In this document: positions 1-64,000 of the stretch, in pieces | Layout: every line of letters begins with the position of its first letter | How positions within the stretch are numbered: the stretch's first letter is position 1 | Source of the DNA: Candidatus Nomurabacteria bacterium | Lineage (GTDB): Bacteria; Patescibacteriota; Minisyncoccia; Phycocordibacterales; SBAW01 | Length of the DNA stretch: 64,000 nucleotides | Direction: 5' to 3' | Assembly (NCBI GenBank): GCA_943349945.1 | Contig: CALQZS010000001.1 | Location: 213,739 to 277,738, forward strand | Program-made: the position numbers and the translations under genes | The notes under the pieces: generated by a model | Databases searched by the model: none | Told to the model about the DNA's origin: nothing | What the model saw: the letters and a program-made list of their open reading frames with translations, nothing else

Positions 1-1175
1 ATAACCGGCGTATCTGCCTCCATAGCACTTAGGCGCTTGTTGACCTCCTTTACCGTCGAGGCTACCACCCCTTTGCGTTCGTCGTTTATCGCATTGAGCA
101 CGCGCGCATGCTCTTTTGCCTCCTCTGTTGTTTGACTGCGCAGCAGCATGGCGGCAGTTTCGGGCGAGCCCATGCGCGACGCAGCGTTGATGCGCGGCGC
201 TATCATAAACCCAATATCATCTTCGGTCAGTGTGTGCGGCTTGATGCGCAACAACGCCAAGAGCGCGGCCAAGCCGGGGCGACGGTTGCGGCGCATCACA
301 AGTAGCCCATAGCGAGCGAGCATCCTATTTTCCCCCACCAAGGGAACCATGTCGGACATGGTGCCAAGCCCCACCAAGTCGAGCAGCCATTTTTCCTTGC
401 CTACAATGTATGTACCTGCCGTGCCTGTGGCGCGCATCTTTTGCAGCACCCCTTGGACCAACTTCCACGCCACCCCTGCCCCACAGAGCCCGTCGAAGGG
501 GTATGCGCTGTCGGGGCGTTTGGGATTTATTACTGCAAAAGCAGGCGGAAGATCTGGTACAAGTTGAAGATCTGGCGTAGGCGGAAGGTTATGAGTAATA
601 TCCTCCGCAACAACTTCCCCCACAAAAGTCCTCGGGTCTCCCTCGACCGTCTTCGGACGGTCTTCGGGCCAGACTGTTTGCGTTGGAAGTTGTTGCTTCG
701 TACCGACCAAGTGGTGATCGGTCACGATGACATCTATCCCCTGCTCGTTTGCAAACGCAATAGAGTCGTACTCGGTGGTGCCCAAGTCGACCGTCATCAC
801 CAAAGTGACCCCTTCTTCTTTAAGCTCGGCGAGGCCGCCCACATTGAGCCCGTACCCTTCTTTGTGGCGGTGCGGTATGTAGTGCCGGACAGAGAGCCCC
901 ACGTCGCGCAAAAATTCTGTAAGCAACACACCACCGGGGATACCGTCGCAGTCGTAGTCGCTCCACACCGCCACCTTTTCGCCCTGTGCTTTGGCATGCA
1001 AAATACGGTCGACCGCCTTTTCCATATCAGGCAACAAAAATGGGTCGTGACTGTCGCGGTCGAAGTCGGGCTCCAAAAAACGAGCAATGGCCTCGTCGTC
1101 GGTAATACCGCGAGCGTGGAGCAGGTCGGGAATTAAGTCTTCGTGCGCTCGCTCCCGTACGCGGTATTTTTTCAT
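1..1175 (-). CDS. recJ: Single-stranded-DNA-specific exonuclease RecJ (N-terminal part; gene continues past window start)
   Basis: Own translation of minus strand from ATG (complement of 1173-1175): MKKYRVRERAHEDL...; DHH-family motifs SDYDCDGI and VIVTDHH. Not in the ORF track because it is truncated at the window edge. Confidence 0.7.
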   Translation of the reverse strand, partial: MKKYRVRERAHEDLIPDLLHARGITDDEAIARFLEPDFDRDSHDPFLLPDMEKAVDRILHAKAQGEKVAVWSDYDCDGIPGGVLLTEFLRDVGLSVRHYIPHRHKEGYGLNVGGLAELKEEGVTLVMTVDLGTTEYDSIAFANEQGIDVIVTDHHLVGTKQQLPTQTVWPEDRPKTVEGDPRTFVGEVVAEDITHNLPPTPDLQLVPDLPPAFAVINPKRPDSAYPFDGLCGAGVAWKLVQGVLQKMRATGTAGTYIVGKEKWLLDLVGLGTMSDMVPLVGENRMLARYGLLVMRRNRRPGLAALLALLRIKPHTLTEDDIGFMIAPRINAASRMGSPETAAMLLRSQTTEEAKEHARVLNAINDERKGVVASTVKEVNKRLSAMEADTPV

Positions 1176-1217
1176 CAAATTTAGTATACTAAAGGCTAGC
1201 GACATATGTAAAAAAAA

Positions 1218-1550
1218 ATGGAAAGCTGTATTTTTTGTAAAATAGCGGCTGGAGAAATACCCGCCGACAAAGTATACGAAGACGACATGGTCGTCGCCTT
1301 TTTGGACATCAACCCCAAAGCGCCTGGCCACACCCTGCTTATACCAAAAGCCCACCATCAATGGTTCCAAGATTTGCCCGACGATATATACACCGACCTC
1401 TTTCGTACTGCCAAAAAAATAGCGCAGGATATAAAAATTAAAAACGACGCCGACTATGTACGGCTTGGTATTGTGGGCACCGACGTACCACACACGCACA
1501 TACACCTTGTGCCACAAAAGTTGAGCGACAAAAAAGTCCAAGGACTTTAG
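1218..1550 (+). CDS. HIT-family (histidine triad) nucleotide hydrolase
   Basis: 110 aa; histidine triad HTHIHLV near C-terminus; N-terminal CxxC (CIFCKI) typical of HINT proteins. Confidence 0.85.
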   Translation: MESCIFCKIAAGEIPADKVYEDDMVVAFLDINPKAPGHTLLIPKAHHQWFQDLPDDIYTDLFRTAKKIAQDIKIKNDADYVRLGIVGTDVPHTHIHLVPQKLSDKKVQGL

Positions 1551-2629
1551 TTTTTGAGCACCTCAAGCGCAGGCAAGGTACCGTCGGCCAAAAACTGGAG
1601 CATCGCTCCGCCGCCGGTCGAGACAAACACACGCTCTGCATCAAACTGCATACCCGAAAGTGCAGCGGCAGTATCTCCCCCGCCCACCACCGCTTTGGCC
1701 GTACCGTCGACAAGCGCCTGCGCAAGCAAGCGGGTACCGTCGACAAACCCCTCTTCATAAATCCCTAGAGGACCATTCCACAATACAAATGGTGCTTCTT
1801 TTGTTTTTTGCGCCCACGCAAGTGCTGTGGTTGGGCCTACATCCACCGCGCGCTCGTTGATGCGTATATCGTTGACCAAGGTACTGCGCTCGGCCTTGTG
1901 TGCCACATCGCTCACAATTAAATCAGTAGGCAGTGTGATGCGCTGGTCTGCCGCCAACTCTGTGGGCACCGCATTGTCCGAGACAAAGGACCCGCCCACA
2001 GGGAAGCCGCGAGCCTTGAGCATGTCGTTGGCCAAAGCGCCACCCAGCAACAATTCTCCGTACACAGCCATCAATTTAGTAAACAAGGGTATTTTTGTTT
2101 CAAATTTTGCACCCCCAACCACCGCAATAGCGCCCTGCGGCGGCGTGAGCGCCTGGGTTAGGTGAGCCACTTCGTCGAGCAGTCGCAAGCCAGCGGCGCT
2201 GGGCAAAAGTGTAGGCAACAACACCATAGACGCATGTGCGCGGTGCGAGTTGGCGAAGGCGTCGTTTATATATACGTCGCCCTGTGCAGCAAGCTCTTGT
2301 GCAAAGGCTAGGTCGTTTGCCTCTTCGCGCGGGTCAAAACGCAAGTTCTCGAGCATCTCTATGTTGGGAGACGATACTAGCTCGCGCAAACGCGCCAACA
2401 CCGGCGCCACACGCAAAGAGTCGTCTGCGCCGCTTGGCCTACCCACGTGGGTAAGCACGATAATTTTTGCAGCACCGCGCTCTAGCAAAAGTTGCACCGT
2501 GGGCACCACGGCCTTGATGCGCGCATCGTCTACCACTTTGCCTCCAGCTAGCGGCACATTGCAGTCGGCACGAAGCAGCACCCGCTTACCCGAAACGTCC
2601 ACATCAACAACACTTTTTATTTCTTGCAT
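1547..2629 (-). CDS. pgk: Phosphoglycerate kinase
   Basis: 360 aa; N-term MQEIKSVVDVDVSGKRVLLRADCNVPL matches the PGK signature; overlaps tpiA stop by 13 nt (operon). Confidence 0.9.
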   Translation of the reverse strand: MQEIKSVVDVDVSGKRVLLRADCNVPLAGGKVVDDARIKAVVPTVQLLLERGAAKIIVLTHVGRPSGADDSLRVAPVLARLRELVSSPNIEMLENLRFDPREEANDLAFAQELAAQGDVYINDAFANSHRAHASMVLLPTLLPSAAGLRLLDEVAHLTQALTPPQGAIAVVGGAKFETKIPLFTKLMAVYGELLLGGALANDMLKARGFPVGGSFVSDNAVPTELAADQRITLPTDLIVSDVAHKAERSTLVNDIRINERAVDVGPTTALAWAQKTKEAPFVLWNGPLGIYEEGFVDGTRLLAQALVDGTAKAVVGGGDTAAALSGMQFDAERVFVSTGGGAMLQFLADGTLPALEVLKN

Positions 2630-3372
2630 ATACGCATCAATTCTATGAATGAAGTAACTTCTGTACTCGCCCGCCCCACCAAAAATCCGGAAATATCTCC
2701 CTCGGCAAGCAGCCCCGGCGCATTATGCGCATCCACCGAGCCGCCATAGAGTATCGGTATTTTGATGCCCACCGCACGCCCCAAGAGGTCTGCAAGAGTT
2801 TTGCGTATAAAAATTACCATTTCGCGCAACTCGGCAGGAGGCAATGCTTCGGACGCATCTTTGCCAATAGCCCATACGGGTTCGTAAGCCACCACAACCT
2901 TGGCTGCAGCGGGTTTGCCATTTGCGCCCATAAGCGCCTGCGCAAGTTGCCCCGCCACCACAGAAAAATGGGCACCCGACGGGTCGCGCTCTGTTTCGCC
3001 CACACACAAGACCACCATAAGCCCAGCATTGTGTGCTGCGGCAACCTGCGCCGGCACTAGCGCACCTTCGGTAGCGCGGCGCTCTGAGTGGCCCACAATA
3101 ACCCAAGCAGCCCCTGCAGCCTTGAGCATCACCGCGGAAACCTCGCCGGTATGTTGTGCATCATCAAAAGGCGACACGGTTTGCCCGGCAATTTTTATGC
3201 GGCTCCCCGCAGCGGCTGCAAGCGTCGGCAGGAGCGTAAACGACGGCGCAAGCACTACATCAACGCCAGAGATATTTTGCGCCTTGCGTTTACATGCCGC
3301 TATAAAACGCTTCGCTTCCTCTGGCTTCTCGATATACATCTTCCAGTTACCCACGAGCAACTTCTTTTTCAT
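2617..3372 (-). CDS. tpiA: Triosephosphate isomerase
   Basis: 251 aa; GNWKM N-terminal motif, VAYEPVWAIG active-site region. Confidence 0.9.
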   Translation of the reverse strand: MKKKLLVGNWKMYIEKPEEAKRFIAACKRKAQNISGVDVVLAPSFTLLPTLAAAAGSRIKIAGQTVSPFDDAQHTGEVSAVMLKAAGAAWVIVGHSERRATEGALVPAQVAAAHNAGLMVVLCVGETERDPSGAHFSVVAGQLAQALMGANGKPAAAKVVVAYEPVWAIGKDASEALPPAELREMVIFIRKTLADLLGRAVGIKIPILYGGSVDAHNAPGLLAEGDISGFLVGRASTEVTSFIELMRICKK

Positions 3373-3390
3373 GTAGCAACTATACCGTCT

Positions 3391-5136
3391 CTAGTCCTGT
3401 CCTGCCACTTTGAGCACCTCGTCTATACTGGTTAAGCCTTGCGCAGCCTTGACCACCCCATCCCCCACCAGCGAAAATAGCCCGGACTCTTTTGCTGCCT
3501 CTTGGAAAAGCGCTGCATCAGCTTCGCGCAAGATAAGCTCCTTGAGCACAGCGGAAGTTGGCCACACTTCTTGTAGCCCCAGCGCGCCGCTGTAGCCGCC
3601 TTTGCACTGACCACATGATTTTGCAGTAAAAAACGCGACATCCTTCCATAGTGCTTGGCTGTCGATTTTGTTTTCTGATTTTAAAATAGCGAGCACCTGG
3701 CCCAAGTCGGCATGCGTACTTATTGCATCCATTTGTGCGCGGCCCAGCCTGTGTTGTTCGTTGTTTGGGCAAAGTTTGGGCACCACCGCGGTACCCACAA
3801 CGCAGCGTAGCGCAGAGGCAAGCAACAGCGGCGGCACACCAAGCGTCAACAAACGCTCCAAACCTGCAGCAGCAGACGACGCCTCTATTGCCGCCAACAC
3901 CAGCACACCACGATTTGCCGCCTCGGCGGCAAGCAGCGCCGTGTCGGCATCGTGCAAGTTGGAAACCATCACCACGTCCGGGTCTTGGCGCAGCGCCGCG
4001 CGCAACGCCACCCCAAATGTAAGCCCCATCTCAGGCGCAACAGCTGTTTGTGTTACAAAGGGAAGATACATCTCTATAGGGTCTTCCACTGAGGCAATAC
4101 TTGCCCCGCGGCCGCCAAGCATGTCGAGCAGCGTGTACAACAAGGTGGTTTTGCCCGACTGCCGCTGGCCCGCCACCAACACCAACCCAGACTTAAGCGA
4201 CAGCGCTTGGTGCAACTCGTCGCGTGCTTGCGTGTGGAGCCCTAGCGACTCCAACGTAAAGCCCCGACGACCTCCCTGCTCGGACACCAGCTGCAACACC
4301 ACCTTTTCCCCCGAGGCACCGCCGACCACAACAGGCACCGTGGAGACACGTACCGAAACCTCTGCATCGCCCACCGCTACGCGGAACCTCCCCTCTTGAG
4401 GCAGTGTTGTGCTGAGCGACAACTGGGCCAGCTGTTTGAGCCGCGCCGCAATGCCCGCAAATGCGGCCTTGGGTAATTGCATAGCATCATAGAGCGTCGT
4501 CCCTATCCGGTAACGAAGTAGGAGCCCTTGTTCGCGCGGCTCTAGGTGGACGGCGCTCGCGCCTTGGTATAGCGCGTGGCCAATAAGCGCATCCACCGCG
4601 GAGCGAGTATGCAGACGCTCGGCAAGCACGCCAGGCGTCGCTGCGTCAGCCGCCACAGCGGCTGCATCACGGGCAATATGTGCGCCAAACTGTTCTTTGA
4701 GGTGCCGCTGGTAGTGCAAAAGCGCGCGGGTCATAGACTCGCGGTCGGTCAGGCGAGGCGCGATTTTGTATTTTGTATGTAAATGCAGCTGTTCGAGCGC
4801 AGACAAGTCGGCAATATCAAGCAGCGCCACCTCAAGCACCTCGCCGCGAAGCGCCAAGGCAACCAAACTGTGCCTCCGGGCAAGTGGCTCGGGCACCATA
4901 GCCAGGGCATCGTGCGCAATTTCGTTTGGAGTAAAGCGCACAAAGGGTAGTCCGAGACCACGCGCCATCGCGCGCCGCACCTCATCCTCGCCCAGCGCAC
5001 CCGTCTCGACCAGCACCCGCGAGAGCGGTGTGCCCGACGTCTCTGCTAGCCGCAGTGCAGCATCCAACTGCGAGCGAGACAGCAGCCCCGCGTCGAGTAA
5101 AAAATCTCGCAACCGCTCTTCTTCTGCGTACATCAC
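3391..5136 (-). CDS. GspE/PilB-family type II/IV secretion ATPase homologue with degenerate catalytic motifs
   Basis: 581 aa; GspII_E N-domain; Walker A GQRQSGKTT; Asp box VEDPIE; Walker B region LRQDPDVVMVSNLHD (canonical DPDVIMVGEIRD; catalytic Glu replaced by Asn); His box replaced (LVLAAIEAS instead of LVLSTLHTN); only partial tetracysteine (CGQC retained). Confidence 0.75.
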   Translation of the reverse strand: MMYAEEERLRDFLLDAGLLSRSQLDAALRLAETSGTPLSRVLVETGALGEDEVRRAMARGLGLPFVRFTPNEIAHDALAMVPEPLARRHSLVALALRGEVLEVALLDIADLSALEQLHLHTKYKIAPRLTDRESMTRALLHYQRHLKEQFGAHIARDAAAVAADAATPGVLAERLHTRSAVDALIGHALYQGASAVHLEPREQGLLLRYRIGTTLYDAMQLPKAAFAGIAARLKQLAQLSLSTTLPQEGRFRVAVGDAEVSVRVSTVPVVVGGASGEKVVLQLVSEQGGRRGFTLESLGLHTQARDELHQALSLKSGLVLVAGQRQSGKTTLLYTLLDMLGGRGASIASVEDPIEMYLPFVTQTAVAPEMGLTFGVALRAALRQDPDVVMVSNLHDADTALLAAEAANRGVLVLAAIEASSAAAGLERLLTLGVPPLLLASALRCVVGTAVVPKLCPNNEQHRLGRAQMDAISTHADLGQVLAILKSENKIDSQALWKDVAFFTAKSCGQCKGGYSGALGLQEVWPTSAVLKELILREADAALFQEAAKESGLFSLVGDGVVKAAQGLTSIDEVLKVAGQD

Positions 5137-5180
5137 TCATTAGTATACCGCCTTGGCGGCACACCTTGCACGGGATAAAA

Positions 5181-7649
5181 CTACTGTTCGATATAACTTG
5201 GAAGCAAGTTCACCACTGCGCTTGCAGAGTTAGACCCGTAGGCATTGGTACAGGTGAGGGTGAAGGTAGTCTGCGCATCCAGGGGACCAGAGTCTACATC
5301 AGCGCCAGAGAGTGCCGTACTAGAGAATCCGTTTTGTCCGGTTACGGAACATGAGATTGCGTCGGTAGTAGACCAGTCGAGTTTGGTGGACGTATCTTTA
5401 CGCACACGCGTTGGGTCGGCACTAAGAGAAATAGTTGGCAAACATTGCGTGTCTGATGGTGCTGCGACACTACAGGAGCCGTTGCACATCACCGTACCAG
5501 AACTTGTTTGGCCACAGACGTTTGCGCCGGAAGTGCATGAGTTGCCGTAGGTGGCAGGCACAGGTGGCACCGTTGCCGAGCAATTGCAGCCCGAGTCGTA
5601 AGTACCAGTGGCATAGTTGCAGGCATTTGAAACACTACAAGCAGCTCCAACGGTGCAGGCTGCCGTCACATTCACATCGGTCCATCCACCACAGTTGTTT
5701 GCTTCGTTTGACTCGGCAATGACACCTACGGTGTCGCCGCTATAGGATTTGTCGGCACAGACGCGGATGCCGTAGGTGCCAGCTGCAGGGAAGGTGTAGG
5801 ACTGGGTAGCTATGCCACTACCCCACGCAGTCAAGGCAGACATGTTGGAAGCAGCTAGGTCGGTGATGACCTCTGCAGCGTGGGCGATGTTAAAGAGTTT
5901 GGTAAAGATGTTATGTGGAGCAGTGGCTGTGGTGTTGCTGCGTACTTGGTAGAAGTTTTGGAAGCCAATGTTGGTAGAGCCACCTCCTGTGTTGGTGACT
6001 GTGGCAGAGAAGGTGGTGGGGGTGCCTGCAACTGCACTAGTAGGGGTGATGCCCGAGACCGTGAGGTCTGGGGTACCTCCACAAGAAAAAACAGGTGTAT
6101 TACCAGAAACATTCCAGTTTACAGGGTCCCCGGGGTGCACCCACGCGCTATACAAAGCGTTTGGGGTGGTGGGTACAGTTATGGATGTGCCAGAGTAGTT
6201 GTCTATATAGCAAACACGGGGATCCGCACTCCATGACGTCCATCCGCTTGCGCAGCTCTCTGTAGTTGGTCTGTAGTAGCGTGGATAGAATTTGGTAGCA
6301 CCAGCTGGCGTTGACCATGAAAGGACTGCGGATGTTCCTCCAGCGTTACAAGAGGCGGTCATTGTAGGGGCTGTGAGTGCCGTACAAGAAAACGATGACA
6401 TGTTTGCTGTCCAATTTACTGTACCGCCTACATTAGTGTGCACCCAAGTAGAATAGGTAACACCAGGAGTGATGCCCGAAAGGTAAGCGTAGGTTTCTGC
6501 AATATTATCTTTGTAACAACCGTATTCCCAATGTGTCCACCCAGCAGGACACGAAGAAAGGTTAGCGCTTACTCGCGGATAATAGGTAGCGCCAGAGACA
6601 GGGCTCCATGAGAGCGTAACGCCAGTACCACTTCCATCACACGCCGCATACACTGATGGATTACCAGCTGCTGGCGGCGCACATGCGCCATCCCCTGCGC
6701 GCAAGTACTGGTACTGTACTGGGCTGGTGTTGCTGTACTGCCACCATTGCCAGTTGTTGCCGTTGGGGTCGCTGCCGCCAGTACAGTAAGGGGTCCAGGT
6801 TATTGCAACCGGAGCTGGTACAACGTAGTACGTACGCTGACTCAATGGTGTACCCCAACTTGCACCATCATATCCAGATACAGAGAATATATATTCTCCT
6901 ATTGGCAAGTTGTACACTAAATTACCATTAGAATCTGCGACAGGGCCGTGGATATTTGCCCCTCCTTGCCACCAAGAGGTACCCGCCGCTTGCACAACTG
7001 AATATTGGGCATTTTGTGTACTCCAGCTTACCGTCGCTTGGCAAGTAGTTGCACCCGGAGCAGCGACACAAGGGCTGCTTGGATAGACAGAGAGGTTCCC
7101 GCTTACTTGAGCGGCTGGTTGGTTTGCCGGCGGCGCACAACTGACCGCAGTAAAGGAGTATCGTTCGTATGTATAGCCAGAGTTATTGCCCAATACCCAA
7201 ATCTGGTACCCAGCACCTCCGGTGAGAAGGCTTGAAAAAGACGACGACCCCGAACAAGGTACGCTGGAACCGAGAGATTGTACGAAGTTGCCCCCACCGT
7301 CGTGCAAGTTTATCCGAAGGCTACTGTCGCCGTTACTTTCACAACTAGGTGAATGACCAGATGCCGCTGTTTCGTTCCAAGAAAAAGATAGGTTGTTGCG
7401 CCCAGACCCATCACAACTAGGCCCTAAACTACCAAAACATGCAGCAACCCCCTGCCCTAGGCCAATTTGCTCAGGAGCCAAACTCACCACAGAAGCACGT
7501 TCTGATACAAACGCACCTGCAAAAACTAAACAAAAGGCAACAGTAGCCCCCGCCGCCATAAACTGTGGCTTTTTTATCAAAACAGAGGGGCGTACTATTT
7601 GCAGGAAAACTTTTTTACTGCGCTGCAAATATGTATTAAATTTTGTCAT
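5181..7649 (-). CDS. Large secreted cell-surface protein with FN3-like and CARDB-like Ig-fold repeats; Cys/Trp/Gly/Ser/Thr-rich
   Basis: 822 aa; hydrophobic signal-like segment MAAGATVAFCLVFAGAFV (alternative start at 7559); motifs GVTLSWSPVSGATYYPR (FN3-like), DLTVSGITPTSAVAGTPTTFSATVTNTGGGST (CARDB-like); two tandem ~75-aa internal repeats (YYPRVSANLSSCPAGWTHWEYGCY... / KFYPRYYRPTTESCASGWTSWSADPRVCY...). Ends 4 nt from the upstream TPR gene. Confidence 0.6.
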   Translation of the reverse strand: MTKFNTYLQRSKKVFLQIVRPSVLIKKPQFMAAGATVAFCLVFAGAFVSERASVVSLAPEQIGLGQGVAACFGSLGPSCDGSGRNNLSFSWNETAASGHSPSCESNGDSSLRINLHDGGGNFVQSLGSSVPCSGSSSFSSLLTGGAGYQIWVLGNNSGYTYERYSFTAVSCAPPANQPAAQVSGNLSVYPSSPCVAAPGATTCQATVSWSTQNAQYSVVQAAGTSWWQGGANIHGPVADSNGNLVYNLPIGEYIFSVSGYDGASWGTPLSQRTYYVVPAPVAITWTPYCTGGSDPNGNNWQWWQYSNTSPVQYQYLRAGDGACAPPAAGNPSVYAACDGSGTGVTLSWSPVSGATYYPRVSANLSSCPAGWTHWEYGCYKDNIAETYAYLSGITPGVTYSTWVHTNVGGTVNWTANMSSFSCTALTAPTMTASCNAGGTSAVLSWSTPAGATKFYPRYYRPTTESCASGWTSWSADPRVCYIDNYSGTSITVPTTPNALYSAWVHPGDPVNWNVSGNTPVFSCGGTPDLTVSGITPTSAVAGTPTTFSATVTNTGGGSTNIGFQNFYQVRSNTTATAPHNIFTKLFNIAHAAEVITDLAASNMSALTAWGSGIATQSYTFPAAGTYGIRVCADKSYSGDTVGVIAESNEANNCGGWTDVNVTAACTVGAACSVSNACNYATGTYDSGCNCSATVPPVPATYGNSCTSGANVCGQTSSGTVMCNGSCSVAAPSDTQCLPTISLSADPTRVRKDTSTKLDWSTTDAISCSVTGQNGFSSTALSGADVDSGPLDAQTTFTLTCTNAYGSNSASAVVNLLPSYIEQ

Positions 7650-7652
7650 ATA

Positions 7653-8453
7653 CTACTTCTTTGCTTGAGCTAGAGATAAATTTGCCTCTATTGCAGCTTG
7701 GAAAGCTTTGATGCTTGCCTCTATCGAGGCTGGGTCGTTGCCCGAATATGCTCGGTGCCATTGTTTTGGGGTCACCTCGCGAGCCAACGCAAGAGCTTGT
7801 GTAAAAGAAGCTTCCGCGTCTACATAGTGTAACCTGTTTAATTGCGCCAACCCCAAAGAATTCCACAACCAGGGGATATCTTTTGCCTCCGGTACTTTTA
7901 TAAAAGCATCTTGGATAACAGCTTCTGATTCTGTGTACTTGCCCTCTTTGGCTAATACGAATGCCAAATCGTTGTATCCACCCCACTCTGCAGGCGCCCA
8001 AGCAACAAAATTTCTAAAATCCTCCTCCGCTGCAGACAGGTTGTTTAGACTTATATACGTAAGCCCGCGCACATATAGGGAGCGTGGGTTGTAGGGGAAC
8101 AAAATTAATTCTGCATTGATATGTGCGAGCGCTCTATCAAGCTGGCCGTCCACAAAATAGATACGCGCCAGCTGGTAGCGCACCAATTGCGTCGCCGGGT
8201 CCAGCTGCAGCGCCAGTTCATATGACGCGGCAGCTTTGCGCAAGTTGTATTCCCCACCGCCAAAGTAGTAGTTGCCTAGTTGCGCCGCCAACGCGGCATC
8301 TGAGTGATTGAGGTAGTACGCAGCCGTTGGTGAGTGAGTATATACAAAACTGGCCACAAACTTTTGAAACGAAGGCGGCGCAACCCACCAAACTACCACC
8401 AAAAGACATAGGGCAAACAAAAATAAGAAAGCGTATGTGCGGCGGCGCATCAC
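7653..8453 (-). CDS. Membrane-anchored TPR-repeat protein
   Basis: 266 aa; N-terminal TM (AFLFLFALCLLVVVWWVA); TPR-like repeats (YELALQLDP..., ARIYFVDGQLDRALAHINAEL...). The annotated start is GTG; an ATG follows 3 nt later. Confidence 0.65.
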   Translation of the reverse strand: MMRRRTYAFLFLFALCLLVVVWWVAPPSFQKFVASFVYTHSPTAAYYLNHSDAALAAQLGNYYFGGGEYNLRKAAASYELALQLDPATQLVRYQLARIYFVDGQLDRALAHINAELILFPYNPRSLYVRGLTYISLNNLSAAEEDFRNFVAWAPAEWGGYNDLAFVLAKEGKYTESEAVIQDAFIKVPEAKDIPWLWNSLGLAQLNRLHYVDAEASFTQALALAREVTPKQWHRAYSGNDPASIEASIKAFQAAIEANLSLAQAKK

Positions 8454-8550
8454 ACTACCTAGTGTACGCTATATATCAGCAACAAAAAGTGGAAAACTAC
8501 AAATGAGAAGACCCAACGCCGCGAGTGCAACGTTGGGTCTTGTGCCGGAA

Positions 8551-8841
8551 TCATCCGGACTTCGAGGACAGGCTCTGCGTAAGGACCTGCGCCAGGCCCT
8601 TGGCATAGTCTGCGGCGTTCGCCGCGTCGAGCCCCATGTTCTGGTCGGTGTACGACCCGACACGGAGCCCGTCGATGCGCGCCTGCTTCAGCGTGACTTC
8701 CGCCACCTTGGCGCGGTTGAGCGCCGCGTCGCAGACGAGGTCCTTCTGGCAGGCCGCCCGCTCGTCGAAGCTCAGCTCCTGGCCGAGTGCGGGGCCGGCA
8801 AGCGCGATCATGATTACAAAGAAACGTCCGATATTACGCAT
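8551..8841 (-). CDS. Small secreted protein (signal peptide) in a high-GC patch
   Basis: Start MRNIGRFFVIMIALAGPALG-QELS...; GGAGG RBS 5 nt upstream; high GC; a 174-aa ORF on the opposite strand (8437..8961) is judged a GC artefact. Confidence 0.5.
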   Translation of the reverse strand: MRNIGRFFVIMIALAGPALGQELSFDERAACQKDLVCDAALNRAKVAEVTLKQARIDGLRVGSYTDQNMGLDAANAADYAKGLAQVLTQSLSSKSG

Positions 8842-8896
8842 AACAACCTCCATTGGATGTTTCGGTGCGTCCCACCTTGGGCCACCAATACATACT

Positions 8897-8925
8897 ATCT
8901 TAGCATGTTAAGCAAATTTTGTCAA
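8897..8925 (-). promoter_or_regulatory. Sigma70-like promoter (TTGACA-17-TAAGAT) for the 8551..8841 gene
   Basis: Read on minus strand: ttgaca + 17 nt + taagat, ~50 nt upstream of the start codon. Confidence 0.4.
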
Positions 8926-9055
8926 GTATTTTGTAGCGACCCAACATCCAAGAGGTATTGACTTTTATATAATAAAAGTGTCAAGTAACCTTTAGTTGCA
9001 ACCCGTTCCTTCCCGCCTTGGGCGGCATAGGACCACATACCAGTCGAGGTATCCA

Positions 9056-9475
9056 ATGATTAAAGTGTTCTTGTTGGCGGCTCTCACTGCGCTATCCCCT
9101 TCCACACTTGTAGCGCAGTCAAAGGAAGTGCCGAAACAGTGTCGGGCGGCCTGGACAATCACAGACGACCCAAGCAAGCGGCACGAGCGCAACACTGGAG
9201 CAGGTCTTGTTGATCTGCTCCAGAAGCGATACTACTCCAAGCCAGGCATAGAGGCATTCCATAGCCCACCAGAAAGCGGCTCTGGGTACGTATACTCAGT
9301 CCCAATTGTCGTGGAAGATTTACCGAATGGAGGTAAGCAATTTACCTTCAATCGAAAGAACGACAATGCGTTTGTAATCGGCACCCTGCATCAAATTCCG
9401 GACGGCCGATGGGAAATGGCACTTTCAGTACAATTGCTAGGATACGTAACGGCAACTGGCCTTTGTATCGAGTAG
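9056..9475 (+). CDS. Small secreted protein (signal peptide)
   Basis: Start MIKVFLLAALTALSPSTLVAQ (ATG at 9056 within the longer 8996 ORF); no recognisable domain. Confidence 0.5.
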   Translation: MIKVFLLAALTALSPSTLVAQSKEVPKQCRAAWTITDDPSKRHERNTGAGLVDLLQKRYYSKPGIEAFHSPPESGSGYVYSVPIVVEDLPNGGKQFTFNRKNDNAFVIGTLHQIPDGRWEMALSVQLLGYVTATGLCIE

Positions 9476-9494
9476 CTCGCCCATGCGCACAAAA

Positions 9495-9521
9495 GCCCTG
9501 CAAATATGTTATTTGCAGGGC
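9495..9521 (+). terminator. Perfect 12-bp stem hairpin (gccctgcaaata-tgt-tatttgcagggc) after the 9056..9475 gene
   Basis: Inverted repeat read directly; the U-tract is weak. Confidence 0.4.
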
Positions 9522-9580
9522 TTCCACTATAAAAACTGTATAAATGCTTACACAAGTATATAGTTAATACAGTGAGGGGG

Positions 9581-9609
9581 TTGACTTTTACACAATAAAG
9601 GTATATAAT
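9581..9609 (+). promoter_or_regulatory. Consensus sigma70 promoter TTGACT-17-TATAAT
   Basis: ttgact (9581-9586), 17-nt spacer, tataat (9604-9609); AAGGAG RBS at 9666 precedes ATG 9679. Confidence 0.5.
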
Positions 9610-9678
9610 AAAGCCAGTTGTAACACGGCACATTTTCCCATTTGGGAAGGCGTGAGTAACATAGCAAGGAGAAAGTAC

Positions 9679-10152
9679 ATGCGTATTTTGTTCGCACTTA
9701 GCATGCTGTTGCTCCCGAGCCTCTCTTGGGCGCAGCAGTACACACCGATCCCCAAGGGGAAGCAGTGCTTTGCACTGCTCGGAGAAGAGCGCGCCCCGCC
9801 CGGAGTGGCGACAATGAGCCCATCCACCGTTCCTGGTCGAGGTTCCGTCTTGATGTCGTTTGAAGAAAACGGCACCGTTCGGCTCTACTTCAAGCGCTCG
9901 ATCGACCCGTACAATGCGGCATTAAGCGGAAAACCTTTCAATGAAGTCGCCCGGTCAATGATAGACCGGGGAAACCGTCCCATCACTCAGATGGACCGCT
10001 GGCTTTCATTCGACCACGGCACAGCGGATCCGAGCAACGAACAAACGTACCAGGTTACCATAGGGCCAGATGGTGGCCCTCTCGGGCGAGCGATTTCTCG
10101 CAACGGGCAATTCTCGGTAACCAAACCACTATGTCAGTCCAAGATCGGCTGA
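9679..10152 (+). CDS. Small secreted protein (signal peptide MRILFALSMLLLPSLSWAQ)
   Basis: ATG at 9679 with AAGGAGAAAG Shine-Dalgarno; consensus promoter upstream; no recognisable domain. Confidence 0.55.
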   Translation: MRILFALSMLLLPSLSWAQQYTPIPKGKQCFALLGEERAPPGVATMSPSTVPGRGSVLMSFEENGTVRLYFKRSIDPYNAALSGKPFNEVARSMIDRGNRPITQMDRWLSFDHGTADPSNEQTYQVTIGPDGGPLGRAISRNGQFSVTKPLCQSKIG

Positions 10153-10162
10153 ACATGGCACG

Positions 10163-10197
10163 AAATCGCCGGCGCACCCATGTGCGACCGGCGATTT
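10163..10197. terminator. Bidirectional hairpin terminator between convergent genes
   Basis: aaatcgccgg...ccggcgattt 10-bp stem followed by ttttttctt. Confidence 0.5.
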
Positions 10198-11476
10198 AAC
10201 TTTTTCTTACAAATAAATTTCTCCAGTTTTGTTTTTTATTTTCACCTAAACTTTCGTTTGGATACAGTATGTTTTTTAACACAGCCACCAACCTATCAAC
10301 ATCAGATCTTTCGTTATACACATAAAAACTAGCCCGACACACACCAGCAGTATCTATTGTTTTGACCAATGGCATAGCGCAATGATACCCTCCTCTACTG
10401 GAAATGTGCTGCTTGCCCAAGGCTTGAGTTACTTGCATCGACGTAACGTCCCTCACAACAAAAGACACTATACCGATATTTTTTTGCTCATTCTTTTCAG
10501 AAACAATTGTAATTTCTGGTATACGACTCAGAGACTCTGTGCAATATTGCACTAAATCTTGCACATGAGACGAAATAGACTCAATCCCTAAAGACTCTAT
10601 GTATTCTACGGCTGCGGCCAAGCCGATCGCCCCCGCAATATTTGGTGTACCCGCCTCAAAACACATAGGAGAATCTCGATATATCGTTTCTTCTGGCGAA
10701 ACACTCTTGATAGCTCCGCCACCACTAAAAATTGGCTGCAATTTAGCAAATATGTCTTTTTTGCCGTACAAACCTCCTATGCCTGTAGGACCGAGCATTT
10801 TGTGACCTGAAAAAAATAAAAAATCGCAGCCTAGTGTTTGTACATTCACGTCCACATGCCCTATCGCAGTAGTTGCATCAACTATAGTTACTGCACCACA
10901 CTCTTTTGCTTGTCGTATAATCCTCTGGACATCATATATTGTGCCCAAAACATTACTTGCCAAAGGTATGGCTACAATTTTGGTTTTTGAACTTATTAGA
11001 TTTTGTGCAACATCATAATCTAACTCTGTACCCTTCAGAGGAATGAGTTGCATCTTTGCTTTTGTCCGCTTAGCTAACTCTTGGAATGGAATAAAGTTTG
11101 AATGGTGTTCTGAAACACTAACAACAATGCCGTCGTGCGGTGTAAGATTTAAAAACTTTTCAAGCATCAGCACGAGCATGTTTAACCCCAAAGTAGCACC
11201 GGGAGTAAACACCATCTCCTTTGTCTCTGCATGAATAAACTTAGCCACCGTAGCACGTGCCTGTTCATAGGCATGTGTTGCCTCCACGCTGAGCGCATGC
11301 GGCCCACGGTGAACATTTGCTCGGTAGTTAAAGTAATAATCATTCATAGCCTCCACCACTTGCTGTGGGGTTTGCGACGATGCCGCAGAGTCCAAATACA
11401 CAAGACTTTGTCCATGTGTATCTTTATAGTTTTTAAAGATAGGGAAATCTTTTTTAATTGTTCCGACGTTTATCAT
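10196..11476 (-). CDS. Cysteine desulfurase, class V aminotransferase (SufS/NifS family)
   Basis: PLP-lysine motif SGHKMLGPTGIG; N-term MINVGTIKKDFPIF...LVYLDSAASSQTP aligns with SufS starts; the track ORF extends 12 codons further to a GTG at 11512. Confidence 0.8.
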   Translation of the reverse strand: MINVGTIKKDFPIFKNYKDTHGQSLVYLDSAASSQTPQQVVEAMNDYYFNYRANVHRGPHALSVEATHAYEQARATVAKFIHAETKEMVFTPGATLGLNMLVLMLEKFLNLTPHDGIVVSVSEHHSNFIPFQELAKRTKAKMQLIPLKGTELDYDVAQNLISSKTKIVAIPLASNVLGTIYDVQRIIRQAKECGAVTIVDATTAIGHVDVNVQTLGCDFLFFSGHKMLGPTGIGGLYGKKDIFAKLQPIFSGGGAIKSVSPEETIYRDSPMCFEAGTPNIAGAIGLAAAVEYIESLGIESISSHVQDLVQYCTESLSRIPEITIVSEKNEQKNIGIVSFVVRDVTSMQVTQALGKQHISSRGGYHCAMPLVKTIDTAGVCRASFYVYNERSDVDRLVAVLKNILYPNESLGENKKQNWRNLFVRKS

Positions 11477-11589
11477 AAAATGCCTGCAATGGTCACAGTG
11501 TACACTAGCCATTTCTTAATCACACAGGGCACGGACCGTGATATGTTTTAGATTTGTAGAACTGCTTTATATATCCTAAACTTATCTCT

Positions 11590-13023
11590 ATGGGCCGTGT
11601 TTTTGAATATCTTCAAGTGGTATTGTTCAAAAAAACTCTTTCACGGTACGCAAAACTACTTCCAAAAGATTTTTTCACAACTACCACTACTAAAAAAACT
11701 GAATTATATAAAAATTTACTACGTGCAGAAATAGAAACAATTAAACAACTCCAAAAAGAAGAGTTTGAATTTGTCAAAAAAATACAACTTCTTCGCTTAA
11801 GAGAAGTGCTTGTGTTAGCCGCACAGACAAGGTGGTGGAACAATTACTTTCTGCAAAAGAAAGTTGCTTGGAAACGTATTGCTACTTTTGATGACTTACA
11901 AACTATCCCACCTATCACCCGCAACAATATTGTGGATGTAGAAAAAAAGGACCTTCTACTACTAGAGGCTAACGACCCCTCATTACTGTGGCGCAGCTCC
12001 AGCGGCAGTACGACAGGCACCCCTGTCGTGTGGGGTTTAAATAAAACAATTCTAATCTTAAACGTATTAGCAAGTTTATTAATACAACTCGAAAAAAGAG
12101 GTTTTTTACTTAGCGCAAATCTGAATCATAAATTTTGCCTCCACTACAATATGTTTATGACAGCCGACAAGCATGCTTTTAAATGGTTTGCTCAACCGGA
12201 CTTCCATATCCCCAACCACAGCAGTGACCGTCGTAAAAAAACTATAGAGCTAAGTTTAATTATTGCTCAAACGCAAAATCTAGTCCTTTTTACCAGTCCT
12301 AACGAATTAATTTCCCTGGTAGACTCTTTTAGAGATATTGGCGATCGACCCCATATACCTTTTATTATTACAGTTGGCTCTCCGCTACCTCCACACGTTC
12401 GTGACACCACAACGCAGTACTTCCACTCTCAAATATTTTCTTTCTACGGCGCACAAGAAACAGGACCCTGTGCAATAGAGTGCGTAAACGTTAAGGACGC
12501 CTATCATGCATTATCAGACCGAATAATTTTAGAGCTCCTTGATGAACACAATCGGCCCGTAAAAGAAGGCGAAGCGGGATTAATTACCGTAACCTGTCTG
12601 GACAACACCGTTATGCCACTTATCCGATACCAACCAGGTGACTGGGGAGTGTTCGTTTCTAACTCTCTGTGCACATGCGGCAATCACTTTCCTTTATTTA
12701 AAGTACTGGAGCGCACCACCGACGTGGTTACTTTTAGCACCGGAGAGCGTCTGTCTATAGTCCCAATTTTAAGATTTTTTAACAGACCTCCTTATATTTC
12801 TTTTGTGAGGCGCTTTCAGATCGAACAAGATCGACACGATCACATCATTGTGAGACTTGAAGTTAAAAAACTATTATCTGAAACCGCCATAACTAGACTT
12901 CACGAAAGAGTTGGGCGTATTTTTAAAGGCAAACTTCAGGCAGATGTTGTGCAAACCACAAACCTTACGCAAGAAAACCCAAAATTTAGAGTATTTATAC
13001 CCTTAAAAACACCGCGACCTTAA
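11590..13023 (+). CDS. PaaK/CapK-like adenylate-forming enzyme (phenylacetate-CoA ligase superfamily)
   Basis: 477 aa; AMP-binding P-loop-like SSGSTTGTPV; strongly AT-rich compared with flanks. Confidence 0.5.
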   Translation: MGRVFEYLQVVLFKKTLSRYAKLLPKDFFTTTTTKKTELYKNLLRAEIETIKQLQKEEFEFVKKIQLLRLREVLVLAAQTRWWNNYFLQKKVAWKRIATFDDLQTIPPITRNNIVDVEKKDLLLLEANDPSLLWRSSSGSTTGTPVVWGLNKTILILNVLASLLIQLEKRGFLLSANLNHKFCLHYNMFMTADKHAFKWFAQPDFHIPNHSSDRRKKTIELSLIIAQTQNLVLFTSPNELISLVDSFRDIGDRPHIPFIITVGSPLPPHVRDTTTQYFHSQIFSFYGAQETGPCAIECVNVKDAYHALSDRIILELLDEHNRPVKEGEAGLITVTCLDNTVMPLIRYQPGDWGVFVSNSLCTCGNHFPLFKVLERTTDVVTFSTGERLSIVPILRFFNRPPYISFVRRFQIEQDRHDHIIVRLEVKKLLSETAITRLHERVGRIFKGKLQADVVQTTNLTQENPKFRVFIPLKTPRP

Positions 13024-14090
13024 TTTACGACTATCCCAAGTTTATCTAAAAAAACTCTAAACTCTGGGGAAATTTTAGCCAGCTTGATTGCTACCATTTT
13101 ATTGAAATTAGTATCAGGAACGTTCTTTAGGTTTGCAAAAAAACGCAACTCCTCTGACAAAGGATCAGCATCTGCAAAAGGCTGGAGAATAGCACGTATA
13201 TCCTCTTCTCTATTCAATTGAGATGAAACAAGATTTGCATTATAAAAACGAGCGCGCCAAATAATTATAGATGGGTTTTTATCTTGTCCTGTCGCTTTAG
13301 CAGTATCAAAAACCAGAGCATAGGCATCTTCTGCCTCTTTTACTGATTCTGCGGGTGATCCGAGCAAGAAAGAAATACGACCCAACGATACAGCTCTGTG
13401 GTAATATCCATGGACAAGAATTGATGGTGAATAAATCGACTCATCGTGGCGAGAATCCCCATCTTTCACATATTTCATCATCATCTCTGCGGTTTCTTTC
13501 GGATCCGCAGCAGTGGGATTACTTACACTTAAAGATGCGTACTGATGCGCAATTGAATATTCTGCCCACGACGTTGGGTATGTATCGTCTGAGTATTTAA
13601 GCAACGCAAGGTATGCAGCGCTGACTTTTTGCGCCTCGGTACCTTCTGCTGGCACAAAGGCATTATATGGAGCTTCGCTAAAGTGAATTTGGTAGAAGGA
13701 TAGACTCGAGTCGTTTACAAAACGGGCAATACTGTTGAGCGCCTGGGCGCGCCACGCAGCAGGTATTGAGTAGTCGTTCACTACTTCTTTTAAGGTTTTG
13801 ATTGCTTGGGTGCGGTCACCGCTTTGGTTTCTAAACCAATAACTCACCCCAAGTAGGATTTTGAGCCGTCCAAATTCTGATTTATTTGGCGCCTGAGCAA
13901 TAAGGGTCGGCAGGTTATTAATGGAAGCCGCATAGTCTCCCGACACAAACGTATCGTACGCAGCCCTAGCATCAGCTTGATATGTGTTGCTTTGTTGAGG
14001 CATGTAAAATCGCATGTAGTATATATACCCGAAAACAACAGCCCCTGAAAGTATTAAGGCGAGCAGTAGTAGAGTGTAACGTTTTCCCAT
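13020..14090 (-). CDS. Membrane-anchored hypothetical protein (AT-rich gene)
   Basis: Start MGKRYTLLLLALILSGAVVFGYIYYM (ATG at 14090 inside the longer track ORF); a single N-terminal TM followed by a large soluble domain. Confidence 0.5.
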   Translation of the reverse strand: MGKRYTLLLLALILSGAVVFGYIYYMRFYMPQQSNTYQADARAAYDTFVSGDYAASINNLPTLIAQAPNKSEFGRLKILLGVSYWFRNQSGDRTQAIKTLKEVVNDYSIPAAWRAQALNSIARFVNDSSLSFYQIHFSEAPYNAFVPAEGTEAQKVSAAYLALLKYSDDTYPTSWAEYSIAHQYASLSVSNPTAADPKETAEMMMKYVKDGDSRHDESIYSPSILVHGYYHRAVSLGRISFLLGSPAESVKEAEDAYALVFDTAKATGQDKNPSIIIWRARFYNANLVSSQLNREEDIRAILQPFADADPLSEELRFFANLKNVPDTNFNKMVAIKLAKISPEFRVFLDKLGIVVN

Positions 14091-14103
14091 AAATATTATC
14101 AGG

Positions 14104-14373
14104 TTAACAAGGACTTTCGCTATCACCAGCACCTTCTGGAGAATCTGATTCACACGCATCACCTTCACCCCCGCCAGCACCAACACCTTCAGCTGATGTG
14201 TTTGTACTGGGGAAGTCTGCATGAGCTGTATTGAGCCCAAAATCTTTTGCCAGTTTTTCCTGTTCTTGTGGGTCAGACTGTGTAAACCTCGCAACCAATC
14301 CACCAAAAAAGACAAGTGCTGTAAGCGCACTGAGTGAAACAAATCGGAGTGATAGTTGTAGTAGGCTTCTCAT
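14104..14373 (-). CDS. Small secreted acidic protein (hypothetical)
   Basis: 89 aa; N-terminal hydrophobic segment, acidic Gly/Glu/Asp-rich C-terminus; 13 nt upstream of the next gene. Confidence 0.35.
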   Translation of the reverse strand: MRSLLQLSLRFVSLSALTALVFFGGLVARFTQSDPQEQEKLAKDFGLNTAHADFPSTNTSAEGVGAGGGEGDACESDSPEGAGDSESPC

Positions 14374-14426
14374 ATATTGTTTAGTGTAGCAGGCTGGCTA
14401 CTATTGAACACCCAACTATCCCCACC

Positions 14427-14912
14427 TTAGTCTTGTGCCGGAATGCGCTCTGTATCCCCCACCACTGGAAGCCCCGCATCTGCCCAGTGGTTTAGCCCAC
14501 CCTCGATACGCAGCAGGTTTTGGAATCCTTCTCGCTCTAAGTAGCCGTAGGCAACCCCGGCCAGGCGCCCCGTCGAGCAAATAAGTACTATTTTTTTGCC
14601 CTTTTTAGGCAATACGGTACGGTCGTCAAATAAGTTTGCTATAGGTTCGCTTATAGAGCCCTGCGCATGGGCAATATCATACTCTCTTTTGCTCCGCACA
14701 TCCAACAGCAAGTATGCATCAGGGTTTTTTTGATAGTCCTCCCAAAAAGCAACAGGGTCGACATCGTGCATTGTTGGCTCAACAAAGTTCATCCACTTAA
14801 GTGGGGTTAGGTAAATAACCGACGCCGCCCCCACCCCGCCCACCAATAGTCCAATAATTAGAAAAAGTGCTGCAGACCAGGTAAAAAGTGTTCGACGTAT
14901 CCACGTAAGCAT
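14427..14912 (-). CDS. Membrane-anchored rhodanese-domain sulfurtransferase
   Basis: 161 aa; N-terminal TM; catalytic loop CSTGRLAG (Cys-x2-Gly-x-Arg); lies 28 nt downstream of ycaO. Confidence 0.75.
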   Translation of the reverse strand: MLTWIRRTLFTWSAALFLIIGLLVGGVGAASVIYLTPLKWMNFVEPTMHDVDPVAFWEDYQKNPDAYLLLDVRSKREYDIAHAQGSISEPIANLFDDRTVLPKKGKKIVLICSTGRLAGVAYGYLEREGFQNLLRIEGGLNHWADAGLPVVGDTERIPAQD

Positions 14913-14940
14913 ACGAAAATTGTATCACGGACAAAAACTT

Positions 14941-16323
14941 TTATGGGAAAGGGTGCGGGTACGTGTTTGTTGGTTCCACCCCACCAAGCACCGGGGTCGA
15001 GAAGCGTTCGTGGAGTGCGAGTTTGTACAACCCTGGTGCAAGTAAGCGCACAGAGTGGAAGCCTACCTCGTCTAGGTACGGCTGCTTTGCTTGCACCACG
15101 CACAGCTGCCCCTTTGCCAAAACCTTAAGCACATCCACTGGATGGTTTGCCTTCTTTTTTAGCAAATCATCAAACAACACTTCCCTGCCTGCCAAAAAGA
15201 GCTCGCCATTTTTTGCTATATGCGCTTGAGACCATGCGTGTATACGCTTAACGTCTGTGATAGAGCGATCACAAAAACCAGCGGTGAGTGTTGTTTCACT
15301 CAATACAGGTGCTTGTGTGTTGTTAGCACCATCCATCGCCCAGGTATATACAGACAAGGCTTCGCACACTGCACGCTCCACAGCCCCGCAGTAGTCCACT
15401 TTTGTGGCCATACCCACAAACCAGCCCAACCCCGGCTTGGTAAGCACTGCAGCAACCGACGGCGTACCGTCTACTAATGTACAGTCCAGCAAGTGAGCAG
15501 TGAAGTCGTATGCAGACACTGCGCGCAATAGTGTTTTTGTGCCCTGCTGTGCCAGCGGGCTTTGCAACACGCTATGCAATGCAATTTTTGGTGGAGCTTT
15601 TTTTGCATACCAATGGGTAAAAAAGCTGTGTCGCTGCAACAGCTCTGACGCACCGCTGAGTACAGCCTCGCCGTATGTATATCCAGCACCAAGGCCATTG
15701 GTATTCATCTCGCCTAGCAATGGCTCGCCCTTTTGTCGCTTGTACCCCCAGTGCAAAAGTTGTGCTGGCACCCACGTAGGCGCCTGTGTAAAAATGTTTG
15801 TTGCTTGCACCCATCCAAAAACAGAGTCCTCGTCCCACACCAAATCAGTAAAGGTCTCTTTCTGCTTCTTGGTTGTTTGTGCCAGCTCAAAGATAGGAAA
15901 CACAGACTCTTTTTGCTCCTGTAATTTTTTGTAGCTTGCATGCACCACCTGTTGCCCAACAGGCACAAACCGCATAGACACGCGTTCGTACAGCTCGCCA
16001 AATGCCCTGGCAACTGCCTCGTCTAAAGACAAGGCTGTCCCTCGTGCAAACACTCGCCCATCTATTGCCCGCAAACCCACATCATAAAAATGCACATTCG
16101 GGGCCAGCTGGAGCGCCCGCGAATAGCCAACTGTTTGGTGTAGAATATTCTGCCTCTGTGCTTGTGCTATCAATTTTTTGTGCGTGTCGGTTGTAGCTAT
16201 GTTCCCCTGTGCCGTAACGCCCGAGAATAGGTGTGTGTCCCGCACCGCGGATACATACTGCGCAAATAACCCACCGGGGGTTTTAAAACGTGTATGAAAT
16301 TCGAGCAACTCGCGGATGTTCAT
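14941..16323 (-). CDS. YcaO-domain protein (ATP-dependent peptide backbone-modifying enzyme family)
   Basis: YcaO ATP-binding motifs ALSLDEAVARAFGELYERVS and NTNGLGAGYTYGEAVLSGASELLQRH; C-terminal PxPxP (PHPFP). The ATG at 16323 overlaps the upstream gene's TGA stop as ATGA (translational coupling); the track start at 16356 is GTG. Confidence 0.8.
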   Translation of the reverse strand: MNIRELLEFHTRFKTPGGLFAQYVSAVRDTHLFSGVTAQGNIATTDTHKKLIAQAQRQNILHQTVGYSRALQLAPNVHFYDVGLRAIDGRVFARGTALSLDEAVARAFGELYERVSMRFVPVGQQVVHASYKKLQEQKESVFPIFELAQTTKKQKETFTDLVWDEDSVFGWVQATNIFTQAPTWVPAQLLHWGYKRQKGEPLLGEMNTNGLGAGYTYGEAVLSGASELLQRHSFFTHWYAKKAPPKIALHSVLQSPLAQQGTKTLLRAVSAYDFTAHLLDCTLVDGTPSVAAVLTKPGLGWFVGMATKVDYCGAVERAVCEALSVYTWAMDGANNTQAPVLSETTLTAGFCDRSITDVKRIHAWSQAHIAKNGELFLAGREVLFDDLLKKKANHPVDVLKVLAKGQLCVVQAKQPYLDEVGFHSVRLLAPGLYKLALHERFSTPVLGGVEPTNTYPHPFP

Positions 16324-17195
16324 ACGTTTTTTTGTTTGTCGGCCAATAAGTAGCACAGCCCCACCAGCACATGCATATGCACGTCGTCTATATATAGTGT
16401 GTTTGGTTGCGAAAGAATGTGCTCGTGGTACTTCCCCAGCGTCTGTTTTGCGTAGTGGCTTGTGGCCCGCTCGTGCAACAGCCGTGTGTAAAGCCGCTCG
16501 ACCAACGCAGCATCGGCCGCATAGTAGGCCAGCACTTCAAACACCTTGCCCACAGGAGACGACCACGCACGAACCCCCGTGTGTAGGTCTTTAAACCAGC
16601 CGTCGGCAGTGTAGCAACTTTCTAAATATTGATACTCCTGTTGAGCCAGCTCTGGTGCCGCACTTTTTGCCCAGACCAGAGTGTCTGCATAATCAAAAAA
16701 ACGACCCTGCCTTGGCGCCAAGCAAAGATTGTACCGCAGCACCTCTTGTAAGTATGTAGTGTGCGGCAGAGGTTTGGGCAGCAGCCCCGAAAGTCGCAAA
16801 TACAAACCCACGGCAATGGGATGCGACAACATATCGGGCACAAGAGCTTGGTGCACTAGTGCAATAGACACCTCTTTTTTTGCATATGCCTCTGCGAGCG
16901 CCGTATACAGCATGATGTAGAGTTTTTGAATGGGAGTTTGCGACTCAAGATTGTCTTGCACATACCGCTCTGACAAGTTTATCTGCTTTTGTATATCCAG
17001 CGTTGGGACAAGTTGTTGCGCAAACATGAGCGCCATGTTTGCCATAGACTGTCGCACAATATCTTTCTTTCTGTCTATAGAATCGGAGACTGTTATGTAG
17101 GAAGGGATCATCCCTTCTGCGTCTTGGGTTAGGAGAATTTTTTCGACATGCCACGCAATACGTGCCTCCAGAGAGTCTCCCGTAACATCTTCCAT
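16320..17195 (-). CDS. Hypothetical protein translationally coupled to ycaO (candidate YcaO partner)
   Basis: 291 aa, largely helical-looking; no recognisable motifs; its stop overlaps the ycaO start. Confidence 0.55.
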   Translation of the reverse strand: MEDVTGDSLEARIAWHVEKILLTQDAEGMIPSYITVSDSIDRKKDIVRQSMANMALMFAQQLVPTLDIQKQINLSERYVQDNLESQTPIQKLYIMLYTALAEAYAKKEVSIALVHQALVPDMLSHPIAVGLYLRLSGLLPKPLPHTTYLQEVLRYNLCLAPRQGRFFDYADTLVWAKSAAPELAQQEYQYLESCYTADGWFKDLHTGVRAWSSPVGKVFEVLAYYAADAALVERLYTRLLHERATSHYAKQTLGKYHEHILSQPNTLYIDDVHMHVLVGLCYLLADKQKNV

Positions 17196-17220
17196 GGCCT
17201 GATTATACTCAATGGTGCAG

Positions 17221-17249
17221 ATTGACTTATGTATATATAGGTGGTATAA
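17221..17249 (+). promoter_or_regulatory. Consensus sigma70 promoter TTGACT-17-TATAAT
   Basis: ttgact (17221-26), 17-nt spacer, tataat (17244-49); AGGAGG RBS precedes ATG 17281. Confidence 0.55.
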
Positions 17250-17280
17250 TTAAAAAAGAGTACAACAGGAGGACTTTTCC

Positions 17281-17706
17281 ATGAACGTTCTGCAAATTGC
17301 CGCCCTGGCACTGCTTGCTTTGGCAGGATGTGCCACAGACAAGCCAACAAGCGCCGTCGCCGACCCCACCAAACTGGTCGCGGGGAAGCGGTTCACCGGC
17401 AACACCACCCCCGACGTGCGCTGCGTGGGCACCGGATGTTATGGGGGCATCGAATTCAACTTCGACGCCACGGATGTCTCCATACGATTTTTGGGAGACA
17501 AAACCATCGAGCCGGGCAGCCTACTGCTGGCGCGCGGAGCCGTCCATCGAGGAGTCTCCAGCTTTGCCATCGAGGGCGGCGAGATCGAATTCTCGGATGC
17601 ATCGAACCGCAAGTACAAGCTGTGGCACGACGGCACCTGTCTAACCGGCAGTGCACACACGATCACGAACCTACACTCAAGCGTCCGGGCATGCCCGGTG
17701 CGTTAA
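17281..17706 (+). CDS. Lipoprotein (lipobox LALAGC) in a high-GC cassette
   Basis: 141 aa; signal peptide plus LAGC lipobox; the gene is bracketed by a consensus promoter and a strong terminator; overlapping ORFs on both strands indicate high GC. Confidence 0.6.
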   Translation: MNVLQIAALALLALAGCATDKPTSAVADPTKLVAGKRFTGNTTPDVRCVGTGCYGGIEFNFDATDVSIRFLGDKTIEPGSLLLARGAVHRGVSSFAIEGGEIEFSDASNRKYKLWHDGTCLTGSAHTITNLHSSVRACPVR

Positions 17707-17722
17707 GTCCACCCCAAACACC

Positions 17723-17770
17723 AAGGCGATGCTGGAAATCTTCCACCAGCATCGCCTTTCTATTTTTCTA
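17723..17770 (+). terminator. Rho-independent terminator (13-bp stem aaggcgatgctgg/ccagcatcgcctt + T-run)
   Basis: Read directly; followed by tctatttttct. Confidence 0.55.
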
Positions 17771-17950
17771 TATACAGAGAGAATGGTTGTTTTATGCATC
17801 CATTGACTTCTGCCCACAAAAGGGATATTCTGTGCACATCTGGTAACTGCCCCGAGTGGGTGGTTTTTTTCGTTCTAGAGATATACAGAACGCCAGTGAC
17901 TATATATCTCAGACCCTGTTAAATCCCACTACTCATTAAGAATTTATATT

Positions 17951-27409: not shown

Positions 27410-28513
27410 ATGTCGTCTCGCGTATTATTGGGCACCTACATAGCCGCAGCAGTTATAGCCGCAGGGACACTGCTTGCCGCGCCAGCCACCACCTTGCCGC
27501 CTGCCACCGTGGCCACTAAAGAACCTCTGTCCGCCATACCCGCCACGACAGGAGGCGTCTTCCCTGTAGCCGACGATAGGCCAACCCTCGCAACCAGCAC
27601 ACCAACGGACGCACCCACACAAGTAGCCGCAGTTGCTGCAACGCCTACATCTACAGAAGCCACGCCCGCACCCGAAACAAGTGTGGATGTAAATGCCAAA
27701 ACCCGCGCAGCGCTGGTTAATATTTTTTGCTCATCCAAAAACGGCGGGCCCATTAGCGGCAGCGGCATCGTGGTCGACAGTCGCGGCGTCATTTTGACCA
27801 ACGCGCACGTCGGGCAGTTTTTACTTTTGCAAAACGCACTCCCCGACCAAGTGCAGTGCACGGTGCGCACCGGCAGCCCCGCCAAGCCCGCATACCATGC
27901 CAAGCTTTTGTACCTCTCGACCGCATGGATGGCAGAGAACGCCGACAAAATAAGCGAGAAGCACGCAACCGGCAGCGGCGAAAACGATTACGCGTTTTTG
28001 TATATCACCGGCCCGGTCGAATCTGCCACCATGGGCGAGCTTTCCGCTGTAAAGATGACTACCAACCGACCATCCCGCGGCGCCCCTGTGTTGTTGGCAG
28101 GCTACCCAGCCGGCTTTTTGGACAGCGCCACCATAGAGAAAGACCTCTATATCACTTCATCGTTTACCACGGTCGAAAATTTGTTTACCTTTAACGACAA
28201 CGACCAACAAGTGGACTTGGTGTCTGTGGGTGGCACGGTTGTCTCACAGTCAGGCGCATCGGGCGGCAGCGTAGTGCGCCAACAAGACGGCACCTTGCTT
28301 GCGGTGATAGCCACCGCGACAAACGCAAGCAACACTGCTGCCCGCGACTTACGCGCCATCACCGTGGCCCACATAGACCGCAGCCTCGCTGCCGAGGGTA
28401 AGGGCGGCATCATCGCACTCTTGACCGGAGACTTGCCCCAAAAGGTGGCGGACTTTCATACACAACTCGCCCCCGAGCTTACGCAAAAATTGTTGGACGG
28501 CTTAAAAAAATAA
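27410..28513 (+). CDS. Secreted trypsin-like serine protease (S1 family, no PDZ domain)
   Basis: Catalytic triad context TNAHV (His), NDYAFL (Asp), SGASGGSV (Ser); signal/TM at the N-terminus; the track ORF begins at a TTG at 27353. Confidence 0.7.
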   Translation: MSSRVLLGTYIAAAVIAAGTLLAAPATTLPPATVATKEPLSAIPATTGGVFPVADDRPTLATSTPTDAPTQVAAVAATPTSTEATPAPETSVDVNAKTRAALVNIFCSSKNGGPISGSGIVVDSRGVILTNAHVGQFLLLQNALPDQVQCTVRTGSPAKPAYHAKLLYLSTAWMAENADKISEKHATGSGENDYAFLYITGPVESATMGELSAVKMTTNRPSRGAPVLLAGYPAGFLDSATIEKDLYITSSFTTVENLFTFNDNDQQVDLVSVGGTVVSQSGASGGSVVRQQDGTLLAVIATATNASNTAARDLRAITVAHIDRSLAAEGKGGIIALLTGDLPQKVADFHTQLAPELTQKLLDGLKK

Positions 28514-28550
28514 AGTCCCGCGACCACAAAAGTGGGGCAGGACTTGGACT

Positions 28551-28739
28551 CTATTGAGCAGTTGTGCGTTTGGTGTGCACAGGTTCGACGTTGTGTATGC
28601 CGGTAATAGTGTGTATTGCCGGGCAACCACTACAATCCCCCACCGAGCAATTTCTGCAGTTTTCTCCACGCGTCATTTGTATTGCAAGCAATGGATCATC
28701 TGGATCGCCCCGAAGGACGCCTGGAGCAGATTTGCTCAT
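28551..28739 (-). CDS. Possible small Cys-motif protein (CRNC...CSGC)
   Basis: 62 aa; GGGAGA-like RBS upstream; no homology recognisable; low confidence. Confidence 0.2.
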   Translation of the reverse strand: MSKSAPGVLRGDPDDPLLAIQMTRGENCRNCSVGDCSGCPAIHTITGIHNVEPVHTKRTTAQ

Positions 28740-28887
28740 ATTATTTTCTCCCTACAAGGTACGAGTCATCCGGAGAACTGTATAAAAAAGCCTTTTGCTT
28801 GTCAAACGCAGAAAATAAAAAAGGACGAGCTGTGGAAATTCACAGACCCGCCCAAAATTGACCTTGCCCAAATTAATTATCGGACTT

Positions 28888-29076
28888 TTATTGCGGTAAG
28901 TCCTCTTCTTCCTGCATCCGATCAGAGCCACGTGCCACAAACCCCCGCGGCAAAGGTTCGTTTGCCCGCTTTACAAATCCCACACCATCAGGTGCTTTTA
29001 GCGGCACACTCGGCGCTGCCACCTGCCCAGTACAGCCCGCAAACCATCCGGTTTGGGTTGGCTTTTTCTTGTCGGC
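28888..29076 (-). CDS. Possible small protein (MADKKKPTQTGWFAGCTGQ...)
   Basis: Own translation; AAGGAG RBS 8 nt upstream of the ATG; start lies 6 nt after the stop of the preceding small ORF. Confidence 0.25.
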   Translation of the reverse strand, partial: ADKKKPTQTGWFAGCTGQVAAPSVPLKAPDGVGFVKRANEPLPRGFVARGSDRMQEEEDLPQ

Positions 29077-29082
29077 CATTTC

Positions 29083-29226
29083 CCTACTCCTTGTCTTGCT
29101 TCGACGTTTCTTCAGCGCCGGTCTTTTTGTCCCCACCCGCTTGTTGGGCTTGCTCGTAACTGAGCTTCACGTCCTCTCGAGTCGGCACTCGTATACCATT
29201 GTACGTAATTTGGGTATGCGCAGGCA
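29083..29226 (-). CDS. Possible 47-aa small protein (MPAHTQITYNGIRVPTREDVKL...)
   Basis: Own translation; GAGGAG RBS 8 nt upstream; not in the track (<60 aa). Confidence 0.25.
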
Positions 29227-29585
29227 TGTAACACTCCTCACTGTTTCAAGAACTCCCACCGTCATCCTAGTACCGGCACACCATGCGCCTGCTTTAGGGG
29301 TGGGTGTAAAGTTTCTTTATCTAAAAAATCCTTACATCAACCTCCAAAACGAAACAGAGCCCCCTAAGGGGCTCTTGCGTGTGTTTTATGTAAAAAACTA
29401 ACTTATATCGCAAGACCCCTTCTGGTAAAGGTAAAAAATGCCCAGAAGAAATAATTGCGCGACTGCTGCATGTCTCTACCCTACTGCAGCAACACACAGG
29501 CGTCAAGAAACCTCTGTGTAGAAGTAAAAAAATAAAGTGCGTACCCACCAGCGCTTTACAGCACCAGCAGATACGCACTAAAAAT

Positions 29586-30101
29586 CTAGCAAGAACCCAT
29601 CAAGACTGTGCGAGAGCCCGCCCGCCGAAGCCGCCAGTCAAACCGGCACATAGGGTTGCGGATTGTTTGCACTGGTTGCCCCCACGGCAGCCGGTCTGGC
29701 TTCCTTGCGTTCACCGCCGCACCTTGGGTAAAGGTGTGCAGTAGGAAGTGCGCCCGATTCTGCACCACTTCGTCGCCCACAGCCGCCTCACCCACCGCAA
29801 CAGCGTACGGCAAGCCTTGCACCCACTGTGGCCACCCTTGGGACAAAAGTATCTCTTCCCCCAAACGGTCTTTCAGTAGTCGTGGCGCATACATCCCCAA
29901 GTGCCTGGCGCTCGGGCGTGCTTGAGACAAACTAAGTGAGTGGTCAAACAAGCCAACGCCAGTGCCAGGCACTGTTGGCGCAGAGGTAGAACACACAACC
30001 TCAAACCCAGGCGCACAACCTTGCATCCTGAGCGTGGAAATAATCTCCAACATTTGCACAGAGCGCGGATTGCCGGGCAACGTAAAGAACACTACGGACA
30101 T
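29586..30101 (-). CDS. Hypothetical protein (171 aa) with a strong Shine-Dalgarno
   Basis: AAGGAG 7 nt upstream of the ATG; no recognisable domain. Confidence 0.3.
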   Translation of the reverse strand: MSVVFFTLPGNPRSVQMLEIISTLRMQGCAPGFEVVCSTSAPTVPGTGVGLFDHSLSLSQARPSARHLGMYAPRLLKDRLGEEILLSQGWPQWVQGLPYAVAVGEAAVGDEVVQNRAHFLLHTFTQGAAVNARKPDRLPWGQPVQTIRNPMCRFDWRLRRAGSRTVLMGSC

Positions 30102-30143
30102 TGTTTACTCCTTTTGCGTACAGAACGACTCATCCAAAAACAA

Positions 30144-30180
30144 ACAAGGCCCCCATTCGGAGGCCTTGTGATTTGTTTTG
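30144..30180 (+). terminator. Rho-independent terminator on the plus strand (acaaggcc..ggccttgt + gatttgttttgg)
   Basis: 10-bp stem plus U-tract; no confident plus-strand CDS upstream, which suggests an unannotated transcript. Confidence 0.4.
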
Positions 30181-30319
30181 GTTAGTTTAGGAACTTAGCA
30201 ACCATCAAGGCCTCCGCATATGTGCAGTGTAATGACGCGGCGGACCATGTGGAAAGCTTGTTCCATATTCAAAATGTACTTAATTCCCCCTAGGGCGTCA
30301 AGCGACGTTGTGAATATCG

Positions 30320-31300
30320 CTAGTTAGCTTTCCAACGCGCAAAGATGCCGCACGGCAAAACCCTGTCCCCTGCTTCTTGCGCAATAGCCAGGTCGCCATA
30401 CTCAATTTTTCCGCCAAATTTTGCTTGAAATTGCTCTAGGTTGTATGCAAAGGCCAAAGGCGAATACCCTGCTGCATAACCGTTTATCAAAAAGAAAAGC
30501 GGCTTGTCGCTCAAGAGTTGGCCGCACAGGCCTATAAGCTCTATCAAATCTTCTTCTATCTTCCACAATTCATCTTTTGGGCCATGACCGAACGCTGGTG
30601 GGTCCATGATGATGCCGTCGTAGCGATTCCCCCGTTTTATCTCGCGCTTTACAAATACCAACACATCTTCAATAAGCCAACGAATTGGCTTATCTGTCAA
30701 GTTTGACGCCTCTGCATTTTCGCGCGCCCATGCAACCGCTGTTTTAGACGCGTCTACATGTGTTACCACCGCCCCCGCTTGTGCAGCAGCGAGCGTCGCC
30801 CCACCCGTATACCCAAAGAGGTTGAGTACTTTTGGCTGCGATAGAGGCACATTATCGAGAGACGAAGCAGAAGAAGGTTGAGGGAGAGTCTGAGGCGCGA
30901 CGGCGCCGAGGCGAGGGAATTTATCAGCAGGAAATTCCCGCTCTCCTGAAGCCTTGCTTCTGCGCAGGACCTCCCCTACCCACTCCCAGTTAGATAACTG
31001 CTCGGGGAATAGTCCTGTATGTTTAAAACTCGTTGGCCGGATTAAAAATTGTAGACCTCCAAATGTAATTTGCCATTGCTTAGGCAAATTATCTGCGACC
31101 CACACCCCATCCTTACCTTGTCGCTCAAACCGCCCTTGCGCCTTTGCCCACTCCCCCACCCCAAGTGTTTTTTGCCACAAAGCTTGAGGGTCTGGGCGCG
31201 CAAGCACTACGTCGCCATACCGCTCGAGCTTTTGTTGGTCGCCAGAATCCAGCAGCGCATATTCGCTGCTGGGGCTTGTTACTAAAGTTAGACGTTCCAC
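30320..31300 (-). CDS. SAM-dependent rRNA (cytosine-C5) methyltransferase, RlmI/YccW-like
   Basis: SAM motif LNLFGYTGGATLAAA; motif IV IIMDPPAFG; starts at a GTG. Confidence 0.65.
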   Translation of the reverse strand: MERLTLVTSPSSEYALLDSGDQQKLERYGDVVLARPDPQALWQKTLGVGEWAKAQGRFERQGKDGVWVADNLPKQWQITFGGLQFLIRPTSFKHTGLFPEQLSNWEWVGEVLRRSKASGEREFPADKFPRLGAVAPQTLPQPSSASSLDNVPLSQPKVLNLFGYTGGATLAAAQAGAVVTHVDASKTAVAWARENAEASNLTDKPIRWLIEDVLVFVKREIKRGNRYDGIIMDPPAFGHGPKDELWKIEEDLIELIGLCGQLLSDKPLFFLINGYAAGYSPLAFAYNLEQFQAKFGGKIEYGDLAIAQEAGDRVLPCGIFARWKAN

Positions 31301-31327
31301 GTGAAATGTATATTGCGAACTATTTTG

Positions 31328-31398
31328 TCGGGGCGCCGAGAATCGGACTCGGTCTACCTGCTCCCAAAGCAGGTGTACTACCGGTATACTACGCCCCG
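31328..31398 (-). tRNA. tRNA-Pro (anticodon UGG), no encoded CCA; missed by and overlapped by spurious ORFs in the track
   Basis: Manual fold: acceptor CGGGGCG/CGCCCCG with the C1:G72 pair typical of bacterial tRNA-Pro; anticodon stem CCTGC/GCAGG with loop TTTGGGA (G37); T-arm CCGAG-TCCGATT-CTCGG. Confidence 0.7.
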
Positions 31399-31442
31399 GG
31401 TCAAAATCACTCTACCACAACTCTGCAAAATCTGCCTGTCCT

Positions 31443-31835
31443 TTAAAGGACAATATTCTCGAACAGCTCTACCCTACCCTTTTTAGCCTGCATGTCGATA
31501 TATACACAAGCCAAGTCTATCTGCCACACAGCACTATCTGGCACTTTTTTACCCAGCAAGTACGTTTGTATTGCCCGATGGAGCCTCTGTACCTTTTTGG
31601 GGTGCATATTCTCCTCTGGGCGCAGTGTTTCGCGTGAAAACCACCTGGACGATTCACGTGAAACGGATTTTACCTCCACAAAGCGGAAGGTATCCCCTTT
31701 TTGAGCCACAATGTCGATTTCTCCCCAAGGCTTCCAATAGTTACGCTCCAACACCACAAAACCTTTCTTTTGCAGATACCTGCAGGCAATCCCCTCGCCA
31801 ATATCCCCTATTTCGCGCTTTTTTGTCTTTGCCAT
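31443..31835 (-). CDS. YraN-family (UPF0102) endonuclease
   Basis: 130 aa; GEIDIVA...FVEVK core. Confidence 0.8.
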   Translation of the reverse strand: MAKTKKREIGDIGEGIACRYLQKKGFVVLERNYWKPWGEIDIVAQKGDTFRFVEVKSVSRESSRWFSRETLRPEENMHPKKVQRLHRAIQTYLLGKKVPDSAVWQIDLACVYIDMQAKKGRVELFENIVL

Positions 31836-32014
31836 GATTCACATGAAACAACTGACAATATGTCACCTTAGAAACAATTTGGCCTATATAATGGCTTAAA
31901 GACTCACTATCGATCATCTCAAGGATATGTCCTTAATACACATTTCCCCAGAGTTATCCACAGAAATAGGGGATTAGTGCCATTTATCAACATTTCTATT
32001 GCCCGCCTTTGAGA

Positions 32015-32220
32015 CTGTCCTTTTGGGCGGGTAGGGAGGGGAATCGGTCACAGACAGGGGGGTCTCTAGTTCTGTCCTTACTTTGTGCGGATTAGGGAGG
32101 GAATCGGTCACAAGTTCCCTTCGGGACTCGCGACCCCGCCTCATAGCCGCTAAAGCGGCATATTCCGGCTTTCGATTCTCCACGCAGGCAAAGCAGTTTG
32201 CCTGCTCTGTCCTTACTTTG
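32015..32220. repeat. Tandem degenerate pseudo-copies of the tRNA-Gly 3' end + 3' flank (three units), the last carrying the ~95-nt conserved structured insert
   Basis: Units ctgtcctt(actt)tgtgcgg-NNN-gggag(g)gaatcggtcac at ~32015, ~32071, ~32207; the same gaatcggtcacaag junction motif also appears at 27098 and 32355. Confidence 0.5.
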
Positions 32221-32291
32221 TGCGGCCAGGGAGAATCGAACTCCCGTCTGCTCCTTGGCAAGGAGCCGTCATACCATTAAACTATGGCCGC
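32221..32291 (-). tRNA. tRNA-Gly (anticodon GCC), no encoded CCA
   Basis: Manual fold: acceptor GCGGCCA/TGGCCGC, anticodon stem GCTCC/GGAGC with loop TTGCCAA, T-arm GGGAG-TTCGATT-CTCCC. Confidence 0.8.
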
Positions 32292-32525
32292 TTTCTTCTT
32301 ACGTTCGATACTATAGCACAAAAAATTAAATTCGGTCAGGATTCTGCCAGGATTCGGTCACAAGCAACTTTTCGTTCATTTTGCTTTTTTGTGGTCACGA
32401 ATAATTCTTCGCCGTCGCTCAGAATTTTCTCGACCCCGGCTCGCGGTCCTGCTTGCTAGCAGGACATCGCTCCGCCCAGCACAGAAGCACAAAATTCCGC
32501 GCAGGCGGAATGTTTGTACCTTCTG

Positions 32526-32597
32526 TGCTCCCGCCAGGATTCGAACCTGGAACAACTGCTTCGAAGGCAGGCATGATATCCATTTCACTACGGGAGC
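32526..32597 (-). tRNA. tRNA-Arg (anticodon UCG), no encoded CCA
   Basis: Manual fold: acceptor GCTCCCG/CGGGAGC, anticodon loop CTTCGAA (one mismatch at the base of the anticodon stem), T-arm CCAGG-TTCGAAT-CCTGG. Confidence 0.6.
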
Positions 32598-32638
32598 GCT
32601 TGAAAGCGCGATAGGGCATCGCGTGATAGGATTGTGCC

Positions 32639-34111
32639 ATGCAACTGTCCCCAAGCCAAATACCTCCAGAGGTTTCACGAATAACCAAAACCTTCGAAAA
32701 CGCGGGTTTTGAAGCCTGGATAGTGGGTGGATGTGTGCGTGATTTGCTGCTTGGTCGCAAGCCAAAAGACTGGGACGTAGCCACCAACGCCACACCCGAA
32801 CAGATCCAAGGATTGTTCGAAAACACCTTTTATACCAACGAATTTGGCACGGTCGGCATAGTTAACGAAGACGTGGAAGACGAGAGTCTCAAAGTGGTCG
32901 AGGCAACTCCATACCGCGTAGAAGGGAAGTATAGCGACGCGCGCCGCCCAGACAGCGTTATTTTTAGCCAAAAAATAGAGGACGACCTTAAGCGCCGCGA
33001 CTTTACCATCAATGCTCTTGCCTACAACACCGCAGGGGAGCTTATAGACCTTTATGGCGGCATACAAGACATTGATGCAGGGCTTATACGTGCCGTAGGG
33101 GACCCGATTGACCGCTTCGAGGAAGATGCGCTGCGTATTTTGCGGGCAGTACGCATTTCGGCAGAGCTTAATTTCGCCATAGAAGCCTCTACAAAGACTG
33201 CGATGCAGCAGTGTGCTACCCAGCTCGGAAAGATATCAAAAGAACGCGTACGCGATGAATTTGTGCGAATCATAGGCTCTACACAACCCATGGCAGCCTT
33301 AGTACTTGCCCGAGAGTTGGGTATTTTGCAATATATGGCGCCCGACATAGAGCAGGGGATTGGTGTTGAACAAAATCAGGCACACAGCTTTGACGTATTC
33401 GAGCATAACCTGCGCTCGCTCCAGCATGCTGCCGACAAAGGTTGGGACTTTGATATACGGCTTGCAGCCCTGTTTCACGACGTAGGCAAGCCTGCCAGCC
33501 GTCGCTGGTCAGACGAAAAACGCGACTGGACGTTCCACGGCCACGACGTTATTGGGGCCCGGATGGCCAAAAAAGCCTTAGGAGACCTTAAATTTTCACG
33601 TGAAACAGTAGAAAAGGCCACAAAAATGGTGCGCTGGCACATGTTTTTCTCCGACCCAGACAAAGTCACTCTTTCTGCGGTGCGGCGCATTATAGCCAAC
33701 GTAGGACGCGAAAATATAGAGGATTTGGTGAAACTGCGTATTTGTGACCGCATAGGCACCGGCCGCCCCAAAGAGCAGCCATTCCGCCTGCGCAAATACC
33801 AAGCGATGATAGACCAGGCACTGCGCGACCCAATTTCTGTAGCTATGCTCAAAATAGACGGCAAGCGTTTGATGGAAGTAACAGGCGAGAAACCAGGCCC
33901 ACGCTTGGGCTGGTTGTTGCACGCACTTTTGGAAGAAGTATTGGACGATCCAGCACGCAACACAGAAGAATATTTAGATACAAAAGCAAAAGAGCTTGCA
34001 GCGCTCTCGGATGCCGACCTGCAATCTAAAGGACAAGAGGCGAAAGAGAAGAAAGAGCAAGCAGAGCAAGCTGATTTGGACGAAATCAACAAAAAGTATT
34101 TCGTAAATTAA
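32639..34111 (+). CDS. cca: CCA-adding tRNA nucleotidyltransferase with C-terminal HD domain
   Basis: 490 aa; Pol-beta NTase head GGCVRDLLLG...DWD; HD motif LFHDVGKP; sits directly beside the CCA-less tRNA cluster. Confidence 0.85.
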   Translation: MQLSPSQIPPEVSRITKTFENAGFEAWIVGGCVRDLLLGRKPKDWDVATNATPEQIQGLFENTFYTNEFGTVGIVNEDVEDESLKVVEATPYRVEGKYSDARRPDSVIFSQKIEDDLKRRDFTINALAYNTAGELIDLYGGIQDIDAGLIRAVGDPIDRFEEDALRILRAVRISAELNFAIEASTKTAMQQCATQLGKISKERVRDEFVRIIGSTQPMAALVLARELGILQYMAPDIEQGIGVEQNQAHSFDVFEHNLRSLQHAADKGWDFDIRLAALFHDVGKPASRRWSDEKRDWTFHGHDVIGARMAKKALGDLKFSRETVEKATKMVRWHMFFSDPDKVTLSAVRRIIANVGRENIEDLVKLRICDRIGTGRPKEQPFRLRKYQAMIDQALRDPISVAMLKIDGKRLMEVTGEKPGPRLGWLLHALLEEVLDDPARNTEEYLDTKAKELAALSDADLQSKGQEAKEKKEQAEQADLDEINKKYFVN

Positions 34112-34488
34112 GTGGCCAACGGAAAGGCTTTGTCCTTTATCTTTTATGTTATCCACACATATGTCCTTTACACTGTCCTTGATAGAGCGCATAGTTACTT
34201 CAGACATAAACGCCGACCTAACAGTTTTGCCCTGGACTGATTAGCGGCACCAGTACATTCGTGCGAAATAGCGCGCGCACATTAGTATGTTATCTTGCAG
34301 CTCAATATTACATTTGAGCGAGTACGAAAAACGATCACACATAGTCATAAAATTTTGACCAAAAACGTATTTTCGTTTAGTTCTTAAAAAAGAGCTACAA
34401 GATTCCAACATACACACCCCCGACCAATCTCCGTTGTCGGGGGTTATTTGTACCCAAATTTCCAACACATAGGCCGGGCCTATGTGTT

Positions 34489-35253
34489 TTACTTACTAGA
34501 CAAGCCCCACAACACTTCAAAAAAGCAGCGGTACCCATTTGCGATCTCCTTATTTTTGAACGCAAAAGAGACAACAGGGTCGCCAAATAGATGAAAAACT
34601 ATTTTGTCGCTCAAAATATCTGTATCCACCCCAGGCGCAGGCGAGGGGAGTACGCGATAGTCGAAAAAACGCCTAGTTTGAGCCATAACTTTAAGATATA
34701 GGGGCGAGCCACCAGTGCTTATGTAGCGAATTTGGACCCCTTTAGCGACTCGTTTTCGCTCGTATTCGTCTATATGGTCTGCCATAAGCGCCATATATTT
34801 GTCGCCCCCACTGCCTAGTACGTACATAACCGCCTCGTCGGGCAACTGGTCCAGCAATGCAAATTGCTGAGCCACAAACGCCGACGCCCCCTGGTAGACC
34901 TCAAAATCTTGCCCCTCTTTGCCTACAAAGCGCTTGCTCAGCTCTTGGGCGACCACTTGGGCGGCCAAACGCTTTTCTTCCACCAAGGCCACCAACCGGG
35001 CAGGAGGGTTGGCGCTAAATTTCTTGCGACCATTATGGACCGCGTGTTTTGCCAGCCCCAACTCCTCTAGTCGCTCTAGCGCCGCATAGACAAACTGCCC
35101 ATGCAGGGCAGTTGCCCGGATGAGTACCGAGCTCCCCACTTGCTCCTGCCCTAAGAGAGCTAGGTACACTTTCGACTCTTTAGCAGAAAGTCCTAGTTCT
35201 TCGAGCTTTTGAAGCAGCTCTTTTTCTTGTTTTTCATCAAAATTTCCTGACAC
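34489..35253 (-). CDS. TrmB-family wHTH transcriptional regulator
   Basis: 254 aa; N-terminal wHTH LGLSAKESKVYLALLGQEQVGSSVL; GTG start; two hairpins immediately after the stop. Confidence 0.6.
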   Translation of the reverse strand: MSGNFDEKQEKELLQKLEELGLSAKESKVYLALLGQEQVGSSVLIRATALHGQFVYAALERLEELGLAKHAVHNGRKKFSANPPARLVALVEEKRLAAQVVAQELSKRFVGKEGQDFEVYQGASAFVAQQFALLDQLPDEAVMYVLGSGGDKYMALMADHIDEYERKRVAKGVQIRYISTGGSPLYLKVMAQTRRFFDYRVLPSPAPGVDTDILSDKIVFHLFGDPVVSFAFKNKEIANGYRCFFEVLWGLSSK

Positions 35254-35345
35254 ACTTTTACTATATCATTAATTTAAAATGGTTTATATATTAAAATTTC
35301 ATCATCAATTTTTATTGATAAAATAACCCCTGCACACCACTCTTC

Positions 35346-35430
35346 CAAAAGTTATCCCCAGTTTTCCGTACGAAGGTCAGTCCTTCGTCGAAGGACTGAC
35401 CTTCGTAAATTTTTCTGTGGATAACTTTGG
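35346..35430. promoter_or_regulatory. 85-bp composite inverted repeat with a 39-bp perfect palindromic core; candidate operator/terminator
   Basis: Perfect palindrome tacgaaggtcagtccttcg-t-cgaaggactgaccttcgta (35369-35407) flanked by aagttatcc/ggataactt; ~95 bp upstream of the trmB-like gene and 60 bp after the xth stop. Confidence 0.4.
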
Positions 35431-35491
35431 GCTGGGATAGGGGACTGATACAAAAGAAAAACCTGATGGCAATCTGGAAGAAAGCGCCTGT

Positions 35492-36292
35492 CTACTTAAG
35501 CTCCAAGAGGACAGGGCAGTGGTCGGAGCCCAGGACGTCGGGGAGAATTTTGGCAGCTTTGATGCGGGAAGTGAGGCCGCGGGAGGCAAAGAAGTAGTCG
35601 ATGCGCCAGCCAACGTTGCGCTCGCGCGAGCGGGCAAAGTGGCTCCACCATGTGTAGTGCCCGTTTCCCTTCGTAAAAAGCCGAAACGTGTCGATAAAAC
35701 CTGCTTTAATAATGGCGTCGATACCCTCACGCTCTTCTGCTGTATAGCCATGTTCGCCTTCGTTGGCTTTTGGGTTGGCTAGGTCGTCGGGACCATGGGC
35801 TACGTTTAAATCACCGCAGAAAATAACGGGTTTTTCCTCTTCGAGTCGTTTCATGTATGCCAAAAAGACTGGGTCCCACTGTTTGTGGCGTAGTTTGAGC
35901 CTACTTAGGTCTGGTTTTGCGTTGGGAGTATAGGAGGTGATGACGTAAAAATCATCTAATTCGACCGCAATAACGCGACCTTCTTCGTTTGGATCGCCAT
36001 ATCCATCGTCACTCAAGCCAAACTCCTCGCATAAGTCTTGCGGGAGCCCCAGCTCGACCGAATGCACTACTATATCTTTTTTAACAAAGATGGCCGTGCC
36101 GCTATAGCCTTTGCGCTTGGCCGAGTGCCAATATTCTTCATACTCGGGCAGATCGAGCGCAGCCTGCCCGCGCTCGGCCTTTGTTTCTTGCAAACACAGC
36201 ACGTCGGGCTTGTACTCTGCAACAAACGGCGCAAACAGACCTTTGTTGTGCACTGCGCGTATACCGTTTACGTTCCAGGAGATGAGTTTCAC
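35492..36292 (-). CDS. xth: Exodeoxyribonuclease III / AP endonuclease
   Basis: VKLISWNVNGIRA N-terminal signature; probable GTG start at 36292 (the track ORF extends to 36472). Confidence 0.85.
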   Translation of the reverse strand: MKLISWNVNGIRAVHNKGLFAPFVAEYKPDVLCLQETKAERGQAALDLPEYEEYWHSAKRKGYSGTAIFVKKDIVVHSVELGLPQDLCEEFGLSDDGYGDPNEEGRVIAVELDDFYVITSYTPNAKPDLSRLKLRHKQWDPVFLAYMKRLEEEKPVIFCGDLNVAHGPDDLANPKANEGEHGYTAEEREGIDAIIKAGFIDTFRLFTKGNGHYTWWSHFARSRERNVGWRIDYFFASRGLTSRIKAAKILPDVLGSDHCPVLLELK

Positions 36293-36317
36293 ACCCACAT
36301 CATAGCAAATTCGCTGG

Positions 36318-36734
36318 TCATATACCGCGCTCGTCCTCGCGCATCCGCACCTCGTGCTCGTCCATGCCAAAATGGTGCGCAAATTCGTGCCACACGGTGT
36401 CTGCCACCATTTTGCGTACACATTCCTTATATATATCCTCGGATGCACCTGGTGCGTCTTCTGCTGCGGCATCTAGAATAGGGTTTTGAAAGATGGTTAT
36501 GGTGTCGGGTAAGACTGCGCCACCCACGCCATACACGTCCCCGCGCTCGGAGAGGGGGACACCGTGGTAGTAACCAAGCAATGTTTCATGCGGCCCCAAG
36601 CCCTCGCGTGCCCGCACCTCTGCCGATGGTTCGTCTTCCACCAACACCGCCACATTTTTAATCTTTTTCTTTACCCATTCGGGCAGTAAATCGTATCCTT
36701 CTGCTACTAACTGTTCAAATTCCTCGCGCTGCAT
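36318..36734 (-). CDS. Minimal zincin-like metallopeptidase (HExxH; COG3824-like)
   Basis: 138 aa; HEFAHHFG motif near the C-terminus. Confidence 0.6.
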   Translation of the reverse strand: MQREEFEQLVAEGYDLLPEWVKKKIKNVAVLVEDEPSAEVRAREGLGPHETLLGYYHGVPLSERGDVYGVGGAVLPDTITIFQNPILDAAAEDAPGASEDIYKECVRKMVADTVWHEFAHHFGMDEHEVRMREDERGI

Positions 36735-36736
36735 AG

Positions 36737-37657
36737 TTATTTTCGGCGTTTACCATGAAAGGCTTTGTGGACTTCGTGCAAATGCTTGTCGGTGATGTGG
36801 GTGTACACCTGGGTAGTCGCGATGTTGGAGTGGCCAAGGAGTGCCTGCACCGAGCGCAGATCGGCACCGTTTTCCAAAAGGTCAGTTGCAAAGGAGTGGC
36901 GGATGACGTGCGGCGTGACTTTGCGGGTAATGCCCGCCTTGGTGGCATATTTTTTAACCAAACGCTCGACTGAACGGGGAGTGAGCCGCCCGCCTGAGGG
37001 GGATTTTTCTTTGCTTCCTAAATTGCGGCTCATCTGCACAAACAGCGCGTCATCTATGTCGCCTCGTTTGTCTAAGTACTCTTTTATACAGCGCTTGGCA
37101 GCAGGGGAGAGAAAGACCACACGTACTTTTTCGCCCTTTCCGCGCACCGAAAATTCGTCACGAGAGAGATCTAAGTCGCGGTTGAGGCCGCACAGTTCCG
37201 AGACACGCAGACCCGTAGAAAAAAACAGCTCCAGTATCGCCCTGTCGCGCAAGTCGCTGAGCGACGAACCTTTTGGCCCTTCCATCAAACGCTCCAGCTC
37301 GCCCGCGGTAATAAGGTCGAGGTCGCGTGCGCCAACCTTTGCCAATTCGATACGCTCGGGGTTAAGCGACTCGATACCGCGCTTGCGCAAAAACTTCAAA
37401 AACGCGCGCAGCGAGATCATGTAGTAGTTTTGGGTCTTGTGCTTCATTGTGCCACTCGTGCCTGGCTGGCGGTTGAGGTGCAAACGGAATTCGCGCACCG
37501 TGCGCTCATCGAGCTTGGCAGGGGAGGTGAGTTTAGTGTGGGCCAAAAAACGCGAAAGGTAGCGGTCGTAATTTTCGACTGTTTTAATACTGCGACCTTT
37601 CTCTATCTCTAAGTATTCGAGAAATTCGGTTTTGAGGCTTTTAAGGTCCTGTGCCAT
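36737..37657 (-). CDS. Tyrosine site-specific recombinase XerC/XerD
   Basis: Start MAQDLKSLKTEFLEYLE (ATG at 37657); catalytic region HVIRHSFAT...LLGHSNIATTQVYTH. Confidence 0.85.
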   Translation of the reverse strand: MAQDLKSLKTEFLEYLEIEKGRSIKTVENYDRYLSRFLAHTKLTSPAKLDERTVREFRLHLNRQPGTSGTMKHKTQNYYMISLRAFLKFLRKRGIESLNPERIELAKVGARDLDLITAGELERLMEGPKGSSLSDLRDRAILELFFSTGLRVSELCGLNRDLDLSRDEFSVRGKGEKVRVVFLSPAAKRCIKEYLDKRGDIDDALFVQMSRNLGSKEKSPSGGRLTPRSVERLVKKYATKAGITRKVTPHVIRHSFATDLLENGADLRSVQALLGHSNIATTQVYTHITDKHLHEVHKAFHGKRRK

Positions 37658-37752
37658 GTGTCGCACAATTTTACCATGCACTAGCCACAAATCATGATTG
37701 CTGCTATTTTGGTCCCAGACGAAATACCTCGTCTTGTAGAAGGGAGGGTAAC

Positions 37753-38337
37753 ATGGCCGAGATTGGTCGAGTCCTATGGGTCTGGTTCTGGTACAACCAG
37801 AGACCCATTCCAAGAACGACAACGAGATGGCTGGCCACAAAACTCCTGCTCTGTATCGCAGGGGTGCTGCTGCAAGTTATGACAGTGACCCTGCCAGACA
37901 CAGCAGCATTGGCTATTTTGGTCGGCACCACAGGGATAGTGACCATCTTGTGGGTAACCAAATGTCTCGATGTAGGTTTCCTCACGTGGACAGTGTTTGC
38001 GCTCTCTGCTGCCGGAATTCTGTGGGTGCGTGCGGACGGTTTCGCGCCCATATTTTCATTGATGCTACTCATGTTTGGCGTCATGATCTTCGACATCACC
38101 GGAGGAAAGGCACACAATGAAGCCGTAGAGCGCCTACCAAAACTCACGTTCAGCAGCAATATCAAAACCCTTGTGCCAGGGCCGGCGCTAACCTGCGTCT
38201 GGCTTTGGTTTGGGGGAAACCTGGACTGGTGGCTTGTAGCCCCGGTAGCAGGGTTTTGGTTCTCGGTGGTCCACATCGCACTGCAAAAATTCTTTGATAC
38301 GCAGGACGCACAAGCTGACCCGCACAGACGCATCTGA
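37753..38337 (+). CDS. Polytopic membrane protein (hypothetical)
   Basis: ATG at 37753 (MAEIGRVLWVWFW...); several TM segments; hairpin terminator at ~38360-38390. Confidence 0.45.
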   Translation: MAEIGRVLWVWFWYNQRPIPRTTTRWLATKLLLCIAGVLLQVMTVTLPDTAALAILVGTTGIVTILWVTKCLDVGFLTWTVFALSAAGILWVRADGFAPIFSLMLLMFGVMIFDITGGKAHNEAVERLPKLTFSSNIKTLVPGPALTCVWLWFGGNLDWWLVAPVAGFWFSVVHIALQKFFDTQDAQADPHRRI

Positions 38338-38407
38338 CTGACCAACACAGACTACCAACCGCCTCCTTAATGGGGCGGTCTTTTTATGCCGCAAGGCGTC
38401 CAAGTGC

Positions 38408-38436
38408 AAAGGGCTTGCAAAATCCAGCAGCCTGTG
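38408..38436 (+). promoter_or_regulatory. Possible promoter TTGCAA-17-TACGAT for rpsO
   Basis: cttgcaa aatccagcagcctgtgc tacgat, 9 nt before the ATG (leaderless-like spacing). Confidence 0.3.
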
Positions 38437-38449
38437 CTACGATATCTTC

Positions 38450-38716
38450 ATGCTCACTGCAAAGAAAAAAGGCAAAGTTATCAAAGAAGCAGCAATTCAT
38501 GACAAGGACACCGGCTCACCGGAGGTCCAGATTGCCGTGCTCAGCAAGCGCATCGACGAGCTTACGAGCCATTTGAAGAAAAATCTCAAAGACAAGCACT
38601 CGCGCCGCGGACTTTTGCAAATGGTTGCAGACCGCCGCACCCATCTGAAGTACCTAGAGACCCACAACAAAAAGCGCCACAGCGCTATTGTGAAGAAACT
38701 CGGCCTTAAGAAATAA
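38450..38716 (+). CDS. rpsO: 30S ribosomal protein S15
   Basis: 88 aa; characteristic GSPEVQIA...HLKKNLKDKHSRRGL sequence. Confidence 0.9.
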   Translation: MLTAKKKGKVIKEAAIHDKDTGSPEVQIAVLSKRIDELTSHLKKNLKDKHSRRGLLQMVADRRTHLKYLETHNKKRHSAIVKKLGLKK

Positions 38717-38848
38717 TTTACTCTTGTAGGGTAGGAGTAGGGCATATTTTTTTTGTTGTATACTTTGTAGTAGGGGCTGTTTTATTTTAATTAATTTTAG
38801 TATGTGCTTTAGACTTACTCTCTAAAGAGTAGGTTGGGCATCAATTTC

Positions 38849-39463
38849 ATGGCAATCATTAAACACAAAAGCCAGCGTGTTGGCATTTTTATAGACACGC
38901 AAAACCTCTATCACAGCGCAAAAAATCTCTATCGTTCGAAAGTAAATTTCGCCAACGTGGTTAAAGAAGCCCTTGCAGGCCGCACTTTGGTGCGCGCCGT
39001 TGCATACGTTATTCGCACCGAGTCAGAAGAAGAGAAGAGTTTCTTTGAGGCGCTCAATAAAAGTGGCATCGAAACCAAGGTAAAAGACATCCGTATTTTT
39101 GCAGGCGGCGCCAAAAAGGCCGACTGGGACATTGGTATGGCAATAGACGCACTGAGTATGGCCGAAAAGCTCGACACTGTTGTGTTGGCTACCGGCGACG
39201 GCGACTTTGTACCACTGGTTGAATATTTAAAGAGCAAAGGCTGCCAGGTGGAGGTTATTGCCTTTGGTAAGTCTGCCGCAGGCGTGTTGCGCGAAGCAAC
39301 AGACGACTTTATAGACATGTGCGACGACCCACGTAACTACTTGATAGGCTACCGTGGCTCTGGCTCGGGGGTGCGTGGCTTTATACCGGGCTTTGCCGCA
39401 TCCAAATCCGACGAGGGGGTGGACGTAGGCCAAGAGGTGTACGAGGACGAGGACGAGAAATAA
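38849..39463 (+). CDS. NYN/LabA-like (PIN-fold) domain protein with acidic C-terminal tail
   Basis: VGIFIDTQNLY, DWDIGMAIDA, LATGDGDFVPLV motifs; ATG at 38849. Confidence 0.7.
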   Translation: MAIIKHKSQRVGIFIDTQNLYHSAKNLYRSKVNFANVVKEALAGRTLVRAVAYVIRTESEEEKSFFEALNKSGIETKVKDIRIFAGGAKKADWDIGMAIDALSMAEKLDTVVLATGDGDFVPLVEYLKSKGCQVEVIAFGKSAAGVLREATDDFIDMCDDPRNYLIGYRGSGSGVRGFIPGFAASKSDEGVDVGQEVYEDEDEK

Positions 39464-39485
39464 ACTTGAGAAAATATAGATAAAA

Positions 39486-39518
39486 AAATCCGCCGGATCC
39501 CATGTGGGTCCGGCGGAT
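39486..39518. terminator. Bidirectional hairpin terminator (aatccgccggatccca/tgggtccggcggatt)
   Basis: ~15-bp stem between convergent genes. Confidence 0.5.
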
Positions 39519-39520
39519 TG

Positions 39521-40504
39521 TTAGGCGAAGGCGCGTCGCACTCGTCGTGCAACATACCAACCTAACAAAAAAATCACGAAAAGGGCGAGAGAATACGCTA
39601 CGAAGGGCGGGATGCCCGCGGCATGCAGCACCGTGTTTGCAGCGCTCGCCACCATTTGCGGCTGTGTCACCAAAAGGTACACACCGCCAACAAATAGGCC
39701 GAACTTTACCACAGGTGCGATAACATGCGGTGCAACAAGCGCCGCAAAACTACCCACGCCGTGCGCCGCTGTGGCGACCTTAGCAGACAACCCCACCTTG
39801 GCCACCGTTGCTGTCTTAGCTGCCAAGGCAGCCTTGCCTGCAAGCCCGAGCGTGCCTATGGCGATGACATCAAGCGTCGCCATGCCTGCTTCGCGAAGTG
39901 TTGGTTTTTCTCCGCGCACCAGACGCGATTCGACCACCTGGAGCCCGCTAGTCAGCATCCGTTTGGCGAATGCAGCCACCGAGCTACCAGGGAGCCTGCG
40001 AGCCACACCTGCTTCGTCGATGTCGTACTGTCCAAAGAAGTCATTCTTGGCCAGCAACATCAACTCAATGGCATATGACCCACACTCAAACGGGGTCAGC
40101 GCCTCAGGCTTGGCTGGCATTTCTGCCCGAACGAGCGTTTTCGCTGCCAACGAAAACGCATAACTCGCGTCAAGGTAGCCGTCGCCCTCCGTCAGACACT
40201 TCCAGATGATTGGTACCATCTGGTTGTGCCCAAACTGCCGCAGTGCACGCTGGAACCTTTCGTTGGTCCCATACGCAGCAAAAACAGCAGGCGACATGCT
40301 TGGGTATTGCTCCAGCGCAGCCTCAGCTTGAGTGCCCAGGCCAACATGGCGCATCTCTGCACGTACGACCGCCTCTTCGTAGGAGGTTCGGTCACCGAGC
40401 AGCGCCAACGCAGCACCCAGCAGTACGGCAAGTACTGCTAAAGTGACGAACGGGAAACGCCACCGCTTCTGCTTCGCCAAGGTGAAATTGATTTCCCTTG
40501 CCAT
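39521..40504 (-). CDS. Hypothetical membrane protein (high-GC gene)
   Basis: 327 aa; N-terminal and C-terminal TM segments; many overlapping ORFs on both strands indicate high GC. Confidence 0.45.
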   Translation of the reverse strand: MAREINFTLAKQKRWRFPFVTLAVLAVLLGAALALLGDRTSYEEAVVRAEMRHVGLGTQAEAALEQYPSMSPAVFAAYGTNERFQRALRQFGHNQMVPIIWKCLTEGDGYLDASYAFSLAAKTLVRAEMPAKPEALTPFECGSYAIELMLLAKNDFFGQYDIDEAGVARRLPGSSVAAFAKRMLTSGLQVVESRLVRGEKPTLREAGMATLDVIAIGTLGLAGKAALAAKTATVAKVGLSAKVATAAHGVGSFAALVAPHVIAPVVKFGLFVGGVYLLVTQPQMVASAANTVLHAAGIPPFVAYSLALFVIFLLGWYVARRVRRAFA

Positions 40505-40630
40505 TTCAAAGTCCTTTTTCAGTCCTATTTTAATTATACTATATTATAATATATACGTCAAGTAGTGCTCAGCGGGCTAAAGTGCCTTACAGTTACAGGG
40601 TTATTTATCTACTTATTTGGAAGCTAGGCT

Positions 40631-42865
40631 ATGCAATCAAAAACATTTGAAACAGAGGTAGGAGGCAAGAAAATGGTCGCGGAGTTTACCGACTTGGCCG
40701 AGCAGGCAAGCGGGTCGGTCATATTGCGTTACGGCAACACAGCGGTGTTGGCAACGGCAGTGATGGGCGACAAGAGCCGCGACGACATCGACTACTTTCC
40801 ACTTACCGTTGACTACGAAGAGCGTTTTTATGCCGCAGGGCAAATTTTAGGCAGCCGCTTTGTGCGCCGCGAAGGCCGCCCCAGCGAAGACGCGATATTG
40901 GCCGGCCGCGTTGTTGACCGCACCATACGCCCACTATTTCCCCAACATTTGCGCAATGAGGTGCAGGTGGTTATTACAATTTTGGCACTCGATGAAGAAG
41001 ACCCTGCAGTTGTGGCCGTTAATGCCGCATCACTTGCACTAGCGGTGTCGAACATCCCATGGAACGGGCCCGTTGCCGCAGTGCGGATTGGGAAGTTTGG
41101 TACCTCCGCAGAAAAATCACTTTCTCCAGCTGCGGACACATTCGTCATAAACCCTACCTACGTACAACGCGCATCACTAGAATTTGACCTTTTGGCGTGC
41201 GGCAAAGACGAGACCATTAACATGATAGAGGTTGGCGCAAAAGAAACATCTGAAGCAGTAGTGGCTGCCGGGTTTGCTCGCGCCGCAGAAGAACACACAA
41301 AGTTGATTGCCTGGCAGCAGGAAATTGTGCAGCAAGTGGGTGTTGCAAAACTGTCAGCAGCAGCACCAGAGATCCCACCAGCTTTGACCACGCTGTACGA
41401 AAGTGAGTTTGCACCAAAAATGACCGCCGCAGTGTTTTGTGGGCTCCCTAGCAAAAAAAGTACCTACGTACTCAAGAAAGAATTTTTAAACAGGGTGGGG
41501 GAGAGCGAGGAACTCAGCGCCTACAAAAAACTCGCCGACCAGTTTTTTGAAGAAAAAGTAGACCAAGAGATACATCGCGGTGCTATAGAAGACAATAAAC
41601 GTGCCGACGGACGCGCATTTGACGAAGTGCGGCCGCTCTTTGCTAAAGCCGGGGGAGTGTCGCCCATATTACACGGCTCGGGCATTTTTTATCGTGGTGG
41701 CACACACGTCTTTACAGCACTGACCTTGGGCGGCCCCGGGGACTCGCAGGTAATAGATTCGATGGAAGAGCGCGACGCAGAAAAACGCTTTATGCACCAT
41801 TACAACTTCCCCCCATACTCTTCGGGCGAAACAGGCCGTATGGGCGGGGTCAACCGCCGCGCAGTCGGACATGGCGCACTGGCAGAAAAGGCGCTCGAAG
41901 CGGTTATCCCAAGCAAAGAGATATTCCCGTACACTGTGCGACTAGTGTCTGAATGTTTTGCCAGCAACGGCTCAACCTCTATGGGGTCGGTGTGTGCATC
42001 TACTTTGGCACTTATGGACGGCGGCGTGCCCATTACCGCACCCGTTGCCGGCATCGCTATGGGGCTTATGCTGTCGCCCACCTACACACAAGACAAAAAG
42101 TATAAAGTACTGACTGACATTCAAGGACCAGAGGATAGCCACGGCGACATGGACTTTAAAGTGGCCGGTACAAAAAACGGCATTACCGCTATACAGATGG
42201 ATATCAAACTCGATGGCGTGCCGGTGGATATTTTGACTGAGGCGCTTGAAGGCGCCCGGCTTGCACGACTTCATATTTTGGAGACTCTGCAGCAAGCATT
42301 GGCCGCACCGCGCGCAACCATTAGCCCACGTGCACCAGAAATTGTGACTTTGAAGGTACGTCCCGACCAAATCGGCTTGGTTATTGGCGGCGGCGGCAAA
42401 ACAATCAATGGTGTTAAGGAGGCAAGTGGGGTGAGCGACATCACCATAGATGACGACGGCTCTATCTTTATCACCGGCAAAGGCGGCACCGCAGGGAAAG
42501 CCCGCGAGATGATAGAAGCATTGGTGAAAGAATACAAAGCAGGCGAGCTATATGACGGGGAAGTCACCCGCTTGATGGATTTTGGGGCTTTTGTGCGCAT
42601 TGGCCCAAGCAAGGATGCCGAAGGGTTGGTGCACGTATCAGAAATCGCACCCTTCCGTATTGACTCTATTGCACAAGCGGTCTCGGTCGGAGACAAAGTG
42701 CGGGTTATGATAAAGGAGATAGACGAGAAAGGCCGCATCAACCTCTCGATAAAAGCGGCTGACCCAGAGTTTGCCACGCGCAAAGGTTTGAAACCGTCTA
42801 CCAAAGAAATCAATGGACAAAGAGATAGAAACACCAACAACTCCGGCTACTCCCGCCCCCACTAG
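40631..42865 (+). CDS. pnp: Polynucleotide phosphorylase
   Basis: 744 aa; two RNase PH domains, KH and S1 (GLVHVSEIAPFRI) domains. Confidence 0.9.
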   Translation: MQSKTFETEVGGKKMVAEFTDLAEQASGSVILRYGNTAVLATAVMGDKSRDDIDYFPLTVDYEERFYAAGQILGSRFVRREGRPSEDAILAGRVVDRTIRPLFPQHLRNEVQVVITILALDEEDPAVVAVNAASLALAVSNIPWNGPVAAVRIGKFGTSAEKSLSPAADTFVINPTYVQRASLEFDLLACGKDETINMIEVGAKETSEAVVAAGFARAAEEHTKLIAWQQEIVQQVGVAKLSAAAPEIPPALTTLYESEFAPKMTAAVFCGLPSKKSTYVLKKEFLNRVGESEELSAYKKLADQFFEEKVDQEIHRGAIEDNKRADGRAFDEVRPLFAKAGGVSPILHGSGIFYRGGTHVFTALTLGGPGDSQVIDSMEERDAEKRFMHHYNFPPYSSGETGRMGGVNRRAVGHGALAEKALEAVIPSKEIFPYTVRLVSECFASNGSTSMGSVCASTLALMDGGVPITAPVAGIAMGLMLSPTYTQDKKYKVLTDIQGPEDSHGDMDFKVAGTKNGITAIQMDIKLDGVPVDILTEALEGARLARLHILETLQQALAAPRATISPRAPEIVTLKVRPDQIGLVIGGGGKTINGVKEASGVSDITIDDDGSIFITGKGGTAGKAREMIEALVKEYKAGELYDGEVTRLMDFGAFVRIGPSKDAEGLVHVSEIAPFRIDSIAQAVSVGDKVRVMIKEIDEKGRINLSIKAADPEFATRKGLKPSTKEINGQRDRNTNNSGYSRPH

Positions 42866-44027
42866 CCCACAAACTCCCCCTCAAAAAAAAGAAGTGGATT
42901 TGGGCGCAATCCTCCTACCTAAAAAAGAAGTACACGACCCCTTAAACGCACCTCGCGCCGAGGCTGGGGTCTTGCTCAAGCAAGAACAAACTGCAGAGCT
43001 CCCTAAAACAGCAGCACCAAAAGCGCCACTGCCACCGCGCAACGACTCTATTGTGCAGCCGCTCGTCACGTATCAGAGCGACATGCAGAAATATATTCAG
43101 CAAAACAACGTCTCCAACGTCACCATAGCTGCCGCCGAAGCAGAGCGCCGTGGCAAAAACCCAGACACGAGGGAAACCCCTGGCCAAACGGGGTCGTTTT
43201 GGTTTCGATTGGGGATGATTTTTTTAGGATCGCTATTGTTGGGCGGCGCTGTGGGACTTGTGGGCTACGTAGTGTACCGCTCGCAAGCGTTGCCTGCCGC
43301 CGTAAATCCACAAGCCCCGGTTATTGCTATAGATGAAGTGCGCATGGTGCCTATTGCCACAACAGACTCCCGCACCACAGCGCTCGACAAGCTTACCCAG
43401 GCCAAAGACGCCGTAGCTCTTTCTCTTGGGCTGGTTGCACAGTTGCAGCCCGTGTCGGCAACCAGCACGCCGCAAACACCCATGAGCGCCCGCACCCTGT
43501 TGCCGATACTTACCCCAGCTATGCCCCAGGAATTGTCGCGTACACTGCTGCCTACGTTTTTGCTTGGCGTGCACGCATTCGACAGAAACCAGCCGTTTTT
43601 GATACTTAAAACTGACTCGTATGAGCAGGCATTCTCTGGCATGCTCGCGTGGGAAAACACCATGCACGATGACTTACTGCCGCTTTTTGCCTACACACCA
43701 AGCGAGCCTATACAGATGGCGCCTGTAGTTACTGCAACCACAACAAACACTGCCACTACCACCGCAGCCACATCAACCTCGGTCTCGACCCACTCGACCA
43801 CTACGCAAATACTCCAACCTGTACAAGCGGTGCTGCCGGGGGCATTTTTGGACAAAATACTCGAAAATCACGACACCCGTGTCCTACAAAACAGCAATGG
43901 CGACATATACTTTTTGTGGACATTTATAGACCGGGGAACCATCCTTATTACCACCAACCCCCACACGCTTAAAGAGGTTATTGTACGCACACACGAGGCG
44001 CCTATAGTGCCCATACCGGGGCAGTAG
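42813..44027 (+). CDS. Membrane-anchored Pro/Thr-rich hypothetical protein
   Basis: 404 aa; TM FWFRLGMIFLGSLLLGGAVGLVGYVVY; overlaps the pnp 3' end by 53 nt. Confidence 0.45.
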   Translation: MDKEIETPTTPATPAPTSPQTPPQKKEVDLGAILLPKKEVHDPLNAPRAEAGVLLKQEQTAELPKTAAPKAPLPPRNDSIVQPLVTYQSDMQKYIQQNNVSNVTIAAAEAERRGKNPDTRETPGQTGSFWFRLGMIFLGSLLLGGAVGLVGYVVYRSQALPAAVNPQAPVIAIDEVRMVPIATTDSRTTALDKLTQAKDAVALSLGLVAQLQPVSATSTPQTPMSARTLLPILTPAMPQELSRTLLPTFLLGVHAFDRNQPFLILKTDSYEQAFSGMLAWENTMHDDLLPLFAYTPSEPIQMAPVVTATTTNTATTTAATSTSVSTHSTTTQILQPVQAVLPGAFLDKILENHDTRVLQNSNGDIYFLWTFIDRGTILITTNPHTLKEVIVRTHEAPIVPIPGQ

Positions 44028-44062
44028 GCCAGGCAAAGGAAAAGCGCTATACTCCTTAGTAT

Positions 44063-44443
44063 ATGCATAACGACAAGACAGGTCATTTTAAAAAGCGTTT
44101 GGCAGAAGAATTACAAAAGCTAGAGAATGAGCTACAAACGCTCGGGTGGCAGAACCCTACAACAGGGGACTGGGAAGCAGCTGCCGGAGATATTGACTCG
44201 AGTGCAACTGAGAGTGATGAACTTGCAGACCGTCAAGAGGAATATGGCGAGAATCGTGCAGAAATTGAAGAAATTGAAATCCACTGGCGCAATGTTAAAC
44301 GCGCACTACAAAAAATAGACGAGGGCACGTTTGGTGTATGCGAAATTTCTGGAGATGAAATTGAGGAAGACCGTTTGGAGGTAAACCCATCGGCTCGCAC
44401 CTGCAAAGCGCACATGGAAGAAGAGGGGGAACTCGGGGCGTAA
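44063..44443 (+). CDS. DksA/TraR-family protein with degenerate zinc finger (C-x2-S...C-x2-H)
   Basis: 126 aa; coiled-coil N-terminus; C-terminal GVCEISGDEIEEDRLEVNPSARTCKAH. Confidence 0.55.
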   Translation: MHNDKTGHFKKRLAEELQKLENELQTLGWQNPTTGDWEAAAGDIDSSATESDELADRQEEYGENRAEIEEIEIHWRNVKRALQKIDEGTFGVCEISGDEIEEDRLEVNPSARTCKAHMEEEGELGA

Positions 44444-44516
44444 CTACACATTCATATAAAAACTATCCCCGCCATTTGTGGTGGCGAGGATAAGAAGAAT
44501 TTAACGGTAGATATTT

Positions 44517-45260
44517 TTACTGTAGGGACTTAAACCTGCTGGCCTCGTCGTTACTTGTCCAATACGTTGCCCCTGCGGCCAGCGGCATCGATCGCGCCTT
44601 GGCAACTTCGGCAGCATAGAGTCCGTTCGCTGCGGCGCGGCTCTTGCACGTATACACTTGCCGACCCGAAAGGACGAGGACTGGTGGCGCCAGGTCTTCA
44701 GGCCCGCTTCGCTCGACTCTGACACCTCGCCGGTCGTAGTATGTGCCAACAAGTATATTCCAGCTTCCTTGAGCATCCACGCTAGCTAGCCAAGGGCCGC
44801 CTCGAGCGACAACGCCTACCTGCACACGATGACCTTCGGAGAAGGGGTGCGGATGGTCCTTCACCGTCGCGGTTAGTACCGGGTCGAGACGACACGAAGC
44901 GACCATGACTTTGATGCGAGGAGTCGCAGCCGGGCGCGGCGCTGTGACAGCATGGAGCTTCAGCCAATCTTCGGCAGCGGCAAGGCTGTCACACCTCACG
45001 CCGTCGCCTTGCAGATTGATAGCTGTACCTTCGGCTGGGATAGAGTTGCCGAAAGCAATTACCCAGTAGGTGGGGCCTTGATATATGACGGCCGATCTGG
45101 GTTGACTGTCAACCTTGGCCAGATATATCCGACCCTGGGGAACTTCCCCCTGCACCTTGATGATATCGGTCGAGGCAACGCAGGTATCCGCCGCCATCGC
45201 CGGGGCGACGAAAGCAGTCAGCAACACGGCCAAACAGATGGCCATAAACCTTCGGCACAT
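44517..45260 (-). CDS. Secreted hypothetical protein (high-GC gene)
   Basis: Signal peptide MCRRFMAICLAVLLTAFVAPAMA; high-GC patch with overlapping ORFs on both strands. Confidence 0.45.
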   Translation of the reverse strand: MCRRFMAICLAVLLTAFVAPAMAADTCVASTDIIKVQGEVPQGRIYLAKVDSQPRSAVIYQGPTYWVIAFGNSIPAEGTAINLQGDGVRCDSLAAAEDWLKLHAVTAPRPAATPRIKVMVASCRLDPVLTATVKDHPHPFSEGHRVQVGVVARGGPWLASVDAQGSWNILVGTYYDRRGVRVERSGPEDLAPPVLVLSGRQVYTCKSRAAANGLYAAEVAKARSMPLAAGATYWTSNDEASRFKSLQ

Positions 45261-45318
45261 GAGTCTTTCCTCCAAGCACGGGAACGTGCTAATTGTTATT
45301 AAACATTAAATACAAAGG

Positions 45319-46971
45319 ATGTCAATCATCCCTAGGGTGGGGACTATTTTAATAGCAGAACAAATATCGTATACAATAATTGATATGCAGTACGCTCGCA
45401 CTTGGGGTGCGCAGACGTCGATGCTAGCGCCGCATTTAGTCTCTGTGGAGACAGACCTCTCGCGCGGCCTCCACTCATTTACACTTGTTGGACTCCCCGA
45501 CAAAGCAGTTGAAGAATCGCGCGACAGAGTTGCCGCGGCAATAAAGCACTCTGGGTTTGAGTCGCCAAAATCGCGCAACCAAAAAATTGTCATATCGCTT
45601 GCACCGGCCGATCTTAAAAAAGAAGGGCCGCTTTTTGATTTACCAATCGCTCTTTCGTACTTACTTGCAGCAGATGACATACGCTTCGACCCCGAACCTT
45701 TTTTATTTATCGGTGAGCTTGCGCTCGACGGCACACTGCGCGCAGTGCGTGGCGTGTTACCACTTGTAGCCGAAGCAAAGCGGGTGGGGAAGCGTGCCGT
45801 GTTCGTCCCAGAAGCTAACGCCCGCGAAGCGGCACTTGTGGGCGGCATCGATATTTTTGGTGCAAAAAACTTAGGAGCAGTGATTGAACATCTTAATCAA
45901 AAACGTGTTGCCAAAAATGCAGCGGACAAAAAAGTAGCGAAAGAAAAACAGACACTCACACCAACACCACAGACCATGCTCGAGCCGAGCGTCATGCACA
46001 CGCAGTTTGCGTTTGAGGATATTCGAGGACAAGAGAGCGCAAAGCGCGCGGCAATTATTGCCGCAGCGGGCGGACACAACTTGGGACTCTCGGGCCCGCC
46101 GGGTACCGGCAAGACGATGCTCGCGCGAGCACTTGCGTCCATACTCCCACCACTCTCCTTTGACGAGATGCTTGAGGTCAACAGCATCCATTCCGTTGCT
46201 GGCGCACTCCATACCGACCTCTTAACCACGCGCCCATTTCGCTCGCCGCACCACACATCTTCGTACGTATCTATTGTCGGTGGCGGCGCAACACCCAGAC
46301 CAGGCGAGGCCACACTCGCACACCGCGGTGTTTTATTTTTAGACGAGTTCCCCGAGTTTGAGCGGCGTGTCATCGAGGCTCTGCGACAACCTCTTGAAGA
46401 CAGAGTCATCGCAGTGGCACGTGCAAAAGGGACTGCATATTTTCCTGCGCGCTTTACGTTGGTCGCCGCAATGAATCCGTGTCCATGCGGCAACTGGGGG
46501 CATCCAAACATTGAATGCATCTGCACCCCTATGAACCTCGAGAGGTACAGAAGAAAAATCTCTGGCCCCATCGCCGACCGCATCGACCTGTGGACAGGCA
46601 TGGGACCAGTCGACTTGACCGAGCTTGGCAAAAAAATAATCCGCGGCAGCGAGACAGACGCTGCGCGCAAAATAGTTTTGGCGGCGCGTGCGCGACAACA
46701 GGAGCGGTTTGCAAATACAGAACAAAAAAATACAAACACATCTGCAAAAACAAATAGCGACCTTTCGCCCAGAGAACTCGAAGAGCTAGTACCACTCACC
46801 ACAAGTGCACGTACCACACTAGAGCGGGCGGGCATGAGACTCAACCTGTCGCCCCGAGCATTCCATCGCGTGATTAAAGTTGCACGCACTATTGCAGACC
46901 TAGACGACTCACCCGACGTGAATGATTCTCACATTTTGGAAGCGTTGCAATATAGAGAGCGCAAGGGTTAG
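45319..46971 (+). CDS. YifB/ComM-family Mg-chelatase-like AAA+ ATPase
   Basis: 550 aa; Lon-like N-domain, Walker A GPPGTGKT, zinc-ribbon CPCG. Confidence 0.85.
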   Translation: MSIIPRVGTILIAEQISYTIIDMQYARTWGAQTSMLAPHLVSVETDLSRGLHSFTLVGLPDKAVEESRDRVAAAIKHSGFESPKSRNQKIVISLAPADLKKEGPLFDLPIALSYLLAADDIRFDPEPFLFIGELALDGTLRAVRGVLPLVAEAKRVGKRAVFVPEANAREAALVGGIDIFGAKNLGAVIEHLNQKRVAKNAADKKVAKEKQTLTPTPQTMLEPSVMHTQFAFEDIRGQESAKRAAIIAAAGGHNLGLSGPPGTGKTMLARALASILPPLSFDEMLEVNSIHSVAGALHTDLLTTRPFRSPHHTSSYVSIVGGGATPRPGEATLAHRGVLFLDEFPEFERRVIEALRQPLEDRVIAVARAKGTAYFPARFTLVAAMNPCPCGNWGHPNIECICTPMNLERYRRKISGPIADRIDLWTGMGPVDLTELGKKIIRGSETDAARKIVLAARARQQERFANTEQKNTNTSAKTNSDLSPRELEELVPLTTSARTTLERAGMRLNLSPRAFHRVIKVARTIADLDDSPDVNDSHILEALQYRERKG

Positions 46972-47001
46972 CGGCGTTTCACAAGCATATACAAGTGCAT
47001 T

Positions 47002-47412
47002 TTGTTGTACACCGTAGCACATCTCTGCTATGGTGTGACTAGAGCAGGTGAGGAAACACTTCCTATGGACAGCTCACAAATGCTGCAATATGCATGCCGC
47101 ACACACGACGTAGACTATTATCGTGAACGACCAGAGGATAAAGACAAACCACCCACAGAGCGCAGGTGGGAAATGTTGATCAACCCACACATAGTAGTCG
47201 ACATCATTGAGAAGCTGATCCTTTTTGTTGGCACAGAAGAAGAAGCACTCGCAAAGTTGGACTGGTGCCAACAAGCCTCTCCACCTCTAATGGAGAGGCT
47301 GCGCACACAAGCACGCAAACGCTTAGCCGAAATAGGCCCCATAAAAGACACATGCACAGAGTGCCCGGTGGGTAGCATTGCAGGTAGATGGAGCAGCTTT
47401 CGCCAAAAGTGA
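47002..47412 (+). CDS. Hypothetical protein
   Basis: 136-aa ORF; no motif recognised. Confidence 0.3.
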   Translation: MLYTVAHLCYGVTRAGEETLPMDSSQMLQYACRTHDVDYYRERPEDKDKPPTERRWEMLINPHIVVDIIEKLILFVGTEEEALAKLDWCQQASPPLMERLRTQARKRLAEIGPIKDTCTECPVGSIAGRWSSFRQK

Positions 47413-47489
47413 CTATTACACCGCCGCGACCCACACAAGGTCGCGGCGGAATTTTTATACAAACTAGGGCAAGGTATACTGTATTCCGT

Positions 47490-48863
47490 ATGAAGAAAAA
47501 CAATTCGCCCTGGCTGCACCAACTTGACCCAAACCGCGAGCACACAAAACTTACACAAGACCTAACTACCGATGTGGTAGTGGTGGGTGCAGGCATTGCC
47601 GGCATTGCGACTACTTTTTTTATTTTAAAAAACACTGACAAAAAAGTAGTGCTCCTGGAAAAATATAAATTGGGACACGGCGCAACCGGCCACAACGCCG
47701 GACAAGTGGTGAGTTACTTTGAACGCGGGTTTGCAAGTTTAGCAAAAGAGTTTGGTATCACACTTGCCGGACAGGGCCAACATGCAGTTGAGCAGGCGTG
47801 GGAGCTGCTCGACGAGATGTACACTGACGCACATCTCGACATTCCATTTTCGCGTTTTGTAGGACACGCCGGACTCACAAGCTATGAGCAAGTCTTGTGG
47901 CACCTAGAAGACAGTTTGATGCGCAAGCAAGCAGGGCTCCAAACGGAACCTATGCGCGTGTGCGCCGAGGAAGATTTTATAGAAACTATTCCGGAGAAAT
48001 ATCAGGGACTCTACATAGTTGCCCCAGCCAAAGAAGTACTCGCTACACTCGAGACAAAACAGCAGCGATTTGTCGCTGTGATGTCGTCTCAAAAAGGATG
48101 CGTCAACAGTGCGCTCCTTTGCCAAGAAGTACTCGCGTATTTGCTTGCTACTTACCCAGAGCGATTTGCATTATACGAACACACGCCGGTACACAAAATT
48201 ATTTTGCACGAACATGACGCGCTGCTCGACGCCGACACACACACCCTGCAGGCCGCGCGCGTAGTGTTGTGTACCAACGGATTTGCAGACCTGCACATCA
48301 TCAACGAAAACGGTCTTGAAGTTGATGCAAAATATCATCACTTACTTAGCGGCAAAATTGGATACATGTCCGGATACTTAGAGCAGCTCAACAAAACACC
48401 GACCGCTATAAGTTATTACACTGACCCGAAACCCAGTGTCGACAATTCGTACTACTATCTGACACGTCGCTCGTGGGAGTACGAAAAAAATACCGAGCAC
48501 AACCTGATCTCTATTGGCGGGCCCGACATGGATATAGAGGAGAGTCACACATACTCGCACGAAGACGAGTATCCTGAAATACACGAGCAAAAAATAGATG
48601 CGTTTGTACGCAGCGTATACGACACCGAACCGAATAAAAAAATCGACTACCTGTTTACCTGGCACGGACTCATGGGCTATACAAAAAACAAAGTGCGCCT
48701 CATCGGCGCCGAACCACAAAATCCTATATTGCTCTACAACTTGGGATGCAACGGTGTAGGCATCTTACCGTCGCTCTATGGGGGAAGACGTATCGCCCGA
48801 ATTATCGCAGGGGAGTCGTTAGAGAAAACTATCTTCGACGTTCCGCAAAAAAGTTCTGAGTAA
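47490..48863 (+). CDS. FAD-dependent oxidoreductase (DAO family)
   Basis: Rossmann dinucleotide motif VVVVGAGIAGIATT; ATG at 47490 (MKKNNSPW). Confidence 0.7.
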   Translation: MKKNNSPWLHQLDPNREHTKLTQDLTTDVVVVGAGIAGIATTFFILKNTDKKVVLLEKYKLGHGATGHNAGQVVSYFERGFASLAKEFGITLAGQGQHAVEQAWELLDEMYTDAHLDIPFSRFVGHAGLTSYEQVLWHLEDSLMRKQAGLQTEPMRVCAEEDFIETIPEKYQGLYIVAPAKEVLATLETKQQRFVAVMSSQKGCVNSALLCQEVLAYLLATYPERFALYEHTPVHKIILHEHDALLDADTHTLQAARVVLCTNGFADLHIINENGLEVDAKYHHLLSGKIGYMSGYLEQLNKTPTAISYYTDPKPSVDNSYYYLTRRSWEYEKNTEHNLISIGGPDMDIEESHTYSHEDEYPEIHEQKIDAFVRSVYDTEPNKKIDYLFTWHGLMGYTKNKVRLIGAEPQNPILLYNLGCNGVGILPSLYGGRRIARIIAGESLEKTIFDVPQKSSE

Positions 48864-48867
48864 AAAA

Positions 48868-49887
48868 TTAGCGCGCTCCGACGCGTAGTGCGCCGAATGG
48901 GTTTTTGCTGCCGCGTACCTCAAAGTGGAGGTGCATACCGGTGGCTTTTCCTGTTTGCCCTACACCTGCGATTACTTGACCCTTCACCACGCTGCTACCC
49001 ACCGCAACTTGTACTGAGCCAGTCTTGGCATGTGCATAGAGTGTTTGCGTGCCGTTTGCGTGTTTTATAACGATGTAGTTTCCGTATCCGCCGTTCCATC
49101 CACCGTTGTCTCGTGCAACTACCACTACACCACTTGCCGCTGCAAGTATTGCAGTGCCTTCTTTAACACCGCCGATGTCGACGCCGTTAAACCCGTGGGA
49201 ACCTTGGGTTATGCGCCCACCGCTCACCGGCCAGCCATAGTAAGTTCCTGATGGGGCTGCTGTTGCGCCAGGGGTAGCAACCTTGGCCGGCGCCGCGGCT
49301 ATTACTCCATCTGGAATGATGATGGTGTCTCCAATGGCTAGTGAAGTATTTTCTGGAACGTTATTATACCTGGCAATATCGGCCACCGATGAGCTGTACT
49401 TTTTAGCCAAACTTGCCAGAGTGTCTCCTGAACCAACCTTATGCTGCACCCCTGTAATAGGCAGTATCACCAGCTCTTGCCCTGGATGCACCACACCACC
49501 CTTAATGTCGTTTGCCCACAAAATAGTATTTACCGAAACGCCAAACATCTCGGCAATGACCGAGAGCATGTCTCCCTCTTGCACCACATACACACTAATC
49601 TGCGACGCAGCGGGGCTCTCTATGTCGGACAAAGTGCCCGAAGGGCCATCTTGCGCCAACAGGGCAACCCCACCCACAAAAGAAATGTCGCCGCCACCCA
49701 CAGCAGGCCGCGGGTCTATATTGGTTGCTGGAGCAAGGGCCGGCAGTGTTTGAGAATTAAAGAGAGCACCCGACGCGTTGCTTGGAGAGGCTGTTTTGTG
49801 CAAAAACGCAGAAAAAAGGCTTGCATCAGCAAGCAGGGGGTATAAAAATACAAAAAAGCCGCCGCCAAGCATGACGCCTACAAACAA
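48868..49887 (-). CDS. LysM-domain M23-family peptidoglycan metallopeptidase
   Basis: Two LysM repeats (GDTLASLAKKYSSSVADIARYN); M23 motifs HxxxD and HLHFEV. Confidence 0.8.
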   Translation of the reverse strand: MFVGVMLGGGFFVFLYPLLADASLFSAFLHKTASPSNASGALFNSQTLPALAPATNIDPRPAVGGGDISFVGGVALLAQDGPSGTLSDIESPAASQISVYVVQEGDMLSVIAEMFGVSVNTILWANDIKGGVVHPGQELVILPITGVQHKVGSGDTLASLAKKYSSSVADIARYNNVPENTSLAIGDTIIIPDGVIAAAPAKVATPGATAAPSGTYYGWPVSGGRITQGSHGFNGVDIGGVKEGTAILAAASGVVVVARDNGGWNGGYGNYIVIKHANGTQTLYAHAKTGSVQVAVGSSVVKGQVIAGVGQTGKATGMHLHFEVRGSKNPFGALRVGAR

Positions 49888-50167
49888 GGTTTTTTTAGCT
49901 TTTTCTGAGAATCTACCCGAAAGTGGGCCCTCTGTAGTCAGAAAAGCGTCTGGATTGTCTTTTTTTATAGGTTTGTGTGCCTGGAATATCCGCTCACTCG
50001 AGCAAAGACTAAAGTTCTTTGCTTCTTGTTTTGCTTAAACCCAAGCCTCAAGGGGCACTCGCCCAGCTGTTTTTTGTACAAAATGGCTTAACAAGGCCGT
50101 TTCATACTATCCTCATGCAGTACAATACAACTATACTGCCGCACAAACCCTCGTCAATTGGGGTCAT

Positions 50168-52129
50168 ATGCCCGTGTGGATAGCTTTTGCACGCTCCAAA
50201 TTTAGCCTTGTCTGGTATAGTGTTTTAGTGACCGACTCTGCAAACCATCTTGCCCATCTAAATACTGCACAACAAAAAGCTGTTCGCGCAATAGATGGAC
50301 CGCTTCTTGTTCTTGCCGGAGCAGGGGCGGGGAAGACCAGGGTTATTGCCCACAGGATTTTGGAAATTGTGCGTCAGGGCACGGCGCCCGAGCGGATTTT
50401 GGCTATCACCTTTACCAATAAAGCAGCCGCCGAGATGCGCGAGCGAGTGTTGGGGCTTTTGCCAGCTGCCGGCAGGCCGCCATTTGTCTCGACATTCCAC
50501 TCGCTTGGACTCTCTATTATTAAAGAGAACGCGGCACTGTTGGGTTTTGCCAGGACACCAGCCATATATGACCGAAACGACTCTCTTCGCGAGATGAAGG
50601 CTGCGCTCAAACAACTTGGTGTCGAGGATACTGAACCCCGAGCAGCACTCAACACCATGTCCAAGCAAAAAGGACAGGGGGTGAGTGTGCACGATTTTGC
50701 TGCACAGGCGCATAGCTTCCATGACCGCACCACCGCATCCGCGTGGAGCCTGTACGAGCAAGCACTCCGTAAAGACGGCGCGGTGGACTTTGATGACCTT
50801 TTAGTGCGCGCGATGCAGCTGCTACGCGATAACGCGGCAGTGCGCACGCATTATCGAGAAAAGTGGTCGCATATACACATAGACGAATATCAAGACACCA
50901 ACCAGGTGCAGGCGCAGTTGGCAGGACTTTTGGTAGGGGACAAGCAAAATATTTGTGCCGTAGGGGACATTGATCAAACTATTTACGGCTGGCGAGGCGC
51001 CCTGATAGAAAACATGATCCATTTTGAACGCACGTTCCCTGGTGCGCAAACTGTTATTTTGGAAGAGAACTATCGATCGACGCAAAATATCTTGGCCGCC
51101 GCAAATGAGGTGATAGTAAAAAACCCAAACCGACCAGAGAAAAATCTCTTTACTAAAAACAAGGAGGGCGAGGCGCTTGGTCTGTATCAAGCATTCGACG
51201 AACTCGACGAGGCTGCGTTTGTGGCGCGCAAAATACAAGAGCTTCGTAAAGAGGGTGTCGCACCAAAAGATTTTTGTGTGTTGTACCGAGCAAACTTTCA
51301 ATCCCGCGCGCTAGAGGAAGCACTGCTCGCAAACAACATCCCGTACCAGGTTTTGGGTACGCGCTTTTTTGAACGCAAAGAAGTGAAGGATGCACTGTCC
51401 TTTATCCGCGCTGCCTTGTTTAGCACCCCCGCAGATATCGAGCGTATTACAAAAGCAGTACCATCGGGCATTGGGAAAGTAACCCTTACTAAAGTGCTTG
51501 AAGGCAAGGAAAACGAGCTTACCGGCGCGGTCAGAGAGAAGGTGGCAAAACTGCGCAATTTACTTGCGCGCATCCGCGAAAAAGCAGAGCAACTGAGCCC
51601 AGGAGAGTTGGTGCAGTTTGTTATCACCGAGTCGGGCATGGAGCGCTTGTGTAAGGAGGACAAAGCCGAAGGAGTAGAGCGGCTTGAGAACTTGCGCGAG
51701 CTGGGTAACCTTGCCGCCCGCTACAACACCCTGCCACAAGCAGAGGCGCTTGAAGCATTTTTGGAATCCACCTCGCTCCAAAGCGACCAAGACGAACTTA
51801 AAGAGGACGCAAACGCAGTGCGCATGATGACCGTGCATGCGTCCAAAGGACTTGAGTTCCCTTATGTATTTATAGTGGGACTTGAAGAAGGACTCTTTCC
51901 ATATTCCAGAGAGGGGGACAGCGCCAAAGAAGCACAGGAGGAGAGGCGACTGATGTACGTAGCTATTACCCGCGCAGAGAAAAAAGTATTTTTAACCTAT
52001 GCGTCCTATCGGACGGTGTTTGGCTCAAAAAACGCAACCTTTCCGTCGCAGTTTATATCCGACATACCGGACTACCTGCTTGAAGTAGAAAACCCCGAAA
52101 GACTGGGTCGCACTATTTACCTTGACTGA
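50168..52129 (+). CDS. UvrD/PcrA-family ATP-dependent DNA helicase
   Basis: Walker A LAGAGAGKTRV; helicase motifs throughout; ends overlapping the ksgA start. Confidence 0.85.
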   Translation: MPVWIAFARSKFSLVWYSVLVTDSANHLAHLNTAQQKAVRAIDGPLLVLAGAGAGKTRVIAHRILEIVRQGTAPERILAITFTNKAAAEMRERVLGLLPAAGRPPFVSTFHSLGLSIIKENAALLGFARTPAIYDRNDSLREMKAALKQLGVEDTEPRAALNTMSKQKGQGVSVHDFAAQAHSFHDRTTASAWSLYEQALRKDGAVDFDDLLVRAMQLLRDNAAVRTHYREKWSHIHIDEYQDTNQVQAQLAGLLVGDKQNICAVGDIDQTIYGWRGALIENMIHFERTFPGAQTVILEENYRSTQNILAAANEVIVKNPNRPEKNLFTKNKEGEALGLYQAFDELDEAAFVARKIQELRKEGVAPKDFCVLYRANFQSRALEEALLANNIPYQVLGTRFFERKEVKDALSFIRAALFSTPADIERITKAVPSGIGKVTLTKVLEGKENELTGAVREKVAKLRNLLARIREKAEQLSPGELVQFVITESGMERLCKEDKAEGVERLENLRELGNLAARYNTLPQAEALEAFLESTSLQSDQDELKEDANAVRMMTVHASKGLEFPYVFIVGLEEGLFPYSREGDSAKEAQEERRLMYVAITRAEKKVFLTYASYRTVFGSKNATFPSQFISDIPDYLLEVENPERLGRTIYLD

Positions 52130-52928
52130 TATGTATAAAAAGAAATCTCTCGGTCAACATTTTTTGCACAACCCGCACTATCTCGGGATGCTAGCTGACG
52201 CCGCAGATATACAAAAAAGAGACGCGGTAGTGGAAATTGGCCCCGGCGAAGGAGCGCTCACAAAAGTGCTGCTTGAGCGGGGAGCGCATGTTGTGGCGGT
52301 AGAAAAAGATACGCGACTTATCCCACTACTCTCTGAAAAATTTGCACAAGAAATAAAAAACGAGCAGCTAGAGGTTATTGAGGAAGATGCCTTGCGACTT
52401 AATACAGCAAGTCATTTGAAAAAACACGCAGGAAAATCGTCAAAAAAAGATACCTACAAAGTGGTAGGCAACATACCGTACTACATCACCGGTGCTTTGT
52501 TGCGCAAATATCTAACTGACACCAAGCAACCAGCAACGCTCGTTTTCTTAATACAAAAAGAAGTGGCAGAACGCATTGCGCGTAGCACAAAGGAAAGTCT
52601 TTTATCTCTCTCTATTAAGGCGTACGGTACGCCCACCTATATTAAAACCGTACCGCGCGGAGCATTTAACCCACCACCCGCAGTAGACTCTGCCATTTTG
52701 CTTGTCTCGAACATATCGCGCAAAAACTTTAAAAACAAAAAACACGAAGAGCGGTTTTTTACACTCCTACACGCTGGCTTTGCGCAAAAAAGAAAGCTCC
52801 TTAAAAGAAATATTGAAAAAGTGCTTGGGAGCGACACGGAAAAGGTTCTGCAAGACGCTGGTATCCCACTTAATGCCCGCGCAGAAGACGTGTCTTTGGC
52901 ACAGTGGCTCGCACTTACACTGAACTAA
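52122..52928 (+). CDS. rsmA: 16S rRNA (adenine1518/1519-N6) dimethyltransferase
   Basis: LGQHFL, VVEIGPGEGALT and VGNIPYYIT motifs. Confidence 0.9.
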   Translation: MTDMYKKKSLGQHFLHNPHYLGMLADAADIQKRDAVVEIGPGEGALTKVLLERGAHVVAVEKDTRLIPLLSEKFAQEIKNEQLEVIEEDALRLNTASHLKKHAGKSSKKDTYKVVGNIPYYITGALLRKYLTDTKQPATLVFLIQKEVAERIARSTKESLLSLSIKAYGTPTYIKTVPRGAFNPPPAVDSAILLVSNISRKNFKNKKHEERFFTLLHAGFAQKRKLLKRNIEKVLGSDTEKVLQDAGIPLNARAEDVSLAQWLALTLN

Positions 52929-54418
52929 ATAGGGGATGGTGCTGTTCCAAATCCGGGGATAGGAAGTATGGGCAGCCCTGCACCAACAAACAGCGGCCCT
53001 ACAAAACAAGGCACGGGCACGGGCGCTGCTTTACCCAAAATTTGGAAGCCAACCGGAGGAGGCATGCCCATGGTTACTAAGTTTGGCTTTGAGCCAGGCA
53101 TCCACATAATAGGGCCCGAGTAGGGAAGGCCACTTTTTGAAATCACCCAAAAAAGCACACCCGTGTTGCAGGGAATGTACGGCGGCGACACAATACCGCC
53201 AAAAGAAATACCCGTAAGCGGGCTCGAGGCCACACTACCTGCTGCTGCAGTAGTGCCGCTTGTTAAGAAACTAAGGCCCACTATCGCCGCAATACCAAGC
53301 ACGCCAACAGCTAAAATGCCTCCAATACCGCCACCTTCGCTGGAATTCTCGCTCGACGCATCTGAGTCAGAACCCGCACTAGCCCAAGTGTCATAGTCTC
53401 TTGCTGCTTGGTCTGCAAAAGGCACCACCACCTCAGCGCCGGGCACCCCAACTGTCTGGTAGATACCCTCGAACAAACCCTTGCGTATAGGGCCCCCGAC
53501 AAAAAAGAGGTTGTATTGGTCGGCACTGTCTATATTTGTAACCACTTCGACGTTGGGCGCTGCCACCAAAGAGCTGGACGCTGCTTGTATAGCCAAGCTA
53601 TTTCCACCCGAGGCTGCCCAAAGCAGCCCATCATCACTGACGTAACGCTCTATGGTTGTGAAGTTTTTGTTTAAAAATAGTACATATTTGCCCAAATCCC
53701 GCGATACGTGCACGTCGACATTAAACCCTTCGAGCGTTTTTTGGCCTTGAATATCGACCACATAGAGCCTGTCGGTACCCAAAATAGCCCCATTATGCGT
53801 CAACCGCGTCCGATAGACGTGTATTTTGCCCGGATAGTTGGTGCTGTAATAGAGCCATATCTCGCTACCCACCACCAACGCACTAGGCGCCCAGCCCCCG
53901 CGAGTATCGAGCCCGTTGTCTTGGTCTATAACTATGCCGCCGTCTACCCAGTCGACGCCGTCGGTACTGTACGCTTGCCCTATGCGATTATTGGTCTTAG
54001 CCAGGGTACTCGAAGCCGCATCGGTATTGGAAATAATACTGTAATACATGAGCAATCGGTTGGCGCTTGGGTCTGGCAACACCTCCGGGTCGGCAAGCTG
54101 GTGCCCTGCAACGCCAAAAACCGGCCGCGATTCTAGCCATCCGCCGGATTGATCATAAAAACTGACGTGGATTAGGCCAGAAGAGGCGTTTTTTGTAGGT
54201 TTGCCGCTGAACCACATCTTCCGTTGTCCAAAATCAGAGGACACAGTGGGCGACATGACGCTGTAGAACCCGCCCACAACCGGCACGGACACTTCTTGCG
54301 ACCAACTACCCACGGCGGCGAGTTGCTGCTGTGGCATAGTGAGCGCCGTAAGGGGAGCGGTCATCACCGTAAACACCGCAAGCACAAATGCGACGGCTTG
54401 ATTTAAAAATTCGGACAT
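52925..54418 (-). CDS. Secreted beta-propeller-like protein (possible GH43/GH130-like glycosidase fold) with TM and Pro/Gly-rich C-terminal tail
   Basis: Signal peptide; repeated blade-like W..G/YYS motifs; then TM GGIGGILAVGVLGIAAIVGL and a ~120-aa P/G-rich tail. Family call is tentative. Confidence 0.4.
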   Translation of the reverse strand: MSEFLNQAVAFVLAVFTVMTAPLTALTMPQQQLAAVGSWSQEVSVPVVGGFYSVMSPTVSSDFGQRKMWFSGKPTKNASSGLIHVSFYDQSGGWLESRPVFGVAGHQLADPEVLPDPSANRLLMYYSIISNTDAASSTLAKTNNRIGQAYSTDGVDWVDGGIVIDQDNGLDTRGGWAPSALVVGSEIWLYYSTNYPGKIHVYRTRLTHNGAILGTDRLYVVDIQGQKTLEGFNVDVHVSRDLGKYVLFLNKNFTTIERYVSDDGLLWAASGGNSLAIQAASSSLVAAPNVEVVTNIDSADQYNLFFVGGPIRKGLFEGIYQTVGVPGAEVVVPFADQAARDYDTWASAGSDSDASSENSSEGGGIGGILAVGVLGIAAIVGLSFLTSGTTAAAGSVASSPLTGISFGGIVSPPYIPCNTGVLFWVISKSGLPYSGPIMWMPGSKPNLVTMGMPPPVGFQILGKAAPVPVPCFVGPLFVGAGLPILPIPGFGTAPSPI

Positions 54419-54461
54419 TACCCCAAGTATAGCGTCAAAATAATCTTGTATACTAGAGGTA

Positions 54462-55346
54462 ATGAGTGCGAGATATTTACCCAGTGCACAATTTAGCCTA
54501 TTTGTAGTGTCGTTGGCTATTGCTGGCGGGTTAGTGGTGGCCGCAAACTACTCGACCAAACCAAACACAGCCAACCTGGCAAGCATTACGCCGAGCCAAA
54601 ATCCTACGTATGACTGGCGCGCTGCACTTGGCGCCGTACAAACAGAAAGCGGTATAGAGGCACCCGGCCCCATAGATGCTGCAACCATAGACTCTTTGCG
54701 CGATGCAGCAAAAAACACATCGAGCCTCACCGACGCCGTGTCTCGTACACTGCTTATAAACCTAAGCAACGCCAAAGCACAAGGTCTGGGGAGCGATATA
54801 CCTACACAAAACCAACTAGTCGCAAGCGCAGTGGGGCAAATAGACGCTACGCAACAGGCGCGACTATACACCCGAGCCGACTTGACTGTGGTTGCCGACA
54901 CTTCTGATGCTCAAAAAGCATATGGCAACGCACTCGCAATCGTAATGAGCAAAAGTGGCGGACTTGGGTACGCAGAAACATTGATCGCTATAGATATGGC
55001 CACTGCAAAGAATAGCCAAGCAGAGCTCGAGCAGCTTCCATCTATTGCAACCGAGTATAGCGAGTTATCTAAAGCGCTACTTCGCATACCAGTACCACAA
55101 ACACTTTCACCTTTTCATCTTCAACTTGTAAACAACTTCCAAAAAATTGCCGGGGCATATACACCCATGGCGACAATACTCACGGACCCACTACGCGGAC
55201 TCTCGGCAGTTAAAGACTACCAAGCACTTACCCAAGAAACACTACTTGTGTTTATAAACATCGGACAAACATTACATAAAAACGGTATACTTTTTACTAA
55301 GGACGAGCCAGGGAGCGCTTGGGATGTTCTGGTGTCTGCACAATAA
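54462..55346 (+). CDS. Membrane-anchored hypothetical protein (first gene of the T4SS-like operon)
   Basis: 294 aa; N-terminal TM FSLFVVSLAIAGGLVVAA. Confidence 0.4.
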   Translation: MSARYLPSAQFSLFVVSLAIAGGLVVAANYSTKPNTANLASITPSQNPTYDWRAALGAVQTESGIEAPGPIDAATIDSLRDAAKNTSSLTDAVSRTLLINLSNAKAQGLGSDIPTQNQLVASAVGQIDATQQARLYTRADLTVVADTSDAQKAYGNALAIVMSKSGGLGYAETLIAIDMATAKNSQAELEQLPSIATEYSELSKALLRIPVPQTLSPFHLQLVNNFQKIAGAYTPMATILTDPLRGLSAVKDYQALTQETLLVFINIGQTLHKNGILFTKDEPGSAWDVLVSAQ

Positions 55347-55351
55347 ACCAC

Positions 55352-57652
55352 ATGGTAAAGAAGATATTTTATGTCGTACTCATTACTGCAGCGGTAGTGG
55401 GGATTGTCGCCCTTATTTGGTGGTTTTTTAATCGCGACACCACTCCAGCTCAGACAGGAAGCGGCACTTTTGGTTCTGGCCAAGACGCACCACAAAGTGG
55501 TAATGCTGTCGGCGGCACCCCTACAAACGTGGCGTTGCCTATAGAAGGACAAAATGTAGGACAAGGAGGATTAGGAAGCAGCCAGAGCATACCTGCAGGC
55601 ACCTACACTGTACGTACAGGAACCCTAGCGCGAGGAAGTTATACCCTTGCACCAGCAGAAAGCTTTGGCACGTATACGGTAACTTCTGTAAACGGGGGGC
55701 GGCTGGAAGCTGGCCAATACACCTTTGCCGCACCAAACCTAACCACCACATACGGAGTTATGTTGTCTCCAATGGGCACTTCGTCGAATGTATATACCAT
55801 TACACCTGGGCAGATACGGAGCAACATTGTAGACGGTATAGTGGGCACCTCGACCAATACAGGGAACATCGGTGTACCGGGTGTTACCTGGCTCTCGGGT
55901 ACTACCACAAACAACGGTACCACCGGTAACAATGCAGGCACAGTATTTAATCCCACAGGCATAAATCAGCTAAATAATGACACCCCAAGTGGCGGCGTAT
56001 TGCCAAATATAAGCGGCGGAGGGGGAGGCACCGGCTCACAAGGCGGACTGGGGCTAGGAGGAGCTTTGGTTGGCGCCGCAGTTGCGGGCGGTCTTAGTTG
56101 TGGAGCAGCAGAGGCACTTGCGTGGGCTGGTAAGGCTCTGGGAATTACTGAGAGCACTACACTGGGAGCTCCTGGAGTAGCACTTACAGTAGGAGGGGAG
56201 GGAATAGAACTTGGACTCACTCCAATATCGGTTTCGACCGTAAACAACGGACAAACAACGGTTCTTACGGGCACAAATGCTTTGCTGGGAGCAATTCTTA
56301 TTAAACTTGGTGGCGCTCATGGGGAACAAAAGGTGGACGATTCGATTAATACTTTTTGGAGTTGCCTCGCCCGAACCGTGGCGCGCATAGCACTCAACCA
56401 AATCACCAACAGCGTGGTCAACTGGATAAACTCGGGCTTTGGCGCAGACGGCGGCCCTGGGTCGGGCGGACCATCGTTTGTAACCAACCCTGAACGCTTT
56501 TTTACTAACCTGGCAGACAAAACGGCAGGGGAGTTTATCAAAGGCAGCTCGCTCTCGTTCCTATGTAGCCCATTCCAACTACAGATACGCATCGCCATAG
56601 CCAAAAGCTACGCCCAACGCAACGCGTACTCGTGCACGCTCACAGGAGTTACCAACAACATACGCAACTTTATGAACGGCAGCTTCAGCGCCGGAGGGTG
56701 GCCAGCCATGTTGTCGTACACGACCATGCCCACCAACAACCCGTACGGTGCATTTATGTATGCCGAAGCAGGCTTAAGCTACAGCGTACAAACAGCGCAA
56801 GGTGAGCAGCGCCGACAACTGTCGTTAGGTAACGGCTTCCTCGACTTTAAGCAAAAGAAAAACTGTCGCAACTCGTTTGTGCGTCCGGACGCATCAAGCG
56901 GCCAGTCGGTGAGCGAGGTGGACACAGGAAACGGCACCATGTACGAAAGTTGCGACATAGTGACCACCACCCCGGGCAATGTTATCGCCCAAGCAATAGG
57001 TGCAACCGAGAGCAGCACACTCGACCAGCTGAGTCTGGCAAAAAGCTTTGACGAGATAATCAGCGCACTTATCACCCAACTGATGACCCGCACACTCCAA
57101 GGCGGCCTCTTGAACCTGAGCGGGCAAGACGGGTATGCAAGCAACTTCTACTCTGCCGAAGAACTTGCTGCACAGCGCCAAGCGCAAGACTTCTTAGAGG
57201 AGCTACAAACAGACTCCAGTGTGGCACAAAATCTTGGGACAATTAAACAGGGGAGTATCCAAGACATCCAGAGCGCACAGCGCCGGTTGAGCGAGTTGCG
57301 CAACTGTTGGCTTGGTACAAGCGCGGCCGGAGCTGCAGAAAATGCTGCCGCAGCATCCAGCACCGTCGCCATGCTCGAGACACGGGTCGCATTCTATAAT
57401 GACCAAATACTCCGCATAAACGAAACCATTACCACATTGGTGGAATTCCAAAGCCGCACACTGTCGGCCGGCTCGCTAAGCGACCTAGAGGCGGTGCGAC
57501 GCGACCACAGCGCAGCCGCTGCACAAGGTAGACTCGTGTCATCGGTAGACATCACCACTGCGCAACAAGACCGCGCAACACTGCAAAGCCAGATGGCAAC
57601 CATAAACCAACAAACAACAGCAGGACTCACACAATGCAATGCATTTAGGTAA
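55352..57652 (+). CDS. Large membrane-anchored Gly/Thr/Asn-rich surface protein with C-terminal coiled coil (T4SS-operon member)
   Basis: N-terminal TM MVKKIFYVVLITAAVVGIVALIWWFF; low-complexity G/T region; coiled-coil C-terminus. Confidence 0.45.
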   Translation: MVKKIFYVVLITAAVVGIVALIWWFFNRDTTPAQTGSGTFGSGQDAPQSGNAVGGTPTNVALPIEGQNVGQGGLGSSQSIPAGTYTVRTGTLARGSYTLAPAESFGTYTVTSVNGGRLEAGQYTFAAPNLTTTYGVMLSPMGTSSNVYTITPGQIRSNIVDGIVGTSTNTGNIGVPGVTWLSGTTTNNGTTGNNAGTVFNPTGINQLNNDTPSGGVLPNISGGGGGTGSQGGLGLGGALVGAAVAGGLSCGAAEALAWAGKALGITESTTLGAPGVALTVGGEGIELGLTPISVSTVNNGQTTVLTGTNALLGAILIKLGGAHGEQKVDDSINTFWSCLARTVARIALNQITNSVVNWINSGFGADGGPGSGGPSFVTNPERFFTNLADKTAGEFIKGSSLSFLCSPFQLQIRIAIAKSYAQRNAYSCTLTGVTNNIRNFMNGSFSAGGWPAMLSYTTMPTNNPYGAFMYAEAGLSYSVQTAQGEQRRQLSLGNGFLDFKQKKNCRNSFVRPDASSGQSVSEVDTGNGTMYESCDIVTTTPGNVIAQAIGATESSTLDQLSLAKSFDEIISALITQLMTRTLQGGLLNLSGQDGYASNFYSAEELAAQRQAQDFLEELQTDSSVAQNLGTIKQGSIQDIQSAQRRLSELRNCWLGTSAAGAAENAAAASSTVAMLETRVAFYNDQILRINETITTLVEFQSRTLSAGSLSDLEAVRRDHSAAAAQGRLVSSVDITTAQQDRATLQSQMATINQQTTAGLTQCNAFR

Positions 57653-60455
57653 TTACATAGCCGCACAAAAACAGTTTCTTATAGTTGCTGCTTTTGTGCT
57701 GCTTTTTGGTGCAATCTCCTTTTTACCAACGCAAAATTGGACACCGAAAGTACAGGCGCAATTTACCGCTTACGAATCAGGAGAAGCTCAGCGCACTGGC
57801 CAAACACCCGGCGATGTGGCTGTTCAAAATCAGACAAAAAAAGAGGATCCTTTAAACAAAATAAGGAAAGAGGACAAGTGGTGCACCGAGGCAAGCACTT
57901 GTGTGTCTGGAATTATATATGTTTTCTCTGTTGGTTTGGGGAGCATGCTTGCCTATATGGGTAGCTCCGTACTCAATCTAGGTATCCAATTGTCGCTCCA
58001 AAGCGAGGCGTACTCACAATTGTTCCTTACCACGGGGTGGGCTGCGGCGCGAGACATCGCCAACATGCTCTTCATCTTTATCCTCATTTATATAGCCTTT
58101 ACCATCATATACAGCGCCGAGACAGCCAACACTATGAAGACGCTCGCTGCGGTTGTGGTAATGGCACTGCTTATTAACTTTAGTTTTTTTATTACGCGTG
58201 TCGTGGTCGACGCGGGCAATATCCTTGCGGTACAGTTTTATAATGCTATTGAAACTCCACAATTATCACAAACAGCTGCCAATAGTACACTTGCAGATGC
58301 AACAAATCGACTCGGTTTTTCTCCCGGGGACAAAAAAGACCTTACGTTTTATCTAATGGAGACAGTAAAGGTCCAAAATATTTTAAATGAAACTTCCTTT
58401 AAAAAGTTTACCGACCAAAACGGTTTCCTCACCAACCTTATAGTGCAAAGCACTGTCTATATTGTTCTTGGATGGGCATTCGCCATTATTGCGCTGACTT
58501 TTTTTGCAGTTGGGTTTAAATTTGTCCTACGCATTATTGTGCTGTGGTTTGTAATTATCGCCGCGCCATTGGCCTTTGCTATGCGCGCATTCGCCAGCAA
58601 TGACACCGCGCGCAAGTTCTACAACGAATGGCAGAGTGCGCTGCTTAAATTTTCGTTCTACCCAGCAGTCTTCCTCTTCATGTTCTTAATAATGAACTTT
58701 ATTATGCGCGAGATGGGTGGAGGGGGAGGTCTTATACCGGGTTTGTTTGAAGATTTGTCAAAAATCAGTGTCACGAACAACGACACTCTTGGTTTAGCTG
58801 CGCTCGGCGCCGCAATGGCACAGGTTATTATCCGCCTGGGCTTTGTGGTGGTGATGCTGTTGTTTGGACTCAAGTTAGCAGACCAAATTATGCTAAGCGG
58901 TAGCACCTTTGCCGAAAATTTTACCAAAAAAGCGAGCGAGAAGATGAAGGGGTTTGCATACCGAAACACTGCCGGCCGCGCTTTATATGGCACCAACAAA
59001 GCACTTGAGCGAAGCAAGTGGGCAAACAAACCCGGCGCCGTAGGATGGATTGGCACCAAATTGCGCAAACAGTCGTTTGCATTTGCAGACAAAAGTTACG
59101 GAGGCATGCGTTCGCGCGTAGGGGTGCTTAAAGATAAAAGTTCTGCTTTGGAAGAACGCAAGGGTTTGCTAGCAAAAATAACGAACAAAGAACGTGATGA
59201 TGCAAGGAAGGCGCGCATAAAAACAACGGTAGACAAATTAGCTCCAGAAACTCATGCATCGCTAACCATAGAAGATATTCGTCTTATAGAAAGTCTTACT
59301 AAGAAAGATTACGAGGCGTTAGGTGAAACAAATACCGCAAAAATAGCTAGTTATTCAACACCTAACACTCCTTATGAAAAATTCTGGAGCGATGGGAAAA
59401 CCCGCATGATAGGTGAGATTGACGCTTTTACGGATAATGGGAAGACCCAAATTCATGCATCTCGCGAATCGGCACTACAAGATGGCGAGGAAGAGGAATT
59501 TATTAGAAAAAAACGCGCTGAAAAAGAGGCGACTGAAAAGAAAGAGGCGGAAGATGCAAAAGCAGCGGAAAACAAAAAGCGCGCCATTAGGATGGCTTTA
59601 AACCGACCAGACTTTCTACCACCAGACAATACACCCCCATTCATTCCCCCGGGCACGAAAGAACCTAGACAACAAAACAGAGGCGGAAATTCTCAACCTC
59701 GACAGCGCATCTCTCGCCTCGCACGCCCAGATATTGCCGACAGGCTCTTGGAGAAGATTGATGCTGGTTGGGCAAATGTAAAACCACGAGAGTCTCGTGC
59801 AGCAGAGTTCACGAACCTCGACAAAGCGCTTGCGGGAGTCGCAGAAGTGGCCACACGTGCTCAGGCTCGGGCCGCAACACAACCCCCTGCAGCCCGCAGC
59901 CTATATATAAACCAGCCCGCCGACGCTACAACACAGACAAAAAATATCCCAATAGACACCACTCACAGCATGCCGTCGCGCGTGTCTCGTCTAGATCCTG
60001 CACACACAGAGCAACCAACAAATACAACACCAACTCCGCAAACTACTCCTATATCAACTCCCACCACCCCTAAAACGCCCGCACCTCAAACCAGTCTTGC
60101 TTCTTGGTGGAATGTTCCTAAAGACCCTGCAGCAGAGCAACTAAAAGCATTGCACGGTATCAAAAAAGAGCTTGAGGAGATGCGCGAGCATGCCGCAGAA
60201 ACAGTGCCACATAATAAAACAACTGAAGCGCCCGTAACCATAAATCAAACAGTGGTACAAGTTGGGAGCACACCACCCAAGACAATAACTCCAGAGGCAA
60301 AGGAGTTACTTGCGTCTATAGATAAAGGCGGCGTACCAGCATTTATGACCCAAAATCTGCGTCGCGTGCTGCAACAAAATGGCATCAAAAATAGTGACAT
60401 CTCGCAAAGACCTCTAAACGAGTTGCTTGAGCAGCTGCGCAAGTTGCAAGCATAA
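57639..60455 (+). CDS. VirB6/TrbL-like polytopic T4SS channel protein with ~480-aa hydrophilic C-terminal extension
   Basis: Multiple TM helices over ~450 aa in a TrbL-like arrangement; C-terminal K/E-rich then P/T-rich tail. Confidence 0.5.
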   Translation: MHLGNYIAAQKQFLIVAAFVLLFGAISFLPTQNWTPKVQAQFTAYESGEAQRTGQTPGDVAVQNQTKKEDPLNKIRKEDKWCTEASTCVSGIIYVFSVGLGSMLAYMGSSVLNLGIQLSLQSEAYSQLFLTTGWAAARDIANMLFIFILIYIAFTIIYSAETANTMKTLAAVVVMALLINFSFFITRVVVDAGNILAVQFYNAIETPQLSQTAANSTLADATNRLGFSPGDKKDLTFYLMETVKVQNILNETSFKKFTDQNGFLTNLIVQSTVYIVLGWAFAIIALTFFAVGFKFVLRIIVLWFVIIAAPLAFAMRAFASNDTARKFYNEWQSALLKFSFYPAVFLFMFLIMNFIMREMGGGGGLIPGLFEDLSKISVTNNDTLGLAALGAAMAQVIIRLGFVVVMLLFGLKLADQIMLSGSTFAENFTKKASEKMKGFAYRNTAGRALYGTNKALERSKWANKPGAVGWIGTKLRKQSFAFADKSYGGMRSRVGVLKDKSSALEERKGLLAKITNKERDDARKARIKTTVDKLAPETHASLTIEDIRLIESLTKKDYEALGETNTAKIASYSTPNTPYEKFWSDGKTRMIGEIDAFTDNGKTQIHASRESALQDGEEEEFIRKKRAEKEATEKKEAEDAKAAENKKRAIRMALNRPDFLPPDNTPPFIPPGTKEPRQQNRGGNSQPRQRISRLARPDIADRLLEKIDAGWANVKPRESRAAEFTNLDKALAGVAEVATRAQARAATQPPAARSLYINQPADATTQTKNIPIDTTHSMPSRVSRLDPAHTEQPTNTTPTPQTTPISTPTTPKTPAPQTSLASWWNVPKDPAAEQLKALHGIKKELEEMREHAAETVPHNKTTEAPVTINQTVVQVGSTPPKTITPEAKELLASIDKGGVPAFMTQNLRRVLQQNGIKNSDISQRPLNELLEQLRKLQA

Positions 60456-60492
60456 TCTGCTGCTATGGTAGAATATGCGTATATAACGCTGT

Positions 60493-60996
60493 ATGGAAGA
60501 AGCATTGGACGACAAAATTACAAAACGCCTTGCTGAGTTGCCCGCAGACGTGCGCCAAGCGGTCGAGTCGGTAGACATGGGGGAGAAAATACGCGCCATT
60601 GGCACACGCCACGGGCTCCACGTCGACCAGTTGGGCGCCCTAGAAGACGAGATAATGCTTGTTATGTTGGGATTTGCCGACCCAGGCGCCTTTACCGAGC
60701 GCCTTGAAGCAGGGCTGCACCTGTCTGCCGAGCAGGCCGCGCAAGTTACAGAAGAGGCGGTTGAGCAGTTTTTCCTCCCCATCCGCGAGTCTATGAAGCA
60801 TTTTATGGCTGCCCAGGCAGCGAGCCATACTTTGGAAGCACCGCACACAACAGAACCTGTTGCTGCGCCAAAGATGCCCGCAGCCGAGCAGATGCTCGCA
60901 GAAAAAACAGTGGTGGTACCACCCAAACCAGAAACGCCAAACACCGCACAAGTGCGCACCTACACAAAAGACCCGTACCGCGAGCCGATAGAGTAG
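60493..60996 (+). CDS. Hypothetical protein (T4SS-operon member)
   Basis: 167-aa ORF in operon; no motif recognised. Confidence 0.35.
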   Translation: MEEALDDKITKRLAELPADVRQAVESVDMGEKIRAIGTRHGLHVDQLGALEDEIMLVMLGFADPGAFTERLEAGLHLSAEQAAQVTEEAVEQFFLPIRESMKHFMAAQAASHTLEAPHTTEPVAAPKMPAAEQMLAEKTVVVPPKPETPNTAQVRTYTKDPYREPIE

Positions 60997-61048
60997 GGGT
61001 ACAACTTATCTTGGTCGCACCCCCATACCCCAGGTATACTAAGATACG

Positions 61049-61483
61049 ATGCAGTACCAAGTGCCTCAGTTTATTGAGTTGGAGGATAAAATATTTGGGC
61101 CACTTACGCTCAAGCAGTTTATCTATCTCGCTGGAGCTGGCGGTGTGTGCCTTATATTTTTCACGCTTCTACCTATATACCTCACCATCGTTCTGAGCGC
61201 ACCAGTTGTAGTATTTGCGCTTGCGCTTGCGTTTTACCAAATAAACGGCCGGCCATTTATTGTGGCGCTTGAGCACGGCATGTCCTACTTTTTTGGATCA
61301 AAGCTCTATTTGTGGAAGCAACGCGACCAAAGCCCGCAAAAAGCAGCTGCAAAACCAGCCAATACCCCTGTAGCGCTTGTACCAAAACTCTCTGAAAGCA
61401 AGCTCAAAGACTTGTCGTGGTCGCTCAACATCAAAGACCGCGCACAGGCGGGCATATCCAGCAATGACGACTTGGCGATATAA
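61049..61483 (+). CDS. VirB3/PrgI-like small two-TM protein
   Basis: 144 aa; two adjacent TM helices; position just upstream of virB4, as in Gram-positive conjugation loci. Confidence 0.45.
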   Translation: MQYQVPQFIELEDKIFGPLTLKQFIYLAGAGGVCLIFFTLLPIYLTIVLSAPVVVFALALAFYQINGRPFIVALEHGMSYFFGSKLYLWKQRDQSPQKAAAKPANTPVALVPKLSESKLKDLSWSLNIKDRAQAGISSNDDLAI

Positions 61484-61486
61484 CCT

Positions 61487-62155
61487 ATGGCAGACGAAAA
61501 AGTAAAAGCACAAGCAACACAAGACTTCGTACCTATTAAAGAAGTGCGGGACGGGGTTATTGTCCTCAAGAATGGCAGTTTGCGCATGTTGCTTATGGCG
61601 TCTTCCATCAACCTGGCGCTCAAGTCGCAAAACGAACAAGAGGCCATTATTGGGCAGTTTCAAAACTTTTTAAATTCCCTGGAATTTACGGTGCAGTTTT
61701 TTGTCGAGTCGCGCGACCTAGATATACGGCCGTATATAGCCCTTTTAGAAGACCGCTATGTTGCCGAGTTGGACGATTTGATGAAGATACAGATACGCGA
61801 ATACATTACGTTTATCAAAGACTTTACTGAGCGGTCAAACATTATGTCTAAAAACTTTTTTATCGTCGTACCCTACGACCCGGCAATAGTTGCGCCAGGC
61901 AGCGGGGTAGGGGGGATGTTGAGCGCACTACTACCATCCAAAGACGGGTCAAACGCGAACATAACCTCAGACACACAGTTCGAAGAGTACCGCACCCAGC
62001 TTGAGCAGCGTGTGGCAGTTATCGAGCAGGGCCTGGTGCGCACCGGGGTGCGCATTGCGCCGCTTGGCACCGAGGAGGTGATTGAGCTCTTTTATAAACT
62101 CTTTAACCCTGGCGAACTTGAGAAACCGCTCCAAGTAACCCAGGTTGTACAATAA
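61487..62155 (+). CDS. Hypothetical protein immediately upstream of virB4
   Basis: 222 aa; ends 5 nt before the virB4 ATG. Confidence 0.4.
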   Translation: MADEKVKAQATQDFVPIKEVRDGVIVLKNGSLRMLLMASSINLALKSQNEQEAIIGQFQNFLNSLEFTVQFFVESRDLDIRPYIALLEDRYVAELDDLMKIQIREYITFIKDFTERSNIMSKNFFIVVPYDPAIVAPGSGVGGMLSALLPSKDGSNANITSDTQFEEYRTQLEQRVAVIEQGLVRTGVRIAPLGTEEVIELFYKLFNPGELEKPLQVTQVVQ

Positions 62156-62160
62156 ACACT

Positions 62161-64000
62161 ATGTCTTTTCTTGATTTTTTAAAGGAAAAAAAGCCAGAGC
62201 TAAGTACAGCGCCCGCGGCATCCATCATGCCCGAACAAATATACAAGCAGGGCGTGCTTGAGCTCCAAGATGTTATCGCACCCTCTGCGCTCAAAATCAC
62301 TCCACGCGAGATAAACTTGGGCGACAAAATAGCTCGTACTTTTTTTGTGATGTCATATCCGCGCGTGCTGACCGATTCGTGGTTTGCGCCCATCATCAAC
62401 CTCGACCGCGTGCTCGACATATCTATCTTTGTGCACCCAATAGACTCGGCTGATATTCTTAAAAAATTCCAAAAAAAGGTGGCCGAGGTGCAGTCGCAGA
62501 TAGCCGCACGGGAAGAGAAGGGTTTGGTGCGCGACCCAATATTGGATACCGCATACAACGACTTGGAAGATCTGCGTGACCAACTACAACAAGCACAGGA
62601 GCGCATCTTTGACGTGGGTGTCTACATCACCGTGTATGGAGCATCCACCGAAGAGCTCGACAAAGCCGAGAGTGAGATAAAGTCTATGTTGGAGTCGCGA
62701 CTTATATACGTCAAACCAGCCCTATTCCAACAGAGCCAAGGGTTTAAAACGGCACTGCCGCTCGGGCAAGACGAATTGGCGGTCAATTCAAAGCTAAATT
62801 CGTCCCCACTATCGTCTATATTTCCCTTTGTTTCGTTTGACCTAACCTCCGACAAAGGAATTTTGTACGGCATCAACCGCCACAACGCGAGTTTGGTGTT
62901 GTTTGACCGCTTTAGCCTAGAAAACTACAACTCCGTTATCTTTGCTAAGTCGGGTTCGGGTAAGTCGTATGCAACCAAGCTCGAGATTTTGCGAACACTG
63001 ATGTTTGATACCGAGGTTATTGTTATCGACCCAGAACGCGAGTATGAGTTTTTGGCTCAAACAGTGGGTGGGCGGTACTTCAACATATCACTCAACTCCG
63101 AGCACCACATCAACCCGTTTGACTTGGCGGTGCCACGCGAAGACGAGAGTCCTGCGGACATCTTGCGCTCCAATATTGTGGCTTTGGTGGGGCTTTTTCG
63201 CATTATGCTTGGTGGCCTTACCCCCGAGGAGGACGCGATTATAGACAAAGCCATAACTGAAACGTACGCACTTAAAGACATCACTGTCGACAGCAACTTT
63301 GCCGAAATAGAACCGCCACTTTTGTCTGACTTCGAGATGGTGCTCTCGGGCATGGAGGGGAGTGAGTCGCTGACGCAACGCTTGTCGAAGTACACCAAGG
63401 GCACCTGGTCTGGGTTTATAAACCAAGCAACCAATGTCGACATAAACAAAAAGTTTGTCGTCTTTTCTGTCCGCGATATGGAAGACGATTTGAAGCCTGT
63501 CGCCATGTACCTTATTACCCATTATATATGGAATGCGGTACGCAAAAACCTTAAAAAACGCTTGCTTGTTATCGACGAGGCTTGGTGGATGATGAAGTCG
63601 GAAGACACTGCATCCTTCCTCTACAGCATGGCGAAGCGCGGCCGCAAGTACTACCTGGGGCTTGCGACTATCACCCAAGACGTTGACGACTTTTTGAAGT
63701 CGCCCTACGGCCTACCCATGATCACCAACTCGTCTATACAGATATTGCTTAAGCAGTCGCCTACAACCATAGACAACCTACAAAAAACATTTAACCTCTC
63801 GGACGAAGAAAAGTATTTGCTTTTGGAGTCTGATGTGGGGGAGGGGATCTTTTTTGCAGGCTTAAAACACGTCGCTATTAAGGTTATAGCCTCCTACACG
63901 GAAGATCAGATAATCACCTCTGACCCGTCGCAAGTGCTTGCACTGCGCAAACAGCGTGCGGATATTGCAAACGCACCCACACCACCCACACCTGCGGTAC
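62161..64000 (+). CDS. Type IV secretion ATPase VirB4/TrbE/PrgJ family (5' part; continues past window end)
   Basis: Own translation from ATG 62161: Walker A FAKSGSGKS, Walker B LLVIDEAWW, plus ...RGRKYYLGLATITQD. Absent from the track because it is truncated by the window edge. Confidence 0.85.
   Translation, partial: MSFLDFLKEKKPELSTAPAASIMPEQIYKQGVLELQDVIAPSALKITPREINLGDKIARTFFVMSYPRVLTDSWFAPIINLDRVLDISIFVHPIDSADILKKFQKKVAEVQSQIAAREEKGLVRDPILDTAYNDLEDLRDQLQQAQERIFDVGVYITVYGASTEELDKAESEIKSMLESRLIYVKPALFQQSQGFKTALPLGQDELAVNSKLNSSPLSSIFPFVSFDLTSDKGILYGINRHNASLVLFDRFSLENYNSVIFAKSGSGKSYATKLEILRTLMFDTEVIVIDPEREYEFLAQTVGGRYFNISLNSEHHINPFDLAVPREDESPADILRSNIVALVGLFRIMLGGLTPEEDAIIDKAITETYALKDITVDSNFAEIEPPLLSDFEMVLSGMEGSESLTQRLSKYTKGTWSGFINQATNVDINKKFVVFSVRDMEDDLKPVAMYLITHYIWNAVRKNLKKRLLVIDEAWWMMKSEDTASFLYSMAKRGRKYYLGLATITQDVDDFLKSPYGLPMITNSSIQILLKQSPTTIDNLQKTFNLSDEEKYLLLESDVGEGIFFAGLKHVAIKVIASYTEDQIITSDPSQVLALRKQRADIANAPTPPTPAV

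What the first reader, a model, noticed from the sequence alone, without database searches (positions are those of the whole stretch)
3391..5136. GspE/PilB-family ATPase with substituted Walker B glutamate and lost His box: probable pseudo-ATPase
Family membership is clear from the N-domain, Walker A GQRQSGKTT, the Asp box VEDPIE and the retained CGQC. However, the canonical DPDVIMVGEIRD is DPDVVMVSNLHD here (catalytic Glu replaced by Asn), the His box LVLSTLHTN is LVLAAIEAS, and only half of the tetracysteine Zn site remains. These residues are required for ATP hydrolysis in secretion ATPases. The gene may therefore encode a regulatory or structural paralogue rather than a motor. No pilC, pilT, pilM or prepilin peptidase genes are adjacent.
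Basis: partly seen in the sequence, partly recalled or inferred. Interest (0 to 1): 0.55.

Follow-up and report, generated by a model that had tools for sequence, protein, structure and literature searches.

The report
Orphan catalytically dead PilB-like ATPase
This gene encodes a pilus-motor (PilB/GspE) look-alike that has lost the residues needed to burn ATP and its pilus partner genes, yet is kept by selection across a large group of ultrasmall Patescibacteria, so it probably works as a non-motor regulator or scaffold.

Summary
It is on the minus strand (3391-5136), and 3 of 4 zinc cysteines remain, not 2. The 581-aa protein has the full PilB/GspE fold with an intact P-loop (GQRQSGKTT) and Asp box. 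Gap-free alignments to solved PilB structures put Asn at the catalytic Glu and Val/Glu at the two His-box histidines.

This is not a one-off. It belongs to a monophyletic clade (60/60 NJ bootstraps; at least 106 clusters at 50% identity) in Saccharibacteria-like Patescibacteria. In that clade every hydrolysis residue is relaxed, even the Walker A Lys (K in about two thirds).

The gene is under purifying selection: dN/dS is 0.084, against 0.065 for the adjacent tpiA and pgk.

In all 12 degenerate loci examined the gene is an orphan between nusA and tpiA-pgk. In Paceibacteria and Nomurabacteria the same slot holds a canonical pilB-pilC-pilin operon. The gene is therefore a retained remnant of a lost pilus operon.

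Most likely it is a hydrolysis-independent, probably nucleotide-binding, scaffold or regulator. Its partner is unknown.

Cultured Saccharibacteria have an orphan GspE gene, essential in Tn-seq, that may be its orthologue. I could not test this. I found no published description of the clade.

The parts
3391..5136 (-). Degenerate PilB/GspE-family gene (581 aa from GTG 5136; called start ATG 5133, 580 aa = P0001)
4696..5115 (-). N-terminal MshEN/GSPII (N1) domain, aa 8-147. The hydrophobic skeleton is kept, but most polar c-di-GMP-contact residues (G, Q, second R) are absent.
   Evidence: Pfam MshEN 52 bits; NF053729 38.9 vs 38; motif check against PMC5013675
4144..4170 (-). Walker A / P-loop GQRQSGKTT (GxxxxGKT kept; canonical GPTGSGKTT)
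4072..4089 (-). Asp box VEDPIE (kept in this member; only the first Glu is invariant in the clade)
3949..3984 (-). Degenerate Walker B DPDVVMVSNLHD (canonical DPDIIMVGEIRD): catalytic Glu to Asn393, Gly to Ser392, Arg to His395
3871..3909 (-). Degenerate His box GVLVLAAIEASSA (canonical GHLVLSTLHTNSA): His to Val411, His to Glu418. The preceding Thr is replaced by Arg409, a clade-specific conserved gain.
3592..3774 (-). C-terminal zinc-knuckle region: LCPNNEQ (1 of 2 Cys) ... SCGQCKGGY (2 of 2 Cys). It includes the clade-invariant R466 and W497-K498.
2617..3372 (-). tpiA (triose-phosphate isomerase), 18 nt downstream of the ATPase gene, probably co-transcribed
1547..2629 (-). pgk (phosphoglycerate kinase, 360 aa), overlaps tpiA by 13 nt; last gene of the unit
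1218..1550 (+). HIT-family gene, convergent with pgk. It closes the ATPase-tpiA-pgk unit and separates it from recJ.
   Evidence: same gene in relatives
1..1199 (-). recJ (5' part; runs off the window), followed off-window by rnhA and comEC. Part of the conserved frame.
5181..7649 (-). 822-aa membrane-anchored, Cys/Ser/Thr-rich surface protein with CARDB/fn3 domains, 44 nt upstream of the ATPase gene. Present upstream in some relatives only.
7653..8453 (-). TPR protein with an N-terminal transmembrane segment; first gene of the possible unit
8897..8925 (-). Sigma-70-like promoter match (TTGACA-17-TAAGAT with TG) upstream of the TPR gene. This is a consensus match only.

Best explanation
The ORF encodes a full-length PilB/GspE-fold protein whose hydrolysis machinery has been dismantled while the rest of the protein is maintained.

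SHOWN:
- The P-loop and Asp box are kept. The catalytic Glu is Asn, both His-box His are lost, and the Thr before the His box is Arg.
- It belongs to a monophyletic, large and old clade of Patescibacteria (Saccharibacteria and relatives). In that clade all canonical hydrolysis residues are free to vary.
- The clade descends from the pilB of a pilB-pilC-pilin operon that sat between nusA(-ppa) and tpiA-pgk-recJ-rnhA-comEC. That operon is still there, with a canonical pilB, in Paceibacteria and Nomurabacteria.
- In the degenerate clade pilC and the pilins are deleted. The ATPase gene stays as an orphan directly upstream of tpiA-pgk.
- The gene is under purifying selection but evolves much faster, relative to nusA, than the canonical PilB does.

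INFERRED:
- It no longer acts as a motor.
- This member still binds a nucleotide (GxxxxGKT, Asp-box Glu, N2-domain Arg residues).
- It oligomerises like its relatives.
- It acts through protein contacts. It would use its N1 domain, as conserved as in canonical PilB and the domain that binds GspL in 4PHT, and its N2/CTD surfaces.
- It would dock on a PilM/PilC-type platform of pilus machines encoded elsewhere in the genome, as a regulator, placeholder or adaptor for the true motors.
For: - Motifs and fold.
- Clade-wide relaxation. Walker A Lys is K in 54/79 and 67/106. The Walker B Glu position is D/E/S/N/A and others. No His-box His appears in any member. About 80 positions invariant in canonical relatives are relaxed, and these include the catalytic-site motifs.
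- Features still conserved in the clade: P82-E83-P84..R87 of N1, R208/R210, G249, E351, R379, the Zn cysteines, and the clade-specific R409, R466 and W497-K498.
- Monophyly: 60/60 NJ bootstraps for the main clade, 53/60 including intermediate forms.
- Size: 106 of the best 150 representatives at 50% identity are degenerate.
- Selection: dN/dS 0.084 at dS 0.85, uniform over domains; tpiA 0.065, pgk 0.064.
- Rate: mean pairwise identity is ATPase 0.44 vs NusA 0.71 in degenerate loci, against PilB 0.61 vs NusA 0.61 in the single canonical pair (L009/L010) that has both proteins.
- Score gradient against TIGR02538: canonical CPR 516-540 bits, intermediates 427-472, degenerate 211-317.
- Synteny: 12 of 12 degenerate or intermediate loci are orphans next to tpiA-pgk. 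The canonical loci L009 and L010 have pilB-pilC-pilins in the same frame; in L011 pilC and the frame were seen by tblastn only. PilC is found by tblastn in 56 canonical loci and in none of the degenerate loci or the window.
- Precedents for hydrolysis-independent roles. M. xanthus PilB signals without ATPase activity or pilus assembly (PMC5544727). Walker-box-dead V. cholerae PilT still works together with PilU (PMC11656802).
Against: - No activity, binding or interaction data exist. The partner is a guess.
- I could not show that this genome carries canonical PilB, PilT or PilC elsewhere. Only 64 kb plus ~9 kb further flank of a 424-kb contig were visible, and the contig-length trick failed.
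- Close relatives have Asp at the catalytic position (P0002 SDLRD), which could support weak catalysis.
- Walker A is intact here, so slow hydrolysis cannot be excluded.
- The conserved gene order is part of a ~20-kb collinear core region. Adjacency to tpiA-pgk or comEC therefore says little about function.
Confidence: 0.6

Rival explanations
1. It is still a working ATPase motor that uses non-canonical residues (for example Glu418, Glu405 or Asp396 as base, and Arg409 in place of the His-box contacts). It would power an unknown process.
For: Walker A GxxxxGKT, both Asp-box Glu and the N2-domain Arg residues are intact in this member. An acidic residue at the second His position is common in the clade, at 53/79. 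Arg409 is a conserved gain, at 86%. Selection is strong.
Against: No replacement residue is conserved across the clade. The catalytic position toggles N/D/S/A even among the closest relatives (P0001-P0009). Walker A Lys is lost in about a third of members. From my own knowledge of the field (Chiang et al. 2008, listed as ref. 21 of PMC11656802; not read here), mutating Walker B Glu or His-box residues inactivates PilB, PilT and PilU. There is no platform protein or pilin nearby.
Confidence: 0.15
2. It is an accessory of the DNA-uptake or processing route (ComEC, RecJ), a ComGA-like organiser left over from an ancestral competence pilus. It would act without hydrolysis.
For: The ancestral pilB-pilC-pilin operon and its degenerate remnant lie next to recJ-rnhA-comEC in every locus that extends far enough. 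CPR bacteria use type IV pili together with ComEC for transformation (PMC10633639).
Against: A convergent HIT gene separates the ATPase-tpiA-pgk unit from recJ. The whole region is collinear core genome. In S. epibionticum comEC is dispensable while the orphan GspE-family gene is called essential, and there the orphan gene, recJ and tpiA are unlinked. That argument holds only if that gene is the orthologue.
Confidence: 0.12
3. It is a dedicated cyclic-di-GMP (or other nucleotide second-messenger) receptor that signals through its MshEN domain, the ATPase body serving only as an output scaffold.
For: The MshEN domain is detected. The NCBIfam c-di-GMP motif domain scores just above its cut-off, 38.9 vs 38. 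The N-domain matches V. cholerae MshEN 5HTL at E 2.7e-12.
Against: Of the six key residues per 24-residue motif (PMC5013675), motif I keeps 4 (G to R, Q to A). Motif II keeps 1 strictly (R to P, G to S, Q to G). In the clade and in canonical CPR PilBs the R, G and Q positions are not conserved. The words diguanylate, GGDEF and PilZ do not occur in the annotation tables of S. epibionticum. No GGDEF or EAL gene is in the window.
Confidence: 0.07
4. It is a decaying pseudogene or functionless remnant that has not yet been deleted.
For: It has lost its catalytic residues and its operon partners. It also evolves faster than the canonical PilB relative to NusA.
Against: The reading frames are intact in more than 100 divergent clusters. 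dN/dS is 0.084. Many positions are invariant, including clade-specific ones. The position has been stable across deep divergence (NusA down to 63% identity). These are very small genomes, where useless genes are quickly lost (general knowledge).
Confidence: 0.02

Closest known systems
Canonical type IV pilus / type II secretion assembly ATPases (G. metallireducens PilB 5TSH, G. sulfurreducens PilB 5ZFR, T. thermophilus PilF 5OIU/6F8L, Vibrio GspE 4PHT/1P9R)
   Same: Same domain order (MshEN/N1, N2, CTD with zinc knuckle). 28-31% identity over about 400-500 columns, Foldseek E 1e-35 to 1e-30. The P-loop, Asp box and PQ(D/E)GR motif are kept.
   Different: Catalytic Glu to Asn, both His-box His lost, Thr to Arg before the His box, one zinc Cys lost. 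No pilC, pilM or pilin neighbours. Scores 317 bits against the PilB equivalog model (cut-off 675.65).
Paceibacteria/Nomurabacteria-type PilB in the nusA ... pilB-pilC-pilins ... tpiA-pgk-recJ locus (loci L009, L010, L011)
   Same: Nearest canonical relatives (about 40% identity). Same chromosomal slot, hence positional orthologues. Same N-terminal xLxxFLxDxGL motif.
   Different: They keep GPTGSGKTT, MVGEIRD and GHLVLSTLHT, and are followed by pilC and pilins. They are at least as conserved as NusA (0.61 vs 0.61, one pair), whereas the degenerate clade is far less so (0.44 vs 0.71).
Orphan GspE/PulE-family genes of cultured Saccharibacteria: SEML1_0527 (S. epibionticum ML1) and TM7x_02335 (N. 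lyticus TM7x)
   Same: Third GspE-family gene outside the T4P loci. SEML1_0527 is 540 aa, has no KEGG orthology, and scores Pfam T2SSE 3e-71 (the window's protein 4e-74; the two locus-encoded PilBs 1e-95 to 1e-97). It is flagged as a core and Patescibacteria-enriched family and called GD/ES/ES in Tn-seq. TM7x_02335 is expressed and rises in the recovery phase.
   Different: Orthology is NOT tested, because I had no access to those sequences. SEML1_0527 is not next to tpiA or recJ, and no MshE-type subdomain was parsed in it. Neither paper mentions motif loss.
Hydrolysis-independent roles of pilus ATPases: M. xanthus PilB as an EPS signalling protein; Walker-box-dead V. cholerae PilT cooperating with PilU
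   Same: Both show that a PilB/PilT-fold hexamer can act as a signal or adaptor without hydrolysing ATP (PMC5544727; PMC11656802).
   Different: Those are engineered mutants, or second functions of working motors inside pilus loci. Here the loss is natural, ancient, clade-wide and accompanied by loss of the operon.
Archaeal FlaH/ArlH (RecA/KaiC-like ATP-binding, hydrolysis-poor partner of the archaellum motor FlaI); from my own knowledge, not checked here
   Same: An analogy in logic: a nucleotide-binding, non-hydrolysing protein that modulates a PilB-superfamily motor.
   Different: It is a different fold family, encoded inside the archaellum operon, and not derived from the motor itself.

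Membership tests
GspE/PilB/PilT secretion-ATPase superfamily (Pfam T2SSE PF00437) | T2SSE domain above the gathering score | tested here: met
   249.8 bits vs 24.9, residues 180-575
GspE/PilB/PilT secretion-ATPase superfamily (Pfam T2SSE PF00437) | N2 domain plus RecA-like CTD fold | tested here: met
   AF2 pLDDT 88.3; Foldseek probability 1.00 to 4PHT, 5OIU, 5TSH, 5ZFR
GspE/PilB/PilT secretion-ATPase superfamily (Pfam T2SSE PF00437) | Walker A GxxxxGK[ST] | tested here: met
   GQRQSGKTT. In the clade, K in only 54/79 and 67/106.
GspE/PilB/PilT secretion-ATPase superfamily (Pfam T2SSE PF00437) | Asp box with two conserved Glu | tested here: met
   VEDPIE. In the clade only the first Glu is invariant.
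GspE/PilB/PilT secretion-ATPase superfamily (Pfam T2SSE PF00437) | Atypical Walker B hhhhGE with catalytic Glu | tested here: not met
   VVMVSN: Ser392-Asn393 in gap-free alignments to three solved PilBs
GspE/PilB/PilT secretion-ATPase superfamily (Pfam T2SSE PF00437) | His box with two His | tested here: not met
   GVLVLAAIEAS: Val411 and Glu418. No His in any of 72 main-clade members.
GspE/PilB/PilT secretion-ATPase superfamily (Pfam T2SSE PF00437) | Tetracysteine zinc site of the PilB/GspE branch | tested here: not met
   3 of 4 Cys (CPNN ... CGQC). 19/72 clade members keep all four; 0/39 canonical CPR relatives do.
Type IV-A pilus assembly ATPase PilB (NCBIfam TIGR02538 equivalog) | Score at or above the curated cut-off | tested here: not met
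   317 vs 675.65. Calibration: canonical CPR PilBs also fail, but at 516-540; intermediates score 427-472.
Type IV-A pilus assembly ATPase PilB (NCBIfam TIGR02538 equivalog) | Encoded with pilC, pilM, pilins or the prepilin peptidase | tested here: not met
   None in 64 kb plus ~9 kb beyond the left end
Type IV-A pilus assembly ATPase PilB (NCBIfam TIGR02538 equivalog) | ATP hydrolysis driving pilin polymerisation | not testable with these tools
   Needs a biochemical assay and genetics
MshE-type c-di-GMP receptor (MshEN domain) | MshEN/GSPII fold at the N-terminus | tested here: met
   PF05157 52 bits; 5HTL E 2.7e-12
MshE-type c-di-GMP receptor (MshEN domain) | Two tandem 24-residue motifs RLGxxLLxxGLLxxxxLxxxLxxQ | tested here: not met
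   Motif I: R L R..G..L..L..A (4 of 6 key residues). Motif II: P L S..G..V..M..G (1 of 6 strictly). NF053729 is borderline, 38.9 vs 38.
MshE-type c-di-GMP receptor (MshEN domain) | High-affinity c-di-GMP binding | not testable with these tools
   Needs ITC or DRaCALA
Pseudoenzyme (pseudo-ATPase) derived from an active family | Loss of catalytic residues, shared by a clade | tested here: met
Pseudoenzyme (pseudo-ATPase) derived from an active family | Maintained by purifying selection | tested here: met
   dN/dS 0.084. One pairwise comparison only (window vs L089).
Pseudoenzyme (pseudo-ATPase) derived from an active family | Absence of catalytic activity | not testable with these tools
   Needs an ATPase assay of the recombinant protein

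The most novel reading that the evidence does not exclude
The dead PilB is a core and possibly essential component of Saccharibacteria and related Patescibacteria, orthologous to the essential orphan SEML1_0527. It would be a retired pilus motor turned into a nucleotide-state sensor or adaptor that gates the working type IV pilus machines (or another envelope machine) on which the epibiotic lifestyle depends. Its co-transcription with the ATP-yielding lower glycolysis genes tpiA-pgk would then link pilus activity to the cell's energy state.
Probability: 0.25. Interest if true: 0.75.

Novelty: new variant of a known kind. Interest (0 to 1): 0.55.

Why it matters
- Type IV pili are essential for the epibiotic life of cultured Saccharibacteria, and their control is unknown.
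- A naturally dead PilB, vertically inherited and under selection, would be a ready-made handle on hydrolysis-independent functions of secretion ATPases. So far these are known only from engineered mutants.
- It is a clean evolutionary case of a motor surviving the loss of its machine.
- Practically, these proteins are annotated 'PilB', 'GspE/PulE' or 'T2SS protein E'. They have probably contributed to claims that these bacteria have a type II secretion system or extra pilus motors. Motif-aware annotation would correct that.

Tried and rejected
1. Rosetta-stone idea. The ~1000-aa CPR proteins that score highly with the clade profile looked like fusions of a degenerate and a canonical module. 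Both halves turned out canonical, so they say nothing about heteromers.
2. Co-occurrence with a canonical PilB in the same genome. I compared 'longest_contig' values between hits of a canonical Saccharibacteria PilB and hits of the degenerate clade. No match, so this is unresolved.
3. The single genome-contig scan with the clade alignment was flooded by canonical PilBs. It still gave the key canonical loci L009-L011 and one named Saccharibacteria locus (L025).
4. Linking the window's protein to SEML1_0527 through a shared AlphaFold-database hit (A0A7W4EAJ4) was not possible, because the afdb50 library was unavailable.
5. The listing of cluster members gave almost no organism names.
6. Strict and loose prepilin-motif scans of all six frames of the window found nothing.
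7. Reading the TPR and CARDB genes upstream as functional partners was rejected as a general feature. They are present only in some relatives.
8. One long operon down to comEC was rejected. A convergent HIT gene (1218-1550, +) lies between pgk and recJ; the public gene call had swallowed it into an over-long recJ.
9. Literature searches for a described degenerate PilB/GspE clade found none. The 2024 PilB review does not mention one.
Full report
**1. What is there**

The finding's coordinates hold one ORF, on the minus strand. It runs 5136 to 3391 and gives 581 aa from a GTG; public gene calls start one codon later at ATG, giving 580 aa = P0001.

Family assignment is clear:
- Pfam assigns T2SSE (249.8 bits) and MshEN (52 bits).
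- The best NCBIfam model is type IV-A PilB, at 317 bits against a cut-off of 675.65.
- An AlphaFold2 model built on 40 clade members has mean pLDDT 88.3.
- The model matches Vibrio GspE (4PHT), T. thermophilus PilF and Geobacter PilB at Foldseek E 1e-35 to 1e-30.

**2. The motifs**

phmmer alignments to T. thermophilus PilF (6F8L), M. xanthus PilB (3JC8) and G. sulfurreducens PilB (5ZFR) are gap-free from the P-loop through the His box.

| Motif | Canonical | Here |
|---|---|---|
| Walker A | GPTGSGKTT | GQRQSGKTT |
| Asp box | EDPVE | EDPIE |
| Walker B | DPDIIMVGEIRD | DPDVVMVSNLHD |
| His box | GHLVLSTLHTNDA | GVLVLAAIEASSA |

- The P-loop consensus and the Asp box survive.
- The catalytic Glu is Asn393. 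The Arg of EIRD is His395. Both His-box histidines are gone.
- In the model, the strand VVMV and the strand LVLAAIE sit where the Walker B and His-box strands sit in the family.
- One correction: three of the four zinc cysteines remain (CPNN ... CGQC), not two.
- The zinc site is also a poor marker of decay. The nearest canonical relatives have lost it completely (0/39), while the degenerate clade keeps 3-4 Cys in most members.

**3. It is a family, not an accident**

Among the 120 best homologues, 78 (plus the window's own protein, 79 in all) lack both His-box histidines, 40 are canonical and 2 are mixed. In the degenerate set:
- the Walker B Glu position is D/E/S/N/A and others;
- the Gly before it is G/S/D/A;
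- the Arg of EIRD is free;
- the Walker A Lys is Lys in only 54/79;
- about 80 positions that are ≥90% conserved in the canonical relatives are relaxed, among them the Walker A, Asp-box, Walker B and His-box motifs.

Other parts stay conserved:
- the N1 domain (PEPxxR), as conserved as in canonical PilB;
- the linker and the N2-domain RxR and PQEG motifs;
- E351, R379 and the zinc cysteines;
- clade-specific residues: Arg409 in place of the canonical Thr, R466 and W497-K498.

Phylogeny and size:
- A neighbour-joining tree recovers the main degenerate clade in 60/60 bootstrap replicates.
- The clade including a few intermediate forms (His box lost, GEIRD still present) appears in 53/60.
- An exhaustive profile search of 1.84 billion cluster representatives gave, among the best 150, 106 degenerate, 13 mixed and 11 canonical sequences, plus 19 longer than 700 aa, most of them ~1000-aa tandem double ATPases.
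- The family therefore holds well over a hundred clusters at 50% identity.

**4. It is under selection**

I compared the window with the closest relative whose DNA I could fetch (L089, 88% aa identity).

| Gene | dN/dS |
|---|---|
| ATPase | 0.084 (dS 0.85, even across the four domains) |
| tpiA | 0.065 |
| pgk | 0.064 |

The protein nevertheless evolves fast for a PilB. In degenerate loci it averages 44% identity where NusA averages 71%. In the one canonical pair with both proteins (L009/L010), PilB and NusA are both 61% identical. Scores against the PilB equivalog model form a gradient: canonical CPR 516-540 bits, intermediates 427-472, degenerate 211-317.

**5. Genomic context and origin**

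In the window the order on the minus strand is:
- TPR protein (membrane-anchored);
- 822-aa CARDB/fn3 surface protein;
- the ATPase gene;
- tpiA, 18 nt downstream;
- pgk.

A convergent HIT gene (1218-1550, +) follows, then recJ, with rnhA and comEC beyond the window edge. No other T2SSE gene, PilC, PilM, prepilin peptidase or prepilin motif occurs in the 64 kb or in the ~9 kb visible beyond the window's left end.

All twelve degenerate or intermediate loci I could inspect have the same frame: nusA-ppa ... ATPase-tpiA-pgk-(HIT)-recJ-rnhA-comEC. This holds down to 42% identity and to NusA identities of 63-67%. The ATPase gene lies 12-52 nt upstream of tpiA in ten of them.

The decisive comparison is with three canonical loci from the genome scan: L009 (Paceibacteria), L010 (Paceibacterota) and L011 (Nomurabacteria). 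They share the same frame. There the ATPase is canonical (GPTGSGKTT, MVGEIRD, GH..STLHT). In L009 and L010 it is followed by pilC (T2SSF, 185-187 bits), one to three N-methyl pilins and a large protein before tpiA-pgk-recJ. In L011 the frame and pilC were seen by tblastn only.

tblastn with these PilC proteins finds a neighbour in 56 canonical loci and in none of the degenerate loci. The degenerate gene is therefore the positional orthologue of the pilB of an ancestral pilB-pilC-pilin operon. In its lineage the partners were deleted and the hydrolysis residues were released from constraint. His-box loss is shared by all members and looks like the first step.

**6. Whose genome**

- Source names on the homologues are 'Patescibacteria group', 'Paceibacterota' or simply 'bacterium'.
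- One member (P0078 = L025) lies in a GTDB genome titled 'uncultured Candidatus Saccharibacteria'. Its local gene order matches the window and its NusA is 83% identical to the window's.
- The window is thus most likely from a Saccharibacterium.
- The intermediate forms come from more distant relatives.

Saccharibacteria MAGs in the same scan carry canonical PilBs of another type (584-960 aa, about 30% identical to the window's protein) next to pilC. These are very conserved: the top 120 hits are all ≥74% identical. I could not show that the window's own genome has them.

**7. Literature**

- The detailed study of TM7x pili lists PilB1 and PilB2 with conserved Walker boxes in two loci. It does not mention a third ATPase (PMC11623550).
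- A TM7x transcriptome paper names an extra 'gspE', TM7x_02335, outside all four pilus loci and up-regulated in the recovery phase (PMC10768705).
- The S. epibionticum Tn-seq tables list three GspE-family genes. Two are in T4P loci. The third is the orphan SEML1_0527: 540 aa, no KEGG orthology, Pfam T2SSE only 3e-71, flagged as a core and Patescibacteria-enriched family, and called GD/ES/ES, that is essential (PMC10633639). The main text does not discuss it.
- These orphans are good candidates for orthologues of the window's protein. I had no access to their sequences, so this is a lead, not a result.
- Searches for a described degenerate PilB/GspE clade found nothing. The 2024 review of PilB cofactors has none.

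**8. How it most likely works**

Shown:
- loss of the hydrolysis residues;
- maintenance of fold and surfaces;
- purifying selection;
- loss of the operon partners.

Inferred:
- the protein is not a motor;
- this member still binds nucleotide, given the P-loop, Asp-box Glu and N2 arginines;
- it acts by protein contacts.

The N1 domain is the part that binds GspL in 4PHT, the best structural match. PilB is reported to bind PilM and PilC (ref. 23 of PMC11656802, cited but not read). N1 is as conserved here as in working PilBs. This is why I favour docking on a PilM/PilC-type platform elsewhere in the genome, as a regulator, placeholder or adaptor.

There are precedents:
- M. xanthus PilB signals to EPS production without ATPase activity or pilus assembly (PMC5544727).
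- Walker-dead V. cholerae PilT still supports retraction through PilU.

**9. Rival readings**

- **c-di-GMP receptor: unlikely.** The two 24-residue MshEN motifs keep their hydrophobic skeleton but lack most of the R/G/Q residues, here and throughout CPR PilBs. The S. epibionticum annotation tables contain no diguanylate cyclase or PilZ terms.
- **A role in DNA uptake: possible.** It rests only on conserved neighbourhood within a collinear core region, and a convergent HIT gene intervenes.
- **Residual catalysis: not excluded for this member.** The clade-wide pattern argues against it as the selected function.
- **Pseudogene: excluded**.

**10. Verdict**

The protein is a member of the PilB/GspE superfamily by fold and domain content, but it fails the defining catalytic features of the family and the PilB equivalog test. 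It is best filed as a new, apparently undescribed, catalytically degenerate variant: a retained orphan of a lost pilus operon. Its partner and role remain to be found.

Noticed in passing
proteins P0104, P0260, P0267, P0272, P0274, P0276, P0285, P0291, P0308, P0316, P0317, P0325, P0331, P0338 (not in the window): About 1000-aa Patescibacteria proteins are tandem fusions of two PilB-like ATPase modules. Each module has its own Walker A, and in nearly all proteins both modules also show a GE(I/V)R(D/S/N) Walker B and a His box (regex matches incomplete for a few). This would be a covalent double motor.
   Followed up: partly
window 10000-14400: GC drops to 0.41-0.42 against about 0.52 around it. 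The stretch holds a SufS-like cysteine desulfurase (10196-11512, -) and two ORFs of 477 and 440 aa with no Pfam hit. It lies next to a rhodanese (14427-14912, -) and a YcaO (14941-16356, -). It may be an acquired sulfur-transfer or peptide-modification cluster.
   Followed up: no
window 52925-60996: A run of large ORFs (497, 294, 777, 938 and 167 aa) has no Pfam family at E ≤ 0.001.
   Followed up: no
window 1-1550 / L001 13635-15773: The public gene call for recJ (712 aa) is over-long and swallows a bona fide HIT-family gene on the opposite strand (window 1218-1550, +; Pfam HIT 86.6 bits). Relatives have a ~600-aa RecJ and a separate HIT gene.
   Followed up: yes
alignment (canonical CPR PilBs P0019-P0103): Canonical Paceibacteria-type PilBs have lost the tetracysteine zinc site entirely (0/39 complete). 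The catalytically dead clade retains it in part or in full (19/72 complete, 64/72 with the second CxxC).
   Followed up: partly
window 36737-37840 (-) and 27209-32597: A tyrosine recombinase (phage-integrase family) lies about 4 kb from a loose group of four tRNA genes (Gly-TCC, Pro-TGG, Gly-GCC, Arg-TCG). I did not check for an integrated element.
   Followed up: no
window 8508-8541 (-): A 15-bp G+C-rich perfect hairpin lies between the promoter-like site (8897-8925) and the start of the TPR gene (8453). It has a weak T tail; its function is unknown.
   Followed up: no
window 1547-2629 (-): The phosphoglycerate kinase is short (360 aa; 332-413 aa in relatives, against about 395 aa typical). 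The Pfam match is split into two stretches.
   Followed up: no

Follow-up and report, generated by a model that had tools for sequence, protein, structure and literature searches.

The 822-residue protein encoded at 5181..7649 on the minus strand of the window (the whole 64,000-nucleotide stretch of DNA analysed here; the ORF includes the stop codon) ends in a conserved C-terminal tail of the form P-x-Φ-x-E-x-COOH, which recurs in its relatives and is statistically associated with the TPR gene lying immediately upstream. The protein type and its domain types are in themselves ordinary, and the tail, which a preliminary description of this region had missed, is the new element. Given that it recurs beside a gene for a membrane-anchored TPR protein, and in some lineages beside a type IV pilus (T4P) operon, the tail is a candidate for a surface-docking signal not described before. 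The 822-residue protein itself is very probably an exported modular surface protein.

The CPR/Patescibacteria are mostly uncultured, ultrasmall episymbionts, and beyond type IV pili little is understood of how they attach to hosts. The tail is common to many exported CPR proteins; it shows a statistical association with a specific TPR gene and, in one clade, with a pilus operon. If it acts as a docking or sorting signal, it would represent a new mode of surface-protein display in a major bacterial radiation, the displayed proteome would become predictable genome-wide by sequence alone, and the few Saccharibacteria amenable to genetics would allow a direct test, if they carry the module.

Domain architecture of the 822-residue protein

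An identical protein is recorded on 12 contigs, including one of the MAG GCA_943353435.1, and its source organism is a Patescibacteria MAG. The translation and its composition (32 Cys, 3.9%; 23 Trp, 2.8%) agree with the Cys/Trp-rich protein of 822 residues described previously, and all the strings quoted in that description were located: GVTLSWSPVSGATYYPR at residue 343, DLTVSG...TNTGGG at 528, CNCS at 688, CTSGANVC at 705 and CNGSC at 722. The N-terminus (residues 1–48; 7506..7649, minus strand) begins with a basic region, with 7 K/R and no D/E among the first 30 residues, which leads into the single hydrophobic 15-mer of the protein (residues 34–48, Kyte-Doolittle 2.2); hydropathy over the full protein revealed no further TM-like segment. 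This pattern is consistent with the signal sequence proposed earlier, and it predicts a Sec-type signal peptide or a signal anchor alike. A comparable N-terminal hydrophobic segment was found in 73 of 88 full-length tail-tagged relatives.

Searches with Pfam, NCBIfam and a motif scan gave no sign of an LPXTG motif, an SLH domain or any other known anchor. With respect to sortase substrates, there is neither an [LI][PA]x[TSA]G motif in the protein nor a hydrophobic segment beyond residue 80. Likewise, features of type IV pilins and pseudopilins were not detected, there being no match to N_methyl (PF07963) and no prepilin-like class III motif in the first 70 residues; for comparison, the true pilins of loci L071 and L038 do match N_methyl. 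No Pfam or NCBIfam match to a C-terminal beta-propeller of the PilY1/PilC type was seen, and, compared against such a propeller, the secondary structure predicted by AF2 is a series of beta-sandwich-sized units. NCBIfam returned 0 families at E-values up to 0.1, and hence no T9SS cargo or other C-terminal sorting domain.

Domain searches, structure prediction and self-alignment of the repeats, checks named in the preliminary description, recovered a CARDB domain, Ig/FN3 folds and the repeats, and allowed us to divide the protein into eight modules, which its relatives carry in differing orders. Module N (residues 60–172; 7134..7472, minus strand) is a divergent FN3-like domain with 5 Cys, and opens with a juxtamembrane motif, PEQIGLGQGVAAC, that is conserved across clades. 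It is weakly related to the repeat R1 (z=6.8), is drawn into the R family by jackhmmer, and shares 33% identity over 104 residues with its positional orthologue in L071. It is followed by module B (residues 176–280; 6810..7124, minus strand), a beta-rich Ig-like domain with 2 Cys and 4 Trp, whose strands AF2 predicts at a pLDDT of about 40–70 and of which jackhmmer detected 67 copies in 41 relatives, and by a Trp-rich mini-module 'w' (WTPYCTGGSDPNGNNWQWWQY...GDGAC; residues 281–326; 6672..6809, minus strand), of which it found 22 copies in 16 relatives, some with 1–3 tandem copies. Neither B nor w matches a Pfam family.

The central part is formed by the repeats R1 (residues 331–424; 6378..6659, minus strand) and R2 (residues 427–524; 6078..6371, minus strand), which align to each other with a Smith-Waterman score of 172 (z=17.7 versus shuffles) at about 46% identity, and the alignment pairs all 4 Cys and 5 Trp of each. 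The conserved Cys/Trp spacing noted earlier is thus reproduced, with a unit of about 97 residues and not about 75. The absence of any DNA-level repeat between R1 and R2 suggests that the duplication is old. These repeats have the FN3 fold, as the FN3-like motif of the preliminary description had implied, though single sequences remain below the Pfam fn3 (PF00041) cut-off of 25 bits (17.4 for the whole protein, 19.2 for R1 alone). In the repeat family 16 of 45 members match fn3 (best E=6.6e-9), and the 36 PDB chains matched by the family profile are all FN3 (1fnf at 1.8e-7). The AF2 model of R1 (pLDDT 95, pTM 0.84) retrieved with Foldseek a top 50 made up entirely of FN3 domains, at TM scores of 0.52–0.71, most of them 0.6–0.7. 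Each repeat has, in addition to the fold, its 4 conserved Cys and an additional loop (SCxxGW...C).

The CARDB-like segment reported before is borne out by a match of Pfam PF07705 to residues 526–653 (E=1.6e-7; 31.9 bits against a cut-off of 22.7), with the domain itself spanning residues 526–662 (5664..6074, minus strand). It exceeds the Pfam model by about 27 residues and contains a conserved helical segment, NIFTKLFNIAHAAE; AF2 models the domain at a pLDDT of 70–88 except for residues 574–592, a segment that is conserved in the alignment of relatives. Next is the C-terminal Cys-dense module of the preliminary description, 'y' (residues 664–737; 5439..5660, minus strand), which has 10 Cys in 74 residues and no Pfam match; AF2 is unconfident over it, and jackhmmer found 134 copies in 37 relatives, with up to 16 in tandem. 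The last folded unit is an Ig/PKD-like domain (residues 738–815; 5205..5438, minus strand; AF2 pLDDT 80–90), with 556 copies detected by jackhmmer in 134 relatives, and the copies in one relative match the K319L-like PKD family. The number of Cys is even in every module except N, which counts in favour of export. PDB matches of the full-length AF2 model are only strings of Ig/FN3 domains.

The C-terminal tail and the TPR partner gene

Beyond the last strand of the AF2 model, which stops at residue 815, the protein continues as LPSYIEQ (residues 816–822; 5184..5204, minus strand; full ending ...LLPSYIEQ), with pLDDT below 50 at residues 819–822. The motif, PSYIEQ in this protein, was recognised from the C-termini of relatives. 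Among 109 CARDB-containing relatives, which were chosen without regard to the tail, Glu is found at position -2 in 101, Pro at -6 in 85 and F/Y/I/W at -4 in 92. A Φ-x-E-x C-terminus is present in 93 of these 109 against 3 of 54 relatives without CARDB, and relatives made only of Ig-like repeats lack the tail. The strict pattern P-x-[FYIVLWM]-x-E-x at the extreme C-terminus was observed in 81 of all 163 relatives. A hydrophobic segment near the C-terminus occurs in only 1 of 96 tagged proteins, and the tail directly follows an Ig-like domain in 64 of them and another last recognised module in the remaining 32. We provisionally define 'tail-tagged CPR surface proteins' as those with an N-terminal export signal and, as their very last residues, P-x-[FYIVLWM]-x-E-x, not followed by a TM segment, and by its ending and its hydrophobic residues 34–48 the 822-residue protein belongs to this family.

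The gene upstream (7653..8450, minus strand) encodes a 265-residue protein with TPR matches in Pfam and the PDB. Its identity and tight packing against the surface-protein gene are as described previously, but the gap from its stop codon is 3 nt, not 4. Its N-terminus combines RRR with a TM segment, and the TPR domain is for this reason predicted to face the outside of the cell. The family profile matches TPRs in the PDB, those of Tom70/71 and kinesin light chain among others, and there is a weak PilW-type NCBIfam match (40.7 bits), which, being far below the cut-off of 154, reflects generic TPR similarity. Orthologues with 44–60% identity lie upstream of a surface-protein gene in L005, L008, L009, L013, L014 and L015, and 80 further loci with an orthologue were retrieved. 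We then counted tails (motif within the last 10 residues) at loci with a TPR orthologue whose downstream gene is complete. The gene following the TPR orthologue ends in P-x-Φ-x-E in 23 of 35 non-redundant metagenome loci, versus 0 of 136 background ORFs that are 200 or more residues long (Fisher p = 4e-20). When the downstream proteins were grouped into 17 clusters, the strict motif was seen in 9, the loose motif in 13 and an N-terminal hydrophobic segment in 15, and 4 clusters were without even the loose motif. Conservation is higher among the TPR orthologues than among the surface proteins, in which the middle portions are frequently unrelated, and the pair is kept while its flanks vary between loci (tpiA-pgk, rpsB-tsf, L31-RF1, PilB-PilC). 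The TPR protein is a steadier partner than the ATPase encoded downstream, and the C-terminal tail travels with the TPR gene.

The degenerate ATPase and the type IV pilus link

On the other side, 47 nt beyond the 822-residue ORF, lies a gene (3391..5133, minus strand) for a 580-residue PilB/GspE-like ATPase homologue with an MshEN N-domain, identified by T2SSE and MshEN matches. Its Walker A (GQRQSGKTT) and Asp box (VEDPIE) are present, but Asn replaces the catalytic Glu in Walker B (VVMVSNLHD) and both His are gone from the His box (GVLVLAAIEAS); intact homologues in the alignment have GPTGSGKTT, DPDIIMVGEIRD and TGHLVLSTLHTN. An active PilB/GspE secretion ATPase was rejected as the identity of this product on account of these losses. 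The degenerate state of this GspE-like gene and the same-strand run from it into tpiA and then pgk had both been recognised correctly. The product, a cytoplasmic protein, shares 39% identity over its full length with the intact PilB of L071.

The order TPR, surface protein, PilB-like ATPase recurs in distant relatives. In another clade an orthologous pair is situated directly upstream of an intact PilB-PilC-pilin operon, which makes the link to T4P-type machinery real at the comparative level. A PilB-like gene follows the pair in 9 of 24 loci, and tpiA and pgk in 1 of 24. These PilB-linked loci show canonical ATPase motifs, followed by T2SSF (E=6.5e-55) and N_methyl pilin genes. As they essentially fall in two clades, few independent events are represented. 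The ATPase is absent beside the surface-protein gene in several lineages (L008 and L014) and in 15 of the 24 loci, and no PilC or pilin gene was present among the window ORFs scanned. It had been suggested that the 822-residue protein is an adhesin or pilus-tip-like cargo of the ATPase. The exported, adhesin-like string of predicted beta-sandwiches and the tight gene packing agree with part of this; however, since pilin features are lacking, the ATPase is degenerate and often absent, and PilC and pilin genes were not seen among the window ORFs scanned, handling by the ATPase is conjectural.

Candidate roles of the tail and comparison with known systems

We favour an account in which an exported adhesin-like protein docks by its tail on the TPR partner, within a module ancestrally tied to T4P, and we consider the chances of this account as a whole to be about evenly balanced. 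The 822-residue protein would be a disulfide-stabilised rod of beta-sandwich modules, reading in order signal or anchor, FN3-like N, Ig-like B, w, two FN3 repeats, CARDB with its helical insert, y, the Ig/PKD-like domain and the free tail LPSYIEQ. It would leave the cell via the Sec pathway and fold outside the membrane, where the TPR partner may bind the exposed tail (P-x-aromatic-x-E-x) as a short linear peptide, and thereby retain or position the protein at the cell surface, ancestrally beside the type IV pilus machine. Close relatives carry the modules of the protein in reshuffled form, a frequent trait of host-interaction proteins, and the shuffled middle modules could determine which host cell or substrate is bound; an adhesive role is suggested solely by the domain types. 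The 822-residue protein would thus be a variable, adhesin-like member, with the anchored TPR protein, a tagged surface protein and often a PilB-type ATPase forming the conserved module. In the lineage of the window the pilus link would have decayed, leaving the ATPase as a catalytically degenerate relic or regulator with no PilC or pilin gene nearby.

The docking step, drawn from genomic association, is a possibility to which we give slightly less than even weight. An uncleaved N-terminal anchor together with a membrane-proximal C-terminal tether would force the protein into a hairpin, and certain tails extend 2–4 residues past the Glu-Φ pair (TFEEISP, IPDFIEVLPQ), which argues against strict carboxylate-clamp binding. 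Moreover, tail-tagged paralogues and relatives also occur well away from TPR and ATPase genes (L012, L096), suggesting that adjacency is not needed and that the receptor could be something else. The broader idea, that the tail is a widespread undescribed display or docking signal of Patescibacteria, read by a dedicated, outward-facing, membrane-anchored TPR receptor in a pair originating as a T4P accessory, we regard as somewhat unlikely. If true, a single short peptide would label a large share of the surface proteome that these episymbionts use in host interaction and offer a handle for finding and manipulating their adhesins.

The tail might alternatively be a secretion or sorting signal read by a T4P/T2SS-like machine or a processing enzyme, directing wall or S-layer passage or pilus loading, with the TPR protein serving as an assembly factor of the machine, as PilF, PilW and TadD do elsewhere. 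The intact operon downstream of the pair in one clade, the identity of the window ATPase to the PilB of that clade and the weak PilW-type match fit this reading, and tagged proteins far from a TPR gene are what substrates of a shared machine would look like. Yet the neighbourhood lacks the ATPase in most TPR-linked loci, the window has a degenerate copy, its scanned ORFs include neither PilC nor a pilin, the PilW match is of the generic kind, and T2SS substrates are not known to carry a linear C-terminal signal. We judge this reading unlikely. We assign the same low probability to the protein being a generic modular surface or S-layer-associated protein, in which gene order is inherited without coupling and the tail is simply the conserved end of the terminal domain. 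Many of the loci come from related groundwater/freshwater CPR lineages, whose shared ancestry inflates locus counts, and the terminal Ig-like domain is both very common and the usual neighbour of the tail. Against this, the tail is kept where the remaining protein is unrelated, follows other terminal regions in a third of the tagged proteins, is missing from proteins with Ig-like repeats only and lies past the last strand in the AF2 model, and the TPR-surface protein pair stays together despite differing flanks.

Upstream of the pair are genes for YcaO, a membrane-anchored rhodanese and a PaaK-like ligase, joined in relatives by DsbA-like, HTTM/DCC1 and 2OG oxygenase genes, which raises the alternative of a Cys-rich substrate of modifying or redox enzymes, with the TPR protein as their substrate-recruiting subunit. 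A YcaO gene is found a few kb upstream at most in L004, L005, L008, L013 and L014, and YcaO also occurs in 6 of 26 metagenome loci; a PaaK-like gene is upstream in 10 of the 26, genes for DsbA-like and DCC1 thiol-disulfide proteins adjoin the TPR gene in L014 and L008, and the rhodanese and a 379-residue protein have N-terminal TM segments. However, the association is partial (6–10 of 26 loci), several of the genes lie on the other strand, YcaO is cytoplasmic whereas the domains of the 822-residue protein are predicted to be outside, and no modification motif is known in it, making this alternative highly improbable.

Our favoured docking account can be set beside several known systems. Like the LPXTG/sortase, PEP-CTERM/exosortase and T9SS signals, the tail is a C-terminal signature on many otherwise unrelated exported proteins with a linked partner gene; unlike them, it has only 6–7 residues with no following TM helix or basic tail, no NCBIfam sorting model matches it, and the linked gene encodes a TPR protein and not a transpeptidase. 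The pairing of a TPR protein with a short acidic-aromatic candidate ligand at or near a free C-terminus, known here from the genes, recalls Hop/Tom70 with EEVD-COOH, Pex5 with SKL-COOH and kinesin light chain with W/Y-acidic motifs. Those systems operate in the cytosol of eukaryotes, unlike the bacterial TPR partner, some tails here have residues after the motif, and the PDB similarity is generic. Non-pilin adhesins and TPR accessories of T4P (PilY1/PilC, PilX2; PilF/PilW/Tgl/TadD) are comparable in that the pair of one CPR clade immediately precedes PilB-PilC-pilins, and a non-canonical large adhesin, PilX2, has been proposed for a Saccharibacteria pilus (PMC11623550). Neither PMC11623550 nor PMC10633639 mentions a TPR partner. 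The 822-residue protein differs from such adhesins in having neither a beta-propeller nor a pilin-like N-terminus, the TPR protein has a TM anchor in place of a lipoprotein signal, and the genes examined include none for a secretin.

The 4 conserved Cys and SCxxGW...C loop of each repeat and the lack of LPXTG, SLH or a known anchor set the protein apart from bacterial FN3/Ig 'beads-on-a-string' adhesins and S-layer-associated proteins, with which it shares the FN3 fold; the Ig/FN3 strings that its full-length model resembles include an S-layer protein and the Aureispira grappling-hook protein. Similarly, the longer domain with its helical segment distinguishes it from CARDB (PF07705) proteins, none of which is defined by FN3 repeats, a Trp-rich mini-module, an unclassified 10-Cys module or the tail. 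It resembles them in its extracellular multi-domain context and its one CARDB domain above the gathering threshold, and its relatives have up to 11 CARDB copies.

Modular organization of a probable exported protein

The ORF at 5181-7649 on the minus strand encodes an 822-aa protein with 32 Cys and 23 Trp, in which Ser, Ala, Thr and Gly are abundant. An identical protein is recorded on 12 contigs, including MAG GCA_943353435.1, and the neighborhood, with ComEC, RecJ and ribosomal genes, fits a small CPR/Patescibacteria genome. The first 30 residues include 7 K/R and no acidic residues, and a hydrophobic 15-mer at aa 34-48 is the sole TM-like segment of the protein. From these features the N-terminus is predicted to serve as a Sec-type signal or as a signal anchor, in line with the signal sequence noted in the preliminary description, whose quoted sequence strings were all found in the protein where it had placed them. 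A lipoprotein was considered and rejected: the lipobox-like VAAC at aa 68-71 lies 22 residues beyond the hydrophobic segment. It forms the end of a juxtamembrane motif, (P/W)-E-x-x-G-[LIM]-G-x-[GS]-V-[AP]-A-C, at aa 59-71 (nt 7437-7475), which we also observed in the related proteins P0010 and P0054 and at the loci L017, L019, L064, L071 and L072. In positional orthologues with unrelated middles the motif is conserved at 15–22 residues past the hydrophobic segment of the N-terminus; it is lipobox-like, yet too distant from the hydrophobic region.

Iterative HMM searches over 163 relatives divided the window protein into eight modules and a C-terminal tail. From the N-terminus these are a divergent FN3-like module N (aa 60-172), an Ig-like module B (aa 176-280), a Trp-rich mini-module w (aa 281-326), two predicted FN3 repeats, R1 (aa 331-424) and R2 (aa 427-524), a CARDB domain (aa 526-662), a Cys-dense module y (aa 664-737) and an Ig/PKD-like module I (aa 738-815), followed by the tail LPSYIEQ (aa 816-822). 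Aligning R1 with R2 (Smith-Waterman score 172, z=17.7 relative to shuffled sequences, ~46% identity) places four Cys and five Trp in register. The tandem repeat and its Cys/Trp spacing are thus real, but the unit measures ~97 aa, as against the ~75 aa first proposed. Tandem Repeats Finder detected no DNA-level repeat beneath the protein repeats, which marks the duplication as old.

On the window protein itself the Pfam fn3 model scored below threshold (17.4 vs 25 bits). However, 16 of 45 members of the R-repeat family match Pfam fn3 (best E=6.6e-9), and the family profile retrieved 36 PDB chains, all of them FN3. An AF2 model of R1 (pLDDT 95, pTM 0.84) likewise had only FN3 domains among its 50 best PDB matches, with TM scores of 0.52–0.71, most of them 0.6–0.7. 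Hence, by both predicted fold and profile the R repeat is assigned to the FN3 domain. The CARDB-like segment was borne out by an above-threshold Pfam match at aa 526-653 (E=1.6e-7, 31.9 bits vs 22.7); the domain exceeds the Pfam model by ~27 aa and includes a conserved helical segment. This segment, NIFTKLFNIAHAAE (aa 574-592, nt 5874-5930), is amphipathic, is common to close family members and might serve in binding or in membrane contact. Module y, with 10 Cys, corresponds to the C-terminal Cys-dense module already recognized. Every module but N has an even number of Cys, a pattern compatible with internal disulfides.

For the full-length protein AF2 gave a low-quality model (mean pLDDT 56), in which only CARDB and the terminal Ig-like domain are predicted with confidence. 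Foldseek matched this model only to generic multi-Ig/FN3 chains at TM ~0.1, so that no specific homologue can be named for the full-length protein. Direct phmmer comparison with PDB sequences and a profile of the C-terminal half against the PDB gave no match, and no NCBIfam family matched the protein. Taken as a whole, it is very probably an exported, modular, adhesin-like surface protein. The earlier proposal of an adhesin or pilus-tip-like protein is supported in part; membership tests for PilY1-like adhesins and type IV pilins were negative.

The nearest homologue has the module order N-B-R-w-C-y-I (C being CARDB), and other close relatives have N-w-B-C-y-I, N-w-w-w-C-y-I and B-w-C-y-I. Module N and the region from CARDB to the end are 85–90% identical between the window protein and this homologue, and the middle is rearranged. 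An exhaustive search recovered 2,327 proteins at E <=0.001, with lengths of up to 4,314 aa, suggesting that the modules are a common currency of a large protein set. A C-terminal alignment scan of the genome collection recovered 3 loci only, and relatives in species-representative genomes are labelled Candidatus Nomurabacteria and Candidatus Saccharibacteria. An exact-sequence look-up of the paralogue P0008 returned no record.

Conserved gene order and C-terminal tail

The gene upstream, at 7653-8450 on the minus strand, encodes a 265-aa TPR protein and ends 3 nt, not 4 nt as first measured, before the ATG of the window protein. The stop codon of the latter is followed after 47 nt by the PilB/GspE-like ATPase homologue (3391-5133, minus strand) and then by tpiA and pgk on the same strand, confirming the gene order that had been read from the sequence. 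A consensus promoter and terminator scan performed no better than shuffles (8 vs 5.8 expected and 14 vs 10.9 expected), and we accordingly infer co-transcription from spacing only. The order TPR gene, family member, PilB-like gene, tpiA and pgk recurs at L004, L005, L009 and L013, with the L005 family member being 38% identical to the window protein. L006 has a matching order, but its upstream gene is non-homologous to the TPR gene, while at L008 and L014 the TPR and surface-protein genes remain adjacent and are followed by ribosomal/translation genes in place of the ATPase gene.

With the TPR family as the query we retrieved 80 metagenome loci, 35 of them non-redundant and with a complete downstream gene. 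The pattern P-x-Φ-x-E (Φ, aromatic/hydrophobic) occurs within the last 10 residues of 23 of these 35 downstream products but of none of 136 other ORFs that are 200 aa or longer (Fisher p = 4e-20); for the looser Φ-x-E the counts are 27/35 and 12/136. When the downstream proteins were grouped into 17 clusters, the strict motif was present in 9, the loose motif in 13 and an N-terminal hydrophobic segment in 15. Many of them have no module in common with the window protein, and several share with it module N and the juxtamembrane motif, in the form G-[LIM]-G-x-x-V-x-A-C, so that the positional orthologue is conserved at both ends and variable in the middle.

Among the 163 relatives, 81 have the exact ending P-x-[FYIVLWM]-x-E-x. 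In the 109 that contain CARDB, a set assembled with no selection on the tail, the penultimate residue is Glu in 101, Pro occupies position -6 in 85 and F/Y/I/W position -4 in 92; overall 93 of these 109 carry the tail, versus 3 of the 54 that lack CARDB. A hydrophobic segment follows the tail in just one of 96 tagged proteins, and in 32 the terminal region that precedes the tail is not the Ig-like module. In the AF2 model the tail extends beyond the last strand of the window protein, which is its only bearer among the plausible ORFs of the window. A sortase substrate was rejected by a membership test, and the curated C-terminal sorting-domain test was negative for the window protein. In the literature searched, neither the tail nor the TPR partner is described, nor are CARDB proteins in CPR, which is not proof of novelty. 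We class the finding with C-terminal display/docking signals that have a dedicated partner gene, as a putative member.

Possible roles of the TPR partner and the pilus-type ATPase

TPR domains have a general peptide-binding role, and in the mechanism that we favor the TPR partner would bind the free tail as a short linear motif. Given this role and the genomic association, we tentatively propose such a putative docking step, at somewhat less than even confidence. The RRR-plus-TM N-terminus of the TPR protein predicts that its TPR domain faces outward, and the generic TPRs matched by its profile include Tom70/71 and kinesin light chain. Against docking, tagged paralogues also occur at a distance from every TPR gene, the motif is followed by additional residues in some tails, and the topology would be awkward if the N-terminus stays membrane-anchored. 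Alternatively, the window protein might be a substrate of the YcaO, rhodanese and PaaK-like genes upstream, but their co-occurrence is partial only. The gene order might also reflect coincidental conservation.

A further alternative to TPR docking is that a pilus-/T2SS-like machine reads the tail as its sorting signal. At the 24 loci with enough downstream sequence, a PilB-like gene follows the TPR/surface-protein pair in 9, and tpiA with pgk in only 1. In this pilus-linked clade the motifs of the ATPase are canonical (GPTGSGKTT, IEDPVE, DPDIIMVGEIRD and TGHLVLSTLHTN) and is followed by PilC (T2SSF, E=6.5e-55) and pilins with N-methylation motifs. The window ATPase is 39% identical to it over the full length. 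In the window's clade (window, L005, L006, L009, L013 and L017) the His box is lost in 6/6 ATPases, the catalytic Glu in 5/6 and Walker A in 2/6, upholding the earlier reading of a degenerate secretion ATPase. The N-domain of the MshEN (c-di-GMP-binding) type is kept (NCBIfam NF053729, 38.9 bits vs a cut-off of 38), and this ATPase is predicted to be a conserved pseudo-enzyme. No PilC or pilin gene was found among the ORFs scanned in the window. Given the intact pilus operon elsewhere, the module seems to have been linked to a type IV pilus operon in its ancestry, with decay in the window lineage. The pilus-linked loci represent about two clades, and hence not a broad pattern. In this clade the gene for a further conserved protein (L071 8247-8768, L049 8339-8875 and L027 8786-9289) lies between those for the tagged protein and PilB; its ~170-aa product has a single TM segment and matches no Pfam family.

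Other genes of the window

A cluster at 13020-16356 (minus strand) and 11590-13023 (plus strand) encodes a YcaO protein, a membrane-anchored rhodanese and, on the other strand, a PaaK-like ligase, along with an 89-aa ORF that combines a TM segment with an acidic tail containing Cys, and a 379-aa TM and helical protein. Elsewhere, PaaK-like genes lie upstream of the TPR gene at 10/26 loci, YcaO at 6/26 and the 379-aa protein at 5/26, and in relatives DsbA-like, HTTM/DCC1, nitroreductase and 2OG-oxygenase genes are added. The cluster could be a peptide-/protein-modification or redox system.

Three large ORFs of 777, 938 and 497 aa (55319-60455, plus strand; 52925-54418, minus strand) had no Pfam match at E <=1e-5. 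Two ORFs of 159 and 166 aa (8996-9475 and 9652-10152, plus strand) have N-termini that resemble signal peptides and match nothing in Pfam or NCBIfam; they occupy a stretch not shared with the closest relative, L004, where an FAD_binding_4 gene is present instead. A 100-aa ORF with a signal peptide (8500-8853, minus strand) lies in an island of 67% GC, as against ~50% around it, and may have been recently acquired. It has its own promoter-like site at 8925-8897 (TTGACA, 17 nt, TAAGAT, with a TG) and, directly upstream of the TPR gene, a 15-bp hairpin (8541-8508). A tyrosine recombinase gene of the phage-integrase family is located at 36737-37840 on the minus strand.

Follow-up and report, generated by a model that had tools for sequence, protein, structure and literature searches.

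Where do the small GC-rich genes scattered through this genome come from, and why do they encode exported or membrane proteins? The initial annotation singled out four GC-rich patches on a background of about 50% GC and read them as piecemeal horizontal acquisition from a high-GC donor, possibly an actinobacterial host. Across the window, by which we mean the whole stretch of 64 kb that was analysed, mean GC is 50.7% (sd 5.4%, in 300 bp sliding windows), and the patches are real and lie where they had been placed (8437-8961, 56.8% GC; 17280-17710, 60.6%; 39500-40500, 57.8%; 44500-45300, 57.7%). They are nevertheless not exceptional, as 15 separate segments of the window reach at least 60% GC at 300 bp, several of them within housekeeping genes, including the GspE-like ATPase gene, nusA, tig, the RNase Y gene and comM. 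The background of about 50% is likewise a simplification, since the opening 5 kb have about 57% GC. Overlapping long open reading frames on both strands, another part of the early description, were found in all four patches, and each patch has its own promoter, ribosome-binding site, single gene and terminator (the genes are called P1 to P4):

8437-8961, plus strand: open reading frame of 174 aa flagged at first, an antisense shadow and no gene
8897-8925, minus strand: P1 promoter-like site TTGACA-17-TAAGAT with TG upstream, 10/12 consensus matches
8847-8851, minus strand: P1 Shine-Dalgarno sequence GGAGG, 5 nt ahead of the ATG at 8841
8551-8841, minus strand: P1 coding sequence of 96 aa, made up of a Sec signal peptide and ~75 aa of mature protein that include two Cys
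8508-8541, minus strand: P1 intrinsic terminator, stem of 11 perfectly paired bp, counted as 15 pairs in the scan, then a T-rich tail
17222-17250, plus strand: P2 promoter-like site TTGACT-17-TATAAT with TG upstream, 11/12 consensus matches
17267-17272, plus strand: P2 ribosome-binding site AGGAGG
17281-17706, plus strand: P2 coding sequence, lipoprotein of 141 aa with lipobox LAG/C
17716-17765, plus strand: P2 terminator hairpin, then a T-rich tail
40533-40561, minus strand: P3 promoter-like site TTGACG-17-TATAAT, 11/12 consensus matches
39521-40504, minus strand: P3 coding sequence, membrane protein of 327 aa with an N-terminal signal-anchor helix and C-terminal transmembrane segments
39484-39522, minus strand: P3 terminator, 17-nt stem, then a T run
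45298-45325, minus strand: P4 promoter-like site TTGACA-16-TTTAAT, read off an alignment, coordinates counted by hand
45275-45290, minus strand: P4 5'UTR hairpin, between the promoter and a GGAGGA ribosome-binding site
44517-45260, minus strand: P4 coding sequence, secreted protein of 247 aa with signal peptide AFVAPAMA/AD
44463-44493, minus strand: P4 terminator, conserved in L018 and L019

The products are of the kind announced, with signal peptides in P1 and P4, a lipobox in P2 and membrane segments in P3, as judged by reading the sequences by eye. In P1, the N-terminus MRNIGR-FFVIMIALAGPALG/QE reads as a positive n-region, a hydrophobic h-region and an AxA-like cleavage site (the signal peptide ends in MRNIGRFFVIMIALAGPALG/QE), and the P4 N-terminus MCRR-FMAICLAVLLTAFVAPAMA/AD shows the same succession of Sec n-region, h-region and AxA-like site, so that both proteins are predicted to be secreted via Sec and SPase I. 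P2 is a predicted bacterial lipoprotein by its lipobox (LLALAG/C, residues 11-17), which is kept in the relative L017 though the mature part diverges. The earlier description of the 17.3 kb unit as self-contained was borne out, as promoter, AGGAGG site, lipoprotein gene and terminator were all located.

Which strand is coding at 8.5 kb? The plus-strand frame that had been flagged (8437-8961) was rejected as a gene: its product is Arg-rich and has no family match, its codon position 1 falls on position 3 of the minus-strand gene, and substitutions relative to L017 obey the minus-strand frame instead. On the minus strand, P1 codes for protein and is under purifying selection. Compared with L017, it has a dN/dS of 0.23 over the whole gene, its last 60 codons hold 8 synonymous changes and 1 non-synonymous one, and 11 of the 15 differences in the mature part fall at third positions (p=0.002). 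L017 is a relative of lower GC, and at 8 of 15 third-position differences a G or C in the window faces an A or T there. The 96-aa form of P1 is present in public gene calls, while the 100-aa form is absent there; an AF2 model is helical and of low confidence (pLDDT 49). Relatives of P1 form one cluster, 88% identical by BLASTP and 91% in the alignment. Assemblies from ENA, Logan and NCBI include 16 contigs in which the context of the gene is identical (at least 99.98%, with no more than one mismatch), and the gene is syntenic in a diverged lineage. P1 predates the split of the window and L017 lineages (flank dS 0.2-0.7), and any "recent" arrival is recent in relative terms.

How unusual are these genes in composition? 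The native reference for third-position GC (GC3) comprised 34 genes (0.545±0.063, maximum 0.632), and a null of 5000 native in-frame segments was matched in length to each gene. P1, with a GC3 of 0.845 (z +4.8), is reached by none of the 5000 null segments (null maximum 0.76), and past the signal peptide its GC3 is 0.90-0.97. P2 has a GC3 of 0.711, a value as high as which occurs in 0.5% of the null (about the 99.5th percentile), whereas P3 and P4, both at 0.613, are normal (21-23% of the null as high). The synonymous-codon likelihood of P3 and P4 is low (z -2.2 and -3.3, respectively). Third positions contribute 74% of the GC excess in P1, 62% in P2, 36% in P3 and 29% in P4, and Ala, Gly, Arg and Pro together make up 36% of P3 and P4 as against 28% in native proteins; the GC excess of these two genes is largely a matter of amino-acid composition. 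The dinucleotide signature of P1 to P4 does not differ significantly from that of the backbone, a comparison of low power on such short sequences. The codon-usage check suggested at the outset therefore separates one clear outlier (P1), one weaker one (P2) and two genes of ordinary GC3, and carries a caution: GC-richness judged by eye caught two true compositional outliers along with two amino-acid-driven genes.

A different line of evidence comes from gene order. All four genes are absent from the orthologous sites of relatives, in which the flanking genes are conserved and adjacent (80 relatives per backbone). P1 and P2 share one such site, with the following features:

3701-5175: GspE-like ATPase gene, 60.9% GC across 1.5 kb
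5137-17950: lineage-specific mosaic island of 12.8 kb, between the GspE-like ATPase gene and nusA
10196-14159: low-GC segment of the island, with a class V aminotransferase, a PaaK-like adenylate-forming ligase and an unknown protein of 379 aa

Read from left to right, the island contains a CARDB/fn3 surface protein, a TPR protein, P1, two more signal-peptide ORFans, the low-GC trio, a rhodanese-YcaO-291aa group and P2. In the nearest relatives (L101 and L102, with NusA 82-85% identical) only 133-138 nt separate the GspE-like gene from nusA. None of the 80 relatives fetched around nusA has P1, P2 or any of the eight genes in between, and the CARDB/fn3 and TPR proteins have weak partial matches only among them, at four loci and one locus, respectively. 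Genes of the island range from 0.40 to 0.65 in GC, and those at 10196-14159 (GC 0.40-0.43, GC3 0.35-0.38) deviate to the low side, with z of -2.6 to -3.1. Because this low-GC anomaly sits in the same island, the island DNA is mosaic and not specifically high-GC. P1 thus lies in a mosaic island lacking in related genomes, and at third positions its GC falls far beyond what native genes show. P2 has a single homologue, found in synteny in L017; the two proteins share 52% amino-acid identity, between flanks that are 87-99% identical, with sharp boundaries at ~17324 and ~17724.

P3 and P4 lie at other sites. The gap between the NYN and PNPase genes, where P3 is found, has a median of 166 nt in 72 relatives as against 1168 nt in the window, and none of the 80 relatives retrieved with PNPase as anchor has P3 in it. 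Lineage B (L180-182) does have P3 at this site, with 91.7% amino-acid identity, and between window and lineage B the gene's dS of 0.47 and dN/dS of 0.10 are similar to those of the housekeeping flanks. P4 lies between DksA and ComM, a gap of ~0 nt in 46 of 53 relatives as against 876 nt in the window, and is missing from this place in the 80 relatives fetched around PNPase. It is missing, too, from lineage B, which is ~87-90% identical to the window in DNA and has there 154 nt that are unalignable with the window (142 nt between the called genes). P4 has a syntenic homologue, P0019 (74%), and another, P0020 (63%), in a different genome and context; its promoter site, like its terminator, is conserved in L018 and L019, and an AlphaFold model has a pLDDT of 49, so that the models of P1 and P4 are both too poor to hint at a function. 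In L018, which has P4 in a different context, the homologous stretch opens shortly before the -35 box and closes at the T-run of the terminator. For P4 it can therefore be seen directly that a complete expression cassette is what moves. Its distribution does not follow the backbone: P4 occurs in lineages W and A and not in B, and yet ComM has a lower pS between W and B (0.355) than between W and A (0.54). The pS of P4 between W and A, 0.339, is below that of the flanking ComM (0.54; Fisher p=1e-5).

The promoters of these cassettes are close to consensus. The window holds four promoter-like sites with 11/12 consensus matches, as against 0.54±0.71 expected, a number reached by none of 200 simulations, and they stand directly upstream of g157, P2, g189 and P3, all of them lineage-specific envelope-protein genes. 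The cassettes show neither the mobility genes nor the repeats that often mark horizontally acquired genes. Neither an integrase or transposase nor an attC-like site or target-site duplication was seen beside P1 to P4, and the repeat scan found no direct or inverted repeats past their terminators except an 11-nt AT-rich inverted pair around P3, probably due to chance. The sole recombinase in the window is a Xer-like gene conserved in 48 relatives. The window's orphan genes show no paralogy among themselves, and in other relatives the same slots hold unrelated genes.

Can a donor be found? Searched with HMMER against 1.84 billion representative proteins, P1 matched its own cluster of 88-91% identity and P0017 only, and the latter was rejected as a homologue, being a 1048-aa Fn3-like repeat protein in which ten copies of 'VTLSAGRYDGLRVQLY' sum to a spurious score; plasmid protein and DNA collections gave no match to P1. 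P2 and P4 have no homologue beyond close relatives, and scans of a metagenome collection for P2 and of a genome contig collection for P4 came back empty. Scans of viral collections found no relative of P1 to P4, blastn of the four cassettes against the loci of 160 relatives gave no match, and nothing significant came from Pfam, NCBIfam, PHROGs and PDB sequence searches or from Pfam on alternative frames. For P3, covered by narrower searches, there was no family or PDB match, no viral relative and no match in the 160 relatives' loci. All matches being confined to close relatives, with none in a high-GC organism, the search yielded the very outcome that the initial annotation had named as speaking against its high-GC donor. 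Neither a donor homologue nor a conflicting tree, by which acquired genes are commonly recognised, came out for P1 to P4, with P4 as an apparent partial exception (other context, low pS). Because of this lack of outside homologues, transfer is inferred here from composition and from presence or absence rather than from any donor or gene tree. If the donor had been sampled, a gene so little ameliorated should moreover still have a recognisable homologue there, which is in tension with the composition of P1.

Taken together, the GC-rich patches are probably monocistronic promoter-to-terminator cassettes for orphan envelope proteins, set in intergenic slots of a housekeeping gene order that Parcubacteria-group bacteria otherwise keep; the genome is that of an ultra-small, Parcubacteria-like bacterium. 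Of the piecemeal acquisition from a high-GC donor proposed at first, the insertion of all four genes stands, as does the atypical composition of P1 and, more weakly, P2; the ordinary GC3 of P3 and P4 and the missing donor do not fit, and a high-GC donor is plausible for P1 and P2 only. P1, and less clearly P2, would be fairly recent arrivals from a source of much higher GC, partly ameliorated since, and P3 and P4 would be older gains or come from donors of similar composition. In each case the moving unit may be the whole expression cassette, and the products would reach the surface by different routes, through Sec for P1 and P4, the lipoprotein pathway for P2 and membrane insertion for P3. 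At the surface, P1 to P4 may make up a repertoire that varies between lineages and plausibly serves in contact with a host or with phage. How would such cassettes travel? One tentative answer, which we consider unlikely, is that this group of Parcubacteria exchanges orphan envelope genes as complete cassettes (near-consensus sigma-70 promoter, Shine-Dalgarno site, one open reading frame, intrinsic terminator), which would enter intergenic slots of the backbone with no recombinase dedicated to the task, maybe by natural transformation and recombination, with swaps that postdate the divergence of the backbones and with P1 coming from an unsampled high-GC source.

The same observations can be given other explanations. 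P1 to P4 could be native orphans, fast-evolving or formed de novo in variable slots, with a GC content set by amino acids and local effects. This would suit the ordinary GC3 of P3 and P4, in which codon positions 1 and 2 account for 64-71% of the GC excess, the evolution of P3 at the pace of its flanks, the fact that none of the four genes has a homologue outside close relatives, and the unrelated genes filling the same slots elsewhere, by which these would be generic variable spots. It cannot account for the GC3 of mature P1, since highly expressed native genes do not exceed 0.63, and is hard to reconcile with the occurrence of the P4 cassette in another genome and context while it is missing from the window's closest relative, or with the atypical synonymous codon choice (z -3.3) of P4 and a synonymous divergence below that of its flank, and we regard a native origin of all four as rather unlikely. 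Far less probable still is that the patches are ordinary compositional fluctuation with a clutter of open reading frames and that nothing needs explaining. The many segments at 60% GC, often inside housekeeping genes, the GC3 of P3 and P4 within the null and the shadow nature of the flagged frame at 8437-8961 would all agree with it, but P1 lies above every matched native segment and P2 at the 99.5th percentile, and all four patches coincide exactly with lineage-specific insertions; the explanation fails by GC3 for P1 and P2, and by synteny for all four.

What of the actinobacterial host that had been put forward as donor? Saccharibacteria (TM7) live on Actinobacteria, and a GC3 of ~0.9, such as that of P1, would suit a donor genome of ~65-70% GC, which is the sole point in favour of this origin. 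The nearest named relatives of the window appear however to be MAGs of the Parcubacteria group (Nomurabacteria, Adlerbacteria, Kaiserbacteria, Minisyncoccia) and not Saccharibacteria: the top PNPase matches (71-67%) come from MAGs named Patescibacteria, Nomurabacteria, Adlerbacteria, the last a member of the Parcubacteria group, and Minisyncoccia, and the gene order is common to the window and to Kaiser-, Taylor- and Zambryskibacteria. Many of the TPA MAGs listed are labelled 'uncultured Candidatus Saccharibacteria', and these interleave with Parcubacteria, so that the labels look generic. No actinobacterial match was found, nor a match of any kind in protein collections of 1.84 and 5.8 billion or in plasmids, and in aquifer Patescibacteria Actinomycetota were the source in only 1 of ~130 inferred donor events (PMC12455944). 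An actinobacterial host as donor is thus highly improbable. The weakest proposal of all, that the patch at 8.5 kb represents either a structured non-coding RNA or a chimeric assembly with DNA of a high-GC organism, starts from the facts that RNA genes often form GC-rich islets and that MAG contigs can be chimeric, but is ruled out by the codon-periodic substitutions and by the identity of the patch across independent assemblies of many samples and its synteny in a diverged lineage, and Rfam gave no match on the patch even at E<=1 (at the gathering threshold, only four tRNAs were found).

To what extent do such cassettes resemble known systems? In integrons, cassettes are promoterless, end in attC and need the IntI integrase and an attI array. 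P1 to P4 share with these their small size, the single gene per unit, mobility, accumulation within one genome and products that tend to be orphans; unlike them, each brings a promoter and a terminator of its own, and they are dispersed over separate intergenic slots, and neither an IntI in the window nor, in the repeat scan, an attC-like repeat was found. In the amelioration model of Lawrence and Ochman, acquired genes are said to be compositionally atypical and partly ameliorated; P1, and P2 more weakly, likewise depart strongly from the resident genome in third-position GC, whereas P1 to P4 are without a donor homologue and P3 and P4 without a GC3 deviation. Hypervariable surface loci and flexible islands of free-living and symbiotic bacteria offer a likeness in their lineage-specific envelope proteins at fixed hot spots, and P2, with a mature part of 52% identity between lineages inside flanks of 87-99%, fits this pattern, although the window is without repeat-mediated switching, silent copies or paralogues.

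CPR bacteria, or Patescibacteria, are thought to depend on cell contact, and their surface proteome consists largely of orphan genes. Genomic islands and horizontal transfer are documented in the phylum, within which 83% of the detected events take place (Gios et al., mSystems 2025, PMC12455944), and streamlined CPR genomes contain both islands and single transferred genes whose donors are often unrecovered (PMC12455944). The window's mosaic island matches this picture, as does the P4 cassette with its counterpart in another genome, and finding accessory DNA and within-phylum exchange here is not surprising in kind. The units in the window differ in that each is a single orphan envelope gene equipped with a near-consensus promoter and a terminator of its own, and the approach differs as well, since that study used MetaCHIP and IslandViewer (PMC12455944), whereas empty and occupied sites were compared here by synteny and the window offers no donor-recipient pair.

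What the locus provides is a view, at the level of base pairs, of orphan surface genes entering a streamlined genome as self-sufficient promoter-to-terminator units, with empty and occupied sites that can be compared between lineages 85-90% identical. P1, P2, P4, g157 and g189 are candidate surface factors by which close relatives differ, and if cassettes of this type are indeed exchanged, these bacteria would possess a variable surface proteome of a plug-and-play nature.

All four GC-rich patches that the initial annotation had set against a background of about 50% GC are locally rich (56.8%, 60.6%, 57.8% and 57.7%, in order along the window, vs 50.7% overall, sd 5.4% in 300 bp windows), and each carries several overlapping ORFs on both strands, as had been noticed. 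As windows, however, they are unremarkable: 60% GC at 300 bp is attained by 15 separate segments, the largest within the GspE-like ATPase gene (3701-5175) and further ones in nusA, tig, the RNase Y gene and comM, and the observation as a whole is partly confirmed. An additional GC-rich patch, absent from the original list, lies at 29551-29975, inside about 1.8 kb that lacks any confidently called gene (28554-30300), where the ORFs at 28554-29159 (plus strand) and 29586-30101 (minus strand) score poorly on codons and no credible Rfam match was obtained at E<=1.

The claim that the 17.3 kb unit is a self-contained cassette holds, and it extends to the genes of the other three patches (P1 to P4 in order along the window), whose elements, as read from the sequence, are:

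8925-8897, minus strand: P1 promoter-like site, TTGACA-17-TAAGAT with TG upstream
8851-8847, minus strand: P1 GGAGG
8841-8551, minus strand: P1 coding sequence, ATG to stop, 96 aa
8541-8508, minus strand: P1 terminator, 11-bp perfect stem
17281-17706, plus strand: P2, 141-aa lipoprotein (LAG/C), with TTGACT-17-TATAAT and TG, AGGAGG, and terminator at 17716-17765
39521-40504, minus strand: P3, 327-aa membrane protein, with TTGACG-17-TATAAT and terminator at 39522-39484
44517-45260, minus strand: P4, 247-aa secreted protein, with TTGACA-16-TTTAAT, 5'UTR hairpin, GGAGGA and terminator at 44493-44463

In the first patch, the plus-strand ORF at 8437-8961 is rejected as a gene, being an antisense shadow with an Arg-rich product that has no match, and public gene calls give the 96-aa product starting at ATG 8841. 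This product begins with a typical Sec signal peptide, MRNIGRFFVIMIALAGPALG/QE, followed by about 75 mature residues with two cysteines, modelled as helical at low confidence (pLDDT 49). The locus is not an assembly artefact, since independent ENA, Logan and NCBI assemblies contain it on 16 contigs at >=99.98% identity (<=1 mismatch), and it is syntenic in L017, a diverged relative (~88% DNA identity). An RNA element is likewise rejected, as substitutions relative to L017 are codon-periodic (8 synonymous and 1 non-synonymous changes in the last 60 codons; 11/15 differences of the mature part at third positions, p=0.002) and no Rfam match falls within the patch. Judged by this substitution pattern, the P1 patch is a translated gene under purifying selection. 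Its synonymous divergence is below that of its neighbours (pS 0.198 vs 0.339, p=0.016), to which the codon bias of P1 could contribute.

This bias is strongest in P1. Against 34 conserved or Pfam-supported genes taken as native reference (third-codon-position GC, GC3, 0.545±0.063, maximum 0.632), P1 has a GC3 of 0.845, reached by 0/5000 length-matched native segments, and 0.90-0.97 beyond the signal peptide, with 74% of its GC excess at third positions. P2 follows at 0.711 (reached by 0.5% of length-matched segments; 62% of the excess), while P3 and P4, both at 0.613, are matched by 21-23% of segments and hold 36% and 29% of their excess at third positions, respectively. These two encode 36% Ala+Gly+Arg+Pro vs 28% in native genes, indicating that their GC excess is mostly a matter of amino-acid composition; their synonymous codon choice is somewhat atypical (z -2.2 for P3, -3.3 for P4). 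No significant dinucleotide signature was detected in P1-P4, whose sequences are short. The strongest anomaly of opposite sign adjoins P1 and covers three genes at 10196-14159 (GC3 0.35-0.38). Another low-side outlier is a 205-aa ORF 3' of clpP (22505-23122, plus strand; GC 0.377, GC3 0.31) with no family match.

The cassettes interrupt a conserved gene order. The rpsO-NYN-PNPase-g404-DksA-ComM block is kept in 50-70 of 80 PNPase loci from relatives, none of which has a match to P3 or P4; the NYN to PNPase gap is 1168 nt in the window vs a median of 166 nt in relatives, and DksA and ComM, abutting in 46/53 relatives, are 876 nt apart. The HIT-pgk-tpi-GspE/nusA-PPase-tig block is similarly conserved around nusA, and the distance from the GspE-like gene to nusA, 133-138 nt in the two nearest relatives (NusA 82-85% identical), reaches 12.8 kb in the window (5137-17950). 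Within this island, none of the 80 nusA relatives has P1, P2 or any of the eight intervening genes, and for the two GspE-proximal proteins, CARDB/fn3 and TPR, only weak partial matches turned up, in 4 and 1 of 80 loci; this absence pattern makes P1 and P2 the two ends of the variable part. Island genes range from 40% to 65% GC, which points to a mosaic of several origins.

Other contents of the island deserve mention. The CARDB/fn3 protein (5181-7649, minus strand), an 822-aa Ser/Thr/Gly-rich surface protein whose fn3 matches are weak, deviates more in dinucleotide signature than any other sequence measured (delta* 0.178, reached by 0/2000 native segments) and has a CpG o/e of 0.76 vs 1.06. 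At 10196-17195, a gene set found in none of the 80 relatives, the low-GC trio consists of genes for a cysteine-desulfurase-like class V aminotransferase, an adenylate-forming ligase resembling PaaK/F390 synthetase and an uncharacterised 379-aa protein, and adjoins a rhodanese-YcaO-291aa operon; a sulfur-mobilising enzyme together with rhodanese and YcaO suggests a thioamide/azoline-type peptide-modification or sulfur-relay pathway. Elsewhere, at 52925-62155, a cluster of large membrane proteins lacking annotation (497, 294, 777 and 938 aa) precedes a PrgI-family protein, which suggests a conjugation-like or type IV secretion apparatus such as is common in CPR genomes.

Promoters near the sigma-70 consensus are concentrated on such accessory genes. 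Matches of 11/12 occur at only four sites in 64 kb, vs 0.54±0.71 expected under a first-order Markov model (four reached in 0/200 simulations), directly upstream of P2, P3 and two further genes, all encoding lineage-specific envelope proteins. Three further lineage-specific orphans, encoding exported or membrane proteins, lie outside the patches:

9056-9475, plus strand: g139, signal peptide
9679-10152, plus strand: g157, signal peptide, 11/12 promoter at 9581-9609
21167-21736, minus strand: g189, several transmembrane segments, 11/12 promoter at 21787-21760

Their GC is ordinary (0.51-0.565), so cassettes of this type are not GC-rich as a rule. None of the cassettes comes with an integrase, a transposase, an attC-like site or a target duplication. 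The sole flanking repeat seen is an 11-nt AT-rich inverted pair around the whole P3 cassette (TAGATAAAAAA at 39477-39487 and TTATTTATCTA at 40601-40611, one mismatch), probably a product of chance. Beside P4, the mechanical ORF of comM starts at 45319, yet all relatives align from Met23 (MQYARTWG); the true start is probably 45385, which would leave about 60 nt to the divergent P4 promoter, and a TACAAT-type promoter-like site lies nearby at 45349-45377.

Three lineages related to that of the window were recovered, and the cassettes behave differently among them. P1 and P2 occupy the same sites in L017. P3 is at the same site in lineage B (~86.5% DNA identity), with 91.7% protein identity, and its dS of 0.47 and dN/dS of 0.10 are in line with those of its flanks. 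P4 is absent from lineage B, where 154 unalignable nt (142 nt between called genes) separate DksA and ComM, but is present at 74% aa identity in lineage A, although the latter is more distant (ComM pS 0.54 vs 0.355 for B); its own pS of 0.339 is significantly under the flank (p=1e-5). A further copy of P4, with 63% aa identity, lies in an unrelated setting in another genome (L018, a JGI metagenome contig), DNA homology starting just upstream of the -35 box and ending at the terminator T-run, which is direct evidence that the relocating unit is the whole expression cassette. Two ORFs 250-1800 nt upstream of it (L018 6200-7388) have GC3 of 0.34-0.45 vs 0.66-0.78 in core genes, so that in this genome, too, the cassette lies in an accessory region of mosaic composition.

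P2 shows yet another pattern: its mature part has 52% aa identity to the L017 copy and saturated dS, with sharp boundaries at ~17324 and ~17724 between flanks 87-99% identical, while signal peptide, promoter and terminator are conserved (89-98%). At the DNA level this hypervariable module (17324-17723) is 50-59% identical to its syntenic counterpart. The picture resembles that of a surface lipoprotein whose alleles have been replaced, or have been kept divergent over a long time.

Where did these genes come from? In a search of 5.8 billion clusters, P1 retrieved, besides its own cluster, a single relative at 88% identity (91% when aligned), and an extra match in a HMMER search of 1.84 billion representatives was rejected as a repeat artefact. 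In protein collections P2 matched itself only and P4 two relatives; P3 matched no protein family, no PDB entry, no viral sequence and nothing in the loci of 160 relatives. Species genomes, metagenome contigs, viral contigs and plasmids yielded nothing for the patch genes searched. The proposed high-GC donor is therefore not demonstrated, matches being confined to close relatives, which the initial annotation had itself counted against its reading.

Its suggestion of an Actinobacteria host as donor finds no support in the apparent identity of the carrier. The group with a documented life on Actinobacteria is Saccharibacteria. For PNPase, the top matches in GTDB species genomes (71-67% identical) are MAGs named Patescibacteria, Nomurabacteria, Adlerbacteria (members of the Parcubacteria group) and Minisyncoccia, and the gene order around PNPase and nusA is common to dozens of Parcubacteria-type MAGs; the genome thus appears to be a Parcubacteria/Paceibacteria-like CPR bacterium rather than one of the Saccharibacteria. 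Many TPA MAGs among the 80 PNPase loci are titled 'uncultured Candidatus Saccharibacteria bacterium' and intermix with Nomura-, Adler-, Kaiser- and Taylorbacteria MAGs in PNPase identity and gene order; the title looks like a generic Patescibacteria placeholder, unfit as taxonomy.

Piecemeal horizontal acquisition is thus partly supported: insertion into conserved gene order stands, but a high-GC source would apply only to P1 and, less clearly, P2, not to P3 and P4. The best-supported reading is that self-sufficient orphan envelope-protein cassettes were inserted piecemeal between the genes of a conserved backbone. The codon signature of a higher-GC source would persist in P1 and, with less clarity, in P2, while P3 would be old and well integrated, and P4 may have been exchanged among related lineages. 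Given how GC3 generally scales with genome GC, a value near 0.9 would be in keeping with a donor genome of ~65-70% GC. A tension persists, in that P1 looks barely ameliorated, yet has no detectable homologue in the collections searched. Surface export of the patch proteins is inferred from their signal sequences, and any part played in contact with hosts or phages is speculative, backed only by how variable P2 is and by the patchy occurrence of P4. The locus agrees with published work on Patescibacteria (PMC12455944), where islands and transfers of single genes are frequent, chiefly inside the phylum, and the donor often goes unrecovered. It represents a fresh example of a known phenomenon, mildly unusual only in its cassette architecture and in the way near-consensus promoters cluster at accessory genes.

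Follow-up and report, generated by a model that had tools for sequence, protein, structure and literature searches.

The genomes of CPR/Patescibacteria bacteria are tiny and encode few secreted proteins, nearly all without a known function, and abundant surface proteins of these organisms are candidates for feeding on or attaching to other cells. Here, three neighboring genes (P1, P2, and P3) were analyzed within a 64-kb window, the whole stretch of DNA under study (Table 1). A preliminary description had presented them as a small effector or secretome locus under strong promoters. As is seen for other orphan secreted proteins of the CPR, P1 and P2 are confined to one genus-level clade and lie in a variable island; they differ from other such orphans in that their origin is partly traceable, through indel boundaries, the GC3 of P1, and a copied promoter in front of P2.

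P3 can be compared with several described barrel proteins. It resembles the calycin-type barrels (avidin/streptavidin, bacterial lipocalins, and the de novo proteins 6czj and 6d0t) in that it is predicted to be a soluble 8-stranded barrel, and its model shows the antiparallel up-and-down topology that defines lipocalins and avidins. P3 differs from these proteins in sequence (5 to 15% identity, with no Pfam lipocalin or avidin domain), in having an insertion of helices after strand 3, before strand 4, together with an N-to-C-terminal cysteine pair, and in showing no recognizable biotin- or lipid-binding motif. Compared with the sensor domain of the Mycobacterium tuberculosis Ser/Thr kinase PknI (5xlm), P3 has 7 to 9% identity and a TM-score of only about 0.4; the PknI domain is tethered to its kinase via a transmembrane helix, whereas P3 is predicted to be a free exported protein. 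We know of no ligand of the PknI sensor domain. Small barrel lipoproteins and surface proteins were also considered, namely Tp17/TP0435 of Treponema pallidum (4u3q), the C-terminal barrels of NHBA, fHbp, TbpB, and HpuA, and PliC (3oe3). These proteins belong to diderm pathogens. No sequence-family relationship to P3 was detected for any of them, and P3, unlike small beta-barrel lipoproteins, has no lipobox.

Table 1. Features of the region, in positions of the 64-kb window
Feature	Coordinates	Strand	Description
Lineage-specific island	5137..17950	.	12.8 kb, pilB (T2SSE) to nusA
1.1-kb segment	8482..9580	.	P1, divergent P1/P2 promoter region, and P2
P1 terminator	8508..8541	-	15-bp hairpin then U-rich tail; dG -25.6 kcal/mol, z -5.0
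P1	8551..8841	-	96-aa predicted exported protein, signal peptide ~1-20
P1 promoter	8897..8925	-	TTGACA-17-TGcTAAGAT, 10/12, -35 perfect, extended -10
P2 promoter-like element	8958..8986	+	TTGACT-17-TCAAGT, full-length diverged copy of P3 promoter
P2 5' leader (predicted, ~63 nt)	8993..9055	+	AGTTGCAAC box, hairpin CCGCC-UUG-GGCGG
P2	9056..9475	+	139-aa predicted exported protein, orphan
Hairpin after P2	9493..9523	+	14-bp perfect stem, 3-nt loop; dG -22.6, z -4.75
P3 promoter	9581..9609	+	TTGACT-17-TATAAT, 11/12
P3 5' leader (predicted, ~63 nt)	9616..9678	+	Long imperfect hairpin, then hairpin over SD and AUG
P3	9679..10152	+	157-aa predicted exported protein, unnamed rare family
Hairpin between convergent P3 and SufS-like genes	10163..10197	+	Followed by UUUUUCUU; dG -25.6, z -4.5
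Lipoprotein promoter	17222..17250	+	TTGACT-17-TGgTATAAT, 11/12 with TGn
Lipoprotein	17281..17706	+	141-aa, LAGC lipobox

The genes and their setting

We consider it probable, with real room for doubt, that the interval comprises three mutually independent genes, each monocistronic and encoding a small Sec-exported protein, that form neither one family nor one operon; P3 would be an old resident and P1 and P2 later arrivals. The current views of these bacteria are not overturned by this account; the find is a modest one whose value lies in annotation and evolutionary detail.

The genome is placed by its sequence in the Paceibacteria (CPR/Patescibacteria), with the closest NusA match in Ca. Adlerbacteria (81%). 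P1, P2, P3, and a lipoprotein gene lie together with CARDB, TPR, and SufS-YcaO genes in a variable, fast-evolving island rich in envelope proteins. Of the 47 related loci in which pilB and nusA are still arranged divergently, 20 have a gap of less than 500 nt between the two genes, and the gap is 195 to 1,458 nt in the five closest loci; aside from a repetitive CARDB domain, none of the island genes was found in 80 NusA-anchored related loci (L011 to L090). The only full match to the island is a close relative (L010), which was retrieved separately from the NusA-anchored loci and has about 88% nucleotide identity to the window. A type IV pilus ATPase gene adjoins the region.

All three open reading frames reported in the preliminary description exist and are intact in L010, with dN/dS values of 0.23 for P1 (91% amino acid identity), 0.20 for P2 (83%), and 0.04 for P3, each from one pairwise comparison between the window and L010; the value for P3 reflects strong purifying selection between close relatives. 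The genes show strong codon-position GC periodicity, with GC3 values of 0.85 (P1), 0.53 (P2), and 0.64 (P3). Each has its own Shine-Dalgarno site (GGAGG, 5 nt upstream of the ATG, in the case of P1) and its own strong terminator hairpin, indicating three separate monocistronic units.

Signal-peptide-like N termini were identified by heuristic means. A K/R residue precedes each hydrophobic region (residues 7 to 19 of P1, 4 to 20 of P2, and 3 to 18 of P3; mean Kyte-Doolittle hydropathy, 1.9 to 2.4), which contains an uncharged run of 13 to 17 residues and is followed by small residues at -3 and -1, with 0 other transmembrane segments. This is the layout of SPase I (Sec) signal peptides, and export and cleavage of P1 to P3 would be expected, with candidate sites between ALG and QE in P1, LVA and QS in P2, and SWA and QQ in P3.

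The proteins had been described as lacking any recognizable domain. That description holds for Pfam, NCBIfam, PHROGs, PADLOC, and PDB sequences, which gave zero matches for P1 to P3, and needs amending for P3, which has remote homologues. BLASTP and hhalign detected no homology among P1, P2, P3, and the lipoprotein, save a weak P3-lipoprotein signal, and no paralogues of the small proteins were found within the window; a P3-like match at 49634-49750 was discarded as a spurious open reading frame antisense to a LysM/M23 peptidase gene. Word-indexed searches with P1, P2, and P3 returned homologues in the same species and one relative only, and the remote relatives came from an exhaustive HMMER scan that was run with P3. 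No match to PLSDB plasmids was obtained by tblastn with P3, P0017, or P1.

P3, a rare family with a predicted barrel fold

The perfect TTGACT-17-TATAAT promoter ahead of P3 is exactly as first described. The pattern TTGACT-N16-18-TATAAT occurs three times in the 64 kb, compared with 0.02 expected. Its hexamers and 17-nt spacing are kept in L010 and L092, and L095 has TTGACA-16-TATAAT. The promoter thus matches or nearly matches the consensus in four species, although their P3 proteins share just 32 to 59% identity, a pattern that points to selection for strong expression; high expression of P3 would follow from these promoter sequences. At least four species have P3 in the same place, flanked by TPR and SufS-like genes, and in each of them a consensus promoter precedes it. 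The gene is likely an old resident transcribed from a near-consensus sigma-70 promoter via a structured leader of about 63 nt, with the exported product most likely cleaved after SWA. Folding of the leader gave a dG of -22.3 (z -3.4); the L092 leader has a similar architecture (z -1.5), and that of L095 is weaker (z -0.2).

HMMER returned 16 matches to P3 at an E value of ≤1e-3, 14 of them small proteins (phmmer E values, 1.6e-46 to 4.7e-4), in addition to the near-identical orthologue. Thirteen of the small proteins are full-length and carry signal peptides, and one is a 59-aa C-terminal fragment. The giant repeat proteins P0013 and P0023 score through many short stretches of unrelated Ig-like repeats and were excluded from the family. 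No significant family was found in Pfam for the 16 aligned sequences, a PDB profile search was also negative, and a scan of metagenome contigs with the P3 alignment gave no match. The family alignment (A6), whose profile P3 resembles over its mature domain, contains the motifs KQC[FY]xLLGE, GSxL, VxLYF, PYxxM, FxxVAxxMxDQG, FDNG, YxxTI, and a terminal GxC. Two cysteines are near-invariant, with a spacing of 103 to 122: one lies in (P)KQC about 8 to 12 residues past the signal peptide and the other 1 to 6 residues from the C terminus (Cys30 and Cys152 in P3). The N termini vary in sequence and keep their hydrophobicity, and conservation begins at Cys30.

AlphaFold modeled P3 with a pLDDT of 88 as an 8-stranded up-and-down beta-barrel in which strands 3 and 4 are separated by two short inserted helices; the pLDDT of residues 1 to 20 is 55 to 57. 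Antiparallel pairing of strand 1 (28-39) with the last strand (143-154) would put residue 30 opposite residue 152. Thus modeled, P3 would fold as a barrel in which a disulfide between Cys30 and Cys152 probably links the first strand to the last. Our best guess, guided by the model, is that P3 is a secreted binding protein, most likely an abundant extracytoplasmic module of a calycin- or avidin-like kind whose target may be a small ligand or a partner protein. P3 is now a defined object: a rare family with a confident barrel model, a cysteine pair, a cross-species consensus promoter, and a fixed neighborhood between TPR and SufS-YcaO genes.

Members of the P3 family also occur on high-GC contigs (0.63 to 0.65), including one contig of a Pseudomonadota MAG, and on these contigs they adjoin relaxase, resolvase, or HNH genes. 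In that MAG (L094), the small proteins beside the P3 homologue show no detectable relationship to either P3 or the lipoprotein.

The P1/P2 segment

The 1.1-kb segment that carries P1 and P2 is missing from the species represented by L091 to L093 and from L095. The boundaries were read from blastn alignments, in which L092 positions 5 to 280 correspond to window positions 8206 to 8481, and L092 positions 331 to 644 resume at window positions 9581 to 9891. L095 has the gene order TPR-PQQ, P3 homologue, and SufS, without P1 and without P2. From this comparison, P1 and P2 look like recent lineage-specific additions, the polarity of the indel (gain rather than loss) being read from two outgroups only.

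P1 has GC1/2/3 values of 0.66/0.44/0.85, and the GC3 of all other examined genes is 0.35 to 0.71. The high GC3 suggests a foreign origin of P1, which may have been acquired horizontally from a high-GC donor and arrived with P2 on the 1.1-kb segment. No homologues outside L010 were found among 5.8 billion clustered proteins, and no family matched. The mature part of P1 has two cysteines (C-x5-C). The -35 of the P1 promoter is identical in L010, where the -10 is TAGAAT. Of the strong promoters originally assigned to all three genes, those of P3 (11/12) and P1 (10/12, extended -10) are borne out, and one for P2 is not demonstrable.

The element at 8959, upstream of P2, had been taken for a copy of the P3 promoter shortened by a deletion. 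The copy is instead full length, aligning without gaps to the P3 promoter and remaining colinear through the AGTTGYAAC box. In a 48-nt promoter-leader alignment, P2 and P3 scored 18, compared with 9.6 +/- 1.4 (maximum, 15) for shuffled sequences, none of which reached 18 in 1,000 trials. As originally stated, the -35 context TTGACTTTTA is shared, with exact copies at 8958 and 9581; at ≤1 mismatch this 10-mer is no rarer than chance. A perfect inverted repeat (ACTTTTAT/ATAAAAGT) occupies 8961-8979 within the P2 element. The hexamer at the 17-nt spacing, TCAAGT, has 3/6 matches and lacks the A at position 2, and the TATAAT at 8968-8973 (TACAAT in L010) sits within the spacer, 4 nt from the -35 and without a -35 of its own. 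Thus, with a decayed -10 in the copy and TATAAT inside the spacer, P2 has no good -10 at functional spacing.

The P2 leader fold is no more stable than its shuffles (z 0.17). For the hairpin common to the P2 and P3 leaders, RNAalifold on five sequences found only a single compensatory pair, with a positive covariation term, which lends no support to a conserved RNA element shared by the two genes. No Rfam family was found in either leader; a minus-strand match to MicC (30.5 bits, against a gathering score of 90) was treated as chance. The hairpin after P2 has a weak U-tract on the plus strand, and its loop is inverted in L010 (TGT versus ACA).

The P2 protein has VPKQC after its signal peptide and GLCIE at its C terminus, with Cys29 and Cys137 spaced by 108. 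This is the two-cysteine layout of the P3 family, and for P2 the resemblance is architectural only. Protein homology between P2 and P3 is not demonstrable from the sequences: in hhalign, P2 matched the P3 family over the signal peptide and PKQC only (probability, 22%); hmmsearch gave an E value of 3.2 among 7,058 open reading frames; and mature P2 scored -1.2 bits against an HMM of the mature P3-family region (p 0.28 by shuffling). The AF2 model of P2 is poor (pLDDT 52), and its only homologue among the 5.8 billion clustered proteins is that in L010. The copied promoter and leader start, together with the mimicry of the PKQC...GxC layout, suggest that P2 may be a very diverged duplicate of P3 or, alternatively, a gene that captured the P3 5' region. 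Read in this way, the segment would provide a clean, small example of new secreted-protein gene birth, in which a 1.1-kb indel joins a foreign high-GC gene to a gene with a copied promoter and leader.

The lipoprotein and its promoter

The P3-type promoter does recur before the lipoprotein, with TTGACT-17-TATAAT exact and its position one base off the 17221-17249 first given. It is identical in L010 from the -35 to past the -10. The lipoprotein itself is hypervariable, with 51% amino acid identity to its L010 counterpart between flanks that are 85 to 94% identical in nucleotides. Comparison with the P3 family by hhalign gave a probability of 73% (E value, 3e-5; 82 columns), and the mature sequence scored weakly against the P3-family HMM (1.0 to 2.5 bits; p 0.007 to 0.018 by shuffling). 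The lipoprotein is thus possibly a remote fold relative of P3.

Alternative explanations

The original proposal was of an effector or secretome locus under strong constitutive promoters; in a dedicated locus of this kind, the proteins would be released to act on the host cell of a presumed episymbiont. Part of it stands, in that the genes encode genuine small proteins, predicted to be exported, with their own transcription signals. The signal-peptide-like N termini of all three, the strong promoters of P1 and P3, the fast evolution of P2 and the lipoprotein, and a CPR genome with a type IV pilus ATPase gene adjacent are consistent with such a locus. In addition, secreted proteins are few in Patescibacteria MAGs, each of which encodes about 15 extracellular proteins plus about 44 that have a signal peptide but no assigned location, so that three or four clustered genes would be a noticeable share (PMC11495043). 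A single coherent locus is nevertheless unlikely. The three proteins have no detectable mutual homology and differ in composition and age, the P1/P2 segment being missing in two outgroups; P2 has no good -10; P3 is under strong purifying selection; and domain searches detected no toxin, enzyme, or host-mimicry domain. Furthermore, the presence of the P3 family on high-GC and Pseudomonadota contigs near mobile-element genes means that the family is not a CPR-specific host-interaction effector.

Alternatively, P3, and perhaps the lipoprotein, may be tied to the SufS/PaaK-like/rhodanese/YcaO cluster as an extracellular binding, immunity, or carrier protein for the peptide that the cluster makes or as a modification substrate. 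P3 is convergent with the adjoining SufS-like gene in all four readable species, even where P3 is only 32% and SufS 60% identical, and the cluster lies between P3 and the lipoprotein gene with its strong promoter. An 89-aa open reading frame with a G/S/C-rich acidic tail inside the cluster could be a precursor. RiPP precursors of YcaO clusters are short, consist of a leader and a Cys/Ser/Thr-rich core, have no Sec signal, and are usually co-oriented with the enzymes. P1 to P3 do not resemble such precursors, being 96 to 157 aa long with Sec-type signal peptides, two cysteines each, and their own promoters and terminators, and P3 is not co-oriented with the cluster. The shared adjacency in related genomes may be plain inheritance, the P3-family genes on high-GC contigs are not beside YcaO or SufS genes, and YcaO co-occurrence comes from the window and L010 only, since the contigs of L091 and L095 break off inside SufS or shortly past it. 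A scan of genome contigs with the PaaK-like neighbor yielded no relatives. Taken together, a functional tie to the cluster appears quite improbable.

Just as improbable is a role of the P3 family as small exported beta-barrels that act as inhibitors or confer immunity, as do the PliC/MliC lysozyme inhibitors or periplasmic immunity proteins, guarding the envelope against a hydrolase or toxin. Such a role would explain both high expression and carriage by mobile elements; P3 does not show the combination of a Pfam MliC domain and a close structural match that would mark it as a PliC/MliC protein.

A more specific proposal, that P3-family barrels and the hypervariable lipoprotein are dedicated extracellular partners of the SufS/rhodanese/PaaK-like/YcaO cluster, serving as highly expressed binding or self-protection proteins for its sulfur-containing peptide, is very improbable. 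If true, it would represent a novel class of secreted binders associated with RiPPs and would be among the first functional assignments for secreted proteins of CPR islands.

Finally, promoter-like sites with at least 9/12 matches show no overall enrichment in the region (14, versus 14.3 expected) and the opposite strand of P1 holds long overlapping open reading frames, as chance open reading frames and chance promoter matches would predict, but this reading is for all practical purposes refuted by purifying selection on P1, P2, and P3, by their codon-position GC periodicity, Shine-Dalgarno sites, and terminators (z -4.5 to -5.0), by exact 11/12 promoters that are 150-fold above expectation and kept across species, and by the homologues and confident predicted fold of P3.

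RESULTS

The preliminary description had placed three genes for small secreted proteins (P1, P2, and P3) in this region, and open reading frames with these limits were recovered (see table). Each has a Shine-Dalgarno sequence 5 to 7 nt from its ATG (GGAGG, GAGG, and AAGGAG, respectively). The claim that all three proteins carry a signal peptide agrees with a heuristic scan, which found an n-region with K/R, a 13- to 17-residue uncharged hydrophobic run, small residues at -3/-1 (ALG/QE, LVA/QS, and SWA/QQ), and no second hydrophobic segment in any of the three. A strong hairpin lies approximately 10 to 20 nt 3' of each gene (dG -22.6 to -25.6 kcal/mol; z -4.5 to -5.0 versus shuffles). With their own signals and terminal hairpins, P1, P2, and P3 thus form three self-contained monocistronic units; the lipoprotein gene at the far end of the island is likewise such a unit.

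Principal features of the small-protein genes and their surroundings
Feature	Coordinates	Strand	Remarks
Island	5137-17950		CARDB surface protein, TPR protein, P1, P2, P3, SufS-to-291-aa cluster, lipoprotein
P1	8551-8841	-	96 aa
P1 promoter	8925-8897	-	TTGACA-17-TGcTAAGAT
P2	9056-9475	+	139 aa
P3 promoter	9581-9609	+	TTGACT-17-TATAAT, exact match
P3	9679-10152	+	157 aa
SufS-YcaO cluster	10196-17195		SufS-like cysteine desulfurase, PaaK-like ligase/adenylating enzyme (477 aa), unknown 379 aa, rhodanese, SagD-type YcaO, unknown 291 aa
89-aa ORF	14104-14373	-	Within YcaO cluster; called as gene in other assemblies
Lipoprotein promoter	17222-17250	+	TTGACT-17-TATAAT, exact match
Lipoprotein gene	17281-17706	+	LAGC lipobox
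Third TTGACT/TATAAT instance	21787-21760	-	Precedes 189-aa gene

Identical P1 to P3 proteins are present on about 20 same-species contigs (ENA, Logan, and NCBI assemblies; GCA_943349885.1), and gene order is unchanged in L010, a close relative's contig from a different sample with approximately 88% DNA identity. Single pairwise comparisons with L010 gave dN/dS values of 0.23, 0.20, and 0.04 and amino acid identities of 91%, 83%, and 98% for P1, P2, and P3, respectively, with dN/dS of 0.08 to 0.16 for the adjoining enzymes. GC content by codon position was strongly periodic (0.66/0.44/0.85 in P1). Together, the dN/dS values and this periodicity exclude chance open reading frames.

At the P2 terminator, the 14-bp hairpin stem is identical in the window and L010 despite a reverse-complemented 3-nt loop (9507-9509; TGT in the window versus ACA in L010), a difference that is a hairpin-loop inversion. 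On the minus strand, UUUUGUG follows the hairpin at 9493-9523 and makes a better U-tract than the plus strand has; a terminator that is bidirectional or antisense may lie at 9480-9612(-). An Rfam MicC match over the same minus-strand interval, antisense to the P2-P3 spacer, was below threshold (30.5 bits versus a gathering score of 90; E 0.05) and is probably due to chance.

The perfect P3 promoter was exactly as described, and its recurrence before the lipoprotein gene also held, with the earlier coordinates one base off. TTGACT/TATAAT occurs three times in the window versus 0.02 expected. Only four 11/12 promoter sites were found in the 64-kb window, all preceding exported- or membrane-protein genes; the 189-aa and 327-aa products behind the two minus-strand sites have several hydrophobic segments each and are of unknown function. 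The four strongest promoter matches of the window thus all serve envelope proteins. The fourth site lies at 40561-40533(-), before the 327-aa gene. In L010, the P1 promoter keeps its -35 element and has TAGAAT as its -10 element.

The supposed shortened promoter copy at 8958 was a misreading, since ungapped alignment gives a full-length element at 8958-8986 (TTGACT-17-TCAAGT) that is colinear with the P3 promoter through an AGTTGYAAC box at equal distance. Local alignment of the P2 and P3 promoter-leaders spanned 48 nt with a score of 18, versus 9.6 +/- 1.4 (maximum, 15) for 1,000 dinucleotide shuffles. The TATAAT at 8968-8973 falls within the P2 promoter spacer and reads TACAAT in L010; the P2 promoter is thus a copy with a decayed -10 element. 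This spacer also contains a perfect 8+8 inverted repeat at 8961-8979 (ACTTTTAT-ATA-ATAAAAGT, flanked by TTG...CAA), which is operator-like in sequence; the matching P3 spacer is not palindromic. The P3 leader has a stable fold (z -3.4), with a second hairpin over the Shine-Dalgarno sequence and AUG. Orthologous leaders in the outgroup contigs L092 and L095 showed similar architectures with weak statistics, covariation was not demonstrable, and the leaders matched no Rfam family.

P3 served as the query for an exhaustive HMMER scan against 1.8 billion representatives, in which 16 proteins reached E<=1e-3. Two of these, both giant repeat proteins, were set aside; the remaining 14 were small (59 to 203 aa), and 13 carried signal peptides. 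P0009, the closest relative (59% identity), is encoded on outgroup contigs L091-093 in the order TPR(-), P3 homologue(+), SufS(-), behind TTGACT-17-TATAAT. These contigs are without the 1.1 kb bearing P1 and P2: homology to the window stops at 8481 and restarts precisely where the P3 -35 element begins, at 9581. The far more distant L095 (P3 homologue, SufS, and TPR identities of 32%, 60%, and 32%; GC 0.53) has the order CARDB-TPR-PQQ(-), P3 homologue(+), SufS(-), with a perfect TTGACA-16-TATAAT. The shared gene order and consensus promoters thus mark P3 as old and positionally conserved, and it is presumably highly transcribed. P1 and P2 were most parsimoniously gained in the window/L010 lineage, as judged from these two outgroups.

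At 0.85, the GC3 of P1 lies well beyond the 0.35 to 0.71 spanned by all other genes examined, which suggests recent transfer from a high-GC donor into this approximately 51% GC CPR genome. P2 has a GC3 of 0.53 and, besides the promoter-leader block that it has in common with P3, the architectural hallmarks of the P3 family, namely, VPKQC directly after the signal peptide, GLC at the C terminus, and exactly two cysteines (108 residues apart in P2). With signal peptides removed, profile similarity between P2 and the P3 family was not significant (p 0.28).

The four other P3-family members whose contigs were examined lie on contigs of 0.63 to 0.65 GC, one of them an NCBI Pseudomonadota MAG. Their neighbors include an HNH endonuclease with small exported proteins, a resolvase fragment, and a MobA/TraI relaxase with a Bep_C-domain protein; sequenced plasmids in PLSDB gave no match for these high-GC members. 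On the Pseudomonadota contig (L094, 6001-8185; GCA_018240745.1), the P3 homologue heads four small exported/lipoprotein genes (109 to 136 aa) that lack Pfam domains and adjoin the HNH endonuclease. This row is thus a further cluster of small secreted proteins, but no relation of its other proteins to P3 was detectable.

The species of the window is absent from GTDB representatives; its NusA, encoded beside the lipoprotein gene, shares 79 to 81% identity with NusA proteins from Paceibacteria MAGs, Ca. Adlerbacteria among them. Of 80 related NusA-anchored loci (L011-L090), 49 have a pilB-type ATPase gene less than 10 kb from nusA, and in 47 of these it is upstream and divergent; the gap is below 500 nt (100 to 500) in 20 of the 47 and 195 to 1,458 nt in the five closest relatives. 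In the window, this gap is 12.8 kb. A further 21 of the 47 have gaps of 1 to 9 kb. Except for the repetitive CARDB domain, island genes were not found in the 80 loci, and the only full match was L010, which was retrieved separately. In other lineages, the interval usually holds unrelated signal-peptide proteins, lipoproteins, or large surface proteins; it is an insertion hot spot across Paceibacteria and a dumping ground for envelope proteins.

DISCUSSION

In the best-supported reading, P3 is a predicted extracytoplasmic binding module, which would be an abundant, Sec-exported, disulfide-stapled beta-barrel. The AlphaFold2 model (16-sequence alignment; mean pLDDT 88.1, pTM 0.79) has a disordered signal peptide followed by nine strand segments and two short helices. 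Cysteines 30 and 152, both nearly invariant, fall in the first strand and the last, respectively, in a register that would permit a disulfide closing the barrel. PknI was also the best Foldseek match (prob 0.98, TM about 0.4). Gid4 and the exclusion domain of cathepsin C were among the structures compared. None of the 16 aligned family sequences matched a curated family, and a search of PDB sequence profiles gave no hit.

In the same reading, P1 is probably a foreign small exported protein, recently acquired, and P2 is probably a young gene, either a P3 duplicate that diverged beyond recognition, which would make it a paralogue, or a gene that captured the P3 5' region. The proposal of a small effector/secretome locus under strong constitutive promoters survives only in part: all three genes carry export signals, and P1 and P3 have strong promoters, but the genes are unrelated and of differing ages, and the P3 family is not CPR specific.

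The adjoining cluster resembles a YcaO system that delivers sulfur for peptide or protein modification, here in a CPR genome. GC3 is 0.35 to 0.38 in the left part (10196-14159) versus 0.50 to 0.54 in the right part, and the cluster may thus be a mosaic. No relatives of the PaaK-like protein were found in 185,579 GTDB representative genomes. The 89-aa product has a hydrophobic N-terminal segment and a tail that is acidic and rich in Gly, Ser, and Cys (...GGGEGDACESDSPEGAGDSESPC); it may serve as a substrate or precursor. A functional link between P3 and this cluster is suggested by an adjacency to SufS that is kept in four species but is improbable, since the YcaO-free contexts of P3 homologues on high-GC contigs speak against it.

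The lipoprotein (141 aa) is only 51% identical in protein and 58% in DNA to its L010 counterpart (9469-9900), with flanks 85 to 94% identical and the promoter, Shine-Dalgarno sequence, and signal peptide nearly unchanged. The dS value is saturated (about 1.95), and dN/dS is 0.23. The pattern looks like replacement of an allelic cassette or diversification of a surface antigen.
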